Positions 1 to 64,000 of a stretch of 64,000 nucleotides of DNA are shown in pieces (the stretch's first letter is position 1; the number at the start of each line of letters is the position of its first letter). A program made the translations under genes and the position numbers. The notes below the pieces were generated by a model. The model made no database searches. It saw nothing but the letters and a program-made list of their open reading frames with translations, and was not told the DNA's origin. The DNA is taken from contig JANNQM010000066.1 of the NCBI GenBank assembly GCA_031400735.1, forward strand, positions 8,867 through 72,866, in the 5' to 3' direction. The DNA comes from Gallionellaceae bacterium. Lineage in GTDB: Bacteria > Pseudomonadota > Gammaproteobacteria > Burkholderiales > Gallionellaceae.

Positions 1-39
1 GTGTGACTCCATTGATCATTTACTGTTGGGAGGTGAATA

Positions 40-609
40 GTGCATCGTTTAAATTGGCTGGCCATAGCCGCAATATTAATTGCATTACCGGGATGCGTGC
101 CTATCGTGGCCGTAGGCGTGGGCGCCGGAGTGTTGATGGGGGCAGATCGCCGCACTACCGGCAGCTACCTGGAAGACACCCGAATTGAAAGCCGCGCGGC
201 AAAACTGGTTCATGAGCATTTCAATAAAGATACCGTGCATGTGAACGTCACCAGCTTTAACCGCCAGGCGTTGATTACCGGCGAGGTGCCCACCGAGGAA
301 GACAAGGCGGGGATAGAAAAACTTATCAGTGGTGAGCCTAATGTCGCAAGTATCAGCAACGAGCTGGTTGTAGGGCCTCCCAGCACCTACACTACGCGCA
401 GCAATGACAGCCTGATTACCAGCAATGTAAAACTGCGTTTTGTCAGCAACAAAATTTTCCAGCCTGACCACGTAAAAGTCGTCACCGAAAATGGCGTCGT
501 CTTCCTGATGGGTCTGGTGTATCACAAAGAAGCGGACGCTGCGATCGACCTCGCCCGCAATTCAAAAGGCGTGTCGCGCGTCGTGACACTATTTGAATTC
601 CTCGATTAA
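40..609 (+). CDS. dolP: Dual BON-domain outer-membrane lipoprotein (DolP/YraP-like)
   Basis: GTG start with a GGGAGG RBS upstream. Lipobox LPGC. Two BON-like halves, and the C-terminal block VVTENGVVFLMGLV resembles E. coli YraP. Confidence 0.8.
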   Translation: MHRLNWLAIAAILIALPGCVPIVAVGVGAGVLMGADRRTTGSYLEDTRIESRAAKLVHEHFNKDTVHVNVTSFNRQALITGEVPTEEDKAGIEKLISGEPNVASISNELVVGPPSTYTTRSNDSLITSNVKLRFVSNKIFQPDHVKVVTENGVVFLMGLVYHKEADAAIDLARNSKGVSRVVTLFEFLD

Positions 610-757
610 ATAATGGGCATCTCTAAAAATCCAAACTCCGTCGCGATACTGTGTTGCTCACAAAAAATTACTCCTTACATATCATCCATATGCGGCGTCG
701 CAATTTTTTGCTCGCGCCTTGTCTCGCTTAGGATTTTGAATTTTTAGAGGTGCCCTA

Positions 758-1261
758 ATGGCTGTATCGGCAGACAGCACAGTAACAGTGGATTTCGAGC
801 GCAAGATTTGCACGCGCGACCAATTCACCGCGCGCGCCGCCGCGCTGCCGCACCCGCTGGTTTTTACCAATGGCTGTTTTGATGTGCTGCACCGCGGCCA
901 TGTGACCTATTTGGCGCAGGCTCGGGCATTAGGCGCAGCACTGGTGGTGGGCGTCAACAGCGACGCTTCGGTCAAGCGCCTGGGCAAAGGTGATGACCGG
1001 CCTCTCAACAGCGAGCAAGACCGCATGGCCGTGCTAGCTGCACTGCAAGCAGTAGACTTGGTGGTGGTGTTCGATGAAGATACTCCGCTGGCATTAATCC
1101 TTGCCTGCCGCCCGAATGTGTTGGTAAAAGGCGGCGACTGGGCGCCGGATAGCATTGTTGGCGCGCGCGAAGTGCAAGACTGGGGTGGCACTGTGCATAG
1201 CATTCCATTTTTGTATCAGCGGTCCACCACAGCGCTGGTTAAAAAGATCCGCTCCTTTTAA
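758..1261 (+). CDS. hldC: D-glycero-beta-D-manno-heptose 1-phosphate adenylyltransferase (RfaE domain II type)
   Basis: Cytidylyltransferase motif [17 protein letters not shown]. Size of 167 aa is typical of stand-alone HldC. Confidence 0.85.
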
Positions 1262-1269
1262 ATTCGCTG

Positions 1270-1623
1270 ATGGCCACACCCACCGAAATTGTTTTACACC
1301 AGCAATCCAAGCTGCTGGAAATAGCCTTTGATGATGGCGCGCGCTGCTCATTACCGTTCGAATTTTTGCGCGTGTATTCGCCGTCGGCCGAGGTTCGCGG
1401 ACATGGGCCGGGGCAGGAAGAATTGCAGGTCGGCAAACAAAATGTAATCTTGCGCGAAGTGCAACCGGTAGGAAGTTACGCGCTAAAACTGGTGTTCGAT
1501 GATGGCCACGACAGCGGCCTGTACACTTGGGATTACCTGCACCAGCTGGGCAAGCAGCAGGATGCTTTGTGGCAGGATTATTTACACAGGCTGGAACAGG
1601 CGGGCGCAAGCCGCATCTCGTAG
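1270..1623 (+). CDS. DUF971-family protein (gamma-butyrobetaine hydroxylase-like N-terminal domain)
   Basis: 117 aa with the pattern [13 protein letters not shown]...[23 protein letters not shown], characteristic of DUF971. Confidence 0.7.
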
Positions 1624-1714
1624 GCTGGTGGTGCGGCACGAACCCCAGCTTTGCCTGATCCGAACATGCTGGGGTTCGCGGCGCTCACCGCCAGCCTACA
1701 ACGAAGGAAATCAC

Positions 1715-2449
1715 ATGACCAAAACCACCCATTTCGGTTTCGAAACCGTCGAAGAAAAAGAAAAAGCCCGGCGCGTCGCCGGTGTGTTCACCTCGGTCGC
1801 CGACAAATACGACATCATGAACGACCTGATGTCAGTCGGCCTGCACCGGCTGTGGAAGCGTTTTGCGGTCAGCGTCAGCGGCGTGCGCGAAGGCCAGCGC
1901 GTGCTGGACGTGGCCGGCGGCTCGGCCGATTTGTCGCGGTTGTTCCTGAAAAAAGTCGGCGTCAGCGGTCAAGTCATCCTGACCGACATCAACAATGCCA
2001 TGCTGCGCACCGGCCGCGACCGGCTGATTGACGAAGGCATCGCCACCCCGGTCGCCCAATGCGATGCCGAACACCTGCCTTTCCCCGATAATCATTTCGA
2101 CTGCGTCAGCATCGCCTTCGGCCTGCGCAACGTCACCCACAAAAATGTCGCGCTGCGCGAAATGCAGCGCGTGCTCAAACCCGGCGGGCGGTTGATCGTG
2201 CTGGAATTTTCCAAAGTCGCCAAGCCGTTGGAAAAAATTTACGATGCTTATTCATTTACGCTGCTGCCAAAAATCGGGCAGCTGATCGCCAAGGATGCCG
2301 ACAGCTATCGCTACCTGGCTGAATCCATTCGCATGCATCCGGGGCAGGAAGAATTAAAGAGCATGATGGAAGTGGCGGGGCTGGGCAGGGTGGAGTATTT
2401 CAACATGACGGGCGGGGTGGTGGCGGTGCACCGGGGGTATAAGCTTTGA
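1715..2449 (+). CDS. ubiE: Ubiquinone/menaquinone biosynthesis C-methyltransferase UbiE
   Basis: [12 protein letters not shown]...[26 protein letters not shown] with SAM motif [13 protein letters not shown] at 1715 chosen; the ORF-track upstream extension from 1499 is non-homologous. Confidence 0.9.
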
Positions 2450-2458
2450 TAGGAGCAA

Positions 2459-2656
2459 ATGATGAACAAAGAACGTAAGCTCGAAGCGGAAATCTTGGCC
2501 TCGTTTGAAAGGGGTGAATGGCAACCTGCGCCAAATGGTAAGAATCCAATCGCGCGCTTTTCAGAAATAGCCTCAACATTCCTAACCAAAATCCAGCCTG
2601 ACAAAATTCGAACTTCTTCTATCCACGCACTAGGCTTTAGGAAAAGGCGTAAGTGA
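2459..2656 (+). pseudogene. Truncated CopG/RHH-type antitoxin-like gene; only the N-terminal half is recognisable
   Basis: N-terminus ...EAEILASFERGEWQPAPNGKN matches the ERGEW-type antitoxin N-terminus. Reading ends after IRTSSIHALGFRKRRK, before the usual ribbon-helix-helix C-terminus. Confidence 0.45.
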
Positions 2657-2688
2657 TTGTAAATGCATTACTGAGAGGTGCTTGATTC

Positions 2689-3465
2689 ATGATGATCCGA
2701 GATTATTTCAATTCGCTTGCAGACGTTCTCGCCGCTGGCAGCAAGTCAGCATCCTTCAGTCATCATCGGCCAGATAGTGGAGCCAACCGCGAAGATTTGC
2801 TTATAAACCTGCTGAATGACCATTTGCCCGATCGCCTGAAAGCATTTGCGGGAGGCAAGATTGTGAATCTTGAAGGAAAGCTTTCAAAACAAATAGACGT
2901 AATAGTGAAAAACGATCTTTTCCCACGATTTGATCAGCACGGCAAGAGTTGCGTCATCACTGAAAGTGTCGCAGGAGTAATTTCGGTAAGGTCACACCTC
3001 GACACGACCGGGCTTATTGAAACCATTGAGAACGTGGCTAGCGTTCCTAGATTCTCTGACGTCACCCTATCACTATCCAATTCATCAATAGTAAGGAATG
3101 GTCTTCAATCAGAGTTTGTAACCAATTGGCCTTTCAGGGCAATCTTTGCTTACGACAGCATTGACTCAGACACTCTTTACAAGCACGCGCTAACGTATTA
3201 CAACGCGCATGCGGCACGCATCGGAGTCTTTCCGGAAATGATTGTTGTGAACAAAAAAATATGTATTAGGTTTTTGCGAAACGGTGGGACACGCAGCGAT
3301 GGCACACCGCTACCAGTTAATTCAATGAACCCAGTATTGCTATCAGATAAGACACAGGGCTATCCGATTGCTGGAATGATAACCATCCTTAATGACTACG
3401 TCGCTTGGATGCACTACATGAAATTCAATTTTTCGCCATACATTGACCGAGCATATTTAACCTAA
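2689..3465 (+). CDS. Hypothetical protein with a DUF6602-like (putative PD-(D/E)xK-like) N-terminal domain
   Basis: 258-aa clean ORF. Pattern SGANREDLLINLLNDHLPDRL...GGKIVNLEGKLSKQIDVIVKN...ESVAGVISVRSHL recalls DUF6602. By eye it is more AT-rich than the flanking genes. Confidence 0.55.
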   Translation: MMIRDYFNSLADVLAAGSKSASFSHHRPDSGANREDLLINLLNDHLPDRLKAFAGGKIVNLEGKLSKQIDVIVKNDLFPRFDQHGKSCVITESVAGVISVRSHLDTTGLIETIENVASVPRFSDVTLSLSNSSIVRNGLQSEFVTNWPFRAIFAYDSIDSDTLYKHALTYYNAHAARIGVFPEMIVVNKKICIRFLRNGGTRSDGTPLPVNSMNPVLLSDKTQGYPIAGMITILNDYVAWMHYMKFNFSPYIDRAYLT

Positions 3466-3537
3466 GGACGGTAGGCTGGACTAAGGAACGAACCCAGCGG
3501 AAATTGGCATTTCTCCCTTATGCCTAAAGTAACCCCC

Positions 3538-3566
3538 TTGTCGCCGCACTACAATGTAGTTATACT
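3538..3566 (+). promoter_or_regulatory. Putative brnTA promoter with overlapping palindromic operator
   Basis: TTGTCG (3538-3543), 17-nt spacer, TATACT (3561-3566). The 13-bp palindrome ACTACAATGTAGT (3548-3560) abuts the -10. The brnT ATG is 6 nt after the -10. Confidence 0.45.
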
Positions 3567-3572
3567 GCGCGC

Positions 3573-3851
3573 ATGAGCACACTTCGCTTTGAATGGGATG
3601 ACCGGAAAGCGGCCGCTAATGCAAAAAAGCATGGCGTGAGATTTGAGGAAGCCAAATCCGTTTTCGTTGACGAACGCGCCAAGCTGATTGACGATCCCGA
3701 CCATTCAGAATCCGAAGACCGCTTCGTTATTCTTGGCCTGAGCAGCGCGATTCGGCTGCTATTGGTTTGTCACTGCTACCGGGAAGGCAATGTCATTCGC
3801 ATTATCTCCGCTCGCAAGGCAACGGCCAAGGAATCCAGAAATTATCCATAG
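3573..3851 (+). CDS. brnT: BrnT-family (DUF497) type II toxin
   Basis: FEWDDRKAAANAKKHGVRFEEAKSVF...RFVILG...IRIISARKATAKE is the canonical BrnT pattern. Confidence 0.85.
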   Translation: MSTLRFEWDDRKAAANAKKHGVRFEEAKSVFVDERAKLIDDPDHSESEDRFVILGLSSAIRLLLVCHCYREGNVIRIISARKATAKESRNYP

Positions 3852-3860
3852 AGGTGTCAT

Positions 3861-4070
3861 ATGCGAAAAGAATACGATTTCTCCGCTGCCAGAAAAAACC
3901 CTTACGCAGCACAGCTAAAAAAACAAATCACCATTCGGCTCGATGAAGAGTCGATCTCATACTTTAAGGCAATTTCCGAGGAGGTTGGTGTTCCGTACCA
4001 AAGTCTGATTAACCTGTATTTACGCGACTGTGCGGCCTCCCATCGCAAGCTTAATCTCAATTGGAAGTAA
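3861..4070 (+). CDS. brnA: BrnA-family antitoxin (CopG/RHH)
   Basis: MRKEYDFSAARKNPYA...ITIRLDEESISYFKAISEEVGVPYQSLINLYLRD. Starts 9 nt after the brnT stop. Confidence 0.85.
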   Translation: MRKEYDFSAARKNPYAAQLKKQITIRLDEESISYFKAISEEVGVPYQSLINLYLRDCAASHRKLNLNWK

Positions 4071-4193
4071 TATTTTTGTTGTCGTAGAAACTAGCCCTGC
4101 TTAAGCAGGGCTTCCCTACCTCGCACACATACCGGTCTGGCACCATCCGCATTATCAGTGTCCGGCGAATGACCCGTATTGAAAGGAAAATAT

Positions 4194-4439
4194 ATGAAGA
4201 AAATTAAAGATGAAATGCGCGTAGAGTACAAATCTTCCGACTTTACAAAACTTGAGCGCGGGAAGTACTTTAAGCAGGTTACCAAGGGCACGAATGTTGT
4301 GTTGCTTGACCCAGCAATAGCCAAGGCCTTTCCCACCTCTGCAGCAGTAAATGAAGCTTTGGGCAATCTACTTACGCTTACCGAACAAACCGTCCGCCTG
4401 ACAGGTCGCAGCAAACGGCCCACCCGTAAACTTGCGTAG
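4194..4439 (+). CDS. Small orphan antitoxin-like protein
   Basis: ATG at 4194 preceded by AGGA. N-terminus MRVEYKSSDFTKLERGKY parallels BrnA MRKEYDFSAARKNPY. No adjacent toxin ORF. Confidence 0.45.
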   Translation: MKKIKDEMRVEYKSSDFTKLERGKYFKQVTKGTNVVLLDPAIAKAFPTSAAVNEALGNLLTLTEQTVRLTGRSKRPTRKLA

Positions 4440-4579
4440 AGTGAATTGACGCCAAGTTAAGCAAGCTGCATGGGGTATCCCCGATGCAAAGTAACTACTG
4501 TGGCGCTTCCCACAGAATGCAACCCCCCGCCAATGCTATACTCCACCCGCTTTGTTTAACGCTAACCATGAGGATTCCC

Positions 4580-5413
4580 ATGAAACGATTTTTGATGTTT
4601 TTGACAATTGCATTAACCAGTTTGAGTTTGCTTGCCACCACAGCAGAGGCCCGGCGTTTCGGCGGGGGCGGCAGTTTTGGCAAGCAGCGTTCGGTGGCAC
4701 CGCAACAACCCCAGAAGACAACGGCTGCACCGGCTCCGGGTGCTACACCGGCACAGCCTGCAGGCAATAGATGGCTTGGGCCATTGGCCGGGTTGGCGAT
4801 TGGGGCGGGCTTGGCCTCGATGTTTGCCGGGGGTGGCTTGGGTGGGGCGATGGGTGGAATTTTGATGGCGCTGCTTGCCGCCGGGCTGGTGATGTTTTTG
4901 ATTGCTAAATTCCGCAAGCCGCAACCTGCGATGCAATATGCCGGGGCGAGCCCTTATGGCAATTCCCAAGCCATACCACAGGCCATACCGCAGTCCATGT
5001 CTGCCAGCCCGCTCGGCGCGGCGCCTGTGGCAAACAACATCCCGCCCGATTTCCCGGTGGAAAGTTTTTTGCGTAGCGCCAAGACTTCGTTCATTCGCCT
5101 GCAGGCTGCGAATGACCGCAAGGATCTGGATGACATTCGCGAATACACGACGCCTGAAATGTTTGCCGAAGTTGCTATGCAATTGCAGGAGCGTGATAAC
5201 TCGCCGCAGAAAACCGATGTCATCACAATCAATGGCGACCTGCTGGAGGTGGTGACCGAAGGGGAATATGCGATTGCCAGTGTGCGCTTCACCGGCCAGC
5301 TGCGTGAGAACAATGCCGCGCCGGAAAGCGTGGATGAAATCTGGCATGTGCAGAAAAATCTGCGCGACGACAAGGCGGTGTGGTTATTGTCAGGGATTCA
5401 GCAAGCTTCTTGA
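4580..5413 (+). CDS. Tim44-like domain membrane protein
   Basis: Signal/TM segment, Gly-rich TM region, and a C-terminal Tim44-like block (REYTTPEMFAEV...WLLSGIQQ). ATG at 4580 with GAGGA upstream. Sits in the usual betaproteobacterial position between ubiE and ubiJ. Confidence 0.8.
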   Translation: MKRFLMFLTIALTSLSLLATTAEARRFGGGGSFGKQRSVAPQQPQKTTAAPAPGATPAQPAGNRWLGPLAGLAIGAGLASMFAGGGLGGAMGGILMALLAAGLVMFLIAKFRKPQPAMQYAGASPYGNSQAIPQAIPQSMSASPLGAAPVANNIPPDFPVESFLRSAKTSFIRLQAANDRKDLDDIREYTTPEMFAEVAMQLQERDNSPQKTDVITINGDLLEVVTEGEYAIASVRFTGQLRENNAAPESVDEIWHVQKNLRDDKAVWLLSGIQQAS

Positions 5414-5416
5414 GCC

Positions 5417-5989
5417 ATGCTGGCCCGTTCTGCCGCCGCCACACTGAACCACCTGCTGACCCAAAGTGGCTGGGCCTTGCCACGGCTGGCGCGCTTTGCC
5501 GGTAAAACGGCGCGGTTTGATATCACGCCGTTTTCTGTTTCTTTTACTATTCTGGATGACGGCACGTTGCGCGCGGCCGCGCCCGATGACAGCGCAGATA
5601 CGCATTGTGTAATCGCACCGACCTTGTTGCCCCGGCTGGCACTGCATGACGAAAAGGCGCACAGTGAAATTATCAGCACCGGTGATGCCGCCTTGCTCTC
5701 GGAAATTTTTTATCTGAGCCGTCATCTGCGCTGGGACGCGGCTGAAGATTTGAGCCGGGTGACTGGCGATATTGCCGCCGAACGCATAACGGGATTAGCC
5801 AAGGCAGCTCAGCAACAGGTGCGCGAGACTGCGCTTAACTTGTCGCAAGCCATGGCCGAATATTGGACCGAGGAGCGCCCGTTATTGGCTAAAGCTATTC
5901 ATGTGACGGGATTTGTGCGCCAGGTGGATACGCTACGCGACGATGTGGCGCGGCTGGAACAACGCATTAATCTTTTGAAGCAGCCTTGA
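5417..5989 (+). CDS. ubiJ: Ubiquinone biosynthesis accessory factor UbiJ (SCP2 domain)
   Basis: SCP2-like N-terminal half and a coiled C-terminus. Position between ubiE and ubiB matches the E. coli ubiE-ubiJ-ubiB order. Confidence 0.8.
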
Positions 5990-5996
5990 ATTTGCG

Positions 5997-7514
5997 ATGC
6001 GCCTGTTACGTCTGCTAAAAATAATTGTGGTCATCCTGCGCTTCGGGCTGGACGAATTCCTGCTGGCGCATTCGCGCACGCGTTGGCTGCTGGCCCCGCT
6101 TAACTTCGTGCTATTCACTCGTGACCTTTCTTCTCCCCGCGCAAAAAGATTGCGCCTGGCTTTGGAAAATCTGGGGCCGATTTTCGTCAAATTCGGCCAG
6201 ATGCTGTCCACGCGGCGCGACTTGATGCCGACTGACATCGCTGATGAGCTGGCCAAATTGCAAGATCAGGTGCCGCCTTTCCCCTCCGAGCTCGCGGTAG
6301 CGATACTGGAAAATATCTACAAACGAAATTTGCTGGATGTTTTCAGCAGCTTTGATGTGGTGCCGGTCGCCAGCGCTTCGGTGGCACAGGTGCACTTTGC
6401 CGTGTTGCCGGATGGGCGCGAGGTGGCTGTCAAAATTTTGCGTCCCGGCATTGTCAATATCATCACGCACGATGTCGCGCTGCTGGAAGTTTGCGCCGGG
6501 CTGCTGGAGCGGTGGTGGAAGGACGGCAAGCGGCTTAAACCAAAATTGGTGGTAGCAGAATTTGAAAAGCATTTGCTGGACGAGCTGGACCTGATGCGCG
6601 AAGCGGCATGCGCCAGCCAGCTAAAGCGTAATTTCGCCAATTCCACTTTGCTGCTGGTGCCGGAAGTGTACTGGGACTGGTGCTCGACCGAAGTGATGGT
6701 GATGGAGCGCATGCATGGCATTCCGATCAGCCACATCAGCGTGCTGCGCGAGGCCGGCATAGACATCGCGCAGCTGGCAGCCAATGGGGTGGAAATTTTT
6801 TACACGCAGGTTTTCCGTGACAGTTTTTTTCATGCCGACATGCATCCCGGCAATGTACAGGTGGCGGCGGATGGCCGCTACATCGCGCTGGATTTCGGCA
6901 TCATGGGCACGCTCACCGAGACCGATAAAAATTATCTGGCGCATAACTTTCTGGCTTTTTTCCGGCGTGATTACCGGCGTGTTGCGCAGGTCCACATAGA
7001 GTCCGGCTGGGCACCGGCGGATACCCGTGTGGATGAGTTGGAATCGGCCATACGTGCCGTGTGCGAGCCTATCTTTGACAAGCCGTTGCGCGAGGTTTCT
7101 TTCGGGCGCGTGCTGTTGCGGCTGTTCCAGACTTCGCGCCGCTTCGGCATCGAGATTCAACCGCAACTGGTGCTGCTGCAAAAAACGCTGCTCAACATTG
7201 AAGGCCTGGGGCTGCAACTCGATCCGGAGCTGGATTTGTGGAAGACCGCGATGCCGTGGCTGGAACGCTGGATGAAGGAACAAGTTGGCTGGCGTGGCTT
7301 GCTGAAAAACCTGAAGGCCGAAGCGCCGCAATACGCGACCTTGCTGCCGCAATTACCGCGCCTGTTGCACCAGCGCATGAGCATTAATCCTGCGACCGGG
7401 ATAGAAAATGTATTGCGTGGCATTGCTGAGCAACAAAGAAGAGGAAATACGTTGCTGGCGCTGGTTGCTGTGCTGATGCTAGGGTTGCTGGTTTGGATTG
7501 TTTTTACCGGATAA
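5997..7514 (+). CDS. ubiB: Ubiquinone biosynthesis regulatory protein kinase UbiB
   Basis: ABC1/UbiB kinase-like motifs ([34 protein letters not shown]) with C-terminal TM helices. Confidence 0.92.
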
Positions 7515-7544
7515 AGTTACCCAGCATTAAAGAGCACCTGGGAG

Positions 7545-8981
7545 GTGAGCATTAATATCCGTCTGCTAATGGCATTCTTGATTGTGCTGCTGGCCTTGAT
7601 GCTAGGCGTAGATTATTGGCTGAGCCCCAACTCGGCTTTGCAGCCGTTCCTGGCGGGCAGCGGACTTCTAATCCTGATCGCACTGGCCTGGTTGGGAAAT
7701 AAATTTATTTTTCACCCTTTGCTACGGCTCCGCGCTGGTAGCCAGCGTTTGGCTGCGGGAGATTTCAGCCAGCTGGTTGAACAGGCTTATGGCAAGGAAA
7801 TCAGCACCGTCGTTAGCGCATTTAATAACATGGCCGGGCAATTCCAGGCCCTGCTGCGCCTCCAGGACAATTCTATACGCGAACAGTCAATGGAATTGGC
7901 CAACCTGGTGGAAATGAGCCAATTGGTGAATTCGTCCGCCACGGAACGGGAAATGCTTCAGCAGTTTGTAAAGTCTCTCGCTGATTCAGCCAAAGTAACC
8001 TGGTGCCGCATTGCGATATTAGATATATCCGCCACCAAACTCGAGGTGCGAGCGGTTCATTCGGCAAGACATCTCCCTGAGGTGCAATTACTACCAACCC
8101 AAGTGACGGAAGAACAATGCCCCATGTTATGGCGCTTCATACACAGCAAGCAATTCGGCCTGTTGCAGCGGCACGATAATTTAAGTGCCAGCGAATCGGC
8201 ATTGCTGTTTGGCTACCAGGAAACGAATGTCCTGTGCATTCCTATTGTGCATAAGGAGCGGGCCCAAGGCATGGCTATTTTTGGCGAATTCAGGTCGAGC
8301 GAACGTGATCCGGTGAATGATCGCAAGATTGCATTGTGCCTGGCCATGGTAAATATGATAGGCATCTCTACAGAGCTCGGCCGTCTGTTCTCGCGCCTCC
8401 AAGACCATACAGAGGAAACCGTACTAGGCATGGCGGAAACAGTAGAGAAAAAATCGCCGTGGACGGCTGGCCACTCTAAACGGGTCACAAGCTATGCTCT
8501 TGTTATAGGTAACGCCCTAGGCTGGAACGAGAAGGAGCTGGCAGGGTTAAAAATAGTGGGATTGTTACATGACATTGGTAAAATCGGTGTGCCGTCCTCC
8601 ATTCTCAACAAGGCCGGCAGACTGACGGAAGAAGAATATACCATCGTCAAACGTCACCCGGATGATGGCGCCCAAATCCTTTCTAAAATGCACCTGTTTC
8701 ACGAGTTTATTCCCGCCATACGTCATCACCATGAATGGTACAACGGCCAAGGCTATCCCAGCAATTTGCGCGGGACGGAAATTCCATTGGCTGCACGCGT
8801 CCTTGCAGTAGCCGATGCCTTTGATGCTATGACCGCAGACCGTCCTTACCGCAAGGGAATGCCCGACGAGGTAGCAATGCACCGCCTGCAAGAGGCAATA
8901 GGCGAGCAATTTGATCCCGACATTGTGGAAGCATTCACGCGCGCCTACCCACATCGTCAATATACATCCGCTTCTGCTTAA
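7545..8981 (+). CDS. HAMP-GAF-HD-GYP domain protein (putative c-di-GMP phosphodiesterase)
   Basis: N-terminal TM segments plus HAMP (AAGDFSQLV...NNMAGQF). HD-GYP signature LLHDIGKIGVP...HHEWYNGQGYP. GTG start is uncertain. Confidence 0.85.
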   Translation: MSINIRLLMAFLIVLLALMLGVDYWLSPNSALQPFLAGSGLLILIALAWLGNKFIFHPLLRLRAGSQRLAAGDFSQLVEQAYGKEISTVVSAFNNMAGQFQALLRLQDNSIREQSMELANLVEMSQLVNSSATEREMLQQFVKSLADSAKVTWCRIAILDISATKLEVRAVHSARHLPEVQLLPTQVTEEQCPMLWRFIHSKQFGLLQRHDNLSASESALLFGYQETNVLCIPIVHKERAQGMAIFGEFRSSERDPVNDRKIALCLAMVNMIGISTELGRLFSRLQDHTEETVLGMAETVEKKSPWTAGHSKRVTSYALVIGNALGWNEKELAGLKIVGLLHDIGKIGVPSSILNKAGRLTEEEYTIVKRHPDDGAQILSKMHLFHEFIPAIRHHHEWYNGQGYPSNLRGTEIPLAARVLAVADAFDAMTADRPYRKGMPDEVAMHRLQEAIGEQFDPDIVEAFTRAYPHRQYTSASA

Positions 8982-9004
8982 GGGTGCGGTTCAAGGTTTA
9001 TTAA

Positions 9005-10831
9005 TTATTCCACCGTCACCGACTTGGCCAGGTTACGCGGCTTGTCTACGTCGGTGCCCTTTTGCAACGCCACGTAATAAGCCAGTAGTTGCAATGCTAT
9101 CGTGTGCAGTATCGGGCTCAGATACCCGGCGTGTTCCGGCATTTGCATGATGTGCGTGCCGTCGCTGGATTGCAGGCGCGTTCCGGCATCGGCGAATACA
9201 TACAGCTCGCCGCCGCGCGCGCGCACTTCTTGCAGGTTGGATTTCAATTTTTCCAGCAGTGTATCGTTGGGTGCCACGGCAATCACCGGCATGTCTTTGT
9301 CCACCAATGCCAGTGGGCCGTGCTTGAGTTCGCCCGCGGCATAAGCCTCGGCATGGATGTAAGAAATTTCTTTGAGCTTGAGCGCGCCTTCCATCGCGAT
9401 GGGGTAATGCAAACCGCGCCCCAGGAATAATGCGTGGCGCTTGTCGGCAAAGCGTTCGGCCAACTTGGAAATTTCCGGTTCCAGCTGCAACACGGCTTGT
9501 GCTGCGCTGGGTAGGTGGCGCAATGCCTGCAGGTGGAATTGTTCCGCTTTGCTATCCAGCCTGCCACGTTGTTTGGCCAATAACAGGGTCAGCAGGAACA
9601 GCGCCGCCAATTGGGTGGTAAATGCCTTGGTCGACGCCACGCCAATTTCCGGCCCGGCGCGCGTCAGGAAGCGCAATTTGGATAATCTGACCAGCGCACT
9701 TTCCGCCACGTTGCAGATAGACAAGGTGTGCTCATGGCCGGTGACCTTGGCATGGCTTAGCGCGGCCAGCGTGTCGGCCGTTTCGCCGGATTGCGAAATA
9801 GTGACGACCAGTGTTTTAGGGTCAGCCACGCTGACGCGATAACGATATTCGCTGGCGATTTCTACCGTGCACGGAATGCCGGCGATTTCTTCCAGCCAGT
9901 AGCGCGCCACCAAACCGGCGTGATGGCTGGTGCCACACGCAAGGATCAAGATGTTGTTCACCTGCACAAATGAGGCGGCCGCCTCGGCGCCAAAAATGCC
10001 GGGGATCAGCGACTGGCTGTTGCATACGCCTTCCAGCGTGTCGGCCAGCGCTTGCGGCTGTTCGTGAATTTCCTTTTGCATGTAATGGCGATATTCGCCC
10101 AAGTCCACGCTTTCGTTGCTTAACTCGCTGACGTGCACCGGTCTATCGACTGCCTGGCCTACAGCATTAAATATGCGATAGCCACGCAGGTTTATTTCGG
10201 CCACATCGCCTTCTTCCAGATACACCACGTTTTTGGTAACGGCCAGCAATGCAGAGACATCGGATGCGATGAAATTTTCTTGCGCGCCGACGCCCAGCAG
10301 CAACGGGCTGCCTTTGCGCGCGCAGACCAGTTGATCCGGATTGTCCGCCGCAACCACGCCGATCGCATACGCGCCCACCAGTTCGGCCAGCGCAGACTGG
10401 GTAGCGGCCAGCAGGTTTTTTCCGCTTTTGTAATGGCTATGGATAAGGTGGGCAATGACTTCGCTGTCAGTGTCCGAAGTAAAAATATAGCCTAGCGCGG
10501 TCAGACGCACGCGCATGTCTTCATAGTTTTCGATAATGCCGTTATGCACGACCGCAATCAGGTTGTTGCTGGTATGCGGATGCGCATTGCGTTCGCTGGG
10601 CACGCCGTGCGTGGCCCAGCGCGTATGGGCAATGCCCAGATGGCTGCTGATGTTGGCGCTGTTTGCGCTCAATGTTGCCACACGCCCGGTGCTGCGCTCA
10701 CGTTGCAGTTGGTTGTTGTTGACCACTACCAAACCGGCCGAGTCATAGCCACGGTATTCCAGGCGCTGCAAGCCTTGCAGCAGAATAGGGACGATATTAC
10801 GTTGCGCTATTGCGCCGACGATTCCACACAT
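9005..10831 (-). CDS. glmS: Glutamine--fructose-6-phosphate aminotransferase
   Basis: MCGIVGAI N-terminal nucleophile, two SIS domains, C-terminal ...AKSVTVE. Confidence 0.95.
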
Positions 10832-10878
10832 GATTGGATTTCCACAAAGAAAACTGCATTCATCTCAGGAGTCTTGCT

Positions 10879-12246
10879 TCACTTTTTTTTCTTGACCGGG
10901 CGTTGCCAGCCTTCTACCGTGACTTGTTTGGGGCGCGACAGCGTAAGTTCATTTTTCGGGACATCGAGCGTGATCGTAGAACCTGCACCTATGGTCGCTC
11001 CACGCCCTACGGTAACCGGTGCTACCAGTTGCGTGTCGGAACCGATAAACACATCGTCTTCAATCACGGTGCGGTGCTTGTTTGCGCCATCATAATTGCA
11101 GGTAATCGTGCCGGCGCCAATATTGACCCGGGCGCCGACGCTGCTGTCGCCTATGTAGCTCAAGTGATTGGCTTTGCTTTGGGAGGCAATCTCACTATTT
11201 TTTATTTCGACAAAATTGCCGATATGCACTTCGTCCTGCAATTTTGTGCCCGGGCGCAGACGCGCATAGGGGCCGATATGGCAATTGGCTCCCACTTCGC
11301 TTTGGTCAATGCAGCTATACGGCGCAATTTTTGTTGCGGGCCCGATATGGGAATTTTTGATGATGCAGTAGGCGCCGATTTGGACATTATTGCCCAGCTG
11401 CACATTACCTTCAAAAATACATCCGACATCAATCGCGACATCGCTGCCGCAGTTTAATTTGCCGCGTATATCAACGCGCGCAGGGTCGGCCAGAGTTACG
11501 CCTTGTTCCAGCAGCAGGCGCGCCTGTTCCAGTTGCCAAATCCGCTCCAGCTCGGCCAGCTGCACCTTGCTGTTGACGCCGATTACTTCCCACGGCTGGG
11601 TTGGCTGCATGGTGTGTATCGGGATATGTTGGGCCGCAGCCATCGCGACAATGTCGGTAAGATAATATTCGCGCTGTGCATTATCGTTGTTGAGTTTGCC
11701 CAGCCAATCGCGCAACAAATGAGTAGGCGCTGCCAGAATTCCGGTGTTCACTTCATGGATCGCGCGTTGCTCGGGGGTAGCATCTTTTTCTTCGACAATG
11801 CGGCTGAGGTTGTTTGCGGCATCGCGCACAATGCGTCCGTATCCCGCTGGATTGCCCAGGTTTAACGTCAGCAACGTGACCGCCTCGGCATGGGCCAACA
11901 TTTTTTTCAATGTGGCAGCCTGGATCAGCGGGACATCGCCATACAGCACCAGCGTCAGGCCATCCTGCGGCAGGTGCGGCAATGCCTGCTGCACGGCATG
12001 GCCGGTGCCCAGTTGCGGTTGTTGCAGCGCAAACGCGGTGCCGTAATGCGACATGGCCTGCGGTACCGCTTCGCCGCCATGCCCATACACGACGCAGATG
12101 TTTTTTGCTGGCGCAAGTTGCGTCGCTGTTTCCAGCACGTGCTGCAGCAGTGGACGTCCGGCCAAAGCGTGCAGCACCTTGGGTTGTTCCGAGTGCATAC
12201 GCTTGCCCTGGCCGGCAGCGAGAATAACAATGTTTAATGGGTCCAT
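10879..12246 (-). CDS. glmU: Bifunctional UDP-N-acetylglucosamine pyrophosphorylase / GlcN-1-P acetyltransferase
   Basis: [10 protein letters not shown] nucleotidyltransferase motif plus C-terminal left-handed beta-helix hexapeptide repeats. Confidence 0.95.
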
Positions 12247-12334
12247 GCGGTTGTGCGGTTGTCAGGCTTCACGCCCTGAGTATAGCCGATAACGAGGGTT
12301 TTGATCCTGCCCTACAGGGCAAGGGGTGTTCTCT

Positions 12335-13633
12335 TCAGCCTTTCAGGCAGCGTTTTACTGGAAACACCATGCTGAAAGTGCTGCCCTTTCCTTCCTCGCT
12401 GGCAATTTCCAGTTTCGCCTGATGGCGGTTAGCCACATGCTTGACAATGGCCAACCCCAAACCCGTGCCGCCGGTGGCGCGCGACCGGCTTTGGTCGACC
12501 CGGTAAAATCGCTCGGTCAGGCGCGGGATATGCTCAGCGGCAATTCCGATGCCGCTGTCTTGCACACTGAACACCGGTTGGCTTGCCTGCTCATGCCAGC
12601 GAATGATAATTTCGCCATTTTTGGGGGTATAGCGAATGGCATTGGATATCAAGTTGCCCAAGGCGCTGCGCAATTCATCGGTGTTGCCCGACAGGTTGCA
12701 CTGGCTGTTTAGCTCCAGCTGCAAGTTATGTTGCCCGTCGCTTAACGACTGTCCCTCGCGATGCAGTGCTGTTAAGAGCGCCGGCATGTTTACTGTTTCT
12801 TCCTGCAAGGCATTCAACGCGTTATCCAGTTTGGATAAGGTCAACAAATCATCTACCAGCCGTTGCATGCGCTGGGTTTGTTCGCCCATCAGGTCCAGCG
12901 CGCGCCGGGACGCTTTATTCTCCAGATTCGGCGTGTCGCTCAATGTTTCGACAAAACCATTGATGACCGTCAGTGGCGTGCGCAATTCATGCGAGACGTT
13001 GGCAACAAAATCGCGGCGCATGGTTTCTATGCGCTCAAAACGGGTTATGTCGCGGCTGATCAGCAACTTCTTGTTTTCGCCATAGCCTATCAGCTTGATC
13101 GAAAGGACTACGCCATCCTGACGCGCGTTGCGCAATATCAGCACTTCACTGAAATCATTGTGGTTCAGGTATTCAACAAATTCCGGCTGGCGCACCAGAT
13201 AGGTGATCTGCTGCCCGGTATCGAGCACGCCATCCAATCCGAAATGTTGCTCGGCTATCGGATTGCACCATTCTATGTGGTCGGCAACATCCAGAATAAC
13301 CACGCCTTCTGGCAGGGCTGCGGTAGCTTGCTCCATGTGCTGCAATGCCGCGATACGTTTCTCGCGTTCTTTGCGGTGTTTTCGCACCATGCGGTTCAAC
13401 CGTACAAACACGTCTTCCCATAAGCCGGTACCGCCCGGCACGGGTTTGGCATCCGGGTTATCCAGCCAGCTTTCCAGCTCGGCCAGCTGGCGCACATGTC
13501 GGATAAAATGCAGCACGATAAACACGCCAAACAGCACAGCTGCCGCAAATGGCCCTATTATCGCGGCCAGCAGCAGGCACAGCAGCAACATAACAAGCGG
13601 TAAAGTCAGCGCACGCCGCCAAAAATCAAACAC
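12335..13633 (-). CDS. phoR: Phosphate regulon sensor histidine kinase
   Basis: Two N-terminal TM segments, PAS, H-box FVANVSHELRTPLT, HATPase_c. Lies downstream of phoB. Confidence 0.9.
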   Translation of the reverse strand: MFDFWRRALTLPLVMLLLCLLLAAIIGPFAAAVLFGVFIVLHFIRHVRQLAELESWLDNPDAKPVPGGTGLWEDVFVRLNRMVRKHRKEREKRIAALQHMEQATAALPEGVVILDVADHIEWCNPIAEQHFGLDGVLDTGQQITYLVRQPEFVEYLNHNDFSEVLILRNARQDGVVLSIKLIGYGENKKLLISRDITRFERIETMRRDFVANVSHELRTPLTVINGFVETLSDTPNLENKASRRALDLMGEQTQRMQRLVDDLLTLSKLDNALNALQEETVNMPALLTALHREGQSLSDGQHNLQLELNSQCNLSGNTDELRSALGNLISNAIRYTPKNGEIIIRWHEQASQPVFSVQDSGIGIAAEHIPRLTERFYRVDQSRSRATGGTGLGLAIVKHVANRHQAKLEIASEEGKGSTFSMVFPVKRCLKG

Positions 13634-13706
13634 GAGGGAATACCTTTATATTATTTCCACGCTATATTATGGCGTGCAATGGCTGCGGGGTATAAATTTT
13701 TACTAC

Positions 13707-14393
13707 TTAGCTGCTTGAAAAACGATACCCACTACCGCGCACCGTCTGTACCAGATGATCAAAGCCGGTCGGCTCCAGCGCCTGGCGCAGGCGGCGGATA
13801 TGGACATCTACCGTACGCTCTTCTACAAATACATGGTCACCCCACACTTGATCCAGCAATTGCGCGCGGCTATAGACCCGTTCGGTGTGGGTCATGAAAA
13901 AATGCAGCAAGCGGAATTTGGTCGGCCCGAGGTCAATAACGACGCCCCTGCCGCTGACCCGGTGAGTGGTAGGCGACAATTCCAGTCCGCCATGCCCAAC
14001 CGTTTCATCGCTGATCTGCGGTGCACGGCGGCGCAGTACTGCGCGAATCCGCGCCATCAATTCGCGCGGTGAAAAAGGTTTAGTAATGTAATCGTCGGCA
14101 CCGGTTTCCAGGCCCATGATCTTGTCGCGTTCGTCAGTACGTGCAGTCAACATGATGATGGGTATGTTGCGGGTGCGCTGTTCGGCCCGCAGGCGCCGGG
14201 CGAATTCCACGCCGCTGATGCCGGGCAACATCCAGTCAAGCAGGATCAAATCCGGCAACGCGCGGCTGATGTGGGCCATCGCGCTGCTTGCATCAAGCGC
14301 CTGGATTGCCTGGTAACCGCAGCGCGTGACGTTTAGCGCCAGCAATTCCTGGATTGCCGGCTCATCTTCCACCAACAGAATATTCGCTGTCAT
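13707..14393 (-). CDS. phoB: Phosphate regulon response regulator
   Basis: MTANILLVEDEPAIQEL aligns with the E. coli PhoB N-terminus, and the C-terminus is an OmpR-type winged helix. ATG at 14393 preferred over 14411. Confidence 0.9.
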   Translation of the reverse strand: MTANILLVEDEPAIQELLALNVTRCGYQAIQALDASSAMAHISRALPDLILLDWMLPGISGVEFARRLRAEQRTRNIPIIMLTARTDERDKIMGLETGADDYITKPFSPRELMARIRAVLRRRAPQISDETVGHGGLELSPTTHRVSGRGVVIDLGPTKFRLLHFFMTHTERVYSRAQLLDQVWGDHVFVEERTVDVHIRRLRQALEPTGFDHLVQTVRGSGYRFSSS

Positions 14394-14429
14394 CTTTTTT
14401 CGGTCATTCATGTTGTATAAAGGCCTGAG

Positions 14430-14463
14430 ATTATATGAATGAACTGTGACAGACAGATGACAA
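14430..14463 (-). promoter_or_regulatory. Pho box plus -10 element upstream of phoB
   Basis: Minus strand reads TTGTCAT-CTGT-CTGTCAC (compare CTGTCAT-A(A/T)A(A/T)-CTGTCA(C/T)). After 10 nt comes TATAAT. Confidence 0.6.
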
Positions 14464-14466
14464 GTG

Positions 14467-15891
14467 TCAGGTTGCAGCTGGTGGACGGCTGCCGGTCAAA
14501 TCGGGCAGCAGGGAGCCGAGCACCATGCCCAGCGCGCTTAGCAATAATCCGGCCAGTTGCGGCGGCCATAAACCCTCCGGATTAAAAATTTCCAGCAGCA
14601 ACCAGGAAGACAGCCCGGCAGCGATAGCGAATAATGCGCCCTGGCTGTTGGCGCGTTTCCAGTACAGCCCGCACACCAGCGGAATGAAGGCCATCACCAG
14701 AGTCACCTTGTAGGCGTTGCCCACCATTTCATAAATGCTGGCCTCTGAATTCAGCGCAAACAGCGTTACCGCAAACGTAAAGCACACCACCACCACGCGC
14801 ATCGTCCACAGGAAATGTCGGTCGCTCTGGTGGCCAATGATGCCTTTCAGGATATTCTCGGTGAAGGTCACCGAAGGCGCCAGCAACGTGCCGCTGGCGG
14901 TGCTCATGATGGCCGACAGCAACGCGCCGAAGAAAACCACCTGGGCAAACACCGGTGCATGGTTCATGATCAGCGTCGGCAGAATTTTCTGGGCATCTCC
15001 TTCTATCAAGGATGCCACCATCGCCGGGTCAATCAGCGTGGCTGAATAAGCCAGAAACATCGGGATAAAGGCAAACAGGAAATACAGGCTGCCGCCCAGT
15101 ATCGCGCCACGCACGGCGGTTTTTTCATTCTTGGCCGACATCACGCGCTGAAATACGTCTTGCTGCGGGATGGAACCCAACATCATCGTGACGGCCGCGC
15201 CGATAAAAGCCAGCACATCGCGCGTTTCCAGTTTTGGCCAGAAGTTGAATTTATCCGCCTGTACGGCGTGGTCTATCACAACGCCTGCCCCACCCGCCAT
15301 GCCGGACAACAGCCAAACCAGATACAGCATGCCCAGCACGATAATGGTCATCTGAAAGGCATCGGTCATCGCCACCGACCACATCCCGCCGAACAGTGTA
15401 TAAACCAGCACAATCGCCGCACCCAGTACCATGCCTTCATTGTGAGAAATAGCTCCTTGGGTGACAAAAGAAAACACCAGGCCTAGCGCGACAATCTGCG
15501 CCGATACCCAACCGAGGTAAGAAGTGACAATCGCCAGGCTGGTCAACACTTCTACCTTGCGGTTGTACCGTTGCCGGTAATAATCGCCTATGGTCAGCAA
15601 ATTCAAACGGTACAATTTGGCCGCAAAAAACATCCCGACAAAAATCAGACAAAGGCTGGCACCAAATGGATCTTCGATGATGCCGCCGAGACCCTCCTGG
15701 ACAAAAGTAGCCGAAATGCCCAATACGGTTTCAGAGCCGAACCACGTGGCAAAGACGGTAGCGGTCACGATATACAACGGCAAATGACGCCCGGCTACCA
15801 CGTAGTCGCGGGTATTATGGACATTCTTGGCGGCATATAGCCCGATGCCGATAGAAACCATCAGATATAGCACAACAAACCAGATCAGCAT
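14467..15891 (-). CDS. Sodium:solute symporter (SSF) family transporter
   Basis: About 13 TM helices with SSF N-terminal pattern DYVVAGRHLP...ATWFGSETVLG. ATG at 15891 with an AGGGGGA RBS. The 27 codons upstream lie inside a REP-like repeat. Confidence 0.85.
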   Translation of the reverse strand: MLIWFVVLYLMVSIGIGLYAAKNVHNTRDYVVAGRHLPLYIVTATVFATWFGSETVLGISATFVQEGLGGIIEDPFGASLCLIFVGMFFAAKLYRLNLLTIGDYYRQRYNRKVEVLTSLAIVTSYLGWVSAQIVALGLVFSFVTQGAISHNEGMVLGAAIVLVYTLFGGMWSVAMTDAFQMTIIVLGMLYLVWLLSGMAGGAGVVIDHAVQADKFNFWPKLETRDVLAFIGAAVTMMLGSIPQQDVFQRVMSAKNEKTAVRGAILGGSLYFLFAFIPMFLAYSATLIDPAMVASLIEGDAQKILPTLIMNHAPVFAQVVFFGALLSAIMSTASGTLLAPSVTFTENILKGIIGHQSDRHFLWTMRVVVVCFTFAVTLFALNSEASIYEMVGNAYKVTLVMAFIPLVCGLYWKRANSQGALFAIAAGLSSWLLLEIFNPEGLWPPQLAGLLLSALGMVLGSLLPDLTGSRPPAAT

Positions 15892-15911
15892 CCGTCCCCC
15901 TTCACAGATTA

Positions 15912-16057
15912 AATTAGCTAAGGAACGCTGAATAAGCCTGAATTTGTCACTCCCGCGAAGGCGGGAGTCCAATTAGCTCAACAAGCTGGATGCCCGCCTT
16001 CCCCCCGCCTTCGCGAGGGTGGCAGGGCATGACGACTTATTCAGTGTTCCCTAATTG
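15912..16057. repeat. REP/MITE-like intergenic element with terminal inverted repeats and internal GC hairpins
   Basis: Termini AATTAGCTAAGGAACGCTGAATAAG and CTTATTCAGTGTTCCCTAATTG are inverted. Internal hairpin ACTCCCGC-GAAG-GCGGGAGT (15949-15968), with an inverted partial copy. Confidence 0.6.
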
Positions 16058-16130
16058 TAATTCATACAGAAATGCTTACGCCGTAATAATAAAGGCTCCC
16101 GAAGGAGCCTCTATTCGACCAACACATCAA

Positions 16131-16733
16131 TTACAGCGCTGTGGCATGTTCGGCCAGGTATTTCGCCACCCCCTCGGTGGAGGCATCCATGCCGACCTTG
16201 CCTTTGCTCCAGCCAGCCGGACAAACTTCACCGTGTTCCTCGGTAAATTGCAATGCATCAATCATGCGCAACATCTCGTCTATATTGCGCCCGAGCGGCA
16301 AGTCATTCACCACTTGATGACGCACAATGCCGCCACGGTCGATCAGGAACGATCCGCGGTAAGCCACCCCATCGACCGCCTCAACATCATACGCGCGGCA
16401 GATCTCGTGCTTGATGTCCGCCACCAACGGGTAACGAATCTGGCCAATGCCGCCTTTGTTGACTGGGGTATTTTTCCACGCAAAATGGGAAAAATGGGAA
16501 TCAATGGAGACTCCTATTACTTCCACATTACGTTTTTTGAACTCCTCCAGCCTGTGGTCAAAAGCAATAATTTCAGATGGGCAAACAAAAGTAAAGTCCA
16601 GCGGATAAAAAAACACTACGCCATATTTGCCGCCCAGATGTTTTTTCAAATTGAAAGTTTCATTGATATCATTGTTGCCCATTACCGCTACTGCATTGAT
16701 ATCCGGGGCGGGCTTTCCGACCAGTACGGCCAT
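16131..16733 (-). CDS. Typical 2-Cys peroxiredoxin (AhpC/Tsa family)
   Basis: Peroxidatic motif FYPLDFTFVCPSE and resolving Cys in GEVCPAGW. Confidence 0.9.
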   Translation of the reverse strand: MAVLVGKPAPDINAVAVMGNNDINETFNLKKHLGGKYGVVFFYPLDFTFVCPSEIIAFDHRLEEFKKRNVEVIGVSIDSHFSHFAWKNTPVNKGGIGQIRYPLVADIKHEICRAYDVEAVDGVAYRGSFLIDRGGIVRHQVVNDLPLGRNIDEMLRMIDALQFTEEHGEVCPAGWSKGKVGMDASTEGVAKYLAEHATAL

Positions 16734-16828
16734 AGTATTTCTCCTTAGAATCGCTAAAAAACGTGAATTTAACCATTGAACGGGTGCATGTCAACTGTAG
16801 CATACTCACGTGGCGCTGAATCGCTTAT

Positions 16829-19800
16829 CTACAAGGATTCCCAAATTTTCTGTAGCCGTTTGGGCGACACGATCACCGGGGTTTTCAGTTCCTGGGCAAA
16901 CAGTGAAACGCGCAATTCCTGCAGCATCCAGCCGAATTCTTCGAGCGGGATATTTCCACGCCCTGCCTCCATTTTGCGCTGCCATTGTTGTTGCAGCGGC
17001 AGCAGCAGCGCCAGCTGGCGTGAGTCACGCGCCGGGTCGGTGCGCAACTTTTCCAGCCGCACATTAATCGCCTTCAGGTAGCGCGGCACGTGTTGCAGGC
17101 GCTCATAAGGTGTGTTGGCGATGAATTCCTTGTGCAACATCCAGGCGCACTGCGCGCGTATATCTTGCGCCGCCTGGCTGTGCATCTTTGCGCCGGGCAG
17201 ATTTTTCTGCACCTGCTGATATTCGGCCAATATCGCGCCAGTCAGCCGGGCAATTTCCTGGCCCACCAAAGTCAGGCGGCTTTTCGCTTCTTTGCAGCGC
17301 TGGCTGAATTCTTTGTCATTGGTGGGCCAAGGTTCATTCAGGCAGCATCGGTCAAAGGTCACCGCCAGAATCTGGCGTTGCAGGTCCTGTGCGCTGCCAA
17401 ATGGCAGGAACTGCATCGCCAAAGCCTGCAGGCCAAGATTTTTTTCGAGAAATTTAAGCTGCTCCTTTAAGGCCAGCATGAACAGTCGACATAAGCCAGC
17501 GCGGTGGGTAGACATGGCTTCCTCGCGCGTATCAAACGCACGTAGCGTCACGGCGTTCCCGTCATCGGCAAGCGCATTGAACACAGTCACCACCTGACCC
17601 GCCCGGTGCAGCCCGGAAGTAGCCGTGAATTCCCCAAAGCTCCAGTCCGTGTAACGTTGTTGCGCTGTACTTGCATTCCCCAAATCCAATATTAGCGGCG
17701 CAACTTTAGGCGCCCATTCCGCGCGCAACTGCGCGAAATTGCGCGACACACCCAGCTGTCTGCCATGTTCGTCCATCACCCGAAAATTCATCAGCAGATG
17801 GAGCGGCAATTGTTCCAGCCGAAACGCGTCCTGCGGCACTTCAATTTGTTTTTTCGACCGGATAAAGCGCGCCAAGGCTTGCAATAGCGGCATATCTGAT
17901 GGCGGCACCGCAGCGCAAAATTGTGCGGAAAATTCCGGCACCGGCACTAAATGGCGGCGCAGTTTCTGCGGCAGGCTTTTTACCAGTTGAATAATTTTTT
18001 CTGGCAACAGCCCCGGCACCAAATATTCGCATTGCGCCGCCGACACTTGATTGACCAAAGCCAGCGGCACGGTCAGCGTGACGCCATCGTCCGCCTTTCC
18101 CGGCGCAAAGTTATAACTCAAGGCATAGCTGACATTGTTCATCACCAACTGCGGCGGAAATTGATCGGTGGTTATGCCTGCCGCCTCATGGCGCATCAGG
18201 TCATCGCGCTGCAGATACAGCAGGCGCGGCGAGTCGTGTTCCGCTTCCTTGCGCCACGCTTCGAACGCTGCCCCGTTGAATATTTGCTGTGGAATGCGGC
18301 TGTCGTAAAAAGCAAAAATCAATTCATCGTCCACCAGCACATCCGGGCGGCGGGCCTTGTGCTCCAGTGCCTCGATGTCGTGGATAAGCTTCTGGTTGTG
18401 CGCGAAGAACGGCGCCTGGGTATTAAATTCTCCGGCCACCAGTGCCTGGCGGATAAACACGGCGCGTGATTCCGCCACATTCATCGGCCCGTAATGCACG
18501 CGTTTTTTGGGGTTGATGATCAGGCCATACAAGGTGCTGCGCTCCCAGGCGGCTACCTGAGCCGCTTTTTTTTCCCAATGCGGATCATAGTAAGTGCGCT
18601 TGATCAAATGGGCGGCTACCTCTTCCAGCCATTCGGGTTCGATTCGGCCTACACAGCGCGCATAAAGCCGGGTAGTTTCCACCAACTCTGCTGCTACCAC
18701 CCATTTGGGCGCTTTTTTTGCCAGCACAGAATTGGGCGCCACAAAAAATTTAATTTCGCGCGCGCCCTGGTAAACCATTTCCCGGTCTACGCTCTTGCAA
18801 CCTATGTTGCCCAGCAATCCGGTCAGCAGCGCCTTATGGATTTCTTCATAAGTGGCCGGTTGCTGATTCAGGCGCATGCCCATTTCGGTAACTTGCGCAT
18901 GCAGTTGTTGATATAGCTCATGCCACTCGCGCAGGCGCAGCGGCGACAGGAATTTTTCCCGGCATTCATTGGCCCACAGGCGGTTGGATTTTTTATGTTT
19001 CACGGCATTCTGGAACCATGCCCATAATTTTATATAGGCCAGAAAATCCGAGCGTTCGTCATTATAGCGCTGGTGCGCGGCATCGGCCGCCTCGCGCCGT
19101 TCTGACGGGCGTTCGCGCGGGTCTTGTAACGACAAAGCGCTGGCAATGATCAGAATTTCCTGCAGGCAATGATATTGCCGCCCGGCCAACAGCAGGCGGG
19201 CAATTTTTGGATCCAGCGGCAATTTGGCCAGCTCATGGCCTAGCGGGGTAAGTTGGTGCGCTGCCTCGGCATCAATCGCCCCCAGCTCGGTCAGCAGCTG
19301 ATAGCCATCCGCCACTGAGCGCGTACCAGGTGGCTCTATAAATGGAAAATTTTCTATCTCGCCCAGTTTTAATGCGCTCATGCGCAAAATGACCGTGGCC
19401 AGTGATACACGAAAAATTTCGGCATCGGCATATTCCGCGCGCGCCAGGAAATCGGCCTCGTCATACAGCCGCACGCACACTCCGCTCATGACCCGTCCGC
19501 AGCGCCCGGCGCGTTGATTGGCTGAAGCACGCGCAATTTTTTCTATGCGCAGCTGTTCGACTTTTTGGCGGACACTGTAACGGTTTATGCGCGCTTGTCC
19601 GCTGTCTATCACGTAACCGATGTTGGGTACCGTGAGCGAAGTTTCGGCGACATTGGTGGCCAACACTACCCGGCGCTGGTTGGTGGGTTTGAATACGCGG
19701 TCTTGCTCGGCTGCCGACAAACGTGAAAACAGCGGCAGTATTTCCACGCCTTTTGGATGATGCTTGCGCAAGGCTTCGGTAGTATCACGGATTTCGCGTT

Positions 19801-20572
19801 CGCCCGGCAGAAACACCAATACATCGCCGCGCAAACCACCGATAGCAAGCTCATCCAGCGCCGCGCATACGGCTTGCGGTATGTCCTCCAGGTCGCCTTC
19901 GGCATTGTCCTGCAATGGGCGATAGCGCACTTCCACCGGATAGCTGCGACCGCTGACTTCGACCACCGGCGCGCCACCGAAATGCCTGGAAAAACGCTGT
20001 GCATCCAGTGTGGCTGAGGTGATGATCAGCTTGAGATCGGGGCGGCGGGGCAGTAACTGTTTGAAATATCCCAGCAGAAAATCAATATTGAGCGAGCGCT
20101 CATGTGCCTCGTCAATAATGATGGTGTCGTATTTTTTCAGTTGCGGGTCGCTGTGAATTTCTGCCAGCAAAATGCCATCGGTCATCAGCTTGATACAGGT
20201 GTCGTCAGATACCTTGTCGTTGAACCGCACCTTGTAGCCGACCACGCCGCCCAGTTCGGTTTTCAGCTCGTGCGCAATACGCGCGGCAACTGAACGCGCG
20301 GCCACCCGGCGCGGTTGGGTGTGGGCGATCAAGCCTGGTACGCCACGGCCTACGCTTAAACAGATTTTTGGAAGCTGGGTGGTTTTGCCGGAACCAGTCT
20401 CGCCGCACACGATGATGATTTGATTTTGCTGAATGGCCTGGGCCAATTCTTCGCGGCGCAACACCACCGGCAGGTCGGGCGGAAACTCAATCGGGTTGAG
20501 CAGTTCGATACGCGCGGCGCGACGTATCATGTGGGGATTGGCCGCTGCAGTCTCTGCGGAAGAACGACGCAT
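16829..20572 (-). CDS. hrpA: ATP-dependent RNA helicase HrpA (DEAH-box)
   Basis: GETGSGKTTQLP, DEAHE, and 1247 aa carrying the HA2/OB and long HrpA C-terminal region. Confidence 0.92.
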   Translation of the reverse strand: MRRSSAETAAANPHMIRRAARIELLNPIEFPPDLPVVLRREELAQAIQQNQIIIVCGETGSGKTTQLPKICLSVGRGVPGLIAHTQPRRVAARSVAARIAHELKTELGGVVGYKVRFNDKVSDDTCIKLMTDGILLAEIHSDPQLKKYDTIIIDEAHERSLNIDFLLGYFKQLLPRRPDLKLIITSATLDAQRFSRHFGGAPVVEVSGRSYPVEVRYRPLQDNAEGDLEDIPQAVCAALDELAIGGLRGDVLVFLPGEREIRDTTEALRKHHPKGVEILPLFSRLSAAEQDRVFKPTNQRRVVLATNVAETSLTVPNIGYVIDSGQARINRYSVRQKVEQLRIEKIARASANQRAGRCGRVMSGVCVRLYDEADFLARAEYADAEIFRVSLATVILRMSALKLGEIENFPFIEPPGTRSVADGYQLLTELGAIDAEAAHQLTPLGHELAKLPLDPKIARLLLAGRQYHCLQEILIIASALSLQDPRERPSERREAADAAHQRYNDERSDFLAYIKLWAWFQNAVKHKKSNRLWANECREKFLSPLRLREWHELYQQLHAQVTEMGMRLNQQPATYEEIHKALLTGLLGNIGCKSVDREMVYQGAREIKFFVAPNSVLAKKAPKWVVAAELVETTRLYARCVGRIEPEWLEEVAAHLIKRTYYDPHWEKKAAQVAAWERSTLYGLIINPKKRVHYGPMNVAESRAVFIRQALVAGEFNTQAPFFAHNQKLIHDIEALEHKARRPDVLVDDELIFAFYDSRIPQQIFNGAAFEAWRKEAEHDSPRLLYLQRDDLMRHEAAGITTDQFPPQLVMNNVSYALSYNFAPGKADDGVTLTVPLALVNQVSAAQCEYLVPGLLPEKIIQLVKSLPQKLRRHLVPVPEFSAQFCAAVPPSDMPLLQALARFIRSKKQIEVPQDAFRLEQLPLHLLMNFRVMDEHGRQLGVSRNFAQLRAEWAPKVAPLILDLGNASTAQQRYTDWSFGEFTATSGLHRAGQVVTVFNALADDGNAVTLRAFDTREEAMSTHRAGLCRLFMLALKEQLKFLEKNLGLQALAMQFLPFGSAQDLQRQILAVTFDRCCLNEPWPTNDKEFSQRCKEAKSRLTLVGQEIARLTGAILAEYQQVQKNLPGAKMHSQAAQDIRAQCAWMLHKEFIANTPYERLQHVPRYLKAINVRLEKLRTDPARDSRQLALLLPLQQQWQRKMEAGRGNIPLEEFGWMLQELRVSLFAQELKTPVIVSPKRLQKIWESL

Positions 20573-20599
20573 TGCGCTAGGACTGCACTGGATTGCTGA

Positions 20600-22171
20600 C
20601 TATCCCAGCAAAAGCGCGTGCGGTGTTGATTGAAGAATGCCGCGACGCACCTCTTCCTTCATTGGCAAATCGAGCACGTCTATCGGATTGTAATCATCGG
20701 TCAGGATAATGCCCGGCTGCGTATTAATTGTGACGGCAGGTTGGGCCATTGCATTGCGTAAATCTGCGCGAGCCAATGGATGGGCATTCATTTCATTGAA
20801 AAAAGGCAAATCGGTCAACGGATCGCCTATGCCCGCAACGACTTCCATGTTACCGACCCCGCCCGGAGCAAACATCGGTACCACTTTTATCCAGGGAAAA
20901 ACGCTTTCCAGCGTGCGCATAACCGAAACCGTCATAAACTTATCCTTACCCAGGCTGCCCACCATGTTCAGCGCCAACACGCCTCCGGGCGCCAGCCGGG
21001 CTCGCACCAGCTCCAGTGCTTCACGTGTGAGCAAATGGCCGGGTGTGGTATCCCCATTGAACACATCCAGCACTATGTAATCGTAATGGGACGTGGTCGT
21101 GGCAAGGAAATAACGCGCATCCGCCAAATGAACTGCCTGCGTCGCGGGCAGGCCAAAATAGGTGCGGGCGACCGACACCACAGTGGGGTCAATATCCACT
21201 ATTTCTGTTTCAATGCCGCGCTCGGCAAAAAGGCGGGGCATTACGGCTGGCCCCAGTCCAATTACCAGTGCCCGCCGTCCTTGCGGATTTGCAGAGATAG
21301 CCAGGTGCTGCAACAGATAGCCATAGGCGTACACCGACTGCCCGGTGACGACATCGATGCCGCCTTGTATCAGTGCGTCAATTACCATTTCCCGCGTATG
21401 CGCGGCTGCGCCTTTATATTCGATTACTTGAACGCGGCCATAGAAACCATCCCGGGTATCTATAAGGCGCACCTCTGTCCCATCGGGCATCTTTGCGCTG
21501 CTGGCTTTGGGCACAGCTACGCCTGCAGCTAACGCCAATACCGGCAGCAACAGCACAATCAAGCGGCCACGAAATACTGCGAAGTAAATTGCAGCGAGTA
21601 CCAGCAACATTATTCCGGTTACCTGAAAGGCGCGGCTCACGCCCCATGCGGCGATAACATAATAACCCGTAATAAGCGTGCCAAAAAAACTGCCGGCAGT
21701 GGATAGCGCATACAGCAACCCAACGGTGCGGCCCAGCCGGTTCCATTCCTGTGTCGCCAGACGCACAATGAACGGAGACACGCAGCCCAGCAAAAATAAT
21801 GGCGGCCCAAACAGAATCGTCGCGCTGATCAAGGTTCCCCAACGCAAACCCAGCGGCAGCGCGGCCTGGAAAACAACAATTTTGACCAGTGGAATCAGCA
21901 GCACCAAAGCCCCGGCTGCGCCTATCAAGCCAAACAACACGCCAGGAGAGCCGTTTTTACGGTCAGCCAGAATGCCGCCAAACAGATATCCAGCAGCCAG
22001 CGCCAATAACGTCACGGCAATCAGCGCGGTCCACACAAACAGGCTGACCCCAAAAAAGGGAGCGACTGCGCGCGCGCCCAGCACTTCGATGGCCATCACC
22101 AGTGCGCCTGTCAGGGCGGCGGTAACCAGCAAAAACACTTTAAACCCCTGGGAAGATTGTTCCATTAGCAC
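20600..22171 (-). CDS. Fused membrane (MFS-like) / spermidine synthase-like protein
   Basis: Multi-TM N-terminal half plus a C-terminal spermidine-synthase-like methyltransferase fold (VIGLGPAV...DYIVLDVFNGD). Confidence 0.8.
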   Translation of the reverse strand: MLMEQSSQGFKVFLLVTAALTGALVMAIEVLGARAVAPFFGVSLFVWTALIAVTLLALAAGYLFGGILADRKNGSPGVLFGLIGAAGALVLLIPLVKIVVFQAALPLGLRWGTLISATILFGPPLFLLGCVSPFIVRLATQEWNRLGRTVGLLYALSTAGSFFGTLITGYYVIAAWGVSRAFQVTGIMLLVLAAIYFAVFRGRLIVLLLPVLALAAGVAVPKASSAKMPDGTEVRLIDTRDGFYGRVQVIEYKGAAAHTREMVIDALIQGGIDVVTGQSVYAYGYLLQHLAISANPQGRRALVIGLGPAVMPRLFAERGIETEIVDIDPTVVSVARTYFGLPATQAVHLADARYFLATTTSHYDYIVLDVFNGDTTPGHLLTREALELVRARLAPGGVLALNMVGSLGKDKFMTVSVMRTLESVFPWIKVVPMFAPGGVGNMEVVAGIGDPLTDLPFFNEMNAHPLARADLRNAMAQPAVTINTQPGIILTDDYNPIDVLDLPMKEEVRRGILQSTPHALLLG

Positions 22172-22237
22172 TACTCCTAATTTTACTTAGTTGTTCAGCA
22201 AAACCAGATATTAACATTAAGCTCTGCGAATGCCCGG

Positions 22238-22960
22238 TTATCCGCCCAAATAAGCGCGCTGCACCGCAGCGCTGCCTAGTAATTCGCTGGCCGCACCCGA
22301 CAATGCGATCTTACCGCTTTCCAGCACATAGCCGCGTTGCGCGATTTGCAACGCGAGTCGGGCGTTTTGTTCGACCAGTAAAATGGAAACGCCTTGCGCC
22401 GAAATGTTCCGGATGGTATCAAATATTTTTGCCACCATCATCGGCGCCAGCCCCATGCTGGGTTCATCCAGCATCAGCAATTTCGGGCGGCTCATCAATG
22501 CGCGCGCCATCGCCACCATTTGCTGTTCGCCGCCGGACAGGGTTCCGGCCAGTTGCTCTTTGCGTTCATCCAACCGCGGGAATAATTCACACATGCGTGC
22601 CAGGTCTTGTGCGATTTGATGCTGATCCGTGCGGCTATATGCGCCCATTTGCAAATTTTCATGCACAGTCAGGCGCGAAAAAATGCCGCGCCCTTCCGGC
22701 ACCAGCGCCATGCCTTTGCGCACGCGATGGTGTGCGGCACAGTGTTGCAGCGATTCTCCGGCGTAGGATATTTTTCCTGCACCGGGATGAAGAAGTCCGG
22801 CCAAGGTTTTGAGCAGTGTAGTTTTGCCGGCGCCATTGCTGCCAATCAGCGTGACCAGTTCGCCTTGGGCGATGTGAAGGTCTATGCCTTTCAGGGCCTG
22901 GATGCCGCCGTAGGAGACTTTTAGATTTTCTACTGTGAGCAAGGGGAAATTCTCGGCCAT
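22238..22960 (-). CDS. livF: Branched-chain amino acid ABC transporter ATP-binding protein LivF
   Basis: Walker A GSNGAGKTT and signature LSGGEQQM. ATG at 22960; the upstream ORF extension is REP-derived. Confidence 0.9.
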   Translation of the reverse strand: MAENFPLLTVENLKVSYGGIQALKGIDLHIAQGELVTLIGSNGAGKTTLLKTLAGLLHPGAGKISYAGESLQHCAAHHRVRKGMALVPEGRGIFSRLTVHENLQMGAYSRTDQHQIAQDLARMCELFPRLDERKEQLAGTLSGGEQQMVAMARALMSRPKLLMLDEPSMGLAPMMVAKIFDTIRNISAQGVSILLVEQNARLALQIAQRGYVLESGKIALSGAASELLGSAAVQRAYLGG

Positions 22961-22964
22961 GATT

Positions 22965-23792
22965 TTATCCTCTCCCCAACCCCTCTCCCGCTGGCTGAAG
23001 AGGTACTTCAGTGCCGAGGTATGCTGCAATTACTGCCGGATTATTGCGCACTTCTTGCGGCACGCCTTCGGCAATTTTCTTGCCGTAATCCAGCACCGTG
23101 ACGCGGTCGCACAAGCCCATCACCAGCTTGACATCGTGCTCGATCAGCAACACGGTAATGCCGTCGGCGCGCAGGGTTTGCAATAATGTTTTCAGGCTTG
23201 CGGTTTCGGTTGCATTCATGCCTGCGGCGGGCTCATCCAGTGCCAGCAATTTGGGATCGGTGGCCAAGGCACGCGCGATTTCCAGGCGGCGCTGTTCGCC
23301 ATAAGATAAATTTTTCGCCAACGTATGCGGTGCACACTGAATTCCCACATAGTCCAAAAGTTGGTAAGCACGCTCTTCGATTGCGCGTTCTTCGGCACGG
23401 GCCGTGGCATTGCGCGTGAGCGCACCCCAGATGCCGCAACGGGTGCGCAAGTGGCGGCCCACCATGACATTCTCCAGTGCGCTCATGTTGGCGAATAATC
23501 GGATATTCTGGAACGTGCGCGCAATGCCCGATTGCGCCAGCAGGTGCGGCTTGCAGCAGGTATAGGTGACGCCATTGAAAGTAAACGTGCCGCTGTCGAA
23601 GGTATACAAGCCAGTGATGATGTTGAACAGCGTGGTTTTTCCGGCGCCATTGGGGCCGATCAGCCCATAGATTTCATGGCGCTGGATATGCAATGACACT
23701 TCCGACAGCGCGGCCAGGCCACCAAAATTTTTGCCGATGGCAGAAATTTCGAGCAGGGTTTCACCCTGAAAAATTTTACCGAGCGGCATCAT
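22965..23792 (-). CDS. livG: Branched-chain amino acid ABC transporter ATP-binding protein LivG
   Basis: Walker A GPNGAGKTT and signature LSYGEQRRLEI. ATG at 23792. Carries an unusual 15-aa tail after the conserved ...AAYLG. Confidence 0.9.
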   Translation of the reverse strand: MMPLGKIFQGETLLEISAIGKNFGGLAALSEVSLHIQRHEIYGLIGPNGAGKTTLFNIITGLYTFDSGTFTFNGVTYTCCKPHLLAQSGIARTFQNIRLFANMSALENVMVGRHLRTRCGIWGALTRNATARAEERAIEERAYQLLDYVGIQCAPHTLAKNLSYGEQRRLEIARALATDPKLLALDEPAAGMNATETASLKTLLQTLRADGITVLLIEHDVKLVMGLCDRVTVLDYGKKIAEGVPQEVRNNPAVIAAYLGTEVPLQPAGEGLGRG

Positions 23793-23843
23793 GCATCCTG
23801 TCCTGTTTTGGAGTGGGCGCAATAAATTGCGCCGCTACAATTG

Positions 23844-24932
23844 TCATACTCTACGCCCCGGCTCATGGGGCGCGACGTTTTCTTCCACTTCCAGCTCTCG
23901 ACGGCGTTGACTGGAGGGCCATAACCCGGCCGGTCGTACCAGCATAACGACAATCAACGCCAACCCGAACAGCAGCATGCGCAGGCTTTCCGGATCGACC
24001 AGCGTTTTGCCGAACAGCCATTGCTGCATAGGCCCGGCGCCATGGCGCAAGGCTTCCGGCAGCAACACCAGCAACACACTGCCCAATACCACGCCAGCGA
24101 TGTTGCCCATTCCACCTAACACAACCATGCATACGATCATGATGGATTCGGTCAGGCCGAAACTTTCCGGGCTGACAAAACCTTGAAACCCTGCAAATAG
24201 TCCCCCTGACAGCCCACCAAAAGTAGCGCCCATAGCAAAGGCCAGCAGCTTCACATTGCGCGTGTTGATGCCCATCGCAGTCGCCGCCACTTCATCTTCT
24301 CGTACCGCCATCCAGGCACGGCCTATGCGCGAATTTTGCAAACGATGGGACGCGAACATGACCAGCACAGTAATGGCCAGAAATAAATAGTAATGCAGAT
24401 GCACTGCGGGAAAGGAAATCCAGAATAGTTCGTGGGTGCTGTTCAGCGAAAATTCGCCCAGGCGTATCGGGTCTATGGCGCTAATACCTTGCGGGCCATT
24501 GGTGATATTAATGGGTGCGTTCAGGTTGTTCAGAAAGATGCGGATGATTTCGCCGAAGCCCAGTGTGACGATGGCCAGGTAGTCGCCGCGCAGGCGTAAT
24601 GTGGGGGCGCCCAGCAGCACCCCAAACACACAGGCCAGCAATCCGCTCAGCGGCAATACCACCCAGAATGGCCAGTGCAGGCCGAATTGCGGGGAACCTA
24701 ACAAGGCGTAGGTGTAGGCACCCACGGCAAAGAACGCAATGTAGCCCAGATCGAGCAGCCCGGCATATCCCACCACAATGTTTAATCCCAACGCCAGCAT
24801 GATGTACAGCAGCGCGAAATCTGCAATGCGCACCCAGCCGCGTCCGAGCAGCGCGTCCACAATGAAGGGCAGGAATAGCAACACTACGGCAAGCATAACG
24901 AACAACGCGCTGGATTTGTGGTTGAGCTTCAT
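23844..24932 (-). CDS. livM: Branched-chain amino acid ABC transporter permease LivM
   Basis: Permease pattern LGLNIVVGYAGLLDLGYIAFFAVGAY, 362 aa. Confidence 0.9.
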   Translation of the reverse strand: MKLNHKSSALFVMLAVVLLFLPFIVDALLGRGWVRIADFALLYIMLALGLNIVVGYAGLLDLGYIAFFAVGAYTYALLGSPQFGLHWPFWVVLPLSGLLACVFGVLLGAPTLRLRGDYLAIVTLGFGEIIRIFLNNLNAPINITNGPQGISAIDPIRLGEFSLNSTHELFWISFPAVHLHYYLFLAITVLVMFASHRLQNSRIGRAWMAVREDEVAATAMGINTRNVKLLAFAMGATFGGLSGGLFAGFQGFVSPESFGLTESIMIVCMVVLGGMGNIAGVVLGSVLLVLLPEALRHGAGPMQQWLFGKTLVDPESLRMLLFGLALIVVMLVRPAGLWPSSQRRRELEVEENVAPHEPGRRV

Positions 24933-24952
24933 TCCGGAAAACCCTGTTGGCC

Positions 24953-25015
24953 ACAGAGCACACAGAGATCACAGAGAGTGAACCTGGGTTTCTCTGTGAT
25001 CTCTGTGTACTCTGT
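24953..25015. repeat. 25-bp inverted repeat (stem-loop) in the livH-livM spacer
   Basis: ACAGAGCACACAGAGATCACAGAGA (24953-24977), 13-nt loop, TCTCTGTGATCTCTGTGTACTCTGT (24991-25015). 24 of 25 positions are complementary. Confidence 0.85.
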
Positions 25016-25038
25016 AGCTTGCTTCTGGCTCTTTGAAC

Positions 25039-25962
25039 TCATGCGCGTTCCGCCACCCGTTCACCCAGCAGGCCGGATGGCCGGAAAACCAACACGGCGA
25101 TCAGCACAAAGAAAGCAAATACGTCCTGATAATGGCTGCCGAAAAATCCGCCGCTTAAATCGCCAATGTAACCCGCCCCCAGGCTTTCAATTAACCCCAG
25201 CAACAGTCCGCCCAGCATCGCGCCGCGCAGGTTGCCTATGCCGCCCAGCACCGCAGCAGTAAATGCCTTCAGCCCGAGTAACGTGCCCATGTAATAGTGC
25301 ACGATGCCGTAATTGGCGCTGACCATGATGCCCGCCACGGCAGCCAATGCCGAACCGGTCATGAACGTTACAGAAATCACGGCGTTGATGTCTACGCCCA
25401 TCAGTGCAGCAGCTGCAGGATTTTCCGCCACCGCACGCATTGCCCGGCCCAGGCGGGTGCGGTGCACCAGCAACAGCAACCCTGCCATCATTGACACCGC
25501 CACCAGCACGATAATAATTTGCACTTCGTTGATGATCGCACCAGCAAATTCATGCGGGCTATTGGGCAGCAACGAAGGGAACGCATGATATTCGCGTCCC
25601 CAGAATATCATCGCCAGGTTTTGCAGCACGATGGATACGCCGATTGCGGTAATCAGCGGCGCCAGGCGCGGCGCGTTGCGCAAGCGGCGGTAGGCAACAC
25701 GTTCGATGCCGTAGCCCAGTGTCATGCATACCGCGACTGCTATTAGCAGGCTCAGCACCAACACCACGAATGGCGGCAGTCCAAATGCCAGCAATAATTG
25801 GCTGGCCGACAGCGCCACCATCGCACCCACCATCACCACTTCGCCATGCGCGAAATTAATCAGGCCGAGGATGCCGTACACCATGGTGTAGCCCAGCGCG
25901 ACCAAGGCATAGATGCTGCCCTGAACCAGGCCGTTGATAATTTGTTGTAAGAAGATATCCAA
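25039..25962 (-). CDS. livH: Branched-chain amino acid ABC transporter permease LivH
   Basis: MDIFLQQIINGLVQGSIYALVALGYTMVYG is the canonical LivH N-terminus. Confidence 0.9.
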   Translation of the reverse strand: MDIFLQQIINGLVQGSIYALVALGYTMVYGILGLINFAHGEVVMVGAMVALSASQLLLAFGLPPFVVLVLSLLIAVAVCMTLGYGIERVAYRRLRNAPRLAPLITAIGVSIVLQNLAMIFWGREYHAFPSLLPNSPHEFAGAIINEVQIIIVLVAVSMMAGLLLLVHRTRLGRAMRAVAENPAAAALMGVDINAVISVTFMTGSALAAVAGIMVSANYGIVHYYMGTLLGLKAFTAAVLGGIGNLRGAMLGGLLLGLIESLGAGYIGDLSGGFFGSHYQDVFAFFVLIAVLVFRPSGLLGERVAERA

Positions 25963-26024
25963 CGTCTAGCCGCAAATAAAAAGCGACACCTGGGGTGTCG
26001 CTTCAGTAATAATCTGTGTGGCCA

Positions 26025-27224
26025 TTAGCGTCCTGCAGCAGGCGCACCGCCTATGGTTTGCAGCGGTTGCCATTGGCCTTGCTGGATTTGGTACAAGGTA
26101 ATTGCGCCGCCTTTGAGATCACCTTTTTCGTCGAACGTAATATGGGCGGTGACACCGTCATAGGCTGTTTCTGCTAACGCTGACAGATATTTTGCGGGAT
26201 CCACTGAATCGGCTTTTTGCATTGCGGCAATCATGACATTTACTGCATCATAGCAATACGGCGCATACAACTGGATGGGCTGTTTAAATTGCTCTTCATA
26301 GCGCCGGGAAAATTCCTTGCCACCCGGCATCTGGTCCAGCGGCACGCCAGGCAGTGAGGCATAGACGCCTTCGGCTGCAGCACCGGCATTGTCGATAAGC
26401 TTGGGCGTATAGCCGCCATCACCCATCATGAATTTTGCATGCAACCCCAATGCCCTGAGCTGCTTGACCATGGGCGCGCCTTGCGGATCCATGCCACCAT
26501 AAAATACCAAGTCAGGCTTTTTACCCTTGATCGAAGTCAATACCGCAGTAAAGTCGACCGCTTTGTCGTTGGTATATTCGCGCGCAACAATTTGCGCGCC
26601 ACTCGTCTGCGCAGATTTCACAAACTCATCGGCCAGGCCTTGGCCGTATGCGGTACGGTCATCGATCACCGCGATTTTTTTCGCACCCAGATTTTTCACG
26701 GCAAACTCGCCCAGCACCTTGCCCTGTTGCCCATCATTGGCCATGACCCGAAACGCGGTTTTGAAACCCTGCGCGGTGTATCCCACGGCGGTGGCTGAAG
26801 GGGAAATTTGCGCGATACCGTTGTCATGATAAATTCTGGAAGCCGGAATCGAAGTGCCGGAATTAAGATGTCCGATGATGCCATTTACTTTGGCATCCAC
26901 CAGTTTCTGCGCGACGATGGTGGCGGTTTTGGGGTCGGCTTGGTCGTCTTCGCTGATCATTTCGAAACGGATTTTTTTGCCGCCTATAGTAATGCCCTTT
27001 TTATTTGCATCTTCAATGGCCATGCGCGTTCCGTTTTCATTGTCCTTGCCGATATGCGCCTGGGGGCCGGTGAGCGGAGAAGACGCGCCTATCTTGACCA
27101 CCTGTTCTGCGGCCTGGCCTGCCGGGTTCGCTGCGGGAGTCTCGGTTTTGCCGCATGCTGTCAGCATACCGGCAATTAAAATTAGCTGAATTATCTGCGC
27201 AGGAGTCATGGATGAAGTTATCAT
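26025..27224 (-). CDS. Branched-chain amino acid ABC transporter substrate-binding lipoprotein (LivK/LivJ-like)
   Basis: Lipobox LTAC and type I periplasmic binding fold (VKIGASSPLTGPQAHIGKD...). Heads the liv operon. Confidence 0.88.
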   Translation of the reverse strand: MITSSMTPAQIIQLILIAGMLTACGKTETPAANPAGQAAEQVVKIGASSPLTGPQAHIGKDNENGTRMAIEDANKKGITIGGKKIRFEMISEDDQADPKTATIVAQKLVDAKVNGIIGHLNSGTSIPASRIYHDNGIAQISPSATAVGYTAQGFKTAFRVMANDGQQGKVLGEFAVKNLGAKKIAVIDDRTAYGQGLADEFVKSAQTSGAQIVAREYTNDKAVDFTAVLTSIKGKKPDLVFYGGMDPQGAPMVKQLRALGLHAKFMMGDGGYTPKLIDNAGAAAEGVYASLPGVPLDQMPGGKEFSRRYEEQFKQPIQLYAPYCYDAVNVMIAAMQKADSVDPAKYLSALAETAYDGVTAHITFDEKGDLKGGAITLYQIQQGQWQPLQTIGGAPAAGR

Positions 27225-27264
27225 TTAATTAAGGACAGAATGATTTCTGGATAAGAAGAATTTG

Positions 27265-27726
27265 TTACTCCAGGCTTAAAACAAATTTAACCAGTGCGCG
27301 GATGTCTTCTTCTTTGACGGCGGGAGCCATGGCTGGCATAGGCATGTCTCCCCAGTTTCCGACACTACCGGTAGAAACCTTGACTATTAATTGATGCTCG
27401 ATATTGGGCACACCTTTATATTTTTTTGCTACGTCTCTCCAGGCAGGGCCCACTAATTTTTTATCCAGGGTATGGCAACCTAAGCAATTATTTTTTTGCG
27501 CTAGCGCCAGGCCATTCTGCATCTGCAAGGTTTGAGCCTTATTCAGTGTTGCATCATTCTGGTCGGGAACCGTTTCTGGTACTGCACTTATTGGCTCTAT
27601 GGCTGGGGTTGTGTTTCTGATTTCACTTGTGCTTTCTGTGCTGGAAGTGGGCACCTCTGATTTACCGCATGCTGTAAATATTACAACGAGCAAAATGCCT
27701 AGGGGCACAAACCAATTACGCGACAT
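27265..27726 (-). CDS. Lipoprotein cytochrome c (c551/c552-type domain on a low-complexity tether)
   Basis: Lipobox FTAC. Ser/Thr/Pro/Glu-rich linker. Haem motif CLGCH followed by LVGPAWRDVAKKYKG...WGDMPMP. Confidence 0.75.
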   Translation of the reverse strand: MSRNWFVPLGILLVVIFTACGKSEVPTSSTESTSEIRNTTPAIEPISAVPETVPDQNDATLNKAQTLQMQNGLALAQKNNCLGCHTLDKKLVGPAWRDVAKKYKGVPNIEHQLIVKVSTGSVGNWGDMPMPAMAPAVKEEDIRALVKFVLSLE

Positions 27727-27815
27727 AATAAGCCTGGGGGGTTAGGAATAGGCTCTAGATTAGGCGCAGCCTCACTGCTTGTCAATTTGATAGCTTGTTT
27801 ACAGGGTAGATTCAT

Positions 27816-27842
27816 AAAAAAACCGGCCTAAGCCGGTTTTTT
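27816..27842. terminator. Bidirectional rho-independent terminator
   Basis: AAAAAAA-CCGGC-CTAA-GCCGG-TTTTTT. A-run and T-run flank the stem, so it can work on either strand. Confidence 0.7.
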
Positions 27843-27856
27843 CTATTTCTAAAAGC

Positions 27857-27882
27857 AAAAGTCGGCGGTTCAGCCGACTTTT
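27857..27882 (-). terminator. Rho-independent terminator of the cytochrome c551 gene
   Basis: Minus strand reads AAAAGTCGGC-TGAACC-GCCGACTTTTGCTTTT. Begins 17 nt after the stop codon. Confidence 0.7.
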
Positions 27883-27898
27883 GCCAGGAAATATTTTT

Positions 27899-28225
27899 TT
27901 ACTTAGCCAAACCCAGGATGAAGTTGACCAATTCTTTCATGTCGGCTTGCTTAGCGCCAGTTGGATCTTGCGCTGGCATAGGCATCGTACCCCAAGTACC
28001 CTTGCCGCCTTTGGATACTTTAGCAAGCAGCATGTCCGCAGCAGCGGCATCGCCCTTGTATTTGTTAGCTACATCCATCCAGCTTGGACCAACAAGCTTG
28101 GCATCGATTTTGTGGCAAGCTACGCAGCCATTTTTCTTGGCAATTTCAGGCATGTCAGCTGCCAAGGTGCTACCTGCAATCATCATACCCGCAACAGCAA
28201 CCATGCTAACGATAATAGATTTCAT
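27899..28225 (-). CDS. Cytochrome c551/c552
   Basis: Signal peptide, then NGCVACHKIDAKLVGPSWMDVANKYKG...GTWGTMPMP, close to Pseudomonas c551. ATG at 28225 (GGAG upstream) preferred over 28240. Confidence 0.82.
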   Translation of the reverse strand: MKSIIVSMVAVAGMMIAGSTLAADMPEIAKKNGCVACHKIDAKLVGPSWMDVANKYKGDAAAADMLLAKVSKGGKGTWGTMPMPAQDPTGAKQADMKELVNFILGLAK

Positions 28226-28496
28226 ATTTTTCTGCTCCATATTTAGTTTACTTAAATGAGGACATTGCTGCCCACGACATTCTAACTAACTCTACCCGGT
28301 TTGCAAACTATTCCCACCAAGCAGTAATAGCTATAACGACCGTTATTGGAACAACGTTGACAAAAATTGGTTTAAATCTAAATTATTCTTGAAATGCGAT
28401 TGTAATCCTAATTCCTGAGAACATCATGACTCTAGCCTGAACTAAATGCAGCTAAATAAGGTATAGTTAACATTAACTCCGAATAAAATCCTCTAA

Positions 28497-29291
28497 ATGC
28501 TGACACATCCACAATTTGATCCTATCGCCTTGCAGTTAGGGCCGTTGGCCATCCATTGGTATGGTTTAATGTATTTGCTGGGTTTTGCGCTTTTTTTGTG
28601 GTTAGGCAAACGACGCCTGCGCACCCTTAATCGCCCGGGCTGGGATAACCGAATGCTGGATGACCTGCTTTTCTTTGGCGTACTCGGGGTGGTGCTGGGG
28701 GGAAGGTTAGGCGAGGTGCTGTTTTATCACCCCGAATATTATTTGAATAATCCTTCCTCAATCCTGGCCATCTGGCAAGGCGGAATGTCCTTCCATGGCG
28801 GATTTTTGGGGGTGCTGCTGGCGATGGCGATTTTTGCTTATAAGCGCAAAATTTCCTGGCTGCAACTGATGGATTTCATTGCGCCGTTAGTGCCCCTGGG
28901 GTTAGGCGCGGGACGCATCGGCAATTTCATCAATGCTGAACTATGGGGGCGACCGACAAACAGCGCGTGGGGCATGATCTTCCCTCAGGTCGATAATGTG
29001 CCCCGGCATCCCTCGCAGCTTTATGAGTTCGCGCTGGAAGGCCTGGCGTTGTTTGTGTTGTTGTGGCTGTATTCCAGCAAACCGCGCCCGGCAGGTGCAG
29101 TATCGGGCCTGTTCCTGATAGGCTACGGCAGCTTCCGTTTTCTGGCGGAATTTACCCGCAATCCGGATCAGGGCATCTTCGGCCTGATGACCTTGGGTAT
29201 CAGCATGGGCCAATGGCTGAGCCTGCCTATGGTTATTGCGGGAGTGGTCATGATGACATGGGCGTACCGAAAACCTCGGACTACAAAATAA
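28497..29291 (+). CDS. lgt: Prolipoprotein diacylglyceryl transferase
   Basis: [24 protein letters not shown]...[16 protein letters not shown] is the canonical Lgt pattern. Confidence 0.93.
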
Positions 29292-29373
29292 ACCCTATGC
29301 TATTAGGTCGGGTTATGTTGTCGATAATTAGGTAAAATTGCGGGTATTGAGTTATATGGTTATGGGATCAGGA

Positions 29374-29793
29374 ATGATAAGAAAATTTAGTAAGTACGCT
29401 GGCTTTACCTTGCTGGAATTGCTGGTTGTGATTGTCATCATCGGGTTGCTGGCCGGCTATGTCGGTCCGCGTTACTTTGCCCAGGTCGGCAAATCAGAAA
29501 TCAAGGTGGCGCAAGCGCAAATAGATGGGCTAGGCAAGGCCTTGGATCAGTACCGGCTTGATACCGGGCATTATCCGTCGATAGAGCAAGGGCTGGCGGC
29601 ATTGACCGTGCGCCCGGCCGAAGAGTCGAAATGGGATGGCCCGTATTTGAAAAAAGCCGCCCCGCTTGATCCCTGGGATCAGCCCTACCGTTATCGCTAT
29701 CCCGGTGAGCATGGCGATTATGACCTGTTCTCTTATGGCAAGGATGGCCGCGAGGGTGGCACCGGAGACAATGCTGACATCGTCAATTGGTAA
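29374..29793 (+). CDS. gspG: Type II secretion major pseudopilin GspG
   Basis: Prepilin leader plus GFTLLELLVVIVIIGLLA, and a GspG core (DGPYL...DPWDQPYRY...GDYDLFSYGKDG). Start uncertain among 29356, 29362 and 29374. Confidence 0.88.
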   Translation: MIRKFSKYAGFTLLELLVVIVIIGLLAGYVGPRYFAQVGKSEIKVAQAQIDGLGKALDQYRLDTGHYPSIEQGLAALTVRPAEESKWDGPYLKKAAPLDPWDQPYRYRYPGEHGDYDLFSYGKDGREGGTGDNADIVNW

Positions 29794-29796
29794 GTT

Positions 29797-30981
29797 ATGC
29801 GTTATTCACTGAAAGCGCTGCGCGAGCCTAACCAGGTTTCTGTGCTGGACATTGATGCTGCGGACGAAGATGCGGCGCGCAAGCTGGCCATCCAGCAAGG
29901 CTATGTGGTATTGGCGGTCAAATCTGTCGGCCTGGCCCGTTCGTGGAACCTAAGCAAAAAATTTCCGCTGCCGCTATTCAGCCAGGAAATGCTGGCGTTG
30001 ATGTCTGCCGGCCTGTCGTTGGTGGAAACGCTGGAGGCGATCGCCGAAAAAGAGGCCAGCCCGGAAAACCGCAAAGTATTTGAAGGATTGCTTAACCGGT
30101 TGCGTCAGGGGCTGACTTTTTCTGCGGCGCTGGAAAGTTTTCCTGATCAGTTTCCGGTGTTGTATGTGGCCATGATACGCGCCAGCGAACGCACTGGTGA
30201 CCTGCCTGAAGCGTTGCGGCGCTACCTGACCTATTGGGAACAGTCGGACAAGGTCCGCACCAAAATTGTCAGCGCTTCCATTTATCCAGCCGTCATTGTT
30301 TGCGTTGGCGCGCTGGTTACCCTCTTTTTAATGTTTTATGTAGTGCCGCGCTTCAGCCGCATCTATGACGACATACGCGGCGAAGTACCGTTCCTGTCAT
30401 TGCTGTTGATGAACTGGGGCAAGTTCGTCGAAGAAAACTGGATTGTGGCGTTAGTGGTGGGCGGGGGGTTGGTATCCGCAATCATTTTCATGGTGGCGCG
30501 GCCGCAAGGGCGCGCATTTCTGGCGCGCATGGTGATGCGCATTCCGGCGTTAAGCGAACGCGCGCGCATTTACGAGCTGGCTCGCCTGTACCGCACATTA
30601 GGCATGTTGCTGCGCGGCGGCATTCCAGTCCTGCAGGCGATTGAAATGTCTTCCGGGCTGATCGGCACTGAATTGCGCGCCAGTTTGCAAGACGCCTCGG
30701 CCAGAATTCGTGAAGGCATGTTGATGTCGCGCGCGATGGAAGAACACGGTCTGACTACCGCAGTGGCCCTGCGCCTGTTGCGGGTAGGCGAGCGCACCGG
30801 CCATATGGGCGACATGCTGGAGCGCATCGCGGCTTTCCATGATGAGGAGCTGGCACGCTGGGTAGACTGGTTTACCCGCTTGTTTGAACCGATATTAATG
30901 GCGCTGATCGGGATCATTATCGGCGGCGTCGTAATCCTGATGTACATGCCGATCTTTGAGCTAGCGGGCAGCATTCAGTAG
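29797..30981 (+). CDS. gspF: Type II secretion system F-family inner-membrane platform protein
   Basis: 394 aa with two T2SF repeats and three TM helices. C-terminal MPIFELAGSIQ is typical of GspF/PilC. Confidence 0.85.
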   Translation: MRYSLKALREPNQVSVLDIDAADEDAARKLAIQQGYVVLAVKSVGLARSWNLSKKFPLPLFSQEMLALMSAGLSLVETLEAIAEKEASPENRKVFEGLLNRLRQGLTFSAALESFPDQFPVLYVAMIRASERTGDLPEALRRYLTYWEQSDKVRTKIVSASIYPAVIVCVGALVTLFLMFYVVPRFSRIYDDIRGEVPFLSLLLMNWGKFVEENWIVALVVGGGLVSAIIFMVARPQGRAFLARMVMRIPALSERARIYELARLYRTLGMLLRGGIPVLQAIEMSSGLIGTELRASLQDASARIREGMLMSRAMEEHGLTTAVALRLLRVGERTGHMGDMLERIAAFHDEELARWVDWFTRLFEPILMALIGIIIGGVVILMYMPIFELAGSIQ

Positions 30982-31007
30982 CGTTTGTTCAGCCCGAGGA
31001 ATATCCG

Positions 31008-31964
31008 ATGCTTTATGCATTTTCACTTACCAACGGCCATTTAAGCCCGATTAATCTGGGCAAAGGCACCTCTGCTTCCGATCAGCCGGTCTGGATTGAT
31101 GCGGTCGACCCCACCGAGGAAGAACGCGAGTGGGTGCAAAGCACCTATCAGCTGACCTTACCCCAGCCCACACACCTGCGCGATATTGAAGCCAGCGCAC
31201 GCTTTTACGAAGAAAATGGCCAGCTGCATTTGCGCTCGGATTTTTTGCTGGGCACCGAGAGCCGTTCACGCAGTATCGCTGTTGGATTTGTGCTGTTGGG
31301 TGGCGTTTTATTCAGCATCCACGAAGTGGATTTGCCGGTATTCCAGCAATTGCGCATGCTTAACCATGCCCAATCCGGTGATGTGGAAAACTGCAACGAC
31401 GTATTGATTGATTTATATTCGCTGGACGTGGAATATTCGGCAGACGCGCTGGAAGGGGTCTATGCCGACCTGGGAAAGGTCAGCCACCAGGTGCTGGCCA
31501 ACAGCCTCAGTAATGAACAGGCAGCCAACGTGCTGGCCAACATCGCCCACGCCGAACATCTCAACAGCCGCATTCGGCGCAATGTGATGGACACACGCCG
31601 TGCCGTTTCTTTTTTAATGCGCAGCAGACGGCTCAGCGCGCAACAAATGGAAGAATCAACTCAGGTCATGCATGACATCGAATCACTGGATGGCCATACC
31701 GCCTTTCTGTTCGACAAGATTAATTTTCTGATGAGCGTCAACGTCGGTTTCATCAACATCAACCAGAACAAAATCGTGCGCCTGTTCTCGGTGTCCTCGG
31801 TCGCACTGCTGCCACCGGTATTGGTGGCGTCCATCTATGGCATGAACTTCGAACACATGCCGGAGCTGCAGTGGATATTGGGCTACCCGTTTGCGCTGTT
31901 GCTGATGGCGCTATCGGTAGCCGTGCCGTTCTGGATTTTTTCGCGCAAGGGTTGGCTGAAATAG
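31008..31964 (+). CDS. corA: Magnesium/cobalt transporter CorA
   Basis: YGMNFEHMPEL (GMN motif) between two C-terminal TM helices. 318 aa. Confidence 0.88.
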   Translation: MLYAFSLTNGHLSPINLGKGTSASDQPVWIDAVDPTEEEREWVQSTYQLTLPQPTHLRDIEASARFYEENGQLHLRSDFLLGTESRSRSIAVGFVLLGGVLFSIHEVDLPVFQQLRMLNHAQSGDVENCNDVLIDLYSLDVEYSADALEGVYADLGKVSHQVLANSLSNEQAANVLANIAHAEHLNSRIRRNVMDTRRAVSFLMRSRRLSAQQMEESTQVMHDIESLDGHTAFLFDKINFLMSVNVGFININQNKIVRLFSVSSVALLPPVLVASIYGMNFEHMPELQWILGYPFALLLMALSVAVPFWIFSRKGWLK

Positions 31965-31975
31965 ATCGACGCACG

Positions 31976-32839
31976 TTATTGACGCAAATAATCCAGCGCA
32001 ATCCCGGCAAATACCGCCAGACCAAACCAGTTGTTATGCAGAAATGCCTTGAAGCATTTCTCGCGCTGGCGGTGTTTGATCAAGGTGTAGTGATACAACG
32101 CAATCCCGCCAGCCGTCAGCAAACCCATGAAATACACCCATCCCATGCCTGTTATTTGCCCTGCCAGGACGAGTAAAATTAACGCCATCGAGTAACACAC
32201 CATCACCGCTGCCACATCGTATTTCCCAAACAACAGTGCCGAAGAATGAATGCCCAGAGGGATATCATCCTCCCGGTCCACCATCGCATATTCGGTGTCG
32301 TAAGCAATCGCCCAAAAAATATTCGCCACCAGCAGCAGCCACGCCACCAGCGGCACACTGCCTTGCTGTGCGGCAAACGCCATCGGAATGCCGAAACCAA
32401 ACGCAATGCCGAGATAAGCTTGCGGTAACGCAAAAAATCGTTTGGTAAATGGATAGCTGGCGGCCAGGAACAGCGCCGGAATGGAAAGCAACAGCGTCAG
32501 GTTATTCAGCGGCAGTATCAGCAAAAAAGCCAGCAAGGCCAGTGCCGCCGCCAACCACAACGCCTCGCGCGGGGCAATGCGTCCGCTGGTAATGGGCCGC
32601 TGCCGCGTGCGTTGCACATGGCGGTCAAAATCCCGGTCGGCATAGTCGTTGATTACGCATCCCGCTGAGCGCATCAACACCGTGCCCAGCACAAAGATCA
32701 GCACGACATGCCACGCCGGATGGCCGTGGCCCGCGATCCACACCCCCCATAGCGTCGGCCACAGCAGTAGCAAAATCCCGATTGGTCGATTTAACCGGGT
32801 GAGCTGCAGGTAGAGCAATAGCCGTTGGGACAGGTTCAT
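31976..32839 (-). CDS. ubiA: 4-hydroxybenzoate octaprenyltransferase
   Basis: UbiA prenyltransferase motifs ([22 protein letters not shown]). 287 aa. Confidence 0.92.
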
Positions 32840-32954
32840 GCTGTGATTTTACTCTGCCCCGCGATTCTCGCGCAGCCGACCGCGAGAAAAACTCCACTTA
32901 ATTATCCGTCCGTATTATTATGCGCGTGCAACAACCCTATACAAGGAGAGCATC

Positions 32955-33026
32955 ATGGCTAAAGGTCAGCAACGGAAAACCAAAGAAGCAAAAAAACCCA
33001 AAAAACAACCGACGCCCGTCAAATAA
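32955..33026 (+). CDS. Candidate 23-aa lysine-rich small protein
   Basis: AAGGAG RBS 7 nt before the ATG. Translates to MAKGQQRKTKEAKKPKKQPTPVK. Below the ORF-track size cut-off. Confidence 0.35.
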   Translation: MAKGQQRKTKEAKKPKKQPTPVK

Positions 33027-33151
33027 CTGCCCGATTTGATCGGGGGCACGCTCGCAAAATAAGACACGGCCGGGTTGTCGGGACGGCTTGCCTGGTTGAG
33101 TAACACTAGATTATTTCGCTCTGCGAAAGGTCGGCCTATGAGCAACAGAAT

Positions 33152-33703
33152 ATGAGCCCATTCATCACTTTCGCATTGGGTTCTGCGTTTTTTGTTTATG
33201 TTTCGCGCAAGACGCTATTACGCCTGCACTCCCATGGTTTCTACCGCTTCTTTGCCTGGGAATGTATCTTGGTGCTGGTGATACTGAATTTTCCACATTG
33301 GACCGTCAATCCGCTCTCTCCCCACCAGCTCATTTCATGGCTGTTTATACTCATCTCCATCTTTCTGGTGATTCATGGCGTGCGCCTGCTCCAGCTGATC
33401 GGCCAACCCGATCAAAATCGGCTAGACAACGAGTTGCTGGGCTTTGAAAAAACCACCCGGCTGGTTACCGTAGGCGCCTACAAATACATCCGCCACCCAC
33501 TTTATTCTTCGCTGCTGTTTCTGGCGTGGGGGGTATTTTTCAAACAGCCTGCCTCATTACCCGGTTTGCTGTTAGCAGTGACCGCATCCATTTTTCTGCT
33601 GCTTACGGCCAAGAGCGATGAGTCTGAGTGCCTGCGGCATTTTGGGGAGGAGTATCAAACTTATATGCTAGGAACTAAAAGGTTTGTTCCGTTTTTGTTT
33701 TAA
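33152..33703 (+). CDS. Isoprenylcysteine carboxyl methyltransferase (ICMT/PEMT-like) family membrane protein
   Basis: Multi-TM protein with LVTVGAYKYIRHPLYSS...E.YQTYM...RFVPFLF, typical of the ICMT family. Confidence 0.75.
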   Translation: MSPFITFALGSAFFVYVSRKTLLRLHSHGFYRFFAWECILVLVILNFPHWTVNPLSPHQLISWLFILISIFLVIHGVRLLQLIGQPDQNRLDNELLGFEKTTRLVTVGAYKYIRHPLYSSLLFLAWGVFFKQPASLPGLLLAVTASIFLLLTAKSDESECLRHFGEEYQTYMLGTKRFVPFLF

Positions 33704-33730
33704 TGCGCTAAAACGATCCACCCCCCTTGT

Positions 33731-34232
33731 TCACGAACGAACAAATTCCAGCAAGGCGGAATAATCCCGCTTGTCTGCTGTCTGCAAAGCATCAATATAC
33801 TTTCGCCGCACGTCACCTGCGCCAGCCAGATTATCCGCTCCCCAGGTAAATCTATCCGCGCCATGCTGTACCAGCAGCAAGTCTGCCATGGTGCGCGCAA
33901 AGCGGCCGTTGCCATTGGCGTAGGGATGGATTGCCACCAGGCGATGGCTGAATGTGCAATGGATCAATGCCTATGCTTTTTTCCGTCGTCCGAAAAGTCC
34001 CCGCCCATTGCCATGTATTGCCAAACATGCGTTTGTGCAGCCGCCGAATAAAGTCGATCTCGAGTATGTTCTTAGGTTTGCGAGAGAATGCCCATAGCTC
34101 ACCCTCTAGAATATTGGCCATCTCCCACTCATTCAACTGCGCATTGTTGGAGATGTGCGAGGGAATCAATCCGGCGGCCTCGTCCGGGTCAAGCGGCGTT
34201 GCATCGAACGGATAAGCAAATTTTATTGCCAT
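33731..34232 (-). pseudogene. Fic-domain 'mobile mystery protein B', disrupted by a frameshift and apparent internal deletion
   Basis: The N-terminal ORF (34232-33852) ends ...WAGTFRTTEKSIGIDP. The Fic motif HPYANGNGR lies in another frame (33967-33731). The gap between the two blocks is too short for an intact Fic core. Confidence 0.75.
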
Positions 34233-34687
34233 AATTTCCGTGGGCTGTCGCGTAACAGGGTTTCAGCTAATAGCTTACGTTGACGCTTCCGTTCGTCCGC
34301 GCTTACGCCTTGCGCTTCAAGTTTCATCGAATGGTCCGTCGATTTCAGCAATTCCTCCGCTCTTGTATTGGCCTGATGTTCACGCAAAGCCTCCAGCGAT
34401 CCGCTTTCCGGTACCAGCGAATACACCACGCGACATTTCATCGCTCGAGCCAGCCGATCCAGGCTGTCCAGTGTAATCCGGTGCTCGGCCTCTGCCTTTT
34501 CCAGGTCTTGCACCGACTGGCGGCTGACCCCTACCCGCAAACCTAATTGCACTTGGGTCATCCCCAGCGCTTCGCGAATTGCCCTAACCCATCCGCCATG
34601 TGGTGGGTTTGCACTATCGGGCGCAGGATAATTGCTTAGGACATCGTCTAGTTGTAAACGCTTTAAGGTAATTTTGTCGGCAATCAT
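34223..34687 (-). CDS. XRE-type HTH 'mobile mystery protein A'
   Basis: HTH IREALGMTQVQLGLRVGVSRQSVQDLE. Its 3' end overlaps the start of the Fic partner gene by 10 nt. GGAG RBS. Confidence 0.8.
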   Translation of the reverse strand: MIADKITLKRLQLDDVLSNYPAPDSANPPHGGWVRAIREALGMTQVQLGLRVGVSRQSVQDLEKAEAEHRITLDSLDRLARAMKCRVVYSLVPESGSLEALREHQANTRAEELLKSTDHSMKLEAQGVSADERKRQRKLLAETLLRDSPRKLWQ

Positions 34688-34698
34688 CGCATCTCCTA

Positions 34699-34778
34699 GC
34701 AGGGTATAGCCTGCTTTTTGTCATAATTATGCCGGTTATAGCTTGCTTTTGTCAAGGTTAATGCAGGTTATAGCCTGC
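34699..34778. repeat. Three 16-bp imperfect palindromes spaced exactly 32 bp apart (putative operator array)
   Basis: GCAGGGTATAGCCTGC (34699), GCCGGTTATAGCTTGC (34731), GCAGGTTATAGCCTGC (34763). The array lies directly upstream of the mobile mystery protein A start. Confidence 0.75.
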
Positions 34779-34790
34779 TACATGATGGGT

Positions 34791-36761
34791 TTAAGCATGC
34801 AAATAATCCTGCTTATTTGCCATCCACCGTTGCAAATGCGCCTGCGCCTGTTGCGGAAAATCGCGCAGCATTTCGTCTGCAACCTCGCGCGCGCTATTTA
34901 GCAAAATAATATCTTCGCTGACATCGGCGAAGCGCAGCATAGGCACGCCGCTCTGGGCTGCGCCCAGTAATTCACCAGGGCCGCGCAGACGTAAGTCGTG
35001 TTGGGCGATTTCAAAACCGTCGGTGTTCTGGTAAATAATTTTCAGGCGTTCGCGCGCCAGTTCGGACAGCGGTTGCTGGAACAACAATATGCACAGGCTT
35101 TGCTCGGTGCCGCGCCCGACACGGCCGCGTAGCTGGTGCAGTTGCGCCAGGCCCATGCGCTCGGCGTGTTCTATCACCATCAGGCTGGCGTTGGGGATGT
35201 CCACGCCGACTTCGATGACGGTGGTGGCGACCAGCAGTTGCAGCTGGCCTTGTTTGAATGCGGCCATCACGCGCGCTTTTTCGGCGCTTTCCAGTTTGCC
35301 GTGGACTAATCCCACGCGCAGGTCCGGAAATGCCTCCGTCAATAGTTGATAGATTTCCAGCACGGTCTGCAATTGCAAGGCTTCGGATTCGTCTATCAGT
35401 GGACATACCCAGTACGCCTGTTTTCCTTCTTCACATGCCTGGCGCACACGCGCAAACACTTCTTCACGGCGGGTGTCGCTGACCAGTTTGGTAATGACCG
35501 GCGTGCGCCCCGGCGGCAATTCATCTATCGTGGATACGTCGAGGTCGGCGTAGTAGCTCATTGCCAATGTGCGCGGTATCGGTGTGGCGCTCATCATTAG
35601 CTGATGCGGTTCGTCGTTATTTTTAGCAGAGGGCGTACTTTTGGCGCGCAGCGCCAGACGTTGTTGCACGCCAAATTTGTGCTGCTCATCGACAATGACC
35701 AGCCCCAGTTTCTGGAAGCTGACCTGCTTCTGGAACAAGGCATGGGTACCTATCGCCAGCAGCGTATCGCCTTGCGCAATACTGTCGATTGCAAGTTGTT
35801 TGTCTTTTTTCTTCAGGCTGCCGGACAACCATACCGGCGTTATGCGTAGCGGCTGTAACCACGCGCGCAATTTAAGGTAGTGCTGTTTGGCCAGAATTTC
35901 GGTGGGCGACATCAGTGCTGCCTGATAGCCGTTTTCGATCGCCTGCAGCGCGGCCAGTAAGGCCACTATGGTTTTGCCGCTGCCGACATCACCTTGCAGC
36001 AAACGCTGCATGGGATGGGGTTGCGCCAGGTCATGGCTGATTTCACGCCAGGTTTCTTGTTGGGCGTGTGTCAGTTGGAACGGCAGGGCTTGCAATAGCT
36101 GTTGCGTGTAGCGATCTCGAGCAATTAAACAAGGGGCGGTGCGCTGGTGGCGCTGACGGTGATGTACACGCATCGAAAGTTGTTGCGCCAGCAATTCGTC
36201 AAATTTGATGCGCAGCCAGGCCGGATGCGCGCGCTCGGATAATTCGTTTTCGTTAATGCCGGGCGGCGGGTTGTGCAGCAGCATTACGCTGGCGGCGAAG
36301 TCTGGCAGTTGAAGGCGTTGCAGCAAGACTTGCGGCAGTGTATCGGATAAATCCAGTTCTCTGAGCGCCGCCTGAATTTTTTTACACAGCGTTGCCTGCG
36401 GCAGCCCGGCCACGGTCGGATAGATCGGCGTCATGGCCTGCTTTAATGGGGTGTCTGCGGTCGCGGCATGGCATTTTGGGTGCACCATCTCGATGCCAAA
36501 ATAACCTTCGCGCGCTTCGCCCAGCACACGAATTTGTTTGCCGACTGCCAGGCTTTTCAACTGGCTGGGATAAAAATTCAGGAAGCGCAAATACAACACG
36601 CCGCTGTCATCCTGCACCTGGCATAACAATGTGCGGCGCGGCCGGTACATTACTTCGCTGCGGATAATTTCGCCCTGGATTTGCGCGCGGGTGCCGGGCT
36701 GGAGCGTGGCAATTCGTTGCAGCGCCGTTTCGTCTTCGTAACGCAGTGGCAGGTGCAGCAC
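34791..36761 (-). CDS. recG: ATP-dependent DNA helicase RecG
   Basis: LHLPLRYEDET wedge region, GDVGSGKT, DEQH. Coordinates run from the first canonical start (GTG), but RecG-like sequence continues upstream; see findings. Confidence 0.9.
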   Translation of the reverse strand: MLHLPLRYEDETALQRIATLQPGTRAQIQGEIIRSEVMYRPRRTLLCQVQDDSGVLYLRFLNFYPSQLKSLAVGKQIRVLGEAREGYFGIEMVHPKCHAATADTPLKQAMTPIYPTVAGLPQATLCKKIQAALRELDLSDTLPQVLLQRLQLPDFAASVMLLHNPPPGINENELSERAHPAWLRIKFDELLAQQLSMRVHHRQRHQRTAPCLIARDRYTQQLLQALPFQLTHAQQETWREISHDLAQPHPMQRLLQGDVGSGKTIVALLAALQAIENGYQAALMSPTEILAKQHYLKLRAWLQPLRITPVWLSGSLKKKDKQLAIDSIAQGDTLLAIGTHALFQKQVSFQKLGLVIVDEQHKFGVQQRLALRAKSTPSAKNNDEPHQLMMSATPIPRTLAMSYYADLDVSTIDELPPGRTPVITKLVSDTRREEVFARVRQACEEGKQAYWVCPLIDESEALQLQTVLEIYQLLTEAFPDLRVGLVHGKLESAEKARVMAAFKQGQLQLLVATTVIEVGVDIPNASLMVIEHAERMGLAQLHQLRGRVGRGTEQSLCILLFQQPLSELARERLKIIYQNTDGFEIAQHDLRLRGPGELLGAAQSGVPMLRFADVSEDIILLNSAREVADEMLRDFPQQAQAHLQRWMANKQDYLHA

Positions 36762-36834
36762 CAGATCAAAGCGCGAGTGAATACCCAGTTGCGCCAGCTT
36801 GGTGTGTAGTGTTTTAGAACTGGCAGTCTTTAAT

Positions 36835-37230
36835 TTAGAAATGTTGGTCCTGCACTTGTAATATCCCGTCCATTTCCACTAACGCATCGCGCGGCAATGC
36901 TGCCACACCGACTGCTGCCCGTGCCGGGTACGGCTTATGGAAATAGGTTGCCATGATTTCGTTGACCTTGTTGAAATGGCCCAGGTCAGTCAGGTAAACA
37001 TTCAGCTTGACCATATCATTCAGGCTGCTGTCGGCCGAAACCGCCACCGCGCGCAGATTCTGGAACACACGGTGGATCTGTGCGTCAATTCCTGTGGCCA
37101 ATTGCATCGTGCTGGGGTCGAGCGCGATTTGCCCGGAAAGATAGACCGTGTTGTCTACGCGTATCGCTTGTGAGTAGGTGCCTATTGCCGCGGGCGCGTC
37201 CGGAGTTTGTATTATTTTTTTGCTGGCCAT
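36835..37230 (-). CDS. ridA: RidA/YjgF-family reactive intermediate deaminase
   Basis: [12 protein letters not shown]...[11 protein letters not shown]...[21 protein letters not shown] at 37230 with an AGGAG RBS. The longer ORF runs into the tRNA. Confidence 0.85.
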
Positions 37231-37274
37231 GGTGGACTCCTGTAGGTTGCCCCTGACCAGCATGGGGCAGGGAT

Positions 37275-37350
<76 letters not shown>

Positions 37351-37365
37351 GAGATTTGTTTAATG

Positions 37366-38112
37366 CTAAACAGAAATCGGAGTTTTGGAAAGTGGTCGGC
37401 TTGCAGCGCTATTGTCCAGGCCGGCTATTTTGTAAAAGTGGTGCAAGTCACTTAAGTCATCCAGCACTGCCGCAGCACCGGTAAAATTCTGGTTGCGCGT
37501 ATAGTCGTTGGTGGTAATGAAGGTCTTGATACCCGCCGCCAAACCGGATTGCAGCCCGTTTTCAGAATCTTCCAGCGCGATACATTCGTCAGGTTGCAAA
37601 TGCAAGCGCTGTAGCACCCAGTGGTAAATATCCGGCGCCGGTTTTTTTTGCGGCACGATGTCGCCGCAGCCTATCACATCGAACAGCTTTTCACTGTGCT
37701 CACCCAAGCTTTGCTGCAATAATGTTGCGACGTTTTCTGGTGAAGTAGTGGTGGCGATTGCCAACCGTACCCCGGCTTGTTTCATTTCGGTTATTAGCCG
37801 TTTAACATTGGGGCGCAGCGGAATGTCGCCGTTACGCAGCATGGCAGTGTAATGCGCGGTTTTGAGCTGGTGCAGATTTTTTATAAAGCCGTCGTAATCG
37901 GCTGGCTTGGAAAAATTGGCCAGGGTGCTTGAAATATAAAAATGGATGCGCTCCTTGCCGCCGGTTATTTTCAGCAGCTTGCCGTACAGCGCAACATCCC
38001 ACTTCCAGTCCAAACCGCTTTCGGCAAAAGCCTTGTTAAAGGCGCGGCGATGCGCATCTTCGGTATCGGCCAGCGTGCCGTCCACATCAAAAATAATGGC
38101 TTTGATAGTCAT
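37366..38112 (-). CDS. HAD-superfamily hydrolase (CbbY-like phosphatase)
   Basis: IIFDVDGTLADTE motif I with a CbbY-like cap. ATG at 38112, 16 nt after the gyrB stop. Confidence 0.8.
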   Translation of the reverse strand: MTIKAIIFDVDGTLADTEDAHRRAFNKAFAESGLDWKWDVALYGKLLKITGGKERIHFYISSTLANFSKPADYDGFIKNLHQLKTAHYTAMLRNGDIPLRPNVKRLITEMKQAGVRLAIATTTSPENVATLLQQSLGEHSEKLFDVIGCGDIVPQKKPAPDIYHWVLQRLHLQPDECIALEDSENGLQSGLAAGIKTFITTNDYTRNQNFTGAAAVLDDLSDLHHFYKIAGLDNSAASRPLSKTPISV

Positions 38113-38128
38113 AATATTTTTTCGGAAT

Positions 38129-40510
<2,382 letters not shown>

Positions 40511-40548
40511 TTATTTCTTTCAGTAAGCCGTACAAGTGGAATATTTAA

Positions 40549-41655
40549 TTAGATGCGCATCGGCATCACAACATATTTGAATTCGTTGTTGCCAGGAACC
40601 GTGATCAGGATGCTGCTGTTGGGGTCGCCAAATGAAAATGTTATTGTTTGCGCTGTGACGCTGTTCAGTCCATCCAGCAAATAATTTACATTGAAACCGA
40701 TATCTAGCGCCTCGCCGTGGTAATCATTCTCCATATCTTCCTGCGCTTCTTCCTGTTCGCTGTTGTTGCTGATGATGCGCAGATTTTTTTCGGTCAACAC
40801 AAAACGCACACCACGGAATTTTTCATTCGACAAGATGGCTGCACGCTGTAACGCTTGCAGTATGGTTAGTCTATCCAGCGTCAGGTGGTTGGAATATTTT
40901 GGGACTACCCGGTCATAGTCCGGGAATTTTCCATCAATTATTTTGGAAGTCAGCGTAATGTCGGAGAAAGACATTTTTACCTGGTTTTCTGCCAGCTCAA
41001 AAGTTATTTTTTCATCCGTATCAGTTAACAGCTTGGTCAATTCGTTAATGGTCTTTCGCGGCAATATGACTTCCCGCTTGGTATAAGCCTTGTCCAGTGG
41101 TGTGCTAGTAAACGCCAGACGGTGCCCATCGGTAGCGATCAGTTTCAGTTGTTCGCCTTCGATCACCAGCAACACTCCATTCAAGTAATAACGAATATCC
41201 TGCTGGGCCATTGCATACTGCACCATGCCCAATAAATTCTTCAACTGGTTTTGCGCGACCTGGAATTTTTCTGCGTATGCGGTTTTTTCCTGAACCTTGG
41301 GGAAGTCCTGGGCCGGCAGTGTCTGCAGATTAAACCGGCTTTTATTTACTTTCACAATGAGTCGGCTGTCCTTGAGCTCCAGCGACACTTTGCTTTCTTC
41401 AGGTAACACGCGGAGTATATCCTGTAATTTTTTTGCAGCTACGGTTATTGACGCATCGGAAGAGTTTTGTGATGCATCAGTCATGTGGGTAGCGATTTGA
41501 ATTTCCAGATCGGTGGCTACGAAACGCAGCGTGGTTCCATTTTTTTCTATCAGTACATTCGACAATATCGGCAGCGGTTGTTTGCGTTCAACAATTCCAA
41601 TTACGGTCTGCAGAGGTTTGAGCAGGGTGTTTTTTTCTATCTTTTCAATAAACAT
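40549..41655 (-). CDS. dnaN: DNA polymerase III beta sliding clamp
   Basis: 368 aa, three-domain clamp, C-terminal ...YVVMPMRI. Confidence 0.95.
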   Translation of the reverse strand: MFIEKIEKNTLLKPLQTVIGIVERKQPLPILSNVLIEKNGTTLRFVATDLEIQIATHMTDASQNSSDASITVAAKKLQDILRVLPEESKVSLELKDSRLIVKVNKSRFNLQTLPAQDFPKVQEKTAYAEKFQVAQNQLKNLLGMVQYAMAQQDIRYYLNGVLLVIEGEQLKLIATDGHRLAFTSTPLDKAYTKREVILPRKTINELTKLLTDTDEKITFELAENQVKMSFSDITLTSKIIDGKFPDYDRVVPKYSNHLTLDRLTILQALQRAAILSNEKFRGVRFVLTEKNLRIISNNSEQEEAQEDMENDYHGEALDIGFNVNYLLDGLNSVTAQTITFSFGDPNSSILITVPGNNEFKYVVMPMRI

Positions 41656-41697
41656 TTTTATATATCCTTAACAATAATAATACTTGCTGTCTTATAC

Positions 41698-41706
41698 GGT
41701 GGATAA
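41698..41706 (-). promoter_or_regulatory. DnaA box (one mismatch)
   Basis: Plus strand GGTGGATAA equals TTATCCACC on the minus strand (consensus TTATCCACA). Followed by a T9 run. Confidence 0.55.
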
Positions 41707-41819
41707 CTTTTTTTTTGGTTAAATACTATTAAGTTAGAGATTTAAAAACATGTGAGCATTTGCCATTAAAGGCAGCATATAATTTGCTTGTTGTTTTGTT
41801 GCATTCCACATTTAACGGG

Positions 41820-41828
41820 TTATCCACA
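41820..41828 (+). promoter_or_regulatory. DnaA box (perfect)
   Basis: TTATCCACA, 28 nt beyond the dnaA stop, in the AT-rich dnaA-dnaN spacer. Confidence 0.7.
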
Positions 41829-41855
41829 TACCGCTGATAGATCGCTAACAGGGTT

Positions 41856-43205
41856 TTAATTACGCAAGGTTTGATTGAGCAGATTGAAATCGGTGTTCAA
41901 TGCTGAATCCAGATTGCGCAAGCCATCTATCGTCTTGCAGGCATACATCACAGTGGTATGGTCCCGCCCGCCAAATGCCGCGCCGATTTCCGGCAGGCTG
42001 AACTGGGTTAGCTCGCGTGCCAGCGTCATCGCAATTTGCCGGGGTCGGGCAATGATGCGCGTTCTTTTTTTGGAAAGCAGGTCAGAAACCTTGATACGGT
42101 AAAAATCCGCCACTGTTTTCTGGATGTTCTCAATCGAAATTTGTTTGTTCTGTGACGCCAATAAGTCCCGTAGCGCTTCTTTGGCCAGCTCTACTGATAT
42201 CGGTCGCTTGTGAAATTTAGAGTAGGCGTCAATGCGTTTTAGCGCGCCTTCCAGTTCGCGAATATTCGAGCGTACGTGCTTGGCAATGAAAAACGCCACA
42301 TCTTCACTGATCGGGTTATTCGATAACACGGCTTTCTGCAACAAAATGGCAACGCGCATTTCCAGGCCGGGCGGCTCTATGGCCACGGTGAGCCCCCAGC
42401 TAAAGCGCGAAGTCAGCCGCGGTGTCATACCGGAAATTTCCTTGGGAAAGGTGTCGCAGGTAATCACCACTTGCTTGTGGCCATCAATCAATGAATTCAA
42501 TGTATAGAAAAATTCTTGCTGGGTGCCCGGCTTGTCGGCAATAAACTGGATGTCATCGATCAATAACAGATCCAATGAATTATAAAATTGCTTGAACTCA
42601 TCAAATTTTTTGGTCTGGAAGGCACGCACGACATCAGAAATATAATTCGTGGCATGCACATAGCAAATTTTGGCATGGCTGTTCTGCTGCTTGATATGAT
42701 TGCCAATAGCCTGAATCAAATGGGTTTTCCCTAATCCCACGCCGCCATAGATGAATAACGGGTTATAGGTAGTGCCGGGCGTTTCAGCAACCTGGATGGC
42801 CGCTGAATGGGCCAGCTGGTTGGCTTTGCCGGTCACAAAATTTTCAAATGACAGCAATGAGTTAAGTTTATTTTGCCCCTTGCTGGTTTTGGCTGGAGGG
42901 GACTCCGTCAATGGCGCGGGCTCGCTGGCCAAGGCAGCTTTTTTTGCCTGTGGCTGGACCGTTTTTTTGCCTATGCGTAACTCAAAACAGGGCGGACCGG
43001 ACAGAAAGGTTTCGGCGCGCTTGGAAATCTCGGGCAGAAAACGTTCTTGAAGAAGCTTTAACGTAAAACTGTTGGGTGCCGTCAGCGTGATCTGGTCGCC
43101 GTTTATTTCGAAGGCCAGTGGCTTAATCCACGAATTGAATTGTTGTGGCGGAAGGCTGCCTTCAAAAAACTGAAGACAGGCATCCCACAGATTTTTATCC
43201 GCCAT
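41856..43205 (-). CDS. dnaA: Chromosomal replication initiator DnaA
   Basis: AAA+ GGVGLGKTHL, and DnaA domain IV (FGGRDHTTVMYA). ATG at 43205 (MADKNLWDACL) preferred over the longer ORF. Confidence 0.95.
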   Translation of the reverse strand: MADKNLWDACLQFFEGSLPPQQFNSWIKPLAFEINGDQITLTAPNSFTLKLLQERFLPEISKRAETFLSGPPCFELRIGKKTVQPQAKKAALASEPAPLTESPPAKTSKGQNKLNSLLSFENFVTGKANQLAHSAAIQVAETPGTTYNPLFIYGGVGLGKTHLIQAIGNHIKQQNSHAKICYVHATNYISDVVRAFQTKKFDEFKQFYNSLDLLLIDDIQFIADKPGTQQEFFYTLNSLIDGHKQVVITCDTFPKEISGMTPRLTSRFSWGLTVAIEPPGLEMRVAILLQKAVLSNNPISEDVAFFIAKHVRSNIRELEGALKRIDAYSKFHKRPISVELAKEALRDLLASQNKQISIENIQKTVADFYRIKVSDLLSKKRTRIIARPRQIAMTLARELTQFSLPEIGAAFGGRDHTTVMYACKTIDGLRNLDSALNTDFNLLNQTLRN

Positions 43206-43261
43206 GTTTTCGGGTGACAGTGCAAAAAATAGAATAGGCATTCTACATGCAAGGTGAAATG

Positions 43262-43270
43262 TTATCCACA
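43262..43270 (+). promoter_or_regulatory. DnaA box (perfect) in the dnaA/rpmH divergent promoter region
   Basis: TTATCCACA, 57 nt upstream of the dnaA start and 15 nt upstream of the rpmH -35. Confidence 0.7.
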
Positions 43271-43284
43271 GAGGAAAAATAAAC

Positions 43285-43313
43285 TTGACATAAGCCCCAG
43301 TAACTATTGTAAT
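43285..43313 (+). promoter_or_regulatory. Putative sigma70 promoter of rpmH-rnpA-yidD-yidC
   Basis: TTGACA (43285-43290), 17-nt spacer, TGTAAT (43308-43313). Confidence 0.5.
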
Positions 43314-43348
43314 GCCGGGTTTTCAAAGCCATTCAGGGGCACGCCAAC

Positions 43349-43483
43349 ATGAAACGCACATACCAACCATCTGTTACTAAAAGAAAACGCACCCATGGAT
43401 TTCTGGTCCGAATGAAAACCAAAGGGGGCCGTGCAGTGATTGCAGCCCGTAGAGCCAAAGGCCGCGCACGTCTTGCCGCCTAA
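43349..43483 (+). CDS. rpmH: 50S ribosomal protein L34
   Basis: Translated by hand as [44 protein letters not shown]. Absent from the ORF track because it is under 60 aa. Confidence 0.95.
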
Positions 43484-43820
43484 GGTCGGACACAGCTTTC
43501 CTTCCCGTCGCCGTATAAAACAGCGCAGCGATTTTGAGCTTGCGTTGCGTGCGCCCAGCCTGACCAACCCTTGGTTCGCCATCCACCTGCGGAAAAACGA
43601 ATATGGAGTGGCCCGGCTGGGAATGATAGTCAGCAAACGAACCATCCCTGCGGCGTCGGCCAGGAACTTTGTCAAGCGTATGATTCGAGAAGCATTCAGG
43701 ACTGTTGTTGCGGCTGATCATGCATTAGATATGGTAGTTCGGGCCAAGCGCCAGATTGCACCGGAATTAGCAGAAGGGCGAGCCGCGTTAATCCGCTTGT
43801 TGCAGTCTGTGCCCAAGTGA
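43440..43820 (+). CDS. rnpA: Ribonuclease P protein component
   Basis: [29 protein letters not shown] is the RnpA RNR motif region. The start (ATG 43440 or TTG 43473) lies inside rpmH. Confidence 0.85.
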
Positions 43821-44029
43821 TGCGGTGGCTGGCACTCAAATTGATAAGGGCGTACCAGATACTGTTTAGCCCGTTGATGGTGCCCGCTTGCCGGTTTACC
43901 CCAACCTGTTCCCACTATGCGCGTGAGGTGATCACCAAACATGGTGTGTGGCGCGGATCTTGGTTAACGATTAAGCGATTGTTGCGTTGCCATCCGTGGC
44001 ATCCGGGCGGTTACGACCCCGCGCCTTAG
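43817..44029 (+). CDS. yidD: Membrane protein insertion efficiency factor YidD
   Basis: [23 protein letters not shown]...[12 protein letters not shown] is canonical YidD. Confidence 0.9.
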
Positions 44030-44077
44030 TACTCTGCACCGTAGTACCGGGCGCCAAATTTATCAGGTTATGTCGAT

Positions 44078-45754
44078 ATGGATTTTCAACGCGTTTTTCT
44101 GTTTCTGATTTTTTCTTTTTCCAGCTTTTTATTGTGGGAAGCCTGGCAGCGCTCGCAGCTTCCGCCACCACCGCCTGCCGCCCAATCAACCCCACAGGCT
44201 GTTGCCCAGCCCGGCGTGCCCATTCCAACAACATCGGGCCCGACAACCTCGGCCAGCAGCCCCGGCGCAAGCAGTGTCGCCCAGACCCCTGCTCTGCCGG
44301 TGGGCAGCCAACTGAAGTCCGACCAGAAAATAACCGTTACAACTGATTTCCTGCAGGCCGAAATTAATACGGTTGGCGGGGATTTGCGCCACCTGGAGTT
44401 GCTGCGCCAATACGACAGGCTGGATAGAGCCAAGCCACTGGTGTTGTTGCAAGAGCAAGGCGCACATACCTATGTTGCCCAGACCGGGTTGCTGGGCACG
44501 GGCTTGCCCACCCACCATGCGCTGTTTACTGCGTCGGCCAGCCAATATACATTGGCGGAAGGAGTGGAGTCACTTGAAGTGCGGCTGACTTCGGTCGCAG
44601 CGGACAATGCTAAAGTAACTAAAATCTACGTCTTTCATCGCAGCAGTTATTTGATAGAGGTCAGTTATCAGATAGAAAATACCAGCGCCAGTGCGCTTAC
44701 GCCTTCGGCCTATTTCCAGTTGGTAAGGGATAAAACACCGCCCGCAGGCGATACGATGTTTGTGCCTACCTATACCGGCCCGGCTGTTTATACCGAGCAG
44801 GACAAGTTTCAGAAGGTAAGCTTTGCTGATATAGAGAAAGGCAAGGCTAAACATACTGCTACCGCCGATAACGGCTGGGCCGGCATGCTGCAACATTACT
44901 TTGTGTCGGCCTGGTTGCCCCAGGAAACTACGCAACGCGAGTTTTATACCAAGCAGCTGGAAAACGGCCTGTATTCGGTCGGCGTCGTTATGCCGATAGC
45001 GGCGATCGCGCCGGGGCAAGCCAGCAAAATAACCGTGCCGTTATATGCCGGTCCGGCCCAGGCTTCGCTGGACAAAATTGCACCGGGGTTGGGATTGACC
45101 GTCGATTATGGCTGGCTGACCATTATTGCTACCCCGATTTTCTGGTTGCTGTCGTGGTTACATGGTTGGGTGGGTAACTGGGGTGTGGCCATCATCTTGC
45201 TGACGGTGCTGATCAAGCTGGCCTTTTTCCCGCTGTCAGCGGCCAGCTACCGTTCGATGGGAAAAATGCGCGTCGTCGCGCCCAAGCTGGAAAAGATCAA
45301 GCAGCAATACGGCGATGACCGCGAGCGCCTGCATAAGGCCATGATGGAGCTGTACAAAACCGAAAAAATCAATCCACTGGGCGGGTGTTTGCCGGTGCTG
45401 ATCCAGATACCGGTATTTATTGCGCTGTACTGGGCCATCCTGGCCAGTGTGGAATTACGTTACGCACCGTTCTTTGGCTGGATTACCGATTTGTCGGCCA
45501 CCGACCCGTATTATGTGTTGCCGGTGATCATGGGCATCAGCATGTATATACAGAGCAAGCTTAATCCGACCCCTCCCGACCCGCTGCAAGCCAAGATGAT
45601 GCAAATCATGCCGATTGCCTTCAGTGTCGTGTTCTTCTTCTTCCCTGCCGGGCTGGTGCTGTATTCCATAGTCAACAATATATTGTCGATAGCGCAGCAA
45701 TGGTATATCACACGAGGTCTGGAAGCAGAGTCCAAGGGTGTCAAGAACAGATAG
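44078..45754 (+). CDS. yidC: Membrane protein insertase YidC
   Basis: 558 aa. Large periplasmic P1 domain plus the conserved C-terminal 5-TM core (GCLPVLIQIPVFIALY). Confidence 0.95.
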   Translation: MDFQRVFLFLIFSFSSFLLWEAWQRSQLPPPPPAAQSTPQAVAQPGVPIPTTSGPTTSASSPGASSVAQTPALPVGSQLKSDQKITVTTDFLQAEINTVGGDLRHLELLRQYDRLDRAKPLVLLQEQGAHTYVAQTGLLGTGLPTHHALFTASASQYTLAEGVESLEVRLTSVAADNAKVTKIYVFHRSSYLIEVSYQIENTSASALTPSAYFQLVRDKTPPAGDTMFVPTYTGPAVYTEQDKFQKVSFADIEKGKAKHTATADNGWAGMLQHYFVSAWLPQETTQREFYTKQLENGLYSVGVVMPIAAIAPGQASKITVPLYAGPAQASLDKIAPGLGLTVDYGWLTIIATPIFWLLSWLHGWVGNWGVAIILLTVLIKLAFFPLSAASYRSMGKMRVVAPKLEKIKQQYGDDRERLHKAMMELYKTEKINPLGGCLPVLIQIPVFIALYWAILASVELRYAPFFGWITDLSATDPYYVLPVIMGISMYIQSKLNPTPPDPLQAKMMQIMPIAFSVVFFFFPAGLVLYSIVNNILSIAQQWYITRGLEAESKGVKNR

Positions 45755-47075
45755 CATTGCCGCGATCGCGACCGCCTCCGGCAAAGGCGGCATCGGCGTG
45801 GTCAGGGTATCCGGATCCAATCTGGGCGAATTGGCCAAGGCTGTTCTGGGCCAGACGCCCCTCCCCCGGCAAGCCACTTATTCTGAATTCCTTGATGCCC
45901 AAGGCCTGGCCATAGACCAGGGTGTCGCGCTTTTTTTCCCCGCCCCCCATTCTTATACCGGCGAAGACGTGGTCGAGCTGCAAGGTCACGGCGGCACCGC
46001 GATTTTGCAGCTGGTTCTGCAACGCTGTCTGGAGTTGGGCGCGCGCCTGGCTCAGCCCGGTGAATTCACACAGCGCGCCTTCCTGAACAACAAACTGGAT
46101 TTGGCCCAGGCCGAAAGTGTGGCCGACCTGATAGGCGCTACCTCCAGCCAGGCCGCGCGCAGCGCGATGCGCTCGCTGCAAGGTGAATTCTCGCAGGCAA
46201 TACGCGGACTGGTCAGCGGGCTGATCCAGTTGCGTATGCTGGTCGAAGCGATGCTGGATTTCCCCGAAGAAGAAATTGCTGCGCCGGATGCCACACGCCG
46301 CGACCAGCAGCTGACCCAGCTGCAGCACGAGCTGGGCAAAATCCTTAACCTGGCGCAACAAGGCAGCCTGTTACGTGAAGGTGCGCATATCGTGCTGGCC
46401 GGCCAGCCCAACGTCGGCAAATCCAGCCTGCTGAACCGCCTGAGCGGCGAAGACATCGCGCTGGTCAGCGAAATTCCCGGCACCACCCGCGATGCGATAC
46501 GCCAGGCCATACAGATAGCGGGGGTGCCGCTGCACATCATAGACACCGCCGGCCTGCGCGAGGCGGGTGATGTGGTCGAGCAGATGGGCATTGCGCGTAC
46601 CCATGATGCGCTGCAAAAGGCCGACGCGATGCTGATATTGCTGGACGCTAGCCGCGGCATCAGCGCAGCCGACCAGGCCATTATTGCCCAGCTTCCCCCG
46701 GCCATTCCGCGCCTGTATGTTCACAACAAGATTGATCTCGTGGGTTCGCCCGCGCGCATCGAGCAGCGCGGCGAGGAGCGCCATGTTTACCTGTCGGCAA
46801 AAACCGGCGACGGCCTGGATTTGCTGCGCGACCAGCTGTTGGCACTGATCGGCTGGCACCAGGAGGCGGGCGTATTTATCGCACGCGAACGCCATGTGCG
46901 CGCGCTGCTGCAGGCGCGCGACCACCTGCAGCGCGCGGCAGGCGTGGTGCGCCAGCCCGAGCTTTTTGCCGAAGAATTGCGCCTGGCCCAGCAGGTGCTG
47001 GGCACGATCACCGGCGAATTCAGCGCGGATGACTTGCTGGGCGAAATCTTCAGCAATTTCTGTATCGGCAAGTAG
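45738..47075 (+). CDS. mnmE: tRNA modification GTPase MnmE
   Basis: DSIAAIATASGKGGIGVVRVSG, G-domain GQPNVGKSSL, C-terminal CIGK. The GTG start overlaps the yidC 3' end. Confidence 0.95.
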   Translation: MSRTDSIAAIATASGKGGIGVVRVSGSNLGELAKAVLGQTPLPRQATYSEFLDAQGLAIDQGVALFFPAPHSYTGEDVVELQGHGGTAILQLVLQRCLELGARLAQPGEFTQRAFLNNKLDLAQAESVADLIGATSSQAARSAMRSLQGEFSQAIRGLVSGLIQLRMLVEAMLDFPEEEIAAPDATRRDQQLTQLQHELGKILNLAQQGSLLREGAHIVLAGQPNVGKSSLLNRLSGEDIALVSEIPGTTRDAIRQAIQIAGVPLHIIDTAGLREAGDVVEQMGIARTHDALQKADAMLILLDASRGISAADQAIIAQLPPAIPRLYVHNKIDLVGSPARIEQRGEERHVYLSAKTGDGLDLLRDQLLALIGWHQEAGVFIARERHVRALLQARDHLQRAAGVVRQPELFAEELRLAQQVLGTITGEFSADDLLGEIFSNFCIGK

Positions 47076-47087
47076 CTAGCCAGCGAT

Positions 47088-47103
47088 TGTTTCACGTGAA
47101 ACA
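47088..47103. other. parS centromere-like site (perfect 16-bp palindrome)
   Basis: TGTTTCACGTGAAACA matches the consensus parS exactly. Begins 13 nt after the mnmE stop. Confidence 0.9.
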
Positions 47104-47182
47104 ATGACCAGGGTATTCGAGGGGCGCCATTTTTGATGTATCATGCGCGCCCTTGAGACAGCAACACAAATCGCCCAAGCCA

Positions 47183-49093
47183 ATGGAATTCCCGAAAATA
47201 TTTGACGTTATCGTGGTCGGCGGCGGCCATGCTGGCACCGAAGCCGCGCTGGCCAGCGCGCGCAGCGGGTGCAGCACATTGCTGCTGACGCATAACATCG
47301 ACACGCTGGGCATGATGTCGTGCAACCCTTCCATAGGTGGCATAGGCAAGGGACATCTGGTTAAGGAAATAGATGCGCTGGGCGGGGCGATGGCCGCCGC
47401 GACTGACCAAGCGGGCATCCAGTTCCGCATGCTCAATTCCTCCAAAGGCCCGGCGGTGCGCGCCACCCGCGCCCAGGCCGACCGCGCGTTGTATAAACAA
47501 GCCATACGCAGCCGACTGGAAAGCCAGCCTAATCTGTGGTTATTTCAACAGGCGGTAGACGATTTGCTGCTCGAGGGTGACCGGGTCAGCGGAGTGGCAA
47601 CCCAGCTCGGATTGCGCTTTGCGGCGAAAACTGTGGTGCTGACCACTGGCACCTTCCTGTCCGGGCTGATTCATATCGGACAAACCCATTACCAGGCCGG
47701 GCGAGCCGGTGATCCGCCTGCGGTCAGCCTGGCGCACCGTCTGCGCGAGCTGAATTTGCCGGTGGGACGGCTAAAAACCGGCACCCCCCCGCGCATTGAC
47801 GGGCGCACCATTGATTATTCGGTGATGACCGAACAACCCGGCGATACACCGGTGCCAGTATTTTCCTTTATCGGACGGGCTGAGCAGCATCCGCAGCAAC
47901 TGCCATGCTGGATTACCCATACCAATCAACGCACGCACGATATTATTCGTGGCGGCCTAGACCGCTCGCCGCTGTTTACCGGCGTGATCGAAGGGGTGGG
48001 GCCGCGCTATTGTCCGTCGATAGAAGACAAGATTACGCGTTTTGCCGACAAGGATGCGCACCAGATTTTTCTGGAGCCGGAAGGGCTGGCCACACATGAA
48101 GTCTATCCCAACGGTATTTCCACCAGCTTGCCGTTCGATGTGCAGCTGGAATTGGTGCGCTCGATAAAGGGCCTGGCAAACGCCCACATTACCCGCCCCG
48201 GCTATGCGATTGAATACGACTATTTCGATCCGCGCGGGCTGAAGCACTCGCTGGAAACCAAAGCCATCAACGGCCTGTTTTTTGCCGGGCAAATCAACGG
48301 CACCACCGGCTATGAAGAGGCGGCAGCACAAGGTTTGCTGGCCGGCATCAATGCTGCGCTGTATGCCAGCGAACAGCCAAGCTGGTGTCCGCGCCGCGAT
48401 GAGGCTTACTTGGGGGTGCTGGTGGATGACTTGATTACGCGCGGTGTGTCCGAGCCATACCGGATGTTTACCAGTCGCGCCGAATACCGCTTGCAGTTGC
48501 GCGAAGACAATGCCGATCTGCGGCTAACAGAAATCGGCCGCCGTCTGGGCGTGGTGGATGATGTGCGCTGGCAGGCGTTCGAGCACAAGCGCGATGCAAT
48601 CGCGACCGAACAAGAGCGCCTTAAATCTGTCTGGGTCAGCCCAAAAAATCTGGCGCAGCAAGACGCAGAACGGGTGCTGGGGAAAAAGTTGGAACACGAA
48701 TATACGCTGCACGAATTGCTGCGCCGACCCGACGTCAGCTATAGCCAGCTGATGACCTTGCCCGGCGCGGGCGTCGCACTAACCGACCAGAAGATTGCCG
48801 AGCAGGTAGAAATACAGGCTAAATATCATGGCTATATTGAGCGCCAGCGTGATGAAATCGCACGCAATGAACACAATGAAACCATGACGTTACCTGCGGT
48901 AATGGATTACCGCACAGTGCGCGGCTTGTCGATTGAGGTGCAGCAAAAGTTGAACCAGCACATGCCAGAAACCGTGGGCCAGGCGGCGCGCATATCGGGC
49001 ATCACGCCAGCAGCGATCTCTCTGCTGCTGGTGCATTTGAAGCGCGGTTTTAAGGGCCCTGCTGAAAATTCGGATATTGAAAGTGCAGCGTAA
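47183..49093 (+). CDS. mnmG: tRNA uridine 5-carboxymethylaminomethyl modification enzyme MnmG (GidA)
   Basis: [19 protein letters not shown] motif. About 636 aa from the ATG at 47183. Confidence 0.95.
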
Positions 49094-49113
49094 CGCGTGA
49101 GCCCCAAAAAATC

Positions 49114-49737
49114 GTGAGTCTGGCAGAATCACTAGCACAAGGTATCGCGCAACTGGAGCTGGATGTAGCTGCTGAAACTCAGCAAAAATTGCTGGACTAT
49201 GTAGAACTGCTGCACAAGTGGAACCAGACCTACAACCTGACTGCAATCCGCCAGCCGGATCAGATGGTAAGCAATCACTTGCTGGATAGCCTAGCTGTGG
49301 CACCGCACTTGTGGCCGGGGCAGTGGCTGGATGTGGGAAGCGGAGCCGGTCTGCCGGGCTTGGTATTAGCGCTGCTGCGGCCGCAATGGACGTTCACATT
49401 GCTGGACAGTAATAGCAAGAAAACCGGTTTTATGCAGCAGGCTGTCATTGAATTAGGCTTGAAAAATGTGCATGTGTGTTGCGCGCGCGTGGAGCAGTGG
49501 CAGCCGGGCGAAAAATTTGATGGGATTATTTCTCGCGCCTTTGCCGAGACAGCCGAATTCGTCACGCAAACACGCCAACTGCTGGCCGTGAACGGTGGCT
49601 GGGCGGCAATGAAAGGCGCGCCGGAGCAAGAGCTGCAGCGGCTACCGGCCGATATTAAAGTGCAGCAAGTAATACCGTTGCAGGTGCCGGGGTTGGATGC
49701 GGCGCGCTGTCTGGTGATTTTGAAAATGAAAGCTTAA
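49114..49737 (+). CDS. rsmG: 16S rRNA (guanine527-N7)-methyltransferase RsmG (GidB)
   Basis: WNQTYNLTAIR...DVGSGAGLPGL. Position after mnmG. Confidence 0.9.
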   Translation: MSLAESLAQGIAQLELDVAAETQQKLLDYVELLHKWNQTYNLTAIRQPDQMVSNHLLDSLAVAPHLWPGQWLDVGSGAGLPGLVLALLRPQWTFTLLDSNSKKTGFMQQAVIELGLKNVHVCCARVEQWQPGEKFDGIISRAFAETAEFVTQTRQLLAVNGGWAAMKGAPEQELQRLPADIKVQQVIPLQVPGLDAARCLVILKMKA

Positions 49738-49744
49738 ATAATAA

Positions 49745-50521
49745 ATGGTTAAAATTTTAGCGGTAACCAATCAAAAAGGCGGGGTAGGCAAAACCACGAC
49801 CACGATTAATCTGGCCGCCAGCCTGGCCAAGGCAAAACAGCGCGTGCTGCTAATAGACTTGGACCCACAAGGCAACGCCACGATGGGCAGTGGCATAGAC
49901 AAACGCGATTTACAGGCCACGGTTTATCACGTGTTGCTGGGCAGCAAATCACTGCAAGAGGTTCGCTTGCGCGCCGAGATTGGCGGCTATGACGTATTGC
50001 CGGCCAACCGCGATCTGGCGGGCGCCGAAATTGAGCTGGTGGATATGGATAACCGTGAAACCCGGCTAAAAGAGGCGCTGCAACCGGTGCTGGGCGAATA
50101 TGATTATGTGTTGATCGACTGCCCACCCGCGCTTAATCTGCTGACGCTGAATGGTTTGTGTGCTGCGCGCGCAGTGATGATCCCGATGCAGTGCGAATAT
50201 TTTGCTTTGGAAGGATTGAGCGACCTGGTTAACACGATACGCAAAGTTCGCGCAAATTTAAATCCCGACCTGGAAATCGAAGGCCTGCTGCGCACGATGT
50301 TCGACCCGCGCAACAGCCTGGCGCAACAGGTATCCGACCAGCTTAAACAACACTTCGGCGACAAAGTTTATCGCACGATAATTCCACGCAATGTGCGGCT
50401 GGCCGAAGCGCCCAGCTATGGCAAGCCGGTGCTGTATCACGACCATCTATCCAAAGGCACGCAAGCCTATCTGGCTCTGGCCGACGAAATGCTCGGCTCG
50501 CCACAACCCGTGCCAGTTTAA
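49745..50521 (+). CDS. parA: Chromosome partitioning ATPase ParA (Soj)
   Basis: Deviant Walker A NQKGGVGKTTT. 258 aa. Confidence 0.93.
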   Translation: MVKILAVTNQKGGVGKTTTTINLAASLAKAKQRVLLIDLDPQGNATMGSGIDKRDLQATVYHVLLGSKSLQEVRLRAEIGGYDVLPANRDLAGAEIELVDMDNRETRLKEALQPVLGEYDYVLIDCPPALNLLTLNGLCAARAVMIPMQCEYFALEGLSDLVNTIRKVRANLNPDLEIEGLLRTMFDPRNSLAQQVSDQLKQHFGDKVYRTIIPRNVRLAEAPSYGKPVLYHDHLSKGTQAYLALADEMLGSPQPVPV

Positions 50522-50570
50522 TTCGAAAGTTTAATTCCCCCGCGCAAAAATAAGTTAGGAAAGTACGACA

Positions 50571-51413
50571 ATGGCAAAACCGAACAAAGGATTGGGACGC
50601 GGGCTGGATGCCTTGTTGTCCGGCAACGTCAAAGAGCAGGACGATGTATTGCGCGACGTTAAAGTCAGCCAGCTCAGGCCGGGCAAATATCAGCCGCGCA
50701 GCCGTATGGATGAAGCATCGCTAAATGAATTGGCGGCGTCAATCAAGGCGCAAGGTGTAATGCAGCCCATATTGGCGCGCGCATTGAACGATGGCAATCT
50801 GGAAATTATCGCCGGGGAACGGCGCTGGCGCGCAGCGCAGATGGCCGGCTTGACCCAGGTGCCGGTACTGGTGCGCAAAGTGGCAGACAATGCCGCACTG
50901 GCCATGGCGCTGATTGAAAATATTCAGCGCGAAGACCTTAGTTCGCTGGAAGAAGCCTACGGCATCCAGCGCCTGATCGATGAATTCAAGATGACCCACC
51001 AGACCGCCGCCGATGCGGTGGGCCGCTCGCGCAGTGCCGCCAGCAATCTGCTGCGCTTGCTCAAACTGCCGCAACCGGTGCAAGCAATGCTGATGAATGA
51101 CCAGCTCGACATGGGCCACGCGCGCGCGCTGTTGGCGCTGGGCGGCGCGCAGCAAATAACCGTGGCCAATAAAATTGCCGCACAAAAACTATCGGTACGC
51201 GAAGCAGAAAAATTAATCCAGCACCTGCTGAACCCGGAAGCCAAACCGAAAAAAGCCAAACCCAACCGCGACATTGTGCATTTGCAGGAAGAGCTGGCAC
51301 AACGCATCGGCACCCAGGTGCAGATCAAACCGGGCAAGAAGGGTGCAGGCAAACTGATTATTGATTACACCAGCCATGATCATCTGGATGAGCTGATTCA
51401 ACGTTTGAAATAA
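50571..51413 (+). CDS. parB: Chromosome partitioning protein ParB (Spo0J)
   Basis: GLGRGLDALL, ParB box IIAGERRWRAA, and an HTH. Confidence 0.93.
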   Translation: MAKPNKGLGRGLDALLSGNVKEQDDVLRDVKVSQLRPGKYQPRSRMDEASLNELAASIKAQGVMQPILARALNDGNLEIIAGERRWRAAQMAGLTQVPVLVRKVADNAALAMALIENIQREDLSSLEEAYGIQRLIDEFKMTHQTAADAVGRSRSAASNLLRLLKLPQPVQAMLMNDQLDMGHARALLALGGAQQITVANKIAAQKLSVREAEKLIQHLLNPEAKPKKAKPNRDIVHLQEELAQRIGTQVQIKPGKKGAGKLIIDYTSHDHLDELIQRLK

Positions 51414-51423
51414 GCTGTCCCGG

Positions 51424-51452
51424 TTGACAGTATAAACAATAATGTTTACTAT
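51424..51452 (+). promoter_or_regulatory. Putative sigma70 promoter of hicAB
   Basis: TTGACA (51424-51429), 17-nt spacer, TACTAT (51447-51452). The hicA ATG is 6 nt downstream, so the mRNA looks leaderless. Confidence 0.5.
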
Positions 51453-51458
51453 TTGGCT

Positions 51459-51636
51459 ATGAACAGCAAGGAGTTCAAGCGCTGGCTGAACGCAACAAGG
51501 GGCAACCTTTCAAGCAGGCAGAGGTTCGCATCTTAAAGTGTACTTGAACGGCAAACAGTCTGTTCTACCCATGCACAACACTGACCTTAAGACGGGCACG
51601 GTCGAAGGCATCAAGAAACAACTTGGATTGAAATAA
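51459..51636 (+). pseudogene. hicA: HicA-family toxin gene with a +1 frameshift
   Basis: MNSKEFKRWLNA in frame 1 stops at 51534. QGATFQAGRGSHLKVYLNGKQSVLPMHNTDLKTGTVEGIKKQLGLK continues in the +1 frame from 51496. Total length is 178 nt (3n+1). Confidence 0.75.
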
Positions 51637-51646
51637 GGAGCGCCCA

Positions 51647-52069
51647 ATGTTTATCTACCCTGTCACCCTCACCGCAGACAAAAAAAACGGCGGATTCGTT
51701 GTTACTTTCACCGACATCCCCGAAGCCATCACCCAAGGCGAAACCAAAGATGAAGCCTTGGCTGCTGCGAAAGATGCGCTGGAATCGGCGCTGGATTTCT
51801 ACTTTGAAGACAAGCGTACCGTGTCCGCACCATCCAAACCCAAGCGCGGCCAGCACCTTATCGAACTTCCGGCCAGCTTGTCAGCCAAGGTGCTGTTGCT
51901 CAACGAAATGATCGCGCAGAATGTGCGCCCCGCCGAGCTTGCGCGCCGCCTCCATACCACTCCGCAAGAGGTCAACCGATTAACCAATGTGCGGCATACC
52001 ACGCGCATAGACGGCATCGCCGCAGCGCTACAAGCTCTGGGCAAGCATCTGGATATGCGCGTGGTATGA
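51647..52069 (+). CDS. hicB: HicB-family antitoxin with C-terminal HTH
   Basis: MFIYPVTLTADKKNGGFVVTFTDIPEAITQGETKDEAL is a HicB N-terminal fold. XRE-like HTH in the C-terminus. GGAG RBS. Confidence 0.85.
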   Translation: MFIYPVTLTADKKNGGFVVTFTDIPEAITQGETKDEALAAAKDALESALDFYFEDKRTVSAPSKPKRGQHLIELPASLSAKVLLLNEMIAQNVRPAELARRLHTTPQEVNRLTNVRHTTRIDGIAAALQALGKHLDMRVV

Positions 52070-52131
52070 ATCGGTGACTGGATGATTAAGTCTCGCATGC
52101 ATCTTTCATTTATATCCCGTAGAATTGCCGG

Positions 52132-52515
52132 ATGTTTACAAAAACAACACACCGCATCCTGATAGGCTGGTTGATCCTGGCGCTTTTGCTGGCGCAGGGG
52201 ATGCGGGTATGCATACATGCTTATGGTGCACCGCACATTGCCGACCATGCGCATGAAGTGTCCGCCACGCATCTCGAAAGCGCGTTTAGTATGCTCGACG
52301 ACCACGGCGAGGCGGTGTCGGATACGCACATATCGCTGATCGGCATGCTCAAACATCTGTCAGCCCAGCCGCTGATTGCTGTAGTGCTGCTGCTAACGCT
52401 GATTCTGGTTCTGTTGCGGACCGGCGTTTTGAGGCTGACACAACCACGCGACCCAGTATTTCGTCCGCCCCATGGGCATTACTTTAGCCCACCTCTGCGC
52501 GCTCCGCCGCGCTAA
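52132..52515 (+). CDS. His-rich two-TM small protein (CzcI/DUF2946-like by composition only)
   Basis: N-terminal TM segment, then CIHAYGAPHIADHAHEVSATH...DDHGE..DTH, a second TM, and tail RPPHGHYFSPPLRAPP. First gene of the metal cassette. Confidence 0.5.
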   Translation: MFTKTTHRILIGWLILALLLAQGMRVCIHAYGAPHIADHAHEVSATHLESAFSMLDDHGEAVSDTHISLIGMLKHLSAQPLIAVVLLLTLILVLLRTGVLRLTQPRDPVFRPPHGHYFSPPLRAPPR

Positions 52516-52609
52516 CTACTCCCCGATGTATTGAATCACCCGCGCTTGAAAGTGTGGGTGGCCGTTCGACATTAACGTCGTGCGTATCTGCGCGGCAAGG
52601 AGTAGAAAA

Positions 52610-53899
52610 ATGAAATTCAATAGTGCATTACCCACCGCAGCTGGGTGGGCGTTAGTCATGTTCCTGCTCGGCGCACCGCTGGCCTTGGCCCAGGAAAAAC
52701 CGGTGTGGACGCTTGTGGCCAGCGTGCAACGCGCGCTTGATGTGGCGCCCGAGCTGCGCGCTGCCGAGGCGGAAATTGCCGCGCGCGCGGGAGAATTATC
52801 ACAAGCGGGTGCGTGGCCTAACCCGACCCTGGAATTGCGCGCGGATGAAAAGCTGACGATAGAAAGCGGACGCGGCCGGTTTGGACTTAATCAGCTGGCC
52901 ATCACGCAGCCGATCCCGTTGCGCCGGTTGGCCCCTCAGCGCCGTGCCGCAGAGCTGACTCTGCAAGGCGTGCAGGCGGAACAGCGCTACCAAAATCTGC
53001 AAAGTGAGACCCGCACCGCGCATGCCTACCATGCATTACAACGTGCGACGGAGCGGCAGCAGCGGGCACAGGAACGCCTGGCCTTCGCTGAAAAAATGCA
53101 GCGTGGCAACAAGCAAAAAAAAGATGACCCGCTGGTGCGCTATCTTTCACCATTGGAACGCGCGCGACTCGACGTACTGCGCGAGACTGCGTATCAAGAG
53201 GTAGCCGAAGCCGAGGGAAAATGGAGCGAGGCCGCCGCGCAACTGCGCGCGTTGTTGGCACTAGCGCCCGGCGAGCAGCTTGAAACCTTGCCGTTAGCAC
53301 CGGCCGCTACCCCGCCAACACTCTCAGCACTGCTCGACCGCCTGACCTCGCACCCCGCACTCCAAGCGGCGCAGCATAACCGCGAGGCCAATCAAGCAGG
53401 CGTCGACGTGGCGCGTGCACAACGGCTTGCGGATCCAACCGTAGGCATTTTTCATGAACAGGATGAGCTGGCCGGAGAGCGCCGCATTTACTCGGGGATC
53501 ATGCTTAGCATGCAACTACCGCTGTGGAATAAAAATAATGGCTCAGTCGCGCGTGCGGTTGCCGTTACCAACAAGGCTGACGCTATGCTGGCAACTCAAC
53601 ACCGCGACCTGGAAAGCCGCTTGCGCCAGAATCATCTGCATCTGGGACATCTGATCGAGCAAGCAGAGCATTACCGAACCCGCTTGCTGGTGCCAGCAAA
53701 AAAAGTCCTCGACCTGACGCGCAAAGGGTTTGTCACGGGCGAGCAAAGCGGGCTGGCGCTAGTAGATGCCAGTAACACTTATTTTGAGGCGCAGGCGCAT
53801 TACCTTGATCTGCTGCACGACGCGTGGTTTGAGGCTGCAGAATTGCGGCTAGCTTCCGGCGTTTCGATAATTATCTCTTCGATGGAGACCCAACCATGA
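52610..53899 (+). CDS. TolC-family outer-membrane efflux factor (CzcC/CusC-like)
   Basis: Signal peptide ending in ALAQE and two OEP repeats. ATG at 52610 with an AAGGAG RBS. The stop overlaps the RND start (ATGA). Confidence 0.88.
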   Translation: MKFNSALPTAAGWALVMFLLGAPLALAQEKPVWTLVASVQRALDVAPELRAAEAEIAARAGELSQAGAWPNPTLELRADEKLTIESGRGRFGLNQLAITQPIPLRRLAPQRRAAELTLQGVQAEQRYQNLQSETRTAHAYHALQRATERQQRAQERLAFAEKMQRGNKQKKDDPLVRYLSPLERARLDVLRETAYQEVAEAEGKWSEAAAQLRALLALAPGEQLETLPLAPAATPPTLSALLDRLTSHPALQAAQHNREANQAGVDVARAQRLADPTVGIFHEQDELAGERRIYSGIMLSMQLPLWNKNNGSVARAVAVTNKADAMLATQHRDLESRLRQNHLHLGHLIEQAEHYRTRLLVPAKKVLDLTRKGFVTGEQSGLALVDASNTYFEAQAHYLDLLHDAWFEAAELRLASGVSIIISSMETQP

Positions 53900-56800
53900 T
53901 CGCCGCACTGATACGTTTTTCGCTAATCCAGCGGCTGATGATTTTGCTGCTGGCCGTTGCCGTCATACTAGCTGGACTGTGGGCGTTTCGCGCGCTGCCG
54001 ATCGATGCCTTCCCTGACATTTCCAGCCCGCAAGTCATGGTGGTGGTGAAAGCGCCCGGCATGGCGCCGGAGGAAGTCGAGGCGCGCATCAGCTTTCCGA
54101 TAGAAATGGAAATGCAGGGCCTGCCGCGCCAGAAAATTTTGCGCTCCACCACCAAATATGCGCTGGCCAGCATCATCATAGATTTTGAAGATGGCACCGA
54201 TATTTATTGGGCGCGCGCGCAGGTGGCCGAACGCCTGAATCAGATTTGGGGTGATTTGCCGCAAGGCGTGTCCGGCGGATTGGCGCCGATCACCACCCCG
54301 CTGGGCGAAATTTATATGTACCGCATCGTCGGCGAAGGCTATAGCAATCAGGAGTTGCGCGCCTTGCAGGATTGGACCATACGCCCGCGTCTGCGCACCG
54401 TGGATGGCGCGGCGGATGTCAATTCTCTGGGCGGCGAAGTGCGCGCCTTCGAGGTAATCCCCGACCCGGCACAGCTGGCGGCGCAAGGTTTGGATTTACA
54501 TGACATCGAACAAGCGCTGCAACAAAACAACCGCAATGCAGGCGGCGACCGCATCAACCGCGAGCAGGAAATGTTGCTGGTGCGCACGGTTGGGCAATTG
54601 CGCAACGCCGATGACATCGCCAATATCACCATCACGACGCGCGATGGTGCAGCGATACGTATCAAGGATGTGGCGCGCGTGCGCATAGGCTCGCTCACCC
54701 GTTACGGCGCGGTGACGGCGGACGGCAAAGGCGAAGCGGTGACCGGCTTGGTGTTGTTGCGCAAGGGCGCGAACAGCCGCAGCACGGTAGAAGGCGTCAA
54801 GCGCGAACTGGCGGCACTTGCCCCGGCCCTGCCCAAAGGCGTGACGATTATTCCGTTTTATGACCGCACCGAGTTGGTTAACGAAGCTGTGAGTACAGTG
54901 CAGGTGGCGCTGGGCGAGGCGGTGGTGCTGGTGCTGCTGGTGTTGATCGTGTTGCTCGGCAACCTGCGCGCCGCACTGACGGTGGCTTTGATTCTGCCGC
55001 TGTCGGTGCTGGCTACGTTTATTTTGATGCAGGTGTTTGGTGTGTCGGCCAACTTGATGTCGCTCGGCGGATTGGCTATCGCCATAGGCATTTTGGTGGA
55101 TGCCGCCGTGGTGGTGGTGGAAAACGTCCACACGCAACTGAGCCACGCGCCGCCAGGTGTGAGCCGCTTGCACCTGGTGTATCGCGCCACGCTGGAAGTC
55201 GCCACTCCTGTAATTTCTGGCGTGCTGATTATTATCATGGTGTTCTTGCCGCTGTTCAGCCTGACCGGGTTGGAAGGAAAGATGTTCACGCCTCTTGCCA
55301 TCACCATTTCGTTTGCCTTGCTTAGTTCGCTGGTGCTTTCGCTGACGGCGATTCCGGTGCTGGCCAGTTTTCTGATGCGCGGTGGTGTCCATCAGGACGA
55401 CTGGATACTGACGCGCATCAAACGCATCTACTTGCCGCTGATGAATTGGGCGCTGCGTCATCGTGGCGTTGCGGTGGGCGTTGCATTCATCGCACTGGTG
55501 GGCGCGCTGGCGCTGATTCCATTCATCGGGCGCGAGTTCATGCCGGTGATGGACGAAGGAACGACGGTGATTATTGTGGAGAAATCCTCCAACGTGTCGC
55601 TGGAACATTCGCTGGCTTTGGATGAACCCATACACAAAGCCTGGATGGAACTGCCGCAGGTCACCGGCGTGGTGTCGCGCACCGGCGCGGACGAGCTGCG
55701 TCTGGATCCGATGGGGCTTTATCAGACCGATAATTTTGTGCTGACCAAGCCGCGCAGCGAGTGGGGCATCAGCGTTGAGGAATTCAACCAGCAGCTGCGC
55801 GACAAGCTGGAGCGCTTCAAGGATTTGGAATTCGACATCGCCTTCACCCAGCCGATAGACATGCGCACATCGGAAATGCTGACCGGCGTGCGCGCCGCAA
55901 TGGCGATCAAACTGTTCGGCGACGACCTCGCGCTGCTGGAAGAGAAATCCAAACAGATTGAAGATATTCTCGGTCGCATTCCCGGTGCGGTGGATATTTT
56001 TCGTGGACGGCTGTCGGGGCAAAATTATTTGCGCCTGACTATTCGTCAGCCAGACATCGCCCGATACGGCATCCGCACCGAAGACATCAACCAGATGATA
56101 GAAACTGCGGTCGGCGGTAAAGTGGTGAGCGAGATCATCGAAGGCAATCGCCGCAGCCCGGTGTTGCTGCGCTATCCGGAAAAAGCGCGCGCCTCGCCAA
56201 AAGCACTCGGGCAACTGCTGATCGAAACGCCGGGCGGAGCCAAAGTGCCGCTGGCGCTGCTGGCCGACATCGAAGAGGTGGATGGCCCGGTGCAGATCAC
56301 GCGCGAATCGGCCAAGCGCCAGGTGGTGGTGCAGTCCAACGTCGAGAACCGCGACGTGGTCGGCTTTGTGGACGAAGTGCGCGCCACGATAGAGCGCGAG
56401 GTAGAGTTGCCGCAAGGCTACCACATCACCTACGGCGGCCAGTTTGAAAACGAGCAACGCGCTGCGGCACGTCTGGCGCTGGTCGTGCCAGTGTCCATCG
56501 CGTTAATCTTTGTCATGCTGTTCACCACCTTCCGCTCGTTGCGCCAAGCCGGGTTAATCATCCTCAACATCCCGTTCGCGATGATAGGCGGCGTGGTGAG
56601 TTTGTATTTTTCTGGGCTGTATTTATCAGTCCCCGCCTCGGTCGGTTTCATCACGCTGTTCGGCGTGGCGGTGCTGAATGGCGTGGTGATGGTGACCTAT
56701 TTCAACCAGTTGCGTGCAGCCGGACGCAGCGTACTGCAAGCGGTACAGGAAGGCGCAGAACGCAGGCTGCGTCCGGTGCTGTTGACCGCGCTCATTGCGA

Positions 56801-56991
56801 GTCTTGGATTAGTACCGATGCTACTTGCCACCGGCCCCGGTTCCGAATTGCAGCGCCCCCTTGCGGTAGTCGTGATCGGCGGCTTGTTCACCTCAACGCT
56901 GCTGACACTGGTGCTGCTGCCCACGCTCTACGCCTGGCTCGAAGGTCGCACTGAACAAAAATCACAAACAGGACAGGAGAGCCTCACATGA
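53896..56991 (+). CDS. CusA/CzcA-family heavy-metal-efflux RND transporter
   Basis: 1031 aa with 12 TM helices. N-terminus IRFSLIQR...ALPIDAFPDISSPQV. TM4 reads AIGILVDAAVVVVENVH. Confidence 0.93.
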   Translation: MIAALIRFSLIQRLMILLLAVAVILAGLWAFRALPIDAFPDISSPQVMVVVKAPGMAPEEVEARISFPIEMEMQGLPRQKILRSTTKYALASIIIDFEDGTDIYWARAQVAERLNQIWGDLPQGVSGGLAPITTPLGEIYMYRIVGEGYSNQELRALQDWTIRPRLRTVDGAADVNSLGGEVRAFEVIPDPAQLAAQGLDLHDIEQALQQNNRNAGGDRINREQEMLLVRTVGQLRNADDIANITITTRDGAAIRIKDVARVRIGSLTRYGAVTADGKGEAVTGLVLLRKGANSRSTVEGVKRELAALAPALPKGVTIIPFYDRTELVNEAVSTVQVALGEAVVLVLLVLIVLLGNLRAALTVALILPLSVLATFILMQVFGVSANLMSLGGLAIAIGILVDAAVVVVENVHTQLSHAPPGVSRLHLVYRATLEVATPVISGVLIIIMVFLPLFSLTGLEGKMFTPLAITISFALLSSLVLSLTAIPVLASFLMRGGVHQDDWILTRIKRIYLPLMNWALRHRGVAVGVAFIALVGALALIPFIGREFMPVMDEGTTVIIVEKSSNVSLEHSLALDEPIHKAWMELPQVTGVVSRTGADELRLDPMGLYQTDNFVLTKPRSEWGISVEEFNQQLRDKLERFKDLEFDIAFTQPIDMRTSEMLTGVRAAMAIKLFGDDLALLEEKSKQIEDILGRIPGAVDIFRGRLSGQNYLRLTIRQPDIARYGIRTEDINQMIETAVGGKVVSEIIEGNRRSPVLLRYPEKARASPKALGQLLIETPGGAKVPLALLADIEEVDGPVQITRESAKRQVVVQSNVENRDVVGFVDEVRATIEREVELPQGYHITYGGQFENEQRAAARLALVVPVSIALIFVMLFTTFRSLRQAGLIILNIPFAMIGGVVSLYFSGLYLSVPASVGFITLFGVAVLNGVVMVTYFNQLRAAGRSVLQAVQEGAERRLRPVLLTALIASLGLVPMLLATGPGSELQRPLAVVVIGGLFTSTLLTLVLLPTLYAWLEGRTEQKSQTGQESLT

Positions 56992-57296
56992 AAAATCTAA
57001 CACTAATCGTCCATGCCGATGTCCAGCAGGCGCTGGCCGATGCATTGCGCAGCATCAAGCAAGCGTCCGGTTTTACCTTCACGCCGGTCGAAGGCCACGG
57101 CGCGCAGGATGGCAGTGACCCGACCCTCTCCGCAACAGACAGGGTAGTCGGCTACACGCCACAGGTGCGCGTGGATATTTTGCTGGAAGACGGCGATGTG
57201 GAGGCTGTCTTGCAGAAGTTGCGCACAGCCGACTGTGGATTGGCAGGGCGTGGTATTTACTGGGTTACGCCGCTGGAACATCGGGGGCGGTTGTGA
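56988..57296 (+). CDS. P-II-like (DUF3240-type) small cytoplasmic protein
   Basis: 102 aa. beta-alpha-beta pattern with VEGHG followed by a Gly/Asp/Ser/Thr-rich loop. The ATG overlaps the RND stop (ATGA). GGAG RBS. Confidence 0.65.
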   Translation: MKNLTLIVHADVQQALADALRSIKQASGFTFTPVEGHGAQDGSDPTLSATDRVVGYTPQVRVDILLEDGDVEAVLQKLRTADCGLAGRGIYWVTPLEHRGRL

Positions 57297-57367
57297 AGTG
57301 GGAGGGAGCAATCGCGCTGTACGCACTGCGACCGATCTTTAACGTTTTTATAACCTGAGAGGTGCAC

Positions 57368-58162
57368 ATGATATCAATTACAAAATCCGCCCTGCTGATG
57401 GCATTGGCGCTGCTAGTTCCGGCGCTGGCGTTCGGCCACGGCATGTCCGAGGCGGACAAGCTGGCAATCGTGGCGGGAGGCAACCTGCGTTACCTGTCAC
57501 TGGGTGCCACGCACATGCTGTCCGGTTACGATCACCTGTTGTTCGTGTTCGGTATTGTCTTCCTCCTGAAGACGTTCCGCGAGATCGTAAAATACATCAC
57601 CGCGTTTACGCTCGGGCACAGCGTCACGCTGATCTTCGCGACGTTCAACCACATCCAGATGAATTATCTGCTGATCGACGCCGTCATCGGCCTGAGCGTG
57701 GTGTACATCGCGTTCGCGAACCTGGACGGCTTCCGCCGCTATCTGGGCATCGCGCCGCCCAACCTGCTCGCCATGATCGCGCTGTTCGGGTTGATCCACG
57801 GCTTCGGGCTGTCAACACGGCTGCAGGAACTGCCGCTCAGCGAAACCGACCTGCTGATGAACATCATTTCGTTCAATGTCGGTGTCGAGCTGGGCCAGGT
57901 GCTGGCGCTGTCGGTCATGCTGGCACTGCTCGCGGGCTGGCGTAAAACAAAATCGTTCCTGTCCTTCAGCCGTGTGTCAAACGTCGGCCTGATTTTCGCG
58001 GGCATGCTGCTGTTTCTGATGCAGATGCACGGTTACTCTCACCAAAGCAGCCCGGACGAATTTGGCTTTAGCGCCGATAATCATCTGCACGAACATATCA
58101 AGCTGGATGCCGAACGCGCCGAGGCGCTTCGTTCCGAAGCAATACACGATTCTATTGATTGA
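57368..58162 (+). CDS. HupE/UreJ-like (family 2) membrane protein
   Basis: Signal peptide then GATHMLSGYDHLLFVFG, about 6 TM helices, and a His-rich tail HGYSHQSS...DNHLHEH. ATG at 57368 with a GAGG RBS. Confidence 0.65.
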   Translation: MISITKSALLMALALLVPALAFGHGMSEADKLAIVAGGNLRYLSLGATHMLSGYDHLLFVFGIVFLLKTFREIVKYITAFTLGHSVTLIFATFNHIQMNYLLIDAVIGLSVVYIAFANLDGFRRYLGIAPPNLLAMIALFGLIHGFGLSTRLQELPLSETDLLMNIISFNVGVELGQVLALSVMLALLAGWRKTKSFLSFSRVSNVGLIFAGMLLFLMQMHGYSHQSSPDEFGFSADNHLHEHIKLDAERAEALRSEAIHDSID

Positions 58163-58184
58163 CCAACCCAAAGGAGAAGTAAAT

Positions 58185-58532
58185 ATGCGTAAGATAATTA
58201 TTGCCGTAACGTTGTGTACCCTCAGCCTGATGACCGCCCCCGCTTTTTCTGGAGCCGACCACGAGCATTCCCATGCGCAAGGGCCGATTTCAGAGGAGGT
58301 GGCCAAACAAGAGGCGACCAAACAAGTTAGCGAACTGGTGTCGAAAGGAAAAGTCGACAAGAGTTGGAGCGGGATCAAACCAGCGAAGGCTTACCAGAAG
58401 ACCTTCAAGAAGGGACCGGAATGGGTTGTGGAGTTCGCAAACAGCGCGGCATCGGATAAGGCGAAACAGACGCTCTATCTGTTCTATACCCTGGACGGTC
58501 ACTATATGGCCGCAAATTTTACCGGCAAGTAA
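58185..58532 (+). CDS. Secreted small protein with N-terminal His cluster
   Basis: Signal peptide ...APAFSG, then ADHEHSHAQGPISEE. 115 aa. AAGGAG RBS 8 nt upstream. Confidence 0.55.
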   Translation: MRKIIIAVTLCTLSLMTAPAFSGADHEHSHAQGPISEEVAKQEATKQVSELVSKGKVDKSWSGIKPAKAYQKTFKKGPEWVVEFANSAASDKAKQTLYLFYTLDGHYMAANFTGK

Positions 58533-58587
58533 GTTCTACTCTTCCCGTAGCGTCTCATGAAAAAGCCGGGCGGTTGTAATTGAATAA

Positions 58588-58656
58588 GGGACGCTACCCT
58601 TAATATGAAATTTAAATAAGGGTAGCGTCCCCCCTTTCTTTCTTTTTCTTTTTTCC
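58588..58656 (+). terminator. Long hairpin plus pyrimidine tract closing the metal cassette
   Basis: Perfect 15-bp inverted repeat GGGACGCTACCCTTA (58588-58602) / TAAGGGTAGCGTCCC (58617-58631). It runs into a 29-nt all-C/T tract (58628-58656). Confidence 0.55.
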
Positions 58657-58723
58657 GCGAAAGTATGGTCACCCAAAAAAGGTTAAGTAAGTGCCATTCG
58701 GTAGCGTCCCTTTTATTCGACAT

Positions 58724-59527
58724 TCACACGCGGACAGCTCGCGTGATGAGATATTCGCGGCCCCAACGTACCTTGCCGTCCGCCGCGCGGTAGCCTCCGA
58801 GGTATGACAGCAGTTCGCTACGAAATGCCGACAGTGCGTCACCCTGGAGACTTGCAACAGCCCGAACGGTCGGCCCATAACGCGTCGAGAACAGCTCCCA
58901 GATCTCCTCGGGCGAAGCGCCGAACTGTGGGCAATCACCGTTTGTGAAAGTGAGATCGCGGAAAGCGCTTCCGAGGAGTTGGCGCACCTTGTCAGGATCG
59001 CCCCAATTGAAAGGACTGGCGAGGCCGGCTGGCGGCGGGACATGCTTGTTGGTAATGCGGAACCAGCCGCCCAAACCGCCTTCTGAAGTCCAAGCAAGGA
59101 ATACGACGCGGCCTCCCGGACGAGTAACACGGGCCAATTCGGCCGCAACCTTCAGTTGGTCCGGCGCGAACATGTGACCACACGTCGAGACCACGACATC
59201 GAAGGAGGCATCCGCAAAAGGAAGAGCCTCTGCGTCGCCTTCCCGGAAATCGATATCCCCGAGGCCCGCTTTGTTGGCCTTGCTCCGCGCGACGTCAAGG
59301 AGCTCCGGGGTAATATCCACGCCCGTTACCTTGGCGCCGCGCTCGCGCGCTGCAATTGCCGTAATACCCGTCCCGGTCGCGAGGTCCAGCACACGCTCGC
59401 CGGGATGAATGATGGCAACTCGCATCGTCTGGTCCGTCGAGATTGTCAGCCCGTCCGCGATGCGGTCGTATTCGCCCAGCGCCCATGTGGCGCGTTGCTT
59501 CTTCTTAAGCTCAGTGAAGTCCGTCAT
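58724..59527 (-). CDS. Class I SAM-dependent methyltransferase
   Basis: VLDLATGTGITAI motif I and DVVVSTCGHMF. By eye it is more GC-rich than its neighbours. Confidence 0.85.
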   Translation of the reverse strand: MTDFTELKKKQRATWALGEYDRIADGLTISTDQTMRVAIIHPGERVLDLATGTGITAIAARERGAKVTGVDITPELLDVARSKANKAGLGDIDFREGDAEALPFADASFDVVVSTCGHMFAPDQLKVAAELARVTRPGGRVVFLAWTSEGGLGGWFRITNKHVPPPAGLASPFNWGDPDKVRQLLGSAFRDLTFTNGDCPQFGASPEEIWELFSTRYGPTVRAVASLQGDALSAFRSELLSYLGGYRAADGKVRWGREYLITRAVRV

Positions 59528-59646
59528 GAATCCTCCTTATTGTGATTGAATTACCGCATCGTCCTCGAAAAAATCTCGCTCGGTTTCGCGGTTTTGGTTG
59601 TTGCAACCTTACGTGGAACAAAGAAATACGTAACAACACACCATGT

Positions 59647-60009
59647 TTATACCAGCACAATTTGCGACCGCATGCTGTAGAGCACAAATAAAACTTCTTC
59701 TTGCTCCCGTTGATCGATATTGTTCTTGTTCAAGGCAGCCAAAGCATCGTCCAGAACTGCCATGAACTCCACGGCAGAAATGTTCATCCCCTTGTGCGCT
59801 GACAACAAATCTTTACCTTTGTAAACGTCTGGGCCACCCGTTCCGGCTATAAAAAAAGTAGCGGCTGCGTTTTTAATTCTTGGAACATCGCTGTTGGCAA
59901 ATCGTGTGGCAATGGTCTTATTTGCCAGATGATTATCTATTACGTCATTCGCTAAGCTGGTTATTCCCTTGACCCCGCCCAGTCTTTCAAATAGTGATTG
60001 GCTCATCAT
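59647..60009 (-). CDS. Group I truncated haemoglobin (trHbN-like)
   Basis: SLFERLGGVKGITSLANDVIDNH...LLSAHKGMNIS..EF is the 2-on-2 globin pattern. 120 aa. AT-rich by eye. Confidence 0.8.
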   Translation of the reverse strand: MMSQSLFERLGGVKGITSLANDVIDNHLANKTIATRFANSDVPRIKNAAATFFIAGTGGPDVYKGKDLLSAHKGMNISAVEFMAVLDDALAALNKNNIDQREQEEVLFVLYSMRSQIVLV

Positions 60010-60161
60010 TGCTCTCCTAAGTTAAAAAATTTTCTTCTGGAACTCTCTTGGTGATTGAAGCGGGTTCAAAGTAACATTTAGCCTGGAGATATAGAAGTAC
60101 AATATCTGTAGCGCTTTAAAATCGATAACGAGTTTCTGGATTATCAAGGAGGAAATTTAAA

Positions 60162-60869
60162 ATGAACTCATATGGCCAGTTCTGCCCTTTGGCGCAAGCA
60201 ACCCAATTATTGTGCGAGCGCTGGACTCTGATAGTCGTGCGTGAATTGATCGCCGGCAGCACGCGGTTCAACGAGATAAAAAAGGGCGTGCCGACGATGT
60301 CACCAACACTCTTGTCCGCACGGCTTAAGCAACTGGTAGAAGCTAAAGTAGTAGACCAGAGTGGCAGCAAAGGCAACTATACCTACACGCTGACTTCGGC
60401 TGGCTTGGAGCTGCGCCCGATCGTTGAACTGCTTGGCGCATGGGGTCACCGTTGGGCGCGCTCAGACTTGAACAAGGGCGATCTGGATGCGGGCTTGTTA
60501 ATGTGGGATATGCGCCGAACCGTTGACCCGGCAGTTTTTCCAAAACGTCGCATTGTTGTTCAATTTGAATATCCGGATGCACCCAAAGGGGGGCGTAATT
60601 GGTGGCTGGTCAGTGAAAACGGTGAAATAGACTTATGCTTGAGCAACCCCGGCCATGAGGTTGATATTGTGATCAAGTGCTCGCTTAAAACGATGTCCGA
60701 GATTTGGATTTGCCAGCAACAGTTTGGTGATGCGGTAAAAAAGGGGGATATAAAAATATTGGGCGACGCTAAACTGGCCAGCAAACTTCAAGATTGGTTG
60801 CGTTCGAGTCCACTGTCCAGGCTCGGCACTATAGTTGGATTACCTGAATTGGTATGGAGCACCAGCTGA
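60162..60869 (+). CDS. HxlR-family transcriptional regulator with extra C-terminal domain
   Basis: CPLAQATQLLCERWTLIVVRELIAGSTRFNEIKKGVPTMSPTLLSARLKQL, plus a C-terminal extension of about 120 aa. Divergent from the globin gene. Confidence 0.85.
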   Translation: MNSYGQFCPLAQATQLLCERWTLIVVRELIAGSTRFNEIKKGVPTMSPTLLSARLKQLVEAKVVDQSGSKGNYTYTLTSAGLELRPIVELLGAWGHRWARSDLNKGDLDAGLLMWDMRRTVDPAVFPKRRIVVQFEYPDAPKGGRNWWLVSENGEIDLCLSNPGHEVDIVIKCSLKTMSEIWICQQQFGDAVKKGDIKILGDAKLASKLQDWLRSSPLSRLGTIVGLPELVWSTS

Positions 60870-61103
60870 CGTTCGACATGGAGCCAAGGCGCTGATCAAA
60901 AGTGGATTCTAATTCCAAGTGCACCACTGTTTAGTTTGATTGTTTGGCAAAGGGCAACGCGGAGGGGGGCAGCGAGATATTTGCGGCAAGCTTGGATATG
61001 CGCGTGGCTTGAAGTTGCCCGGCCTCGGCAACTGATGCGCGGTTCCAGGATTAATCAGGAGTTGGCTGGACTGCTAGTGTAGGGATGCGCAGTAGGGATA
61101 GAT

Positions 61104-63884
61104 TTGCTTCCAGAAAATATTGCGAACCCGCCCCTGCCCCCAATGACACCCGATCGCAGAAAGTATGCTTACTGCCGGACACAACCATCAGTTCCCATTG
61201 GACGTTTATCGGTTTATCGCCTATCCTGCCCATACCAAAACATTTCCTTTTTTAATGTGAATAAAGACCTTCAACTTTCACACGACCTTTCGCGTCGCCT
61301 TCGGCTCCTGGATGTTTTGGACCAAATTACTCAAGTCAGTCTTGCCGGCGAGAACATGGAAGATGTTCTGCGCGGTGTGCTGGATTTGGTGCTTGAGGTT
61401 TTCAATGCCGATCGCGCCTGGTTCGTGTATCCAGGCGATCCCAATGCTCCATCTTGGTGTGTCCCCATGGAGCGCACGCGTCCGGAATGGCCGGGGCTAA
61501 ATGCGTTGGGTGTGGATATTCCAATGAACCCTGAGCTTTCCGATATATTCAGCGAATTGCTCAGGGCTAGTGGCGCAATCCAGTATGGCCCTCATGCCGA
61601 TCATTCCCTGCCTCAGATCGTTGTTGAGCAATTTTTTGTCAAATCCGCAATGCAGATTGCGATGCGGCCAAAAATCGGGAATGTCTGGGTGTTTGGCCTG
61701 CACCATTGTGCCAGTGAGGTGATACACGATGAGCATGATTTGTATCTTTTTGCGGCGGTCGCCCAACGTATTTCGGATTTACTGAGCAGCCTGATTTCAA
61801 TCAGGCTGCTGCGCGAGAGCGAAGAAAAGCACCGCCGGATTGTCGAGACAACGCAGGAAGGCTTTTGCGAGATAGACTCGGCTGGGCGGATCGTCTCTGC
61901 GAACGCACGTTGTGCGGAGATGTTCGGATACACCGCCGATGAAATAATCGGCCTGAACATGATCGAACATCTGCTCTTTCCAGCAGACCGGGAGAATATG
62001 CAGGAGCGGATGAATCGGCGCCGGGGTGATGAGTCAGGCGCCTATGAGCAGCGATTCCGCTCAAAGGACGGAAAGGCCCTGTGGGTTCTTGTCTCCGCCA
62101 CACCGATCAAGGACGAGTCCGGCGCTGTCTGCGGCTCCTTCGCCATGATGACGGACATCACAGAGCGCAAACAGGCTGAGCAGCAGCTTCAAATCGCCGC
62201 CATTGCCTTTGAAGCACAGGAAGGCATCCTGATTACCGACATCAATGGCGTGATTCTTCGGGTGAACTGTGCCTTTACCAGCATAACCGGTTACACCGCA
62301 GAAGAAGTGATAGGCAAGAACCCGCGCATACTCATCTCTGACCGCCATGACGATAATTTCTATGCCTTAATATGGAAAAACATCCAGCAAATGGGTGGCT
62401 GGGATGGTGAAATCTGGAACCGGCGCAAGAATGGAGAAATATATCCGGAACGCCTCACCATCACTGCCGTGAAAGACTCAAGCGGCATCGTCACGAATTA
62501 CGTTGCCACCATCACTGATTTCACCATGAGCAAGGAGGTGGCGGATGAGATCAAGAATCTGGCATTCTATGACCCTCTCACGCACCAGCCCAACCGGCGG
62601 CTTCTGCTGGACAGGCTTAGGCAGGCGTTGGCTTCCAGTGCGCGCAATGGCCGACAGGGTGCACTGCTGTTCATTGACCTGGACAACTTCAAGACCCTCA
62701 ACGACACCCTCGGCCATAATCTCGGTGATTTGCTGCTGCAACAGGTTGCGCAGCGCCTGACCTCCTGCGTGCGTGAAGGTGACACCGTGGCCCGTCTCGG
62801 CGGTGATGAATTTGTGGCGATGCTGGAAGACCTGAGTGAACATGCTCTCGAATCTGCGGCGCAGACGGAAGAGGTAGGCGAGAAAATTCTTGCCGCTCTC
62901 AGCCAACCTTACCAGCTTGCCATGCACGAATATCGCAGCAGCGCCAGCATCGGCGCCACCTTGTTCAGCGGCCATCAACAATCTATAGAGGAACTGCTTA
63001 AACAAGCCGACATCGCCATGTATCAGGCCAAAAAGGCCAGCCGCAACACCCTGCGCTTCTTCGACCCGAAAATGCAGGACGCAGTCAACGCCCACGCAGC
63101 GCTCGAAGGCGAATTACGCAAAGCGCTTGAGAGCCGACAATTTCAATTGTATTACCAAATTCAGGTGGACAGTTCGCGCCGTCCATTGGGCGCAGAGGCA
63201 TTGATCCGCTGGCTGCACCCGGAACGCGGCCTGGAATTGCCTACCCAATTCATTCCGCTGGCGGAAGAAACCGGGTTGATACTGCCCATCGGCTTGTGGG
63301 TGCTGGAGACGGCTTGTGCTCAGCTCAAGGCATGGCAGCAAGATACGCTGACAAGAGACCTTGTTTTGGCGGTAAACGTCAGCGCCAAGCAATTCCGCCA
63401 GGAAAATTTCGTGGCTCAAGTGCGCGCTACCGTGCAACGCCATGCCATCAATCCGGCGCTGCTCAAGCTGGAAATAACTGAAAGCCTGTTACTGGAAAAA
63501 GTCGATGACACCATTGCCACCATGAACGCATTGCATGAAATCGGCGTCCAGTTTTCATTGGATGACTTCGGCACCGGCTACTCATCCCTGCAATACCTCA
63601 GGAAGCTGCCACTGGACCAGTTGAAAATTGATCAGTCGTTTATATGCGATATTGCCACCAATATCAATGATGAAACGATAGTGCACACCATCATTGCCAT
63701 GGCGCAAAGCCTGAACCTGGACGTCATTGCCGAAGGGGTGGAGACGGAAGAGCAACTGCAACTCCTGTTGAGCAACGGCTGCACCCACTACCAGGGTTAT
63801 CTGCTTGGCAAGCCGCTACCGATAGCGCAGTTTGAGGCGTCACTTAAAGAACGATGCAAGCCACAAGCCTTAGTCGGCAAATGA
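61104..63884 (+). CDS. GAF-PAS-PAS-GGDEF-EAL signalling protein
   Basis: Contains GGDEF (RLGGDEF) and EAL (GAEALIRW...DDFGTGYSSL...KIDQSF). Start uncertain: TTG 61104, ATG 61143 or GTG 61257. Confidence 0.88.
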   Translation: MLPENIANPPLPPMTPDRRKYAYCRTQPSVPIGRLSVYRLSCPYQNISFFNVNKDLQLSHDLSRRLRLLDVLDQITQVSLAGENMEDVLRGVLDLVLEVFNADRAWFVYPGDPNAPSWCVPMERTRPEWPGLNALGVDIPMNPELSDIFSELLRASGAIQYGPHADHSLPQIVVEQFFVKSAMQIAMRPKIGNVWVFGLHHCASEVIHDEHDLYLFAAVAQRISDLLSSLISIRLLRESEEKHRRIVETTQEGFCEIDSAGRIVSANARCAEMFGYTADEIIGLNMIEHLLFPADRENMQERMNRRRGDESGAYEQRFRSKDGKALWVLVSATPIKDESGAVCGSFAMMTDITERKQAEQQLQIAAIAFEAQEGILITDINGVILRVNCAFTSITGYTAEEVIGKNPRILISDRHDDNFYALIWKNIQQMGGWDGEIWNRRKNGEIYPERLTITAVKDSSGIVTNYVATITDFTMSKEVADEIKNLAFYDPLTHQPNRRLLLDRLRQALASSARNGRQGALLFIDLDNFKTLNDTLGHNLGDLLLQQVAQRLTSCVREGDTVARLGGDEFVAMLEDLSEHALESAAQTEEVGEKILAALSQPYQLAMHEYRSSASIGATLFSGHQQSIEELLKQADIAMYQAKKASRNTLRFFDPKMQDAVNAHAALEGELRKALESRQFQLYYQIQVDSSRRPLGAEALIRWLHPERGLELPTQFIPLAEETGLILPIGLWVLETACAQLKAWQQDTLTRDLVLAVNVSAKQFRQENFVAQVRATVQRHAINPALLKLEITESLLLEKVDDTIATMNALHEIGVQFSLDDFGTGYSSLQYLRKLPLDQLKIDQSFICDIATNINDETIVHTIIAMAQSLNLDVIAEGVETEEQLQLLLSNGCTHYQGYLLGKPLPIAQFEASLKERCKPQALVGK

Positions 63885-64000
63885 ACGCATCCCGAACGAG
63901 ATTGGCTCCACGGACTACCTCATTGAGCGCGCGGGCGGTGCTTTGCCCCACCTCAATATTTACTGACTTTGCTCCCTGCATCTTTAACATTCCGCTGATA

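What the first reader, a model, noticed from the sequence alone, without database searches (positions are those of the whole stretch)
52132..58532. Metal-type RND pump and outer-membrane factor with no adaptor gene, inside a six-gene His-rich / P-II-like / HupE-like cassette
Six co-oriented, tightly packed genes make up the cassette. They are a His-rich 2-TM protein (52132-52515), a TolC-family OMF (52610-53899), a CusA/CzcA-family RND pump (53896-56991), a 102-aa P-II-like protein (56988-57296), a HupE/UreJ-like membrane protein (57368-58162) and a secreted protein with a DHEHSH N-terminus (58185-58532). A 15-bp-stem hairpin closes the block. The OMF/RND and RND/P-II-like junctions are both ATGA overlaps. 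Characterised HME-RND operons such as czcCBA and cusCFBA carry a membrane-fusion (HlyD-family) adaptor gene next to the pump. Here every plus-strand ORF of 60 aa or more is accounted for and none looks MFP-like. The minus-strand ORFs are antisense artefacts. No sensor or regulator gene is present either. Either the adaptor is supplied in trans, or this is an uncharacterised pump architecture in which the accessory proteins substitute for or regulate it.
Basis: partly seen in the sequence, partly recalled or inferred. Interest (0 to 1): 0.75.

Follow-up and report, generated by a model that had tools for sequence, protein, structure and literature searches.

The report
Metal efflux pump operon missing adaptor
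This is a heavy-metal export pump operon that has cleanly lost the gene for the periplasmic adaptor that every studied pump of this kind needs, yet the adaptor-less form is kept intact in many bacterial phyla and has a remodelled docking tip on its outer-membrane channel.

Summary
Six co-oriented genes lie at 52132-58532. They are a His-rich two-helix membrane protein, a TolC-family channel (OMF), a CusA/CzcA-family RND pump, a P-II-like DUF3240 protein, a HupE_UreJ_2 membrane protein and a secreted DUF6488 protein. There are two ATGA overlaps and a terminator hairpin. No adaptor (MFP) sequence occurs in any frame of the 64 kb window.

Comparative work shows the cassette is a derived form of a widespread seven-gene operon: small protein, OMF, MFP, RND, PII-NG, HupE2, DUF6488. 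All 62 metagenome loci recovered with the cognate MFP have that order, and none of those MFPs is an orphan.

The adaptor-less form is old and recurrent. I found 24 distinct cassettes, in Gallionellales, Gammaproteobacteria, Zetaproteobacteria, Nitrospirae and Planctomycetes. They are under purifying selection, and no replacement gene accompanies them. The accessory proteins also occur in the MFP-bearing operons, so they do not substitute for the adaptor. The P-II-like protein belongs to the published PII-NG group.

One new point: every adaptor-less OMF has lost the conserved tip glycine of its first helical hairpin (TolC V146-G147-L148, the adaptor-docking motif). In its place is an insertion and a conserved VRYL[ST]P motif.

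I could not decide whether an adaptor is borrowed in trans or the pump works without one.

The parts
52132..52515 (+). Small His-rich membrane protein (127 aa). It has an N-terminal hydrophobic helix, a His-rich stretch, a second hydrophobic helix and an invariant C-terminal PPLRAPP motif. It is the first gene of the operon.
   Evidence: ORF. It has no Pfam or NCBIfam family. Homologues sit upstream of the OMF in both MFP-less and MFP-bearing operons, with H29, P120, R123, A124, P125 and P126 invariant. Two of 20 members give weak DUF2946 hits, best E 0.0046. The single-sequence model is three helices with pTM 0.28.
52610..53899 (+). TolC-family outer-membrane factor (429 aa, CzcC-like). Its stop codon overlaps the RND start codon (ATGA).
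   Evidence: Pfam OEP, E 4.7e-25, two repeats. Overlap shown. dN/dS against L001 is 0.14.
53135..53152 (+). Codons for V176-R177-Y178-L-S-P, the remodelled tip of the OMF's first helical hairpin. They replace the conserved (V/A/T)-G-x adaptor-docking motif.
   Evidence: Alignments with TolC, CusC, 33 MFP-bearing and 22 MFP-less OMFs. TolC numbering checked. The role of the TolC VGL element is from PMC5404916.
53896..56991 (+). CusA/CzcA-family heavy-metal RND pump (1031 aa). Its stop codon overlaps the PII-NG start codon (ATGA).
   Evidence: TIGR00914 1058 bits and ACR_tran E 1e-299. Best solved relatives are ZneA 4k0e (E 2.9e-214) and CusA (E 1e-191). Acidic residues E138, D604, D612 and E660 align with ZneA E136, D602, E610 and D658; D655 lies one alignment column before ZneA D654 (aligned to I653). 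The CusA methionine triad is absent. Overlap shown.
56988..57296 (+). P-II-like protein of the PII-NG / DUF3240 group (102 aa, no signal peptide).
   Evidence: Pfam DUF3240 and P-II are both above cut-off. It matches solved P-II proteins down to E 1.1e-9. It follows the RND in all complete loci of the clade. Literature.
57368..58162 (+). HupE_UreJ_2 family membrane protein (264 aa from the ATG, 266 aa from the GTG at 57362) with a His-rich C-terminal tail.
   Evidence: Pfam PF13795, E 2.9e-52. The same gene follows PII-NG in MFP-less and MFP-bearing operons.
58185..58532 (+). Secreted DUF6488 protein (115 aa). The His-rich stretch DHEHSH follows the signal peptide.
   Evidence: Pfam PF20098, E 5.6e-25. 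The model is one helix plus a four-stranded sheet, mean pLDDT 67. It has no significant PDB fold match.
58588..58660 (+). Intrinsic-terminator-like hairpin (15-bp stem, 14-nt loop) followed by a T-rich run. It closes the operon.
   Evidence: Sequence. Fold: no shuffle folds as well, z = -3.6.

Best explanation
The block is a functional heavy-metal efflux operon of the PII-NG-linked branch of the CusA/CzcA (HME-RND) family.

Its ancestral form has seven genes: small His-rich membrane protein, CzcC-like OMF, CusB/CzcB-type MFP, RND, PII-NG, HupE_UreJ_2 and DUF6488. In the lineage found here the MFP gene was excised exactly. The OMF stop codon now overlaps the RND start codon.

Shown:
- The adaptor-less form is old, has spread across phyla and is under purifying selection.
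- The RND keeps a ZneA-like carboxylate cluster and a D-x6-E motif in TM4.
- The OMF has lost the tip glycine of its first hairpin.

Inferred:
- The RND trimer exports a divalent transition metal (of the Zn/Co/Ni kind) by proton antiport.
- The His-rich small protein and DUF6488 bind metal in the periplasm.
- HupE_UreJ_2 moves metal across the inner membrane.
- The cytoplasmic PII-NG trimer binds the cytoplasmic face of the RND trimer and gates it, as GlnK gates AmtB.
- The pump still delivers metal to its OMF through an adaptor encoded elsewhere in the genome. This would be a non-cognate MFP from another RND system, and the OMF tip has adapted to it.
For: Identity and ancestry:
- All 62 metagenome loci found with the L026-type MFP read (small)-OMF-MFP-RND-PII-NG(-HupE2-DUF6488).
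- Pfam confirms HlyD_D23 for those MFPs.
- In NJ trees the basal relatives L045 and L048 carry an MFP.

Functionality of the MFP-less form:
- There are 24 distinct intact cassettes.
- dN/dS is 0.03-0.24 for the six window genes against L001.
- OMF and PII-NG co-diverge with the RND at the same rate as in MFP-bearing operons. For example, at 80-85% RND identity the OMFs are 56% identical in MFP-less pairs and 57% in MFP-bearing pairs.

Adaptor in trans:
- All characterised tripartite pumps need a PAP (review PMC4446572).
- The RND shows no group-specific indel. It has only three fixed differences, and their polarity is mixed. Its adaptor-binding surface therefore shows no sign of being given up.
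- The OMF keeps its second tip motif (V-T-G-E, equivalent to TolC S-V-G-T).
- Four MFP-less loci have an MFP gene within 10 kb: L015 (a solo divergent gene) and L029, L032 and L044 (second complete systems).
- The sister branch (RND 51-57% identical) is MFP-RND-PII-NG, with an OMF-like ORF next to the MFP in only 3 of the 58 loci (L048, L081, L089). Components used in trans are therefore normal in this family.

Metal type:
- ZneA is the best solved relative.
- Acidic residues align with ZneA E136, D602, E610 and D658, and D655 lies one column from ZneA D654.
- The CusA methionine triad is replaced by I, Y and M.
- A Geobacter PII-NG-czcCBA operon is induced by Co(II) (PMC7726332).
Against: - No MFP lies in the 64 kb window. 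The rest of the genome could not be read, so the trans adaptor is assumed, not seen.
- The cognate MFP family was never found as an orphan (0 of 62 loci).
- The cassette moves between phyla without an MFP. It has different flanks in every genome and lies next to Tn7 TnsA-like genes in L005, L008, L009 and L010. A pump that depends on a specific partner would often arrive useless.
- The adaptor-docking glycine of OMF repeat 1 is replaced in all 22 MFP-less OMFs by a conserved new motif. This fits a changed docking mode at least as well as it fits a new adaptor.
- The MFP beside L015 predates the cassette. L021 has the same MFP in the same neighbourhood without the cassette.
- The metal specificity and the PII-NG mechanism rest on analogy only.
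Confidence: 0.42

Rival explanations
1. Adaptor-free pump. After the MFP was lost, the OMF and RND couple directly, or the OMF gates itself. The remodelled first-hairpin tip (insertion plus VRYL[ST]P) docks on the RND docking domain, or holds the channel in a state that needs no adaptor to open it. This would be a two-component envelope-spanning RND system.
For: - The excision is exact and OMF-RND translational coupling is conserved.
- The MFP-less unit spreads across phyla as a self-contained cassette.
- The cognate MFP is never an orphan.
- No gene family is enriched beside MFP-less cassettes.
- The tip glycine that contacts the adaptor in TolC (PMC5404916) is replaced by a conserved new motif in 22 of 22 MFP-less OMFs and in 0 of 33 MFP-bearing OMFs. 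TolC, CusC and the basal L045 all keep the glycine.
- The OMF remains under purifying selection.
- The adaptors of metal pumps have short hairpins, so the OMF and RND already lie close together (PMC4446572).
Against: - No tripartite-type RND pump is known to work without a PAP.
- The RND has no insertion and no clearly derived change that would create a new docking surface.
- Neither the OMF nor the RND is longer than in MFP-bearing relatives.
- The second OMF tip keeps the canonical motif.
- Nothing was tested structurally, because no multimer prediction was available.
Confidence: 0.3
2. Uncoupled components. The RND, with PII-NG, works alone in the inner membrane. It moves metal from the cytoplasm or membrane into the periplasm. 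The co-expressed OMF acts as a separate outer-membrane exit or serves other pumps.
For: - L160 keeps an intact RND and PII-NG beside fragmented OMF and MFP genes. The RND-PII-NG pair can therefore outlive its partners.
- The sister branch keeps MFP-RND-PII-NG, mostly with no adjacent OMF.
- PII-NG is cytoplasmic, which points to control from the cytoplasmic side.
Against: - The OMF and RND genes overlap in every MFP-less cassette. The OMF evolves under the same constraint, and co-diverges with the RND, as in complete pumps.
- A closed TolC-type channel needs a partner to open it.
- The periplasmic carboxylate site is conserved. This fits capture of metal from the periplasm and expulsion through a channel.
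Confidence: 0.13
3. Decaying remnant. The cassette is a disabled operon on its way to loss after an accidental deletion of the MFP gene.
For: - An essential component is missing.
- L160 shows that decay does occur in this family.
Against: - There are 24 diverged cassettes with all genes intact.
- dN/dS is 0.03-0.24.
- A tandem duplication of the MFP-less unit exists in L028.
- The new OMF tip motif is conserved.
Confidence: 0.03

Closest known systems
czcCBA / zneCBA-type HME-RND efflux systems (CzcA, ZneA of Cupriavidus metallidurans)
   Same: - A CzcC-like OMF gene comes first and a CusA/CzcA-family RND follows.
- ZneA is the best solved relative (E 2.9e-214).
- Acidic residues align with the ZneA residues I recall as the proximal zinc site.
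- A small protein is encoded upstream of the OMF, as czcI is in czc (from memory).
   Different: - There is no czcB/zneB adaptor gene.
- The TM4 motif is A-x5-D-x6-E (AIGILVDAAVVVVEN), as in CusA. It is not the DFG-DGA-VEN motif of CzcA and ZneA.
- There is no two-component or ECF regulator.
- PII-NG, HupE_UreJ_2 and DUF6488 genes are attached.
PII-NG / PII-New group-linked czc operons (e.g. Geobacter sulfurreducens GSU2134-2137)
   Same: A P-II-like DUF3240 protein is encoded next to a CzcA-type pump. This linkage defines the group (PMC7726332 and PMC11617674).
   Different: - The Geobacter operon has czcB.
- The window's clade places PII-NG directly after the RND with an ATGA overlap.
- In this sub-clade the MFP is missing.
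cusCFBA of Escherichia coli
   Same: - The gene order starts with the OMF.
- The RND is 35% identical to CusA and has the same TM4 motif type.
- A small periplasmic metal-binding protein is encoded in the operon.
   Different: - The CusA methionine triad M573/M623/M672 reads I/Y/M here.
- There is no CusB.
- DUF6488 and the small protein are not CusF homologues.
AcrD of E. coli (an RND pump without its own adaptor gene, served by AcrA; from memory, not checked in a paper here)
   Same: An RND gene with no cis-encoded MFP that depends on an adaptor from another operon. This is the precedent for the 'in trans' reading.
   Different: - acrD stands alone and uses the shared TolC.
- Here an OMF is translationally coupled to the RND and carries a changed adaptor-docking tip.
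GlnK-AmtB
   Same: A trimeric P-II-family protein is encoded directly after, and co-translated with, a trimeric membrane transporter. This is the model for how PII-NG may act.
   Different: - The transporter is an RND pump, not an ammonium channel.
- T-loop Tyr51 is absent, and B-loop Lys90 of the ATP site is replaced (alignment).
- No interaction has been shown.

Membership tests
HME-RND (CusA/CzcA family, TIGR00914) | Whole-protein score above the curated cut-off of the family model | tested here: met
   1058.3 bits against a cut-off of 701.45, full length 1-1026.
HME-RND (CusA/CzcA family, TIGR00914) | Charged residues in TM4 for proton coupling (D and E of the VD..(V/I)EN motif) | tested here: met
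   LVD402AAVVVVE409N is invariant in five orthologues and aligns with the CusA and ZneA motif. The first Asp of the CzcA-type DFG is absent, as in CusA.
Tripartite RND efflux system (OMF + MFP + RND encoded together) | Outer-membrane factor gene | tested here: met
   OEP, two repeats, E 4.7e-25.
Tripartite RND efflux system (OMF + MFP + RND encoded together) | Membrane-fusion / periplasmic adaptor gene (HlyD_D23 family) | tested here: not met
   None in the cassette or anywhere in the window in six frames. The same HMM finds the MFP in 62 of 62 related operons.
Tripartite RND efflux system (OMF + MFP + RND encoded together) | An adaptor encoded elsewhere in the genome | not testable with these tools
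   Only the 64 kb window is available. The source contig could not be retrieved.
TolC-family OMF | Conserved Val-Gly-Leu/Thr-type tip element in both helical hairpins (the adaptor-docking site) | tested here: not met
   Repeat 2 has V-T-G377-E, aligned with TolC S363-V-G365-T. Repeat 1 has V176-R177-Y178, aligned with TolC V146-G147-L148. The glycine is lost and 3-4 residues are inserted.
PII-NG / DUF3240 | Match to PF11582 above the gathering score, and genetic linkage to a heavy-metal RND pump | tested here: met
   51.6 bits against a cut-off of 21. The gene overlaps the RND stop codon. The linkage holds in all complete loci.
Canonical P-II (GlnB/GlnK) | Score above the equivalog cut-off, T-loop Tyr51 and B-loop Lys90 | tested here: not met
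   NCBIfam P-II equivalogs give 27-30 bits against cut-offs of 181-202. In the alignment to 2eg1, the Tyr51 position is Leu and the Lys90 position is Ile.
HupE_UreJ_2 (PF13795) | Match above the gathering score | tested here: met
   176.9 bits against a cut-off of 24.5. Transport activity and metal are untested.
DUF2946 (candidate family for the small His-rich protein) | Match to PF11162 | tested here: inconclusive
   Only 2 of 20 family members hit, best E 0.0046. The window's own protein does not hit.

The most novel reading that the evidence does not exclude
A two-component, adaptor-free RND efflux machine. In this clade the outer-membrane channel has replaced its adaptor-docking tip with a new conserved motif (VRYL[ST]P plus an insertion). 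It either couples directly to the RND pump or opens without a periplasmic adaptor. The unit works on its own and spreads between phyla as a self-sufficient metal-resistance cassette, under the control of a P-II-like protein.
Probability: 0.3. Interest if true: 0.85.

Novelty: new variant of a known kind. Interest (0 to 1): 0.62.

Why it matters
Every characterised envelope-spanning RND pump needs a periplasmic adaptor to bridge pump and channel and to open the channel.

This lineage, conserved and spread across phyla, has deleted the adaptor gene. It has kept pump and channel genes fused by translational coupling and has rewritten the channel's adaptor-docking tip.

- If an adaptor is borrowed, the clade is a natural experiment in adaptor promiscuity and in how OMF tips set partner specificity.
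- If none is used, it overturns the rule that the adaptor is indispensable, and it gives a minimal pump for structural work.

The operon also offers a clean system for finding out what the PII-NG proteins do. They have been linked to metal pumps since 2009, and I know of no tested function. Many carriers are iron-oxidisers and sediment or groundwater bacteria, where metal export is ecologically relevant.

Tried and rejected
1. An MFP elsewhere in the window. Pfam on 20 further ORFs, which include every ORF of 285-560 aa, and a six-frame HMM and tblastn search found none.

2. Retrieving the rest of the source contig. The window's own proteins are not on record in retrievable form.

3. A plasmid-borne annotated copy. 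tblastn of the P-II-like protein against PLSDB found no match.

4. Scanning genomes with alignments of the P-II-like protein. The RND alignment was used instead.

5. The divergent MFP beside the cassette in L015 as proof of a cognate adaptor. Rejected: L021 has the same MFP in the same neighbourhood without the cassette. Its next relatives are AcrA-like and only about 41% identical.

6. A replacement gene near MFP-less cassettes. Clustering of 800 flanking ORFs gave no family in more than 6 of 22 loci.

7. One of the small proteins being adaptor-like.
   - DUF6488 models as one helix plus four strands and has no PDB match.
   - The 127-aa protein models as three helices.
   - Both models are single-sequence and of modest confidence.
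   - Size alone makes an adaptor role unlikely. The 127-aa protein exposes only about 55 residues between its two hydrophobic helices, and mature DUF6488 is about 90 residues. The MFPs found here are 357-400 aa.

8. Relaxed constraint on the RND periplasmic surface in MFP-less members. Entropy profiles show excess variation at window residues about 541-600 and 661-800. The MFP-less set is more diverged overall (69% against 82% mean identity), so this was judged uninformative.

9. RND fixed differences as a signature of lost adaptor binding. Three sites (183, 265, 724) map to the docking subdomains by AcrB numbering. Their polarity is mixed, and at position 265 it is the MFP-bearing clade that is derived.

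10. A CusA-type Cu(I) pump. The methionine triad is absent.

11. Literature on adaptor-less czc or RND operons. Three phrase searches returned nothing relevant.


Full report
**The observation.**
- Pfam and NCBIfam give OEP for 52610-53899 and ACR_tran for 53896-56991. The RND scores 1058 bits on the CusA/CzcA model TIGR00914.
- 56988-57296 matches DUF3240 and P-II, 57362/57368-58162 matches HupE_UreJ_2, and 58185-58532 matches DUF6488.
- The 127-aa protein at 52132-52515 matches nothing.
- The OMF/RND and RND/P-II-like junctions are ATGA overlaps.
- The 15-bp hairpin at 58588-58631 is followed by a T-rich run and folds better than any of 200 shuffles.
- The window is a chromosomal origin region: dnaA, dnaN, yidC, mnmE, mnmG, rsmG, parA and parB.
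- The cassette has 58-59% G+C. The stretch upstream has 54-55% and the stretch downstream 50-53%.

**Is the adaptor really absent?** Yes, within the window.
- None of the six proteins is an MFP, and none of 20 further ORFs tested with Pfam is one. Those 20 include every ORF of 285-560 aa.
- I built an HMM from 121 MFPs and ran it with all filters off against every stop-to-stop segment of at least 30 aa in six frames. The best hit was E = 0.39.
- tblastn with about 90 MFPs from related loci gave only chance matches.
- The OMF stop codon overlaps the RND start codon, so there is no room for a remnant.

**What the cassette derives from.** I scanned one genome per species with an alignment of the RND and annotated the 80 best loci with my own HMMs.
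- Among the 22 loci whose RND is 63-84% identical to the window's, 19 read OMF-RND-PII-NG with no MFP. L028 carries two such units in tandem.
- Three loci (L026, L030, L045) read OMF-MFP-RND-PII-NG. L026 and L045 continue with HupE_UreJ_2, and L045 with DUF6488 as well.
- Pfam confirms that these MFPs are HlyD_D23 proteins.
- The 58 more distant loci (RND 51-57% identical) read MFP-RND, often followed by a DUF3240 gene. Only three of them (L048, L081, L089) have an OMF-like ORF directly upstream of the MFP. They include cultured Methylotenera, Rhodanobacter, Polaromonas, Zoogloea and Guyparkeria.
- The L026-type MFP has at least 120 database clusters that are 61-100% identical to it.
- A metagenome scan with that MFP returned 62 loci. 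In every locus the MFP abuts the RND, and wherever the contig extends upstream it sits between the OMF and the RND. The small His-rich protein lies upstream, PII-NG follows, and HupE2 and DUF6488 often come after. None of these MFPs is an orphan.

The window's six genes are therefore a conserved seven-gene operon minus its MFP. The four accessory genes belong to the ancestral operon and cannot be substitutes for the adaptor.

**The adaptor-less form is old, mobile and functional.**
- With the loci found through the P-II-like protein, there are 24 distinct MFP-less cassettes.
- They come from Gallionellales, Sideroxydans, several gammaproteobacterial lineages, Methylomonas, Zetaproteobacteria, Nitrospirae, Planctomycetales and 'Muproteobacteria'. 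The flanks differ in each.
- In L005, L008, L009 and L010 the cassette lies beside Tn7 TnsA-like genes, and the related loci L005-L010 carry a metal P-type ATPase and/or an OprB porin gene downstream.
- All genes are intact. Against L001, dN/dS for the six window genes is 0.03-0.24.
- The OMF co-diverges with the RND at the same rate in MFP-less and MFP-bearing operons. At 75-80% RND identity the OMFs are 52% and 47% identical. At 80-85% they are 56% and 57%. PII-NG behaves the same way.
- Synonymous divergence between the window and L001 is mosaic: small protein 0.81, OMF 1.25, RND 0.38, PII-NG 0.39, HupE2 0.19, DUF6488 0.11. This indicates recombination inside the cassette rather than relaxed selection.
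- In NJ trees the MFP-bearing L045 and L048 are basal. The MFP-bearing marine clade and the MFP-less lineages separate only on short internodes, so the number of losses is unresolved.
- The shared derived OMF motif described next argues for a single loss.

**A correlated change in the channel.** I compared 22 MFP-less with 33 MFP-bearing OMFs.
- The only group-specific features in the helical hairpins cluster at window OMF residues 171-178. Smaller group differences lie after residue 104 and at the extreme C-terminus.
- MFP-bearing OMFs read ...RR-EQAGELSxLERLR.... MFP-less OMFs carry a 3-4 residue insertion and read ...D(P/R)LVRYL(S/T)PLER....
- Aligned with E. coli TolC and CusC, window V176-R177-Y178 falls on TolC V146-G147-L148. 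Numbering was checked.
- The basal L045, CusC and TolC all keep the glycine, so the MFP-less state is the derived one.
- The Val-Gly-Leu/Thr element at the TolC hairpin tips is the site of tip-to-tip contact with the adaptor hairpin. In the AcrAB-TolC cryo-EM structure, G365, N145 and T366 contact AcrA (PMC5404916; reviews).
- The second tip, window V-T-G377-E, is unchanged in both groups.
- The RND shows no group-specific indel. It has three fixed differences (183, 265, 724) of mixed polarity.

Loss of the adaptor gene thus goes with remodelling of one of the two adaptor-docking tips of the channel, while the pump itself is unchanged.

**No replacement.**
- Clustering 800 flanking ORFs found no family present in more than 6 of 22 MFP-less loci. 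The commonest family has a median length of about 720 aa, the size of the P-type ATPases called next to several of these cassettes.
- DUF6488 models as one helix and a four-stranded sheet (pLDDT 67) and has no significant PDB neighbour.
- The 127-aa protein models as three helices (pTM 0.28).
- Both models are single-sequence and weak. Together with the proteins' small size they give no support for an adaptor-like role.
- The small protein family has an invariant C-terminal PPLRAPP motif and a conserved LHxH after the first helix. It touches DUF2946 only weakly.

**The one adjacent MFP.**
- L015 has RND 74% identical to the window's and a solo MFP divergent from the cassette.
- In L021 the same MFP (78% identical) sits in the same neighbourhood (FTR1, FeoB, FeoA/DtxR, TPR genes) without the cassette.
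- Its other relatives are AcrA-like and about 41% identical.
- The cassette therefore landed next to a pre-existing orphan MFP. This could be coincidence or recruitment.

**What is known.**
- P-II-like proteins encoded beside heavy-metal RND pumps are the PII-NG or PII-New group of Sant'Anna et al. 2009, as cited in PMC7726332 and PMC11617674.
- In Geobacter sulfurreducens, GSU2134 (PII-NG) is co-regulated with czcCBA under Co(II) stress and Fur control, and a metal-sensing role has been suggested there.
- The window's protein matches solved P-II proteins (E 1.1e-9). It lacks T-loop Tyr51 and B-loop Lys90 and falls far below the GlnB/GlnK equivalog cut-offs.
- The family is small. Only 62 clusters at 50% identity reach E <= 1e-10 among 1.8 billion representatives.
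- I found no paper describing an adaptor-less OMF-RND metal operon. The held library is incomplete.

**Likely working.**
- The RND is closest to ZneA. Acidic residues E138, D604, D612 and E660 align with ZneA E136, D602, E610 and D658, and D655 lies one column before ZneA D654. That these ZneA residues form the proximal zinc site is from my memory of Pak et al. 2013.
- The CusA methionine triad is absent.
- The TM4 motif is of the A-x5-D-x6-E type.
- With three His-rich accessory proteins and a HupE-type membrane protein, a divalent metal of the Zn/Co/Ni kind is the best guess. The metal is not shown.
- I infer that PII-NG, a cytoplasmic protein translationally coupled to a trimeric transporter, acts on the RND as GlnK acts on AmtB.

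**How metal reaches the channel is the open point.**

For a borrowed adaptor:
- Known pumps universally need a PAP.
- The RND is unchanged.
- The second OMF tip is retained.
- The OMF is under continued selection.
- MFP genes lie within 10 kb in four MFP-less loci.
- Components are routinely used in trans in the sister branch.

For an adaptor-free pump:
- The cassette moves between phyla without its MFP.
- The cognate MFP is never an orphan.
- The excision is exact and OMF-RND coupling is conserved.
- The adaptor-docking glycine is replaced by a conserved new motif.

My estimates are 0.42 for a borrowed adaptor, 0.30 for an adaptor-free pump, 0.13 for uncoupled components and 0.03 for a decaying remnant.

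**Verdict.** The thing is a new, widespread variant of a known kind of system, not an artefact and not a recent accident. The remodelled channel tip makes the adaptor question directly testable.

Noticed in passing
window 51453-51636 (+), upstream of 51647-52069: The hicA toxin gene of a hicAB pair appears to be broken into two fragments, of 27 aa (MAMNSKEFKRWLNA...) and 32 aa (MYLNGKQSVLPMH...GIKKQLGLK). The HicB-like antitoxin gene that follows is intact.
   Followed up: partly
window 58588-58598, 58621-58631, 58700-58710: The arm of the terminator hairpin (GGTAGCGTCCC) occurs a third time, 70 bp downstream. Three copies were reached in only 3 of 100 shuffles, so this may be a small repeated element.
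   Followed up: partly
L028 2204-6893 and 8700-15242: A Nitrospiraceae MAG carries two adaptor-less OMF-RND-PII-NG units in tandem. The second is followed by HupE_UreJ_2 and DUF6488.
   Followed up: partly
L160 9383-14504: In a member of the MFP-bearing clade, the OMF and MFP genes are broken into several short ORFs while the RND (1033 aa) and PII-NG are intact. This may be a snapshot of partner loss.
   Followed up: partly
L046-L103 (58 loci, RND 51-57% identical): The sister branch reads MFP-RND, often with a DUF3240 gene. Only L048, L081 and L089 have an OMF-like ORF directly upstream of the MFP. This is the mirror image of the window's OMF-RND without an MFP. Both types occur in Gallionellaceae, so complementation between them is conceivable but was not tested.
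   Followed up: partly
L015 3846-4994 (-) and L021 10001-11074: An orphan MFP gene lies in a conserved FTR1-FeoB-FeoA/DtxR neighbourhood of Nitrospirae-like MAGs. In L015 the adaptor-less cassette is inserted right beside it.
   Followed up: partly
L005, L008, L009, L010 positions 1-4800; L005-L010 downstream of 10309 (L006: downstream of 6700): The adaptor-less cassette lies next to Tn7 TnsA-like and transposase-like genes in L005, L008, L009 and L010. Across the related loci L005-L010 it is followed by two unannotated proteins (141 and about 268 aa), a heavy-metal P-type ATPase and/or an OprB porin gene. The context looks like a mobile metal-resistance island.
   Followed up: no
window 52132-58532 compared with L001 5129-11574: Synonymous divergence is mosaic along the cassette: small protein 0.81, OMF 1.25, RND 0.38, PII-NG 0.39, HupE2 0.19, DUF6488 0.11. 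This points to recombination with a breakpoint near the OMF/RND junction.
   Followed up: partly
L026 13398-14609, L108 13432-14616 compared with window 57368-58162: HupE_UreJ_2 proteins of the marine MFP-bearing operons are about 390-405 aa, against 264 aa here. The extra part lies after the Pfam domain and is unannotated.
   Followed up: no
window 41856-43241 (-) to 50571-51413 (+): The cassette sits about 9 kb from dnaA, directly after parB and the hicAB remnant, and has higher G+C than its flanks. It looks like an island inserted in the origin-proximal region.
   Followed up: no

What the first reader, a model, noticed from the sequence alone, without database searches (positions are those of the whole stretch)
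56988..57296. P-II-like protein translationally coupled to an RND pump
The 102-aa product reads as a beta-alpha-beta-beta-alpha-beta fold. The segments are LTLIVHA, DVQQALADALRSI, GFTFTPVEGHG, a loop AQDGSDPTLSATDRVVGY, QVRVDILLE and GDVEAVLQKLRT. This mirrors P-II proteins, which have ...VTEVKGFG followed by the T-loop. Its ATG overlaps the pump's TGA, which implies coupled synthesis. P-II-family proteins are established plug-type regulators of membrane transporters (GlnK-AmtB, SbtB-SbtA). I am not aware of a characterised P-II-like partner for an RND efflux pump, so this pairing suggests ligand-gated control of the pump from the cytoplasmic face.
Basis: partly seen in the sequence, partly recalled or inferred. 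Interest (0 to 1): 0.65.

Follow-up and report, generated by a model that had tools for sequence, protein, structure and literature searches.

The report
P-II-type protein coupled to metal pump
The 102-residue gene is a real, conserved P-II signalling-protein homologue (the "PII-NG"/DUF3240 group) sitting at the tail of a heavy-metal RND efflux gene. This pairing was noted by comparative genomics in 2009 but has never been explained biochemically, so the gene is a new member of a known kind.

Summary
ORF 56988..57296 (+) encodes 102 aa, and its ATG overlaps the TGA of a CusA/CzcA-family RND gene (ATGA), with an AGGAG Shine-Dalgarno site 8 nt upstream. The ORF is under purifying selection (dN/dS 0.08-0.23).

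It passes Pfam's thresholds for both DUF3240 and P-II. It aligns almost without gaps to solved GlnB/GlnK proteins (E 1e-9). The AlphaFold model is beta-alpha-beta-[T-loop]-beta-alpha-beta, and its best PDB matches are all P-II proteins plus the DUF3240 structure 3CE8.

Linkage to RND genes is near-absolute. An RND gene lies directly upstream in 30 of 31 genome loci and in 6 of 6 distant relatives (29-49% identity) that have upstream sequence.

The pairing is not new. Papers held here describe "PII-New Group" genes linked to heavy-metal efflux pumps (Sant'Anna 2009), and Geobacter GSU2134-czcABC is induced by cobalt. No biochemical study turned up.

The T-loop and cleft scaffold are the most conserved parts. 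The canonical ATP/2-oxoglutarate lysines and the B-loop signature are lost. Docking of the trimer on the pump's cytoplasmic face, gated by a ligand, is therefore plausible but inferred.

Noticed in passing: this clade's operon (outer-membrane factor, RND, P-II) has lost the periplasmic adaptor gene.

The parts
52132..52515 (+). Small membrane protein (127 aa): two hydrophobic segments, a His-rich middle and a C-terminal FRPP motif. It is the first gene of the cluster.
   Evidence: ORF, with no Pfam or NCBIfam match. phmmer finds homologues in the same position upstream of the outer-membrane factor gene in L014, L016, L022, L029, L037, L039 and L040. Analogous small ORFs with FRPPR tails occur in other loci.
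52580..53899 (+). Outer-membrane factor (TolC/CzcC-like). The probable true start is the ATG at 52610, after AAGGAG. Its stop overlaps the RND start by 4 nt.
   Evidence: Pfam OEP PF02321, E 5e-25; TIGR01844 TolC family; sequence read. It lies directly upstream of the RND gene in all loci that have upstream sequence.
53896..56991 (+). Heavy-metal-efflux RND inner-membrane pump (1031 aa, CusA/CzcA family).
   Evidence: ACR_tran E 1e-299. TIGR00914 CusA/CzcA scores 1058 bits against a cut-off of 701. The best solved relative is ZneA 4k0e (717 bits), followed by CusA (642 bits). The CusA Met triad is absent, and 3 of 4 ZneA proximal-site carboxylates are kept.
56975..56979 (+). Shine-Dalgarno AGGAG for the P-II gene, lying inside the 3' end of the RND gene.
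   Evidence: Sequence. A GGAG-like motif sits 7-10 nt upstream of the start in nearly all orthologous junctions.
56988..57296 (+). P-II-family protein (PII-NG / DUF3240), 102 aa. This is the finding.
57090..57161 (+). T-loop (residues 35-58: EGHGAQDGSDPTLSATDRVVGYTP). Its base (E35-G36-H37) and distal half (S48..D51.V53.G55..P58) are the most conserved parts of the family.
   Evidence: Low-pLDDT loop between strands 2 and 3. Conservation across 58 representatives from 50%-identity clusters and in alignments A1 and A2.
57362..58162 (+). HupE/UreJ-type metal permease-like membrane protein. The probable start is the ATG at 57368.
   Evidence: Pfam HupE_UreJ_2 PF13795, E 2.9e-52. The same gene follows the P-II gene in L011, L016, L019 (second module), L034, L040 and the distant L042.
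58185..58532 (+). DUF6488 secreted small protein (115 aa from the internal ATG; the listed ORF begins at 58062). It is the last gene of the conserved block.
   Evidence: Pfam DUF6488 PF20098, E 1.6e-24, with the match starting at residue 42 of the listed ORF. The 91% nucleotide-identity block shared with the Gallionellaceae locus L011 ends at 58533.

Best explanation
Shown: the gene encodes a cytoplasmic member of the P-II superfamily, with no signal peptide. It belongs to the divergent branch that Pfam calls DUF3240 and the literature calls PII-NG. Across phyla this branch is encoded at the 3' end of heavy-metal RND efflux operons and is translationally coupled to the pump gene.

Inferred: it forms a P-II-type homotrimer and uses its three conserved T-loops to dock on the cytoplasmic face of the trimeric RND pump, at matching 3:3 stoichiometry. 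There it modulates pumping, most likely restraining it, according to a small ligand bound in the inter-subunit cleft at the T-loop base. This would work like GlnK on AmtB or SbtB on SbtA.

The ligand is probably not the classical ATP/ADP/2-oxoglutarate set, because the lysines and B-loop that bind them are replaced. A cytoplasmic metal ion held by the His/Glu(/Cys)-rich cleft, or a different nucleotide, is the leading guess. The pay-off would be fast, post-translational protection against over-exporting an essential metal.
For: Identity:
- Pfam P-II and DUF3240 both score above threshold.
- E 1e-9 to solved GlnB with the canonical T-loop length.
- P-II fold in the model and in Foldseek matches, including the AmtB-GlnK complex 2ns1, the NrtBCD-PII complex 8wm7 and DUF3240 3ce8.

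Linkage:
- An RND gene lies directly upstream on the same strand in 30 of 31 genome loci.
- The same holds in 6 of 6 distant representatives (29-49% identity) that have upstream sequence.
- The exact ATGA overlap is present in 25 of 31 loci, with a conserved Shine-Dalgarno site.
- The genes downstream of the P-II gene vary: HupE-like, lipoproteins, P-type ATPase, CDF, EamA. The RND gene is the only constant neighbour.

Functional surface:
- Across 58 diverse representatives the best-conserved positions are the cleft scaffold (F29, T30, E35-G36-H37) and the distal T-loop (D51, V53, G55, P58, R61). The B-loop is the most variable stretch.
- dN/dS is 0.08-0.23.

Precedent: P-II proteins plug or regulate membrane transporters (established for GlnK-AmtB and SbtB-SbtA; references). 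RND pumps and P-II proteins are both homotrimers (established knowledge). In Geobacter, a PII-NG-czcABC operon is induced by Co(II) (PMC7726332).
Against: - There is no direct evidence of binding to the pump. No complex prediction, expression data or experiment was available: no RNA runs hold the locus.
- Gene adjacency and translational coupling show co-expression and stoichiometry, not physical contact.
- The canonical effector residues are changed. K58 becomes Q (R in most relatives), K90 becomes I, D88 becomes R, R38 becomes A and Y51 becomes R. The B-loop is not conserved. Ligand gating is therefore assumed, not supported.
- The P-II protein diverges much faster than its pump (29-49% against 55-64% identity in distant pairs). 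This is weak support at best for a tightly co-evolving interface.
- Whether T-loop spacing fits the cytoplasmic face of an RND trimer is unknown.
Confidence: 0.45

Rival explanations
1. It is a cytoplasmic metal-binding protein (a buffer, sensor or metallochaperone) in the manner proposed for CutA1. It would bind the pump's substrate metal at the former nucleotide cleft and either sequester it or hand it to the pump or other exporters, rather than gating the pump.
For: His and Glu are enriched at the cleft. H9 is present in 63% of family representatives, E35 in 80% and H37 in 76%, with C83 in the close subfamily. The canonical phosphate-binding lysines are lost. The neighbourhood is made of metal-resistance genes (P-type ATPase with HMA domain, CDF, HupE-like). 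Dulay et al. propose a metal-sensing role for PII-NG by analogy with CutA1 (PMC7726332).
Against: There is no match to the CutA1 family. H9, H37 and C83 are not invariant across the family. The strongly conserved distal T-loop is better explained as a protein-contact surface than as a metal site. HME-RND pumps are generally thought to take up substrate from the periplasm (established view, with some debate).
Confidence: 0.2
2. It is a P-II-type regulator whose real target is something other than the RND pump. Candidates are a transcription factor or sensor kinase of the metal regulon, or the transporter encoded downstream (here the HupE/UreJ-like permease). Under this reading, linkage to the RND gene reflects only co-expression.
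For: Canonical P-II proteins have many soluble targets (established). HupE_UreJ_2 plus DUF6488 follow the P-II gene in the window, in five other close loci and in a 41%-identity relative.
Against: Most loci lack the HupE-like gene, and the downstream genes are heterogeneous. No regulator gene is consistently present. Only the RND gene is constant, and it is the gene that is translationally coupled.
Confidence: 0.15
3. It is an assembly or stability factor for the RND trimer: a cytoplasmic trimeric clamp with no signal-dependent switching.
For: The 1:1 translational coupling and matching three-fold symmetry fit this reading. So does the variable B-loop and the loss of effector residues. This clade's pump lacks an adaptor gene and might need other stabilisation.
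Against: Relatives with a full CzcCBA set also carry the gene (L048). The cleft scaffold (GFT, EGHG, several glycines) is still conserved, as if a ligand site were retained.
Confidence: 0.1
4. It is a spurious or decaying ORF created by the GC-rich 3' flank of the pump gene.
For: The ORF is short, and an antisense ORF of similar length (57003..57326) overlaps it.
Against: There are hundreds of homologues. Two Pfam models score above threshold. dN/dS is 0.08-0.23, and the Shine-Dalgarno site is conserved.
Confidence: 0.01

Closest known systems
PII-NG ('PII New Group', Sant'Anna et al. 2009), e.g. Geobacter sulfurreducens GSU2134 with czcABC
   Same: P-II domain (PF00543-positive). It is not GlnB, GlnK or NifI, and it is genomically linked to heavy-metal RND efflux genes (PMC11617674; PMC7726332). 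The biochemical function is unknown.
   Different: In Geobacter the P-II gene is the first gene of the operon, and an adaptor (CzcB) is present. Here it is the last of the core genes, overlaps the pump's stop codon, and the operon has no adaptor. I could not place the window protein in the published PII-NG tree, because the paper and its sequences are not held.
Pfam DUF3240 (PF11582); crystal structure 3CE8 (Sbal_0098, Shewanella baltica)
   Same: DUF3240 is the best-scoring Pfam family (51.6 bits). Close relatives are named 'DUF3240 family protein' by NCBI. The model superposes on 3CE8 (Foldseek E 6.5e-6, TM 0.75 on the target).
   Different: The window protein is closer in sequence to canonical GlnB/GlnK than to 3CE8, which phmmer did not recover even at E<=10. 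No function is attached to DUF3240.
GlnK-AmtB (P-II plug of the ammonium channel)
   Same: Trimeric P-II homologue encoded next to, and co-translated with, a trimeric membrane transporter. The T-loop has the same length. The glycine scaffold of the effector cleft is kept (G27, G35, G37, G84, G87, G89 equivalents).
   Different: The plug arginine R47 and the uridylylation site Y51 are absent (S48 and R52 here). K58, K90 and D88 are replaced and the B-loop is variable. The partner is a proton-driven exporter, not a channel. No interaction has been shown.
SbtB-SbtA (P-II-like regulator of the bicarbonate transporter)
   Same: A small P-II-fold protein encoded immediately downstream of its transporter, with a non-canonical ligand repertoire.
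   Different: SbtB is only distantly P-II-like and binds adenine nucleotides and cAMP. Neither the sequence search against PDB chains nor the listed structure matches returned an SbtB chain, and no Pfam family other than P-II and DUF3240 was hit.
CutA1 (divalent-cation tolerance protein with a P-II-like fold)
   Same: A small trimeric ferredoxin-like protein associated with metal tolerance. Metal binding is reported at the site equivalent to the P-II ATP cleft (as cited in PMC7726332).
   Different: No CutA1 Pfam match. CutA1 lacks a long T-loop and is not linked to RND genes.
AcrZ, YajC and WatS1 (small-protein modulators of RND pumps)
   Same: Post-translational partners of RND inner-membrane pumps (PMC10710835).
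   Different: Those are single-helix membrane peptides that bind within the bilayer. This is a soluble 102-aa P-II-fold protein that could only reach the cytoplasmic face.

Membership tests
P-II superfamily (Pfam PF00543, GlnB-like) | Profile match above Pfam's gathering threshold | tested here: met
   39.8 bits against a cut-off of 25, covering residues 1-98. phmmer gives E 1.1e-9 to GlnB 2eg1.
P-II superfamily (Pfam PF00543, GlnB-like) | Double beta-alpha-beta ferredoxin-like fold with a long T-loop between strands 2 and 3 | tested here: met
   AlphaFold2 secondary structure E2-9, H10-21, E26-34, loop 35-58, E59-66, H71-80, E90-95. All top Foldseek hits are P-II proteins.
P-II superfamily (Pfam PF00543, GlnB-like) | Homotrimer | not testable with these tools
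   Only monomer prediction is available.
Canonical GlnB/GlnK | T-loop modification site Y51 and its signature (PROSITE PS00496, pattern recalled from memory) | tested here: not met
   Y51 aligns with R52, and the surrounding sequence is LSATDR.
Canonical GlnB/GlnK | B-loop signature T-x3-G-[DY]-G-[KR]-[IV]-[FW] (PROSITE PS00638, recalled from memory) with K90; K58 and Q39 for ATP/Mg/2-oxoglutarate | tested here: not met
   The window has G87-R88-G89-I90-Y91-W92, and K58 is replaced by Q59; only Q39 (Q40 here) is kept. The B-loop is the most variable region of the family.
Canonical GlnB/GlnK | Linkage to glnA, nadE, amtB or nif genes | tested here: not met
   The neighbours are the outer-membrane factor, RND, HupE-like and DUF6488 genes.
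PII-NG (Sant'Anna 2009) | P-II-domain protein outside GlnB/GlnK/NifI whose gene is linked to heavy-metal efflux pump genes | tested here: met
   The definition is as quoted in PMC11617674 and PMC7726332. Linkage is shown.
PII-NG (Sant'Anna 2009) | Placement inside the published PII-NG clade | not tested
   The original paper and its sequence set are not held, and no GSU2134 sequence was available.
DUF3240 (PF11582) | Profile match above the gathering threshold | tested here: met
   51.6 bits against a cut-off of 21, covering residues 3-101. The precomputed annotation is the same for all 120 listed homologues.
DUF3240 (PF11582) | Structural similarity to the family's solved member 3CE8 | tested here: met
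   Foldseek E 6.5e-6, TM 0.67 on the query and 0.75 on the target.
CutA1 / SbtB / PstA-type P-II-like families | Profile or sequence match to those families | tested here: not met
   No Pfam family other than DUF3240 and P-II was hit at E<=0.01. The PDB sequence hits are all GlnB/GlnK-type.
HME-RND tripartite efflux system (CzcCBA/CusCBA type), for the operon as a whole | Genes for all three components: outer-membrane factor, periplasmic adaptor (MFP) and RND pump | tested here: not met
   The outer-membrane factor and RND genes are present and overlap by 4 nt, with no adaptor gene between or nearby. jackhmmer seeded with the adaptor of L035 finds none in 41 loci or in the six-frame translation of the 64-kb window. 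No HlyD-type Pfam annotation appears in L001-L010. An adaptor could still be encoded elsewhere in the genome.

The most novel reading that the evidence does not exclude
The protein is the first P-II-family regulator of an RND-superfamily transporter. A homotrimer would dock by its conserved T-loops onto the cytoplasmic face of the trimeric heavy-metal pump and switch it according to a non-canonical ligand, possibly the metal itself, bound in a remodelled His/Glu cleft. In this particular clade the partner pump would work with an outer-membrane factor but without any periplasmic adaptor, which would be an unprecedented architecture for an HME-RND system.
Probability: 0.3. Interest if true: 0.7.

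Novelty: new member of a known kind. Interest (0 to 1): 0.4.

Why it matters
P-II proteins are among the most widespread signal processors in biology, and RND pumps are the main metal and drug exporters of Gram-negative bacteria. A direct P-II-to-RND link would add a new target class for P-II signalling. It would also be the first soluble, cytoplasmic, post-translational switch known for an RND pump.

The genomic association has been on record since 2009 without any biochemical follow-up. The value of this locus is that it offers a compact, strongly conserved and testable example, with a defined conserved T-loop motif to mutate. It also sits in an unusual adaptor-less operon variant that appears to spread between phyla on metal-resistance islands.

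If the protein turns out to be only a metal buffer or an accessory factor, the finding is ordinary.

Tried and rejected
- Exact-sequence look-up of the window protein in public assemblies: nothing on record.
- tblastn of the protein against 72,556 plasmids: no match.
Distant contexts came from single look-ups instead.
- RNA-seq evidence for co-transcription: no RNA run holds the locus. Only sediment, soil and groundwater DNA metagenomes do.
- Riboswitch or other RNA element around the operon (for example NiCo): no Rfam match at E<=1 in 51000-59000.
- Promoter and terminator scan: nothing above the shuffled expectation, and no terminator between the pump, P-II and HupE-like genes.
- Natural RND-P-II fusions: the two hits of about 1,070-1,080 aa in the representative search (P0189, P0211) are low-complexity repeat proteins, not pumps.
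- The pump as a Cu(I)/Ag(I) exporter like CusA: rejected, because the Met triad is absent, although the TM4 motif is CusA-like.
- The reading of DUF3240 as an antitoxin in an H. pylori paper (PMC8935386): a docking-based speculation with no bearing here.
- The original PII-NG paper could not be read.
- A phrase search for adaptor-less RND systems found nothing relevant.
- A chained RND+P-II structure prediction was not attempted.
Full report
**1. The observation**

The window has an ORF at 56988..57296 on the + strand. Its ATG (56988-56990) shares three bases with the TGA (56989-56991) that ends a 1031-residue ORF at 53896..56991. An AGGAG lies at 56975-56979, 8 nt upstream of the ATG.

The upstream ORF is a heavy-metal-efflux RND pump. 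Pfam ACR_tran gives E 1e-299, and NCBIfam TIGR00914 (CusA/CzcA family) scores 1058 bits against a cut-off of 701.

The small ORF is a real gene:
- 517 homologues at E<=1e-3 in the 90%-clustered protein collection.
- 202 representative clusters at E<=1e-3 in the exhaustive search.
- dN/dS of 0.08-0.23 against nine orthologues.

The antisense ORF 57003..57326 is a shadow ORF.

**2. What the protein is**

It scores above Pfam's curated thresholds for two related families: DUF3240 (PF11582, 51.6 bits, cut-off 21) and P-II (PF00543, 39.8 bits, cut-off 25).

Against the sequences of solved structures, the best matches are all GlnB/GlnK proteins. The top hit is Aquifex GlnB 2eg1 at E 1.1e-9, with one single-residue gap before strand 2, one after helix 2, and none in between. 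The T-loop therefore has exactly the canonical length.

An AlphaFold2 model built on 30 homologues (mean pLDDT 71) gives strand 2-9, helix 10-21, strand 26-34, a low-confidence loop 35-58, strand 59-66, helix 71-80 and strand 90-95.

The 50 best Foldseek matches in the PDB are P-II proteins at probability 1.00. They include the AmtB-GlnK complex 2ns1 and the NrtBCD-PII complex 8wm7. The DUF3240 structural-genomics entry 3CE8 ranks 13th (E 6.5e-6).

NCBI names close relatives 'DUF3240 family protein', and JGI names them 'nitrogen regulatory protein P-II 1'.

**3. How it differs from canonical P-II**

I mapped the window sequence onto GlnB numbering with the alignment.

The glycine scaffold of the effector cleft is kept, together with several other cleft and T-loop positions:

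| GlnB position | Window residue |
|---|---|
| G27 | G28 |
| T29 | T30 |
| G35 | G36 |
| G37 | G38 |
| Q39 | Q40 |
| G84 | G84 |
| G87 | G87 |
| G89 | G89 |
| P57 | P58 |
| E62 | D63 |

The residues that bind ATP phosphates, Mg and 2-oxoglutarate, or that are modified or used as a plug, are replaced:

| GlnB position | Window residue |
|---|---|
| R38 | A39 |
| K58 | Q59 (R in most relatives) |
| D88 | R88 |
| K90 | I90 |
| Y51 | R52 |
| R47 | S48 |

Across 58 full-length representatives taken from 50%-identity clusters, the most conserved positions are M1, K2, L4, L20, F29, T30, E35-G36-H37, D51, V53, G55, P58, R61, Y91, W92, G100 and L102. The B-loop (residues 80-88) is the most variable stretch. 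In GlnB/GlnK the B-loop is a family signature, so this is the reverse pattern.

In the close subfamily H9, H37 and C83 are nearly invariant. By the topology of the fold, H9, E35, H37, residue 59 and C83 should all lie around the T-loop base and inter-subunit cleft. That placement is inferred, not measured.

The protein has no signal peptide, so it is cytoplasmic (read directly from the sequence).

**4. Linkage to the pump**

A scan of one genome per species returned 31 loci, in Gallionellaceae, Nitrotoga, Sideroxydans, Muproteobacteria, Acidiferrobacterales, Nitrospirota and a Xanthobacteraceae MAG.
- In 30 of them an RND gene lies directly upstream on the same strand. The exception, L041, is a degraded copy.
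- In 25 of them the RND ORF ends exactly 3 nt after the P-II start (ATGA or GTGA). A GGAG-like Shine-Dalgarno site sits 7-10 nt upstream.

Ten further contexts of one 71%-identical protein show the same arrangement. Several of these lie next to Tn7-like or integrase genes.

Six distant representatives (29-49% identity) that have upstream sequence all follow an RND gene whose product is 55-64% identical to the window's pump.

By contrast, the genes downstream of the P-II gene vary. They include HupE_UreJ_2 plus DUF6488 (as in the window), a lipoprotein plus a 277-residue secreted protein, a 200-residue lipoprotein, a P-type ATPase, a CDF transporter and an EamA transporter.

The RND gene is therefore the only constant partner.

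**5. What is already known**

The pairing is not new.
[quoted passage not shown] 2009 (PMC11617674).
- Dulay et al. 2020 describe GSU2134 of Geobacter sulfurreducens as a PII-NG protein. It is the first gene of a czcABC operon that is induced by Co(II) and Fur-regulated. They speculate on metal sensing by analogy with CutA1 (PMC7726332).

I found no biochemical or structural study of a P-II/RND interaction. A 2023 review of post-translational transporter control lists only AcrZ, YajC and WatS1 for RND pumps (PMC10710835).

The association itself, however, is a rediscovery. The original 2009 paper is not held, so I could not place this protein in its tree.

**6. Most likely mechanism**

Shown: P-II homology and fold; cytoplasmic location; near-obligate, translationally coupled linkage to an HME-RND gene; strong purifying selection focused on the T-loop and the cleft scaffold.

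Inferred: the protein is a trimer that docks through its T-loops on the cytoplasmic face of the trimeric pump. It alters pumping in response to a ligand bound at the remodelled cleft. The analogy is with GlnK-AmtB and SbtB-SbtA.

The lost lysines and the variable B-loop make the classical ATP/2-oxoglutarate read-out unlikely. A metal ion, or another small molecule at the His/Glu-rich cleft, is my leading guess.

I put about 0.45 on direct, regulatory binding to the pump. The rivals are:
- a CutA-like metal-binding, buffering or chaperone role (0.2);
- a P-II regulator with a different target, such as the downstream HupE-like permease or a transcription system (0.15);
- a constitutive assembly clamp (0.1).

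Weaknesses:
- There is no interaction evidence of any kind and no expression data.
- The P-II protein evolves much faster than the pump.
- Whether its T-loop geometry fits an RND trimer is unknown.

**7. The operon around it**

The gene order is:
- a small His-rich two-helix membrane protein (52132..52515, no family match);
- an outer-membrane factor (52580..53899, probable start 52610);
- the RND pump;
- the P-II protein;
- a HupE_UreJ_2 protein (57362..58162);
- a DUF6488 protein (58185..58532).

No terminator-like site separates the pump, P-II and HupE-like genes, and no Rfam element is present.

The pump is closer to the Zn(II) pump ZneA (717 bits) than to CusA (642 bits). It lacks the CusA methionine triad: M573, M623 and M672 align with I560, Q610 and E660. 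It keeps three of the four ZneA proximal-site carboxylates as I recall them: D602, E610 and D658 align with D604, D612 and E660, while D654 aligns with M656. A divalent metal is therefore the more likely substrate.

A block of 91% nucleotide identity to a Gallionellaceae MAG runs from inside the pump gene to exactly the stop of the DUF6488 gene (window 55180..58533). This marks the 3' edge of a shared cassette.

**8. An unexpected feature: no adaptor gene**

The outer-membrane factor gene overlaps the RND gene by 4 nt, leaving no room for a periplasmic adaptor (membrane fusion protein).

The same holds in every close locus that has upstream sequence, except L035. There a short HlyD_D23 adaptor sits between the two genes, and its pump is the most divergent of the set (69% identity).

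A 45%-identity relative of the P-II protein (L048) sits in a complete OEP-CzcB-RND-P-II operon, with 4-nt overlaps throughout. The adaptor-containing order therefore looks ancestral, and the adaptor looks lost in the window's clade, where the pumps are at least 71% identical to each other.

jackhmmer seeded with the L035 adaptor finds no other adaptor in 41 loci (up to 10 kb either side, where the contig allows) or in the six-frame translation of the whole 64-kb window. No HlyD-type Pfam hit is recorded in L001-L010.

An adaptor encoded elsewhere in the genome cannot be excluded. A single-seed search can also miss very divergent adaptors.

**9. Verdict**

The gene is a new member of a known but functionally uncharacterised kind (PII-NG/DUF3240). 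Interest is moderate. The open question of what a P-II protein does at an RND pump is real and directly testable. The adaptor-less operon variant adds a second, possibly more original, question.

Noticed in passing
window 52580..56991 (also L001-L040): The outer-membrane factor and HME-RND genes overlap by 4 nt, with no periplasmic adaptor (MFP) gene in the operon, in the 64-kb window or in the flanks (up to 10 kb) of about 25 independent related loci. More distant relatives (L048, L035) do have the adaptor between the two genes, so it appears to have been lost in this clade.
   Followed up: partly
window 51459..51637: The hicA toxin gene upstream of hicB (51647..52069) is frameshifted. It reads MNSKEFKRWLNATRGNLSSRQRFAS* in one frame, and the rest of a normal HicA (...GRGSHLKVYLNGKQSVLPMHNTDLKTGTVEGIKKQLGLK*) continues in the next frame. 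This is either a pseudogene or an assembly error.
   Followed up: partly
window 52132..52515: The first gene of the cluster encodes a 127-aa protein with two hydrophobic segments, a His-rich middle and a C-terminal FRPP(H/R) motif, with no Pfam or NCBIfam match. Homologues or analogues with the same tail sit upstream of the outer-membrane factor gene in many related loci. None is called upstream of the outer-membrane factor gene in the adaptor-containing L048.
   Followed up: partly
window 57362..58532; L011, L016, L019, L034, L040, L042: A HupE_UreJ_2 permease-like gene and a DUF6488 gene follow the P-II gene as a conserved pair, even next to a P-II relative of only 41% identity. A HupE/UreJ-type protein (usually a Ni/Co importer) sitting behind an efflux pump is unexplained.
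   Followed up: partly
window 55180..58533 vs L011 3..3385: A block of 91% nucleotide identity to a Gallionellaceae MAG ends exactly at the stop of the DUF6488 gene. Related modules sit next to Tn7-like and integrase genes (L001-L006, L009) and occur in both Pseudomonadota and Nitrospirota at about 70% protein identity. This suggests a mobile metal-resistance cassette.
   Followed up: partly
L019 5620..10309 and 12116..16820: One Nitrospiraceae contig carries two tandem modules of outer-membrane factor, RND and P-II. Their P-II proteins are 73% and 54% identical to the window's.
   Followed up: no
window 38129..51413: The efflux cluster lies immediately after the replication-origin gene set on the chromosome: gyrB, dnaN, dnaA, rnpA, yidC, mnmE, mnmG, rsmG, parA, parB. 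These genes were identified from ORF sizes and N-terminal sequences only.
   Followed up: no
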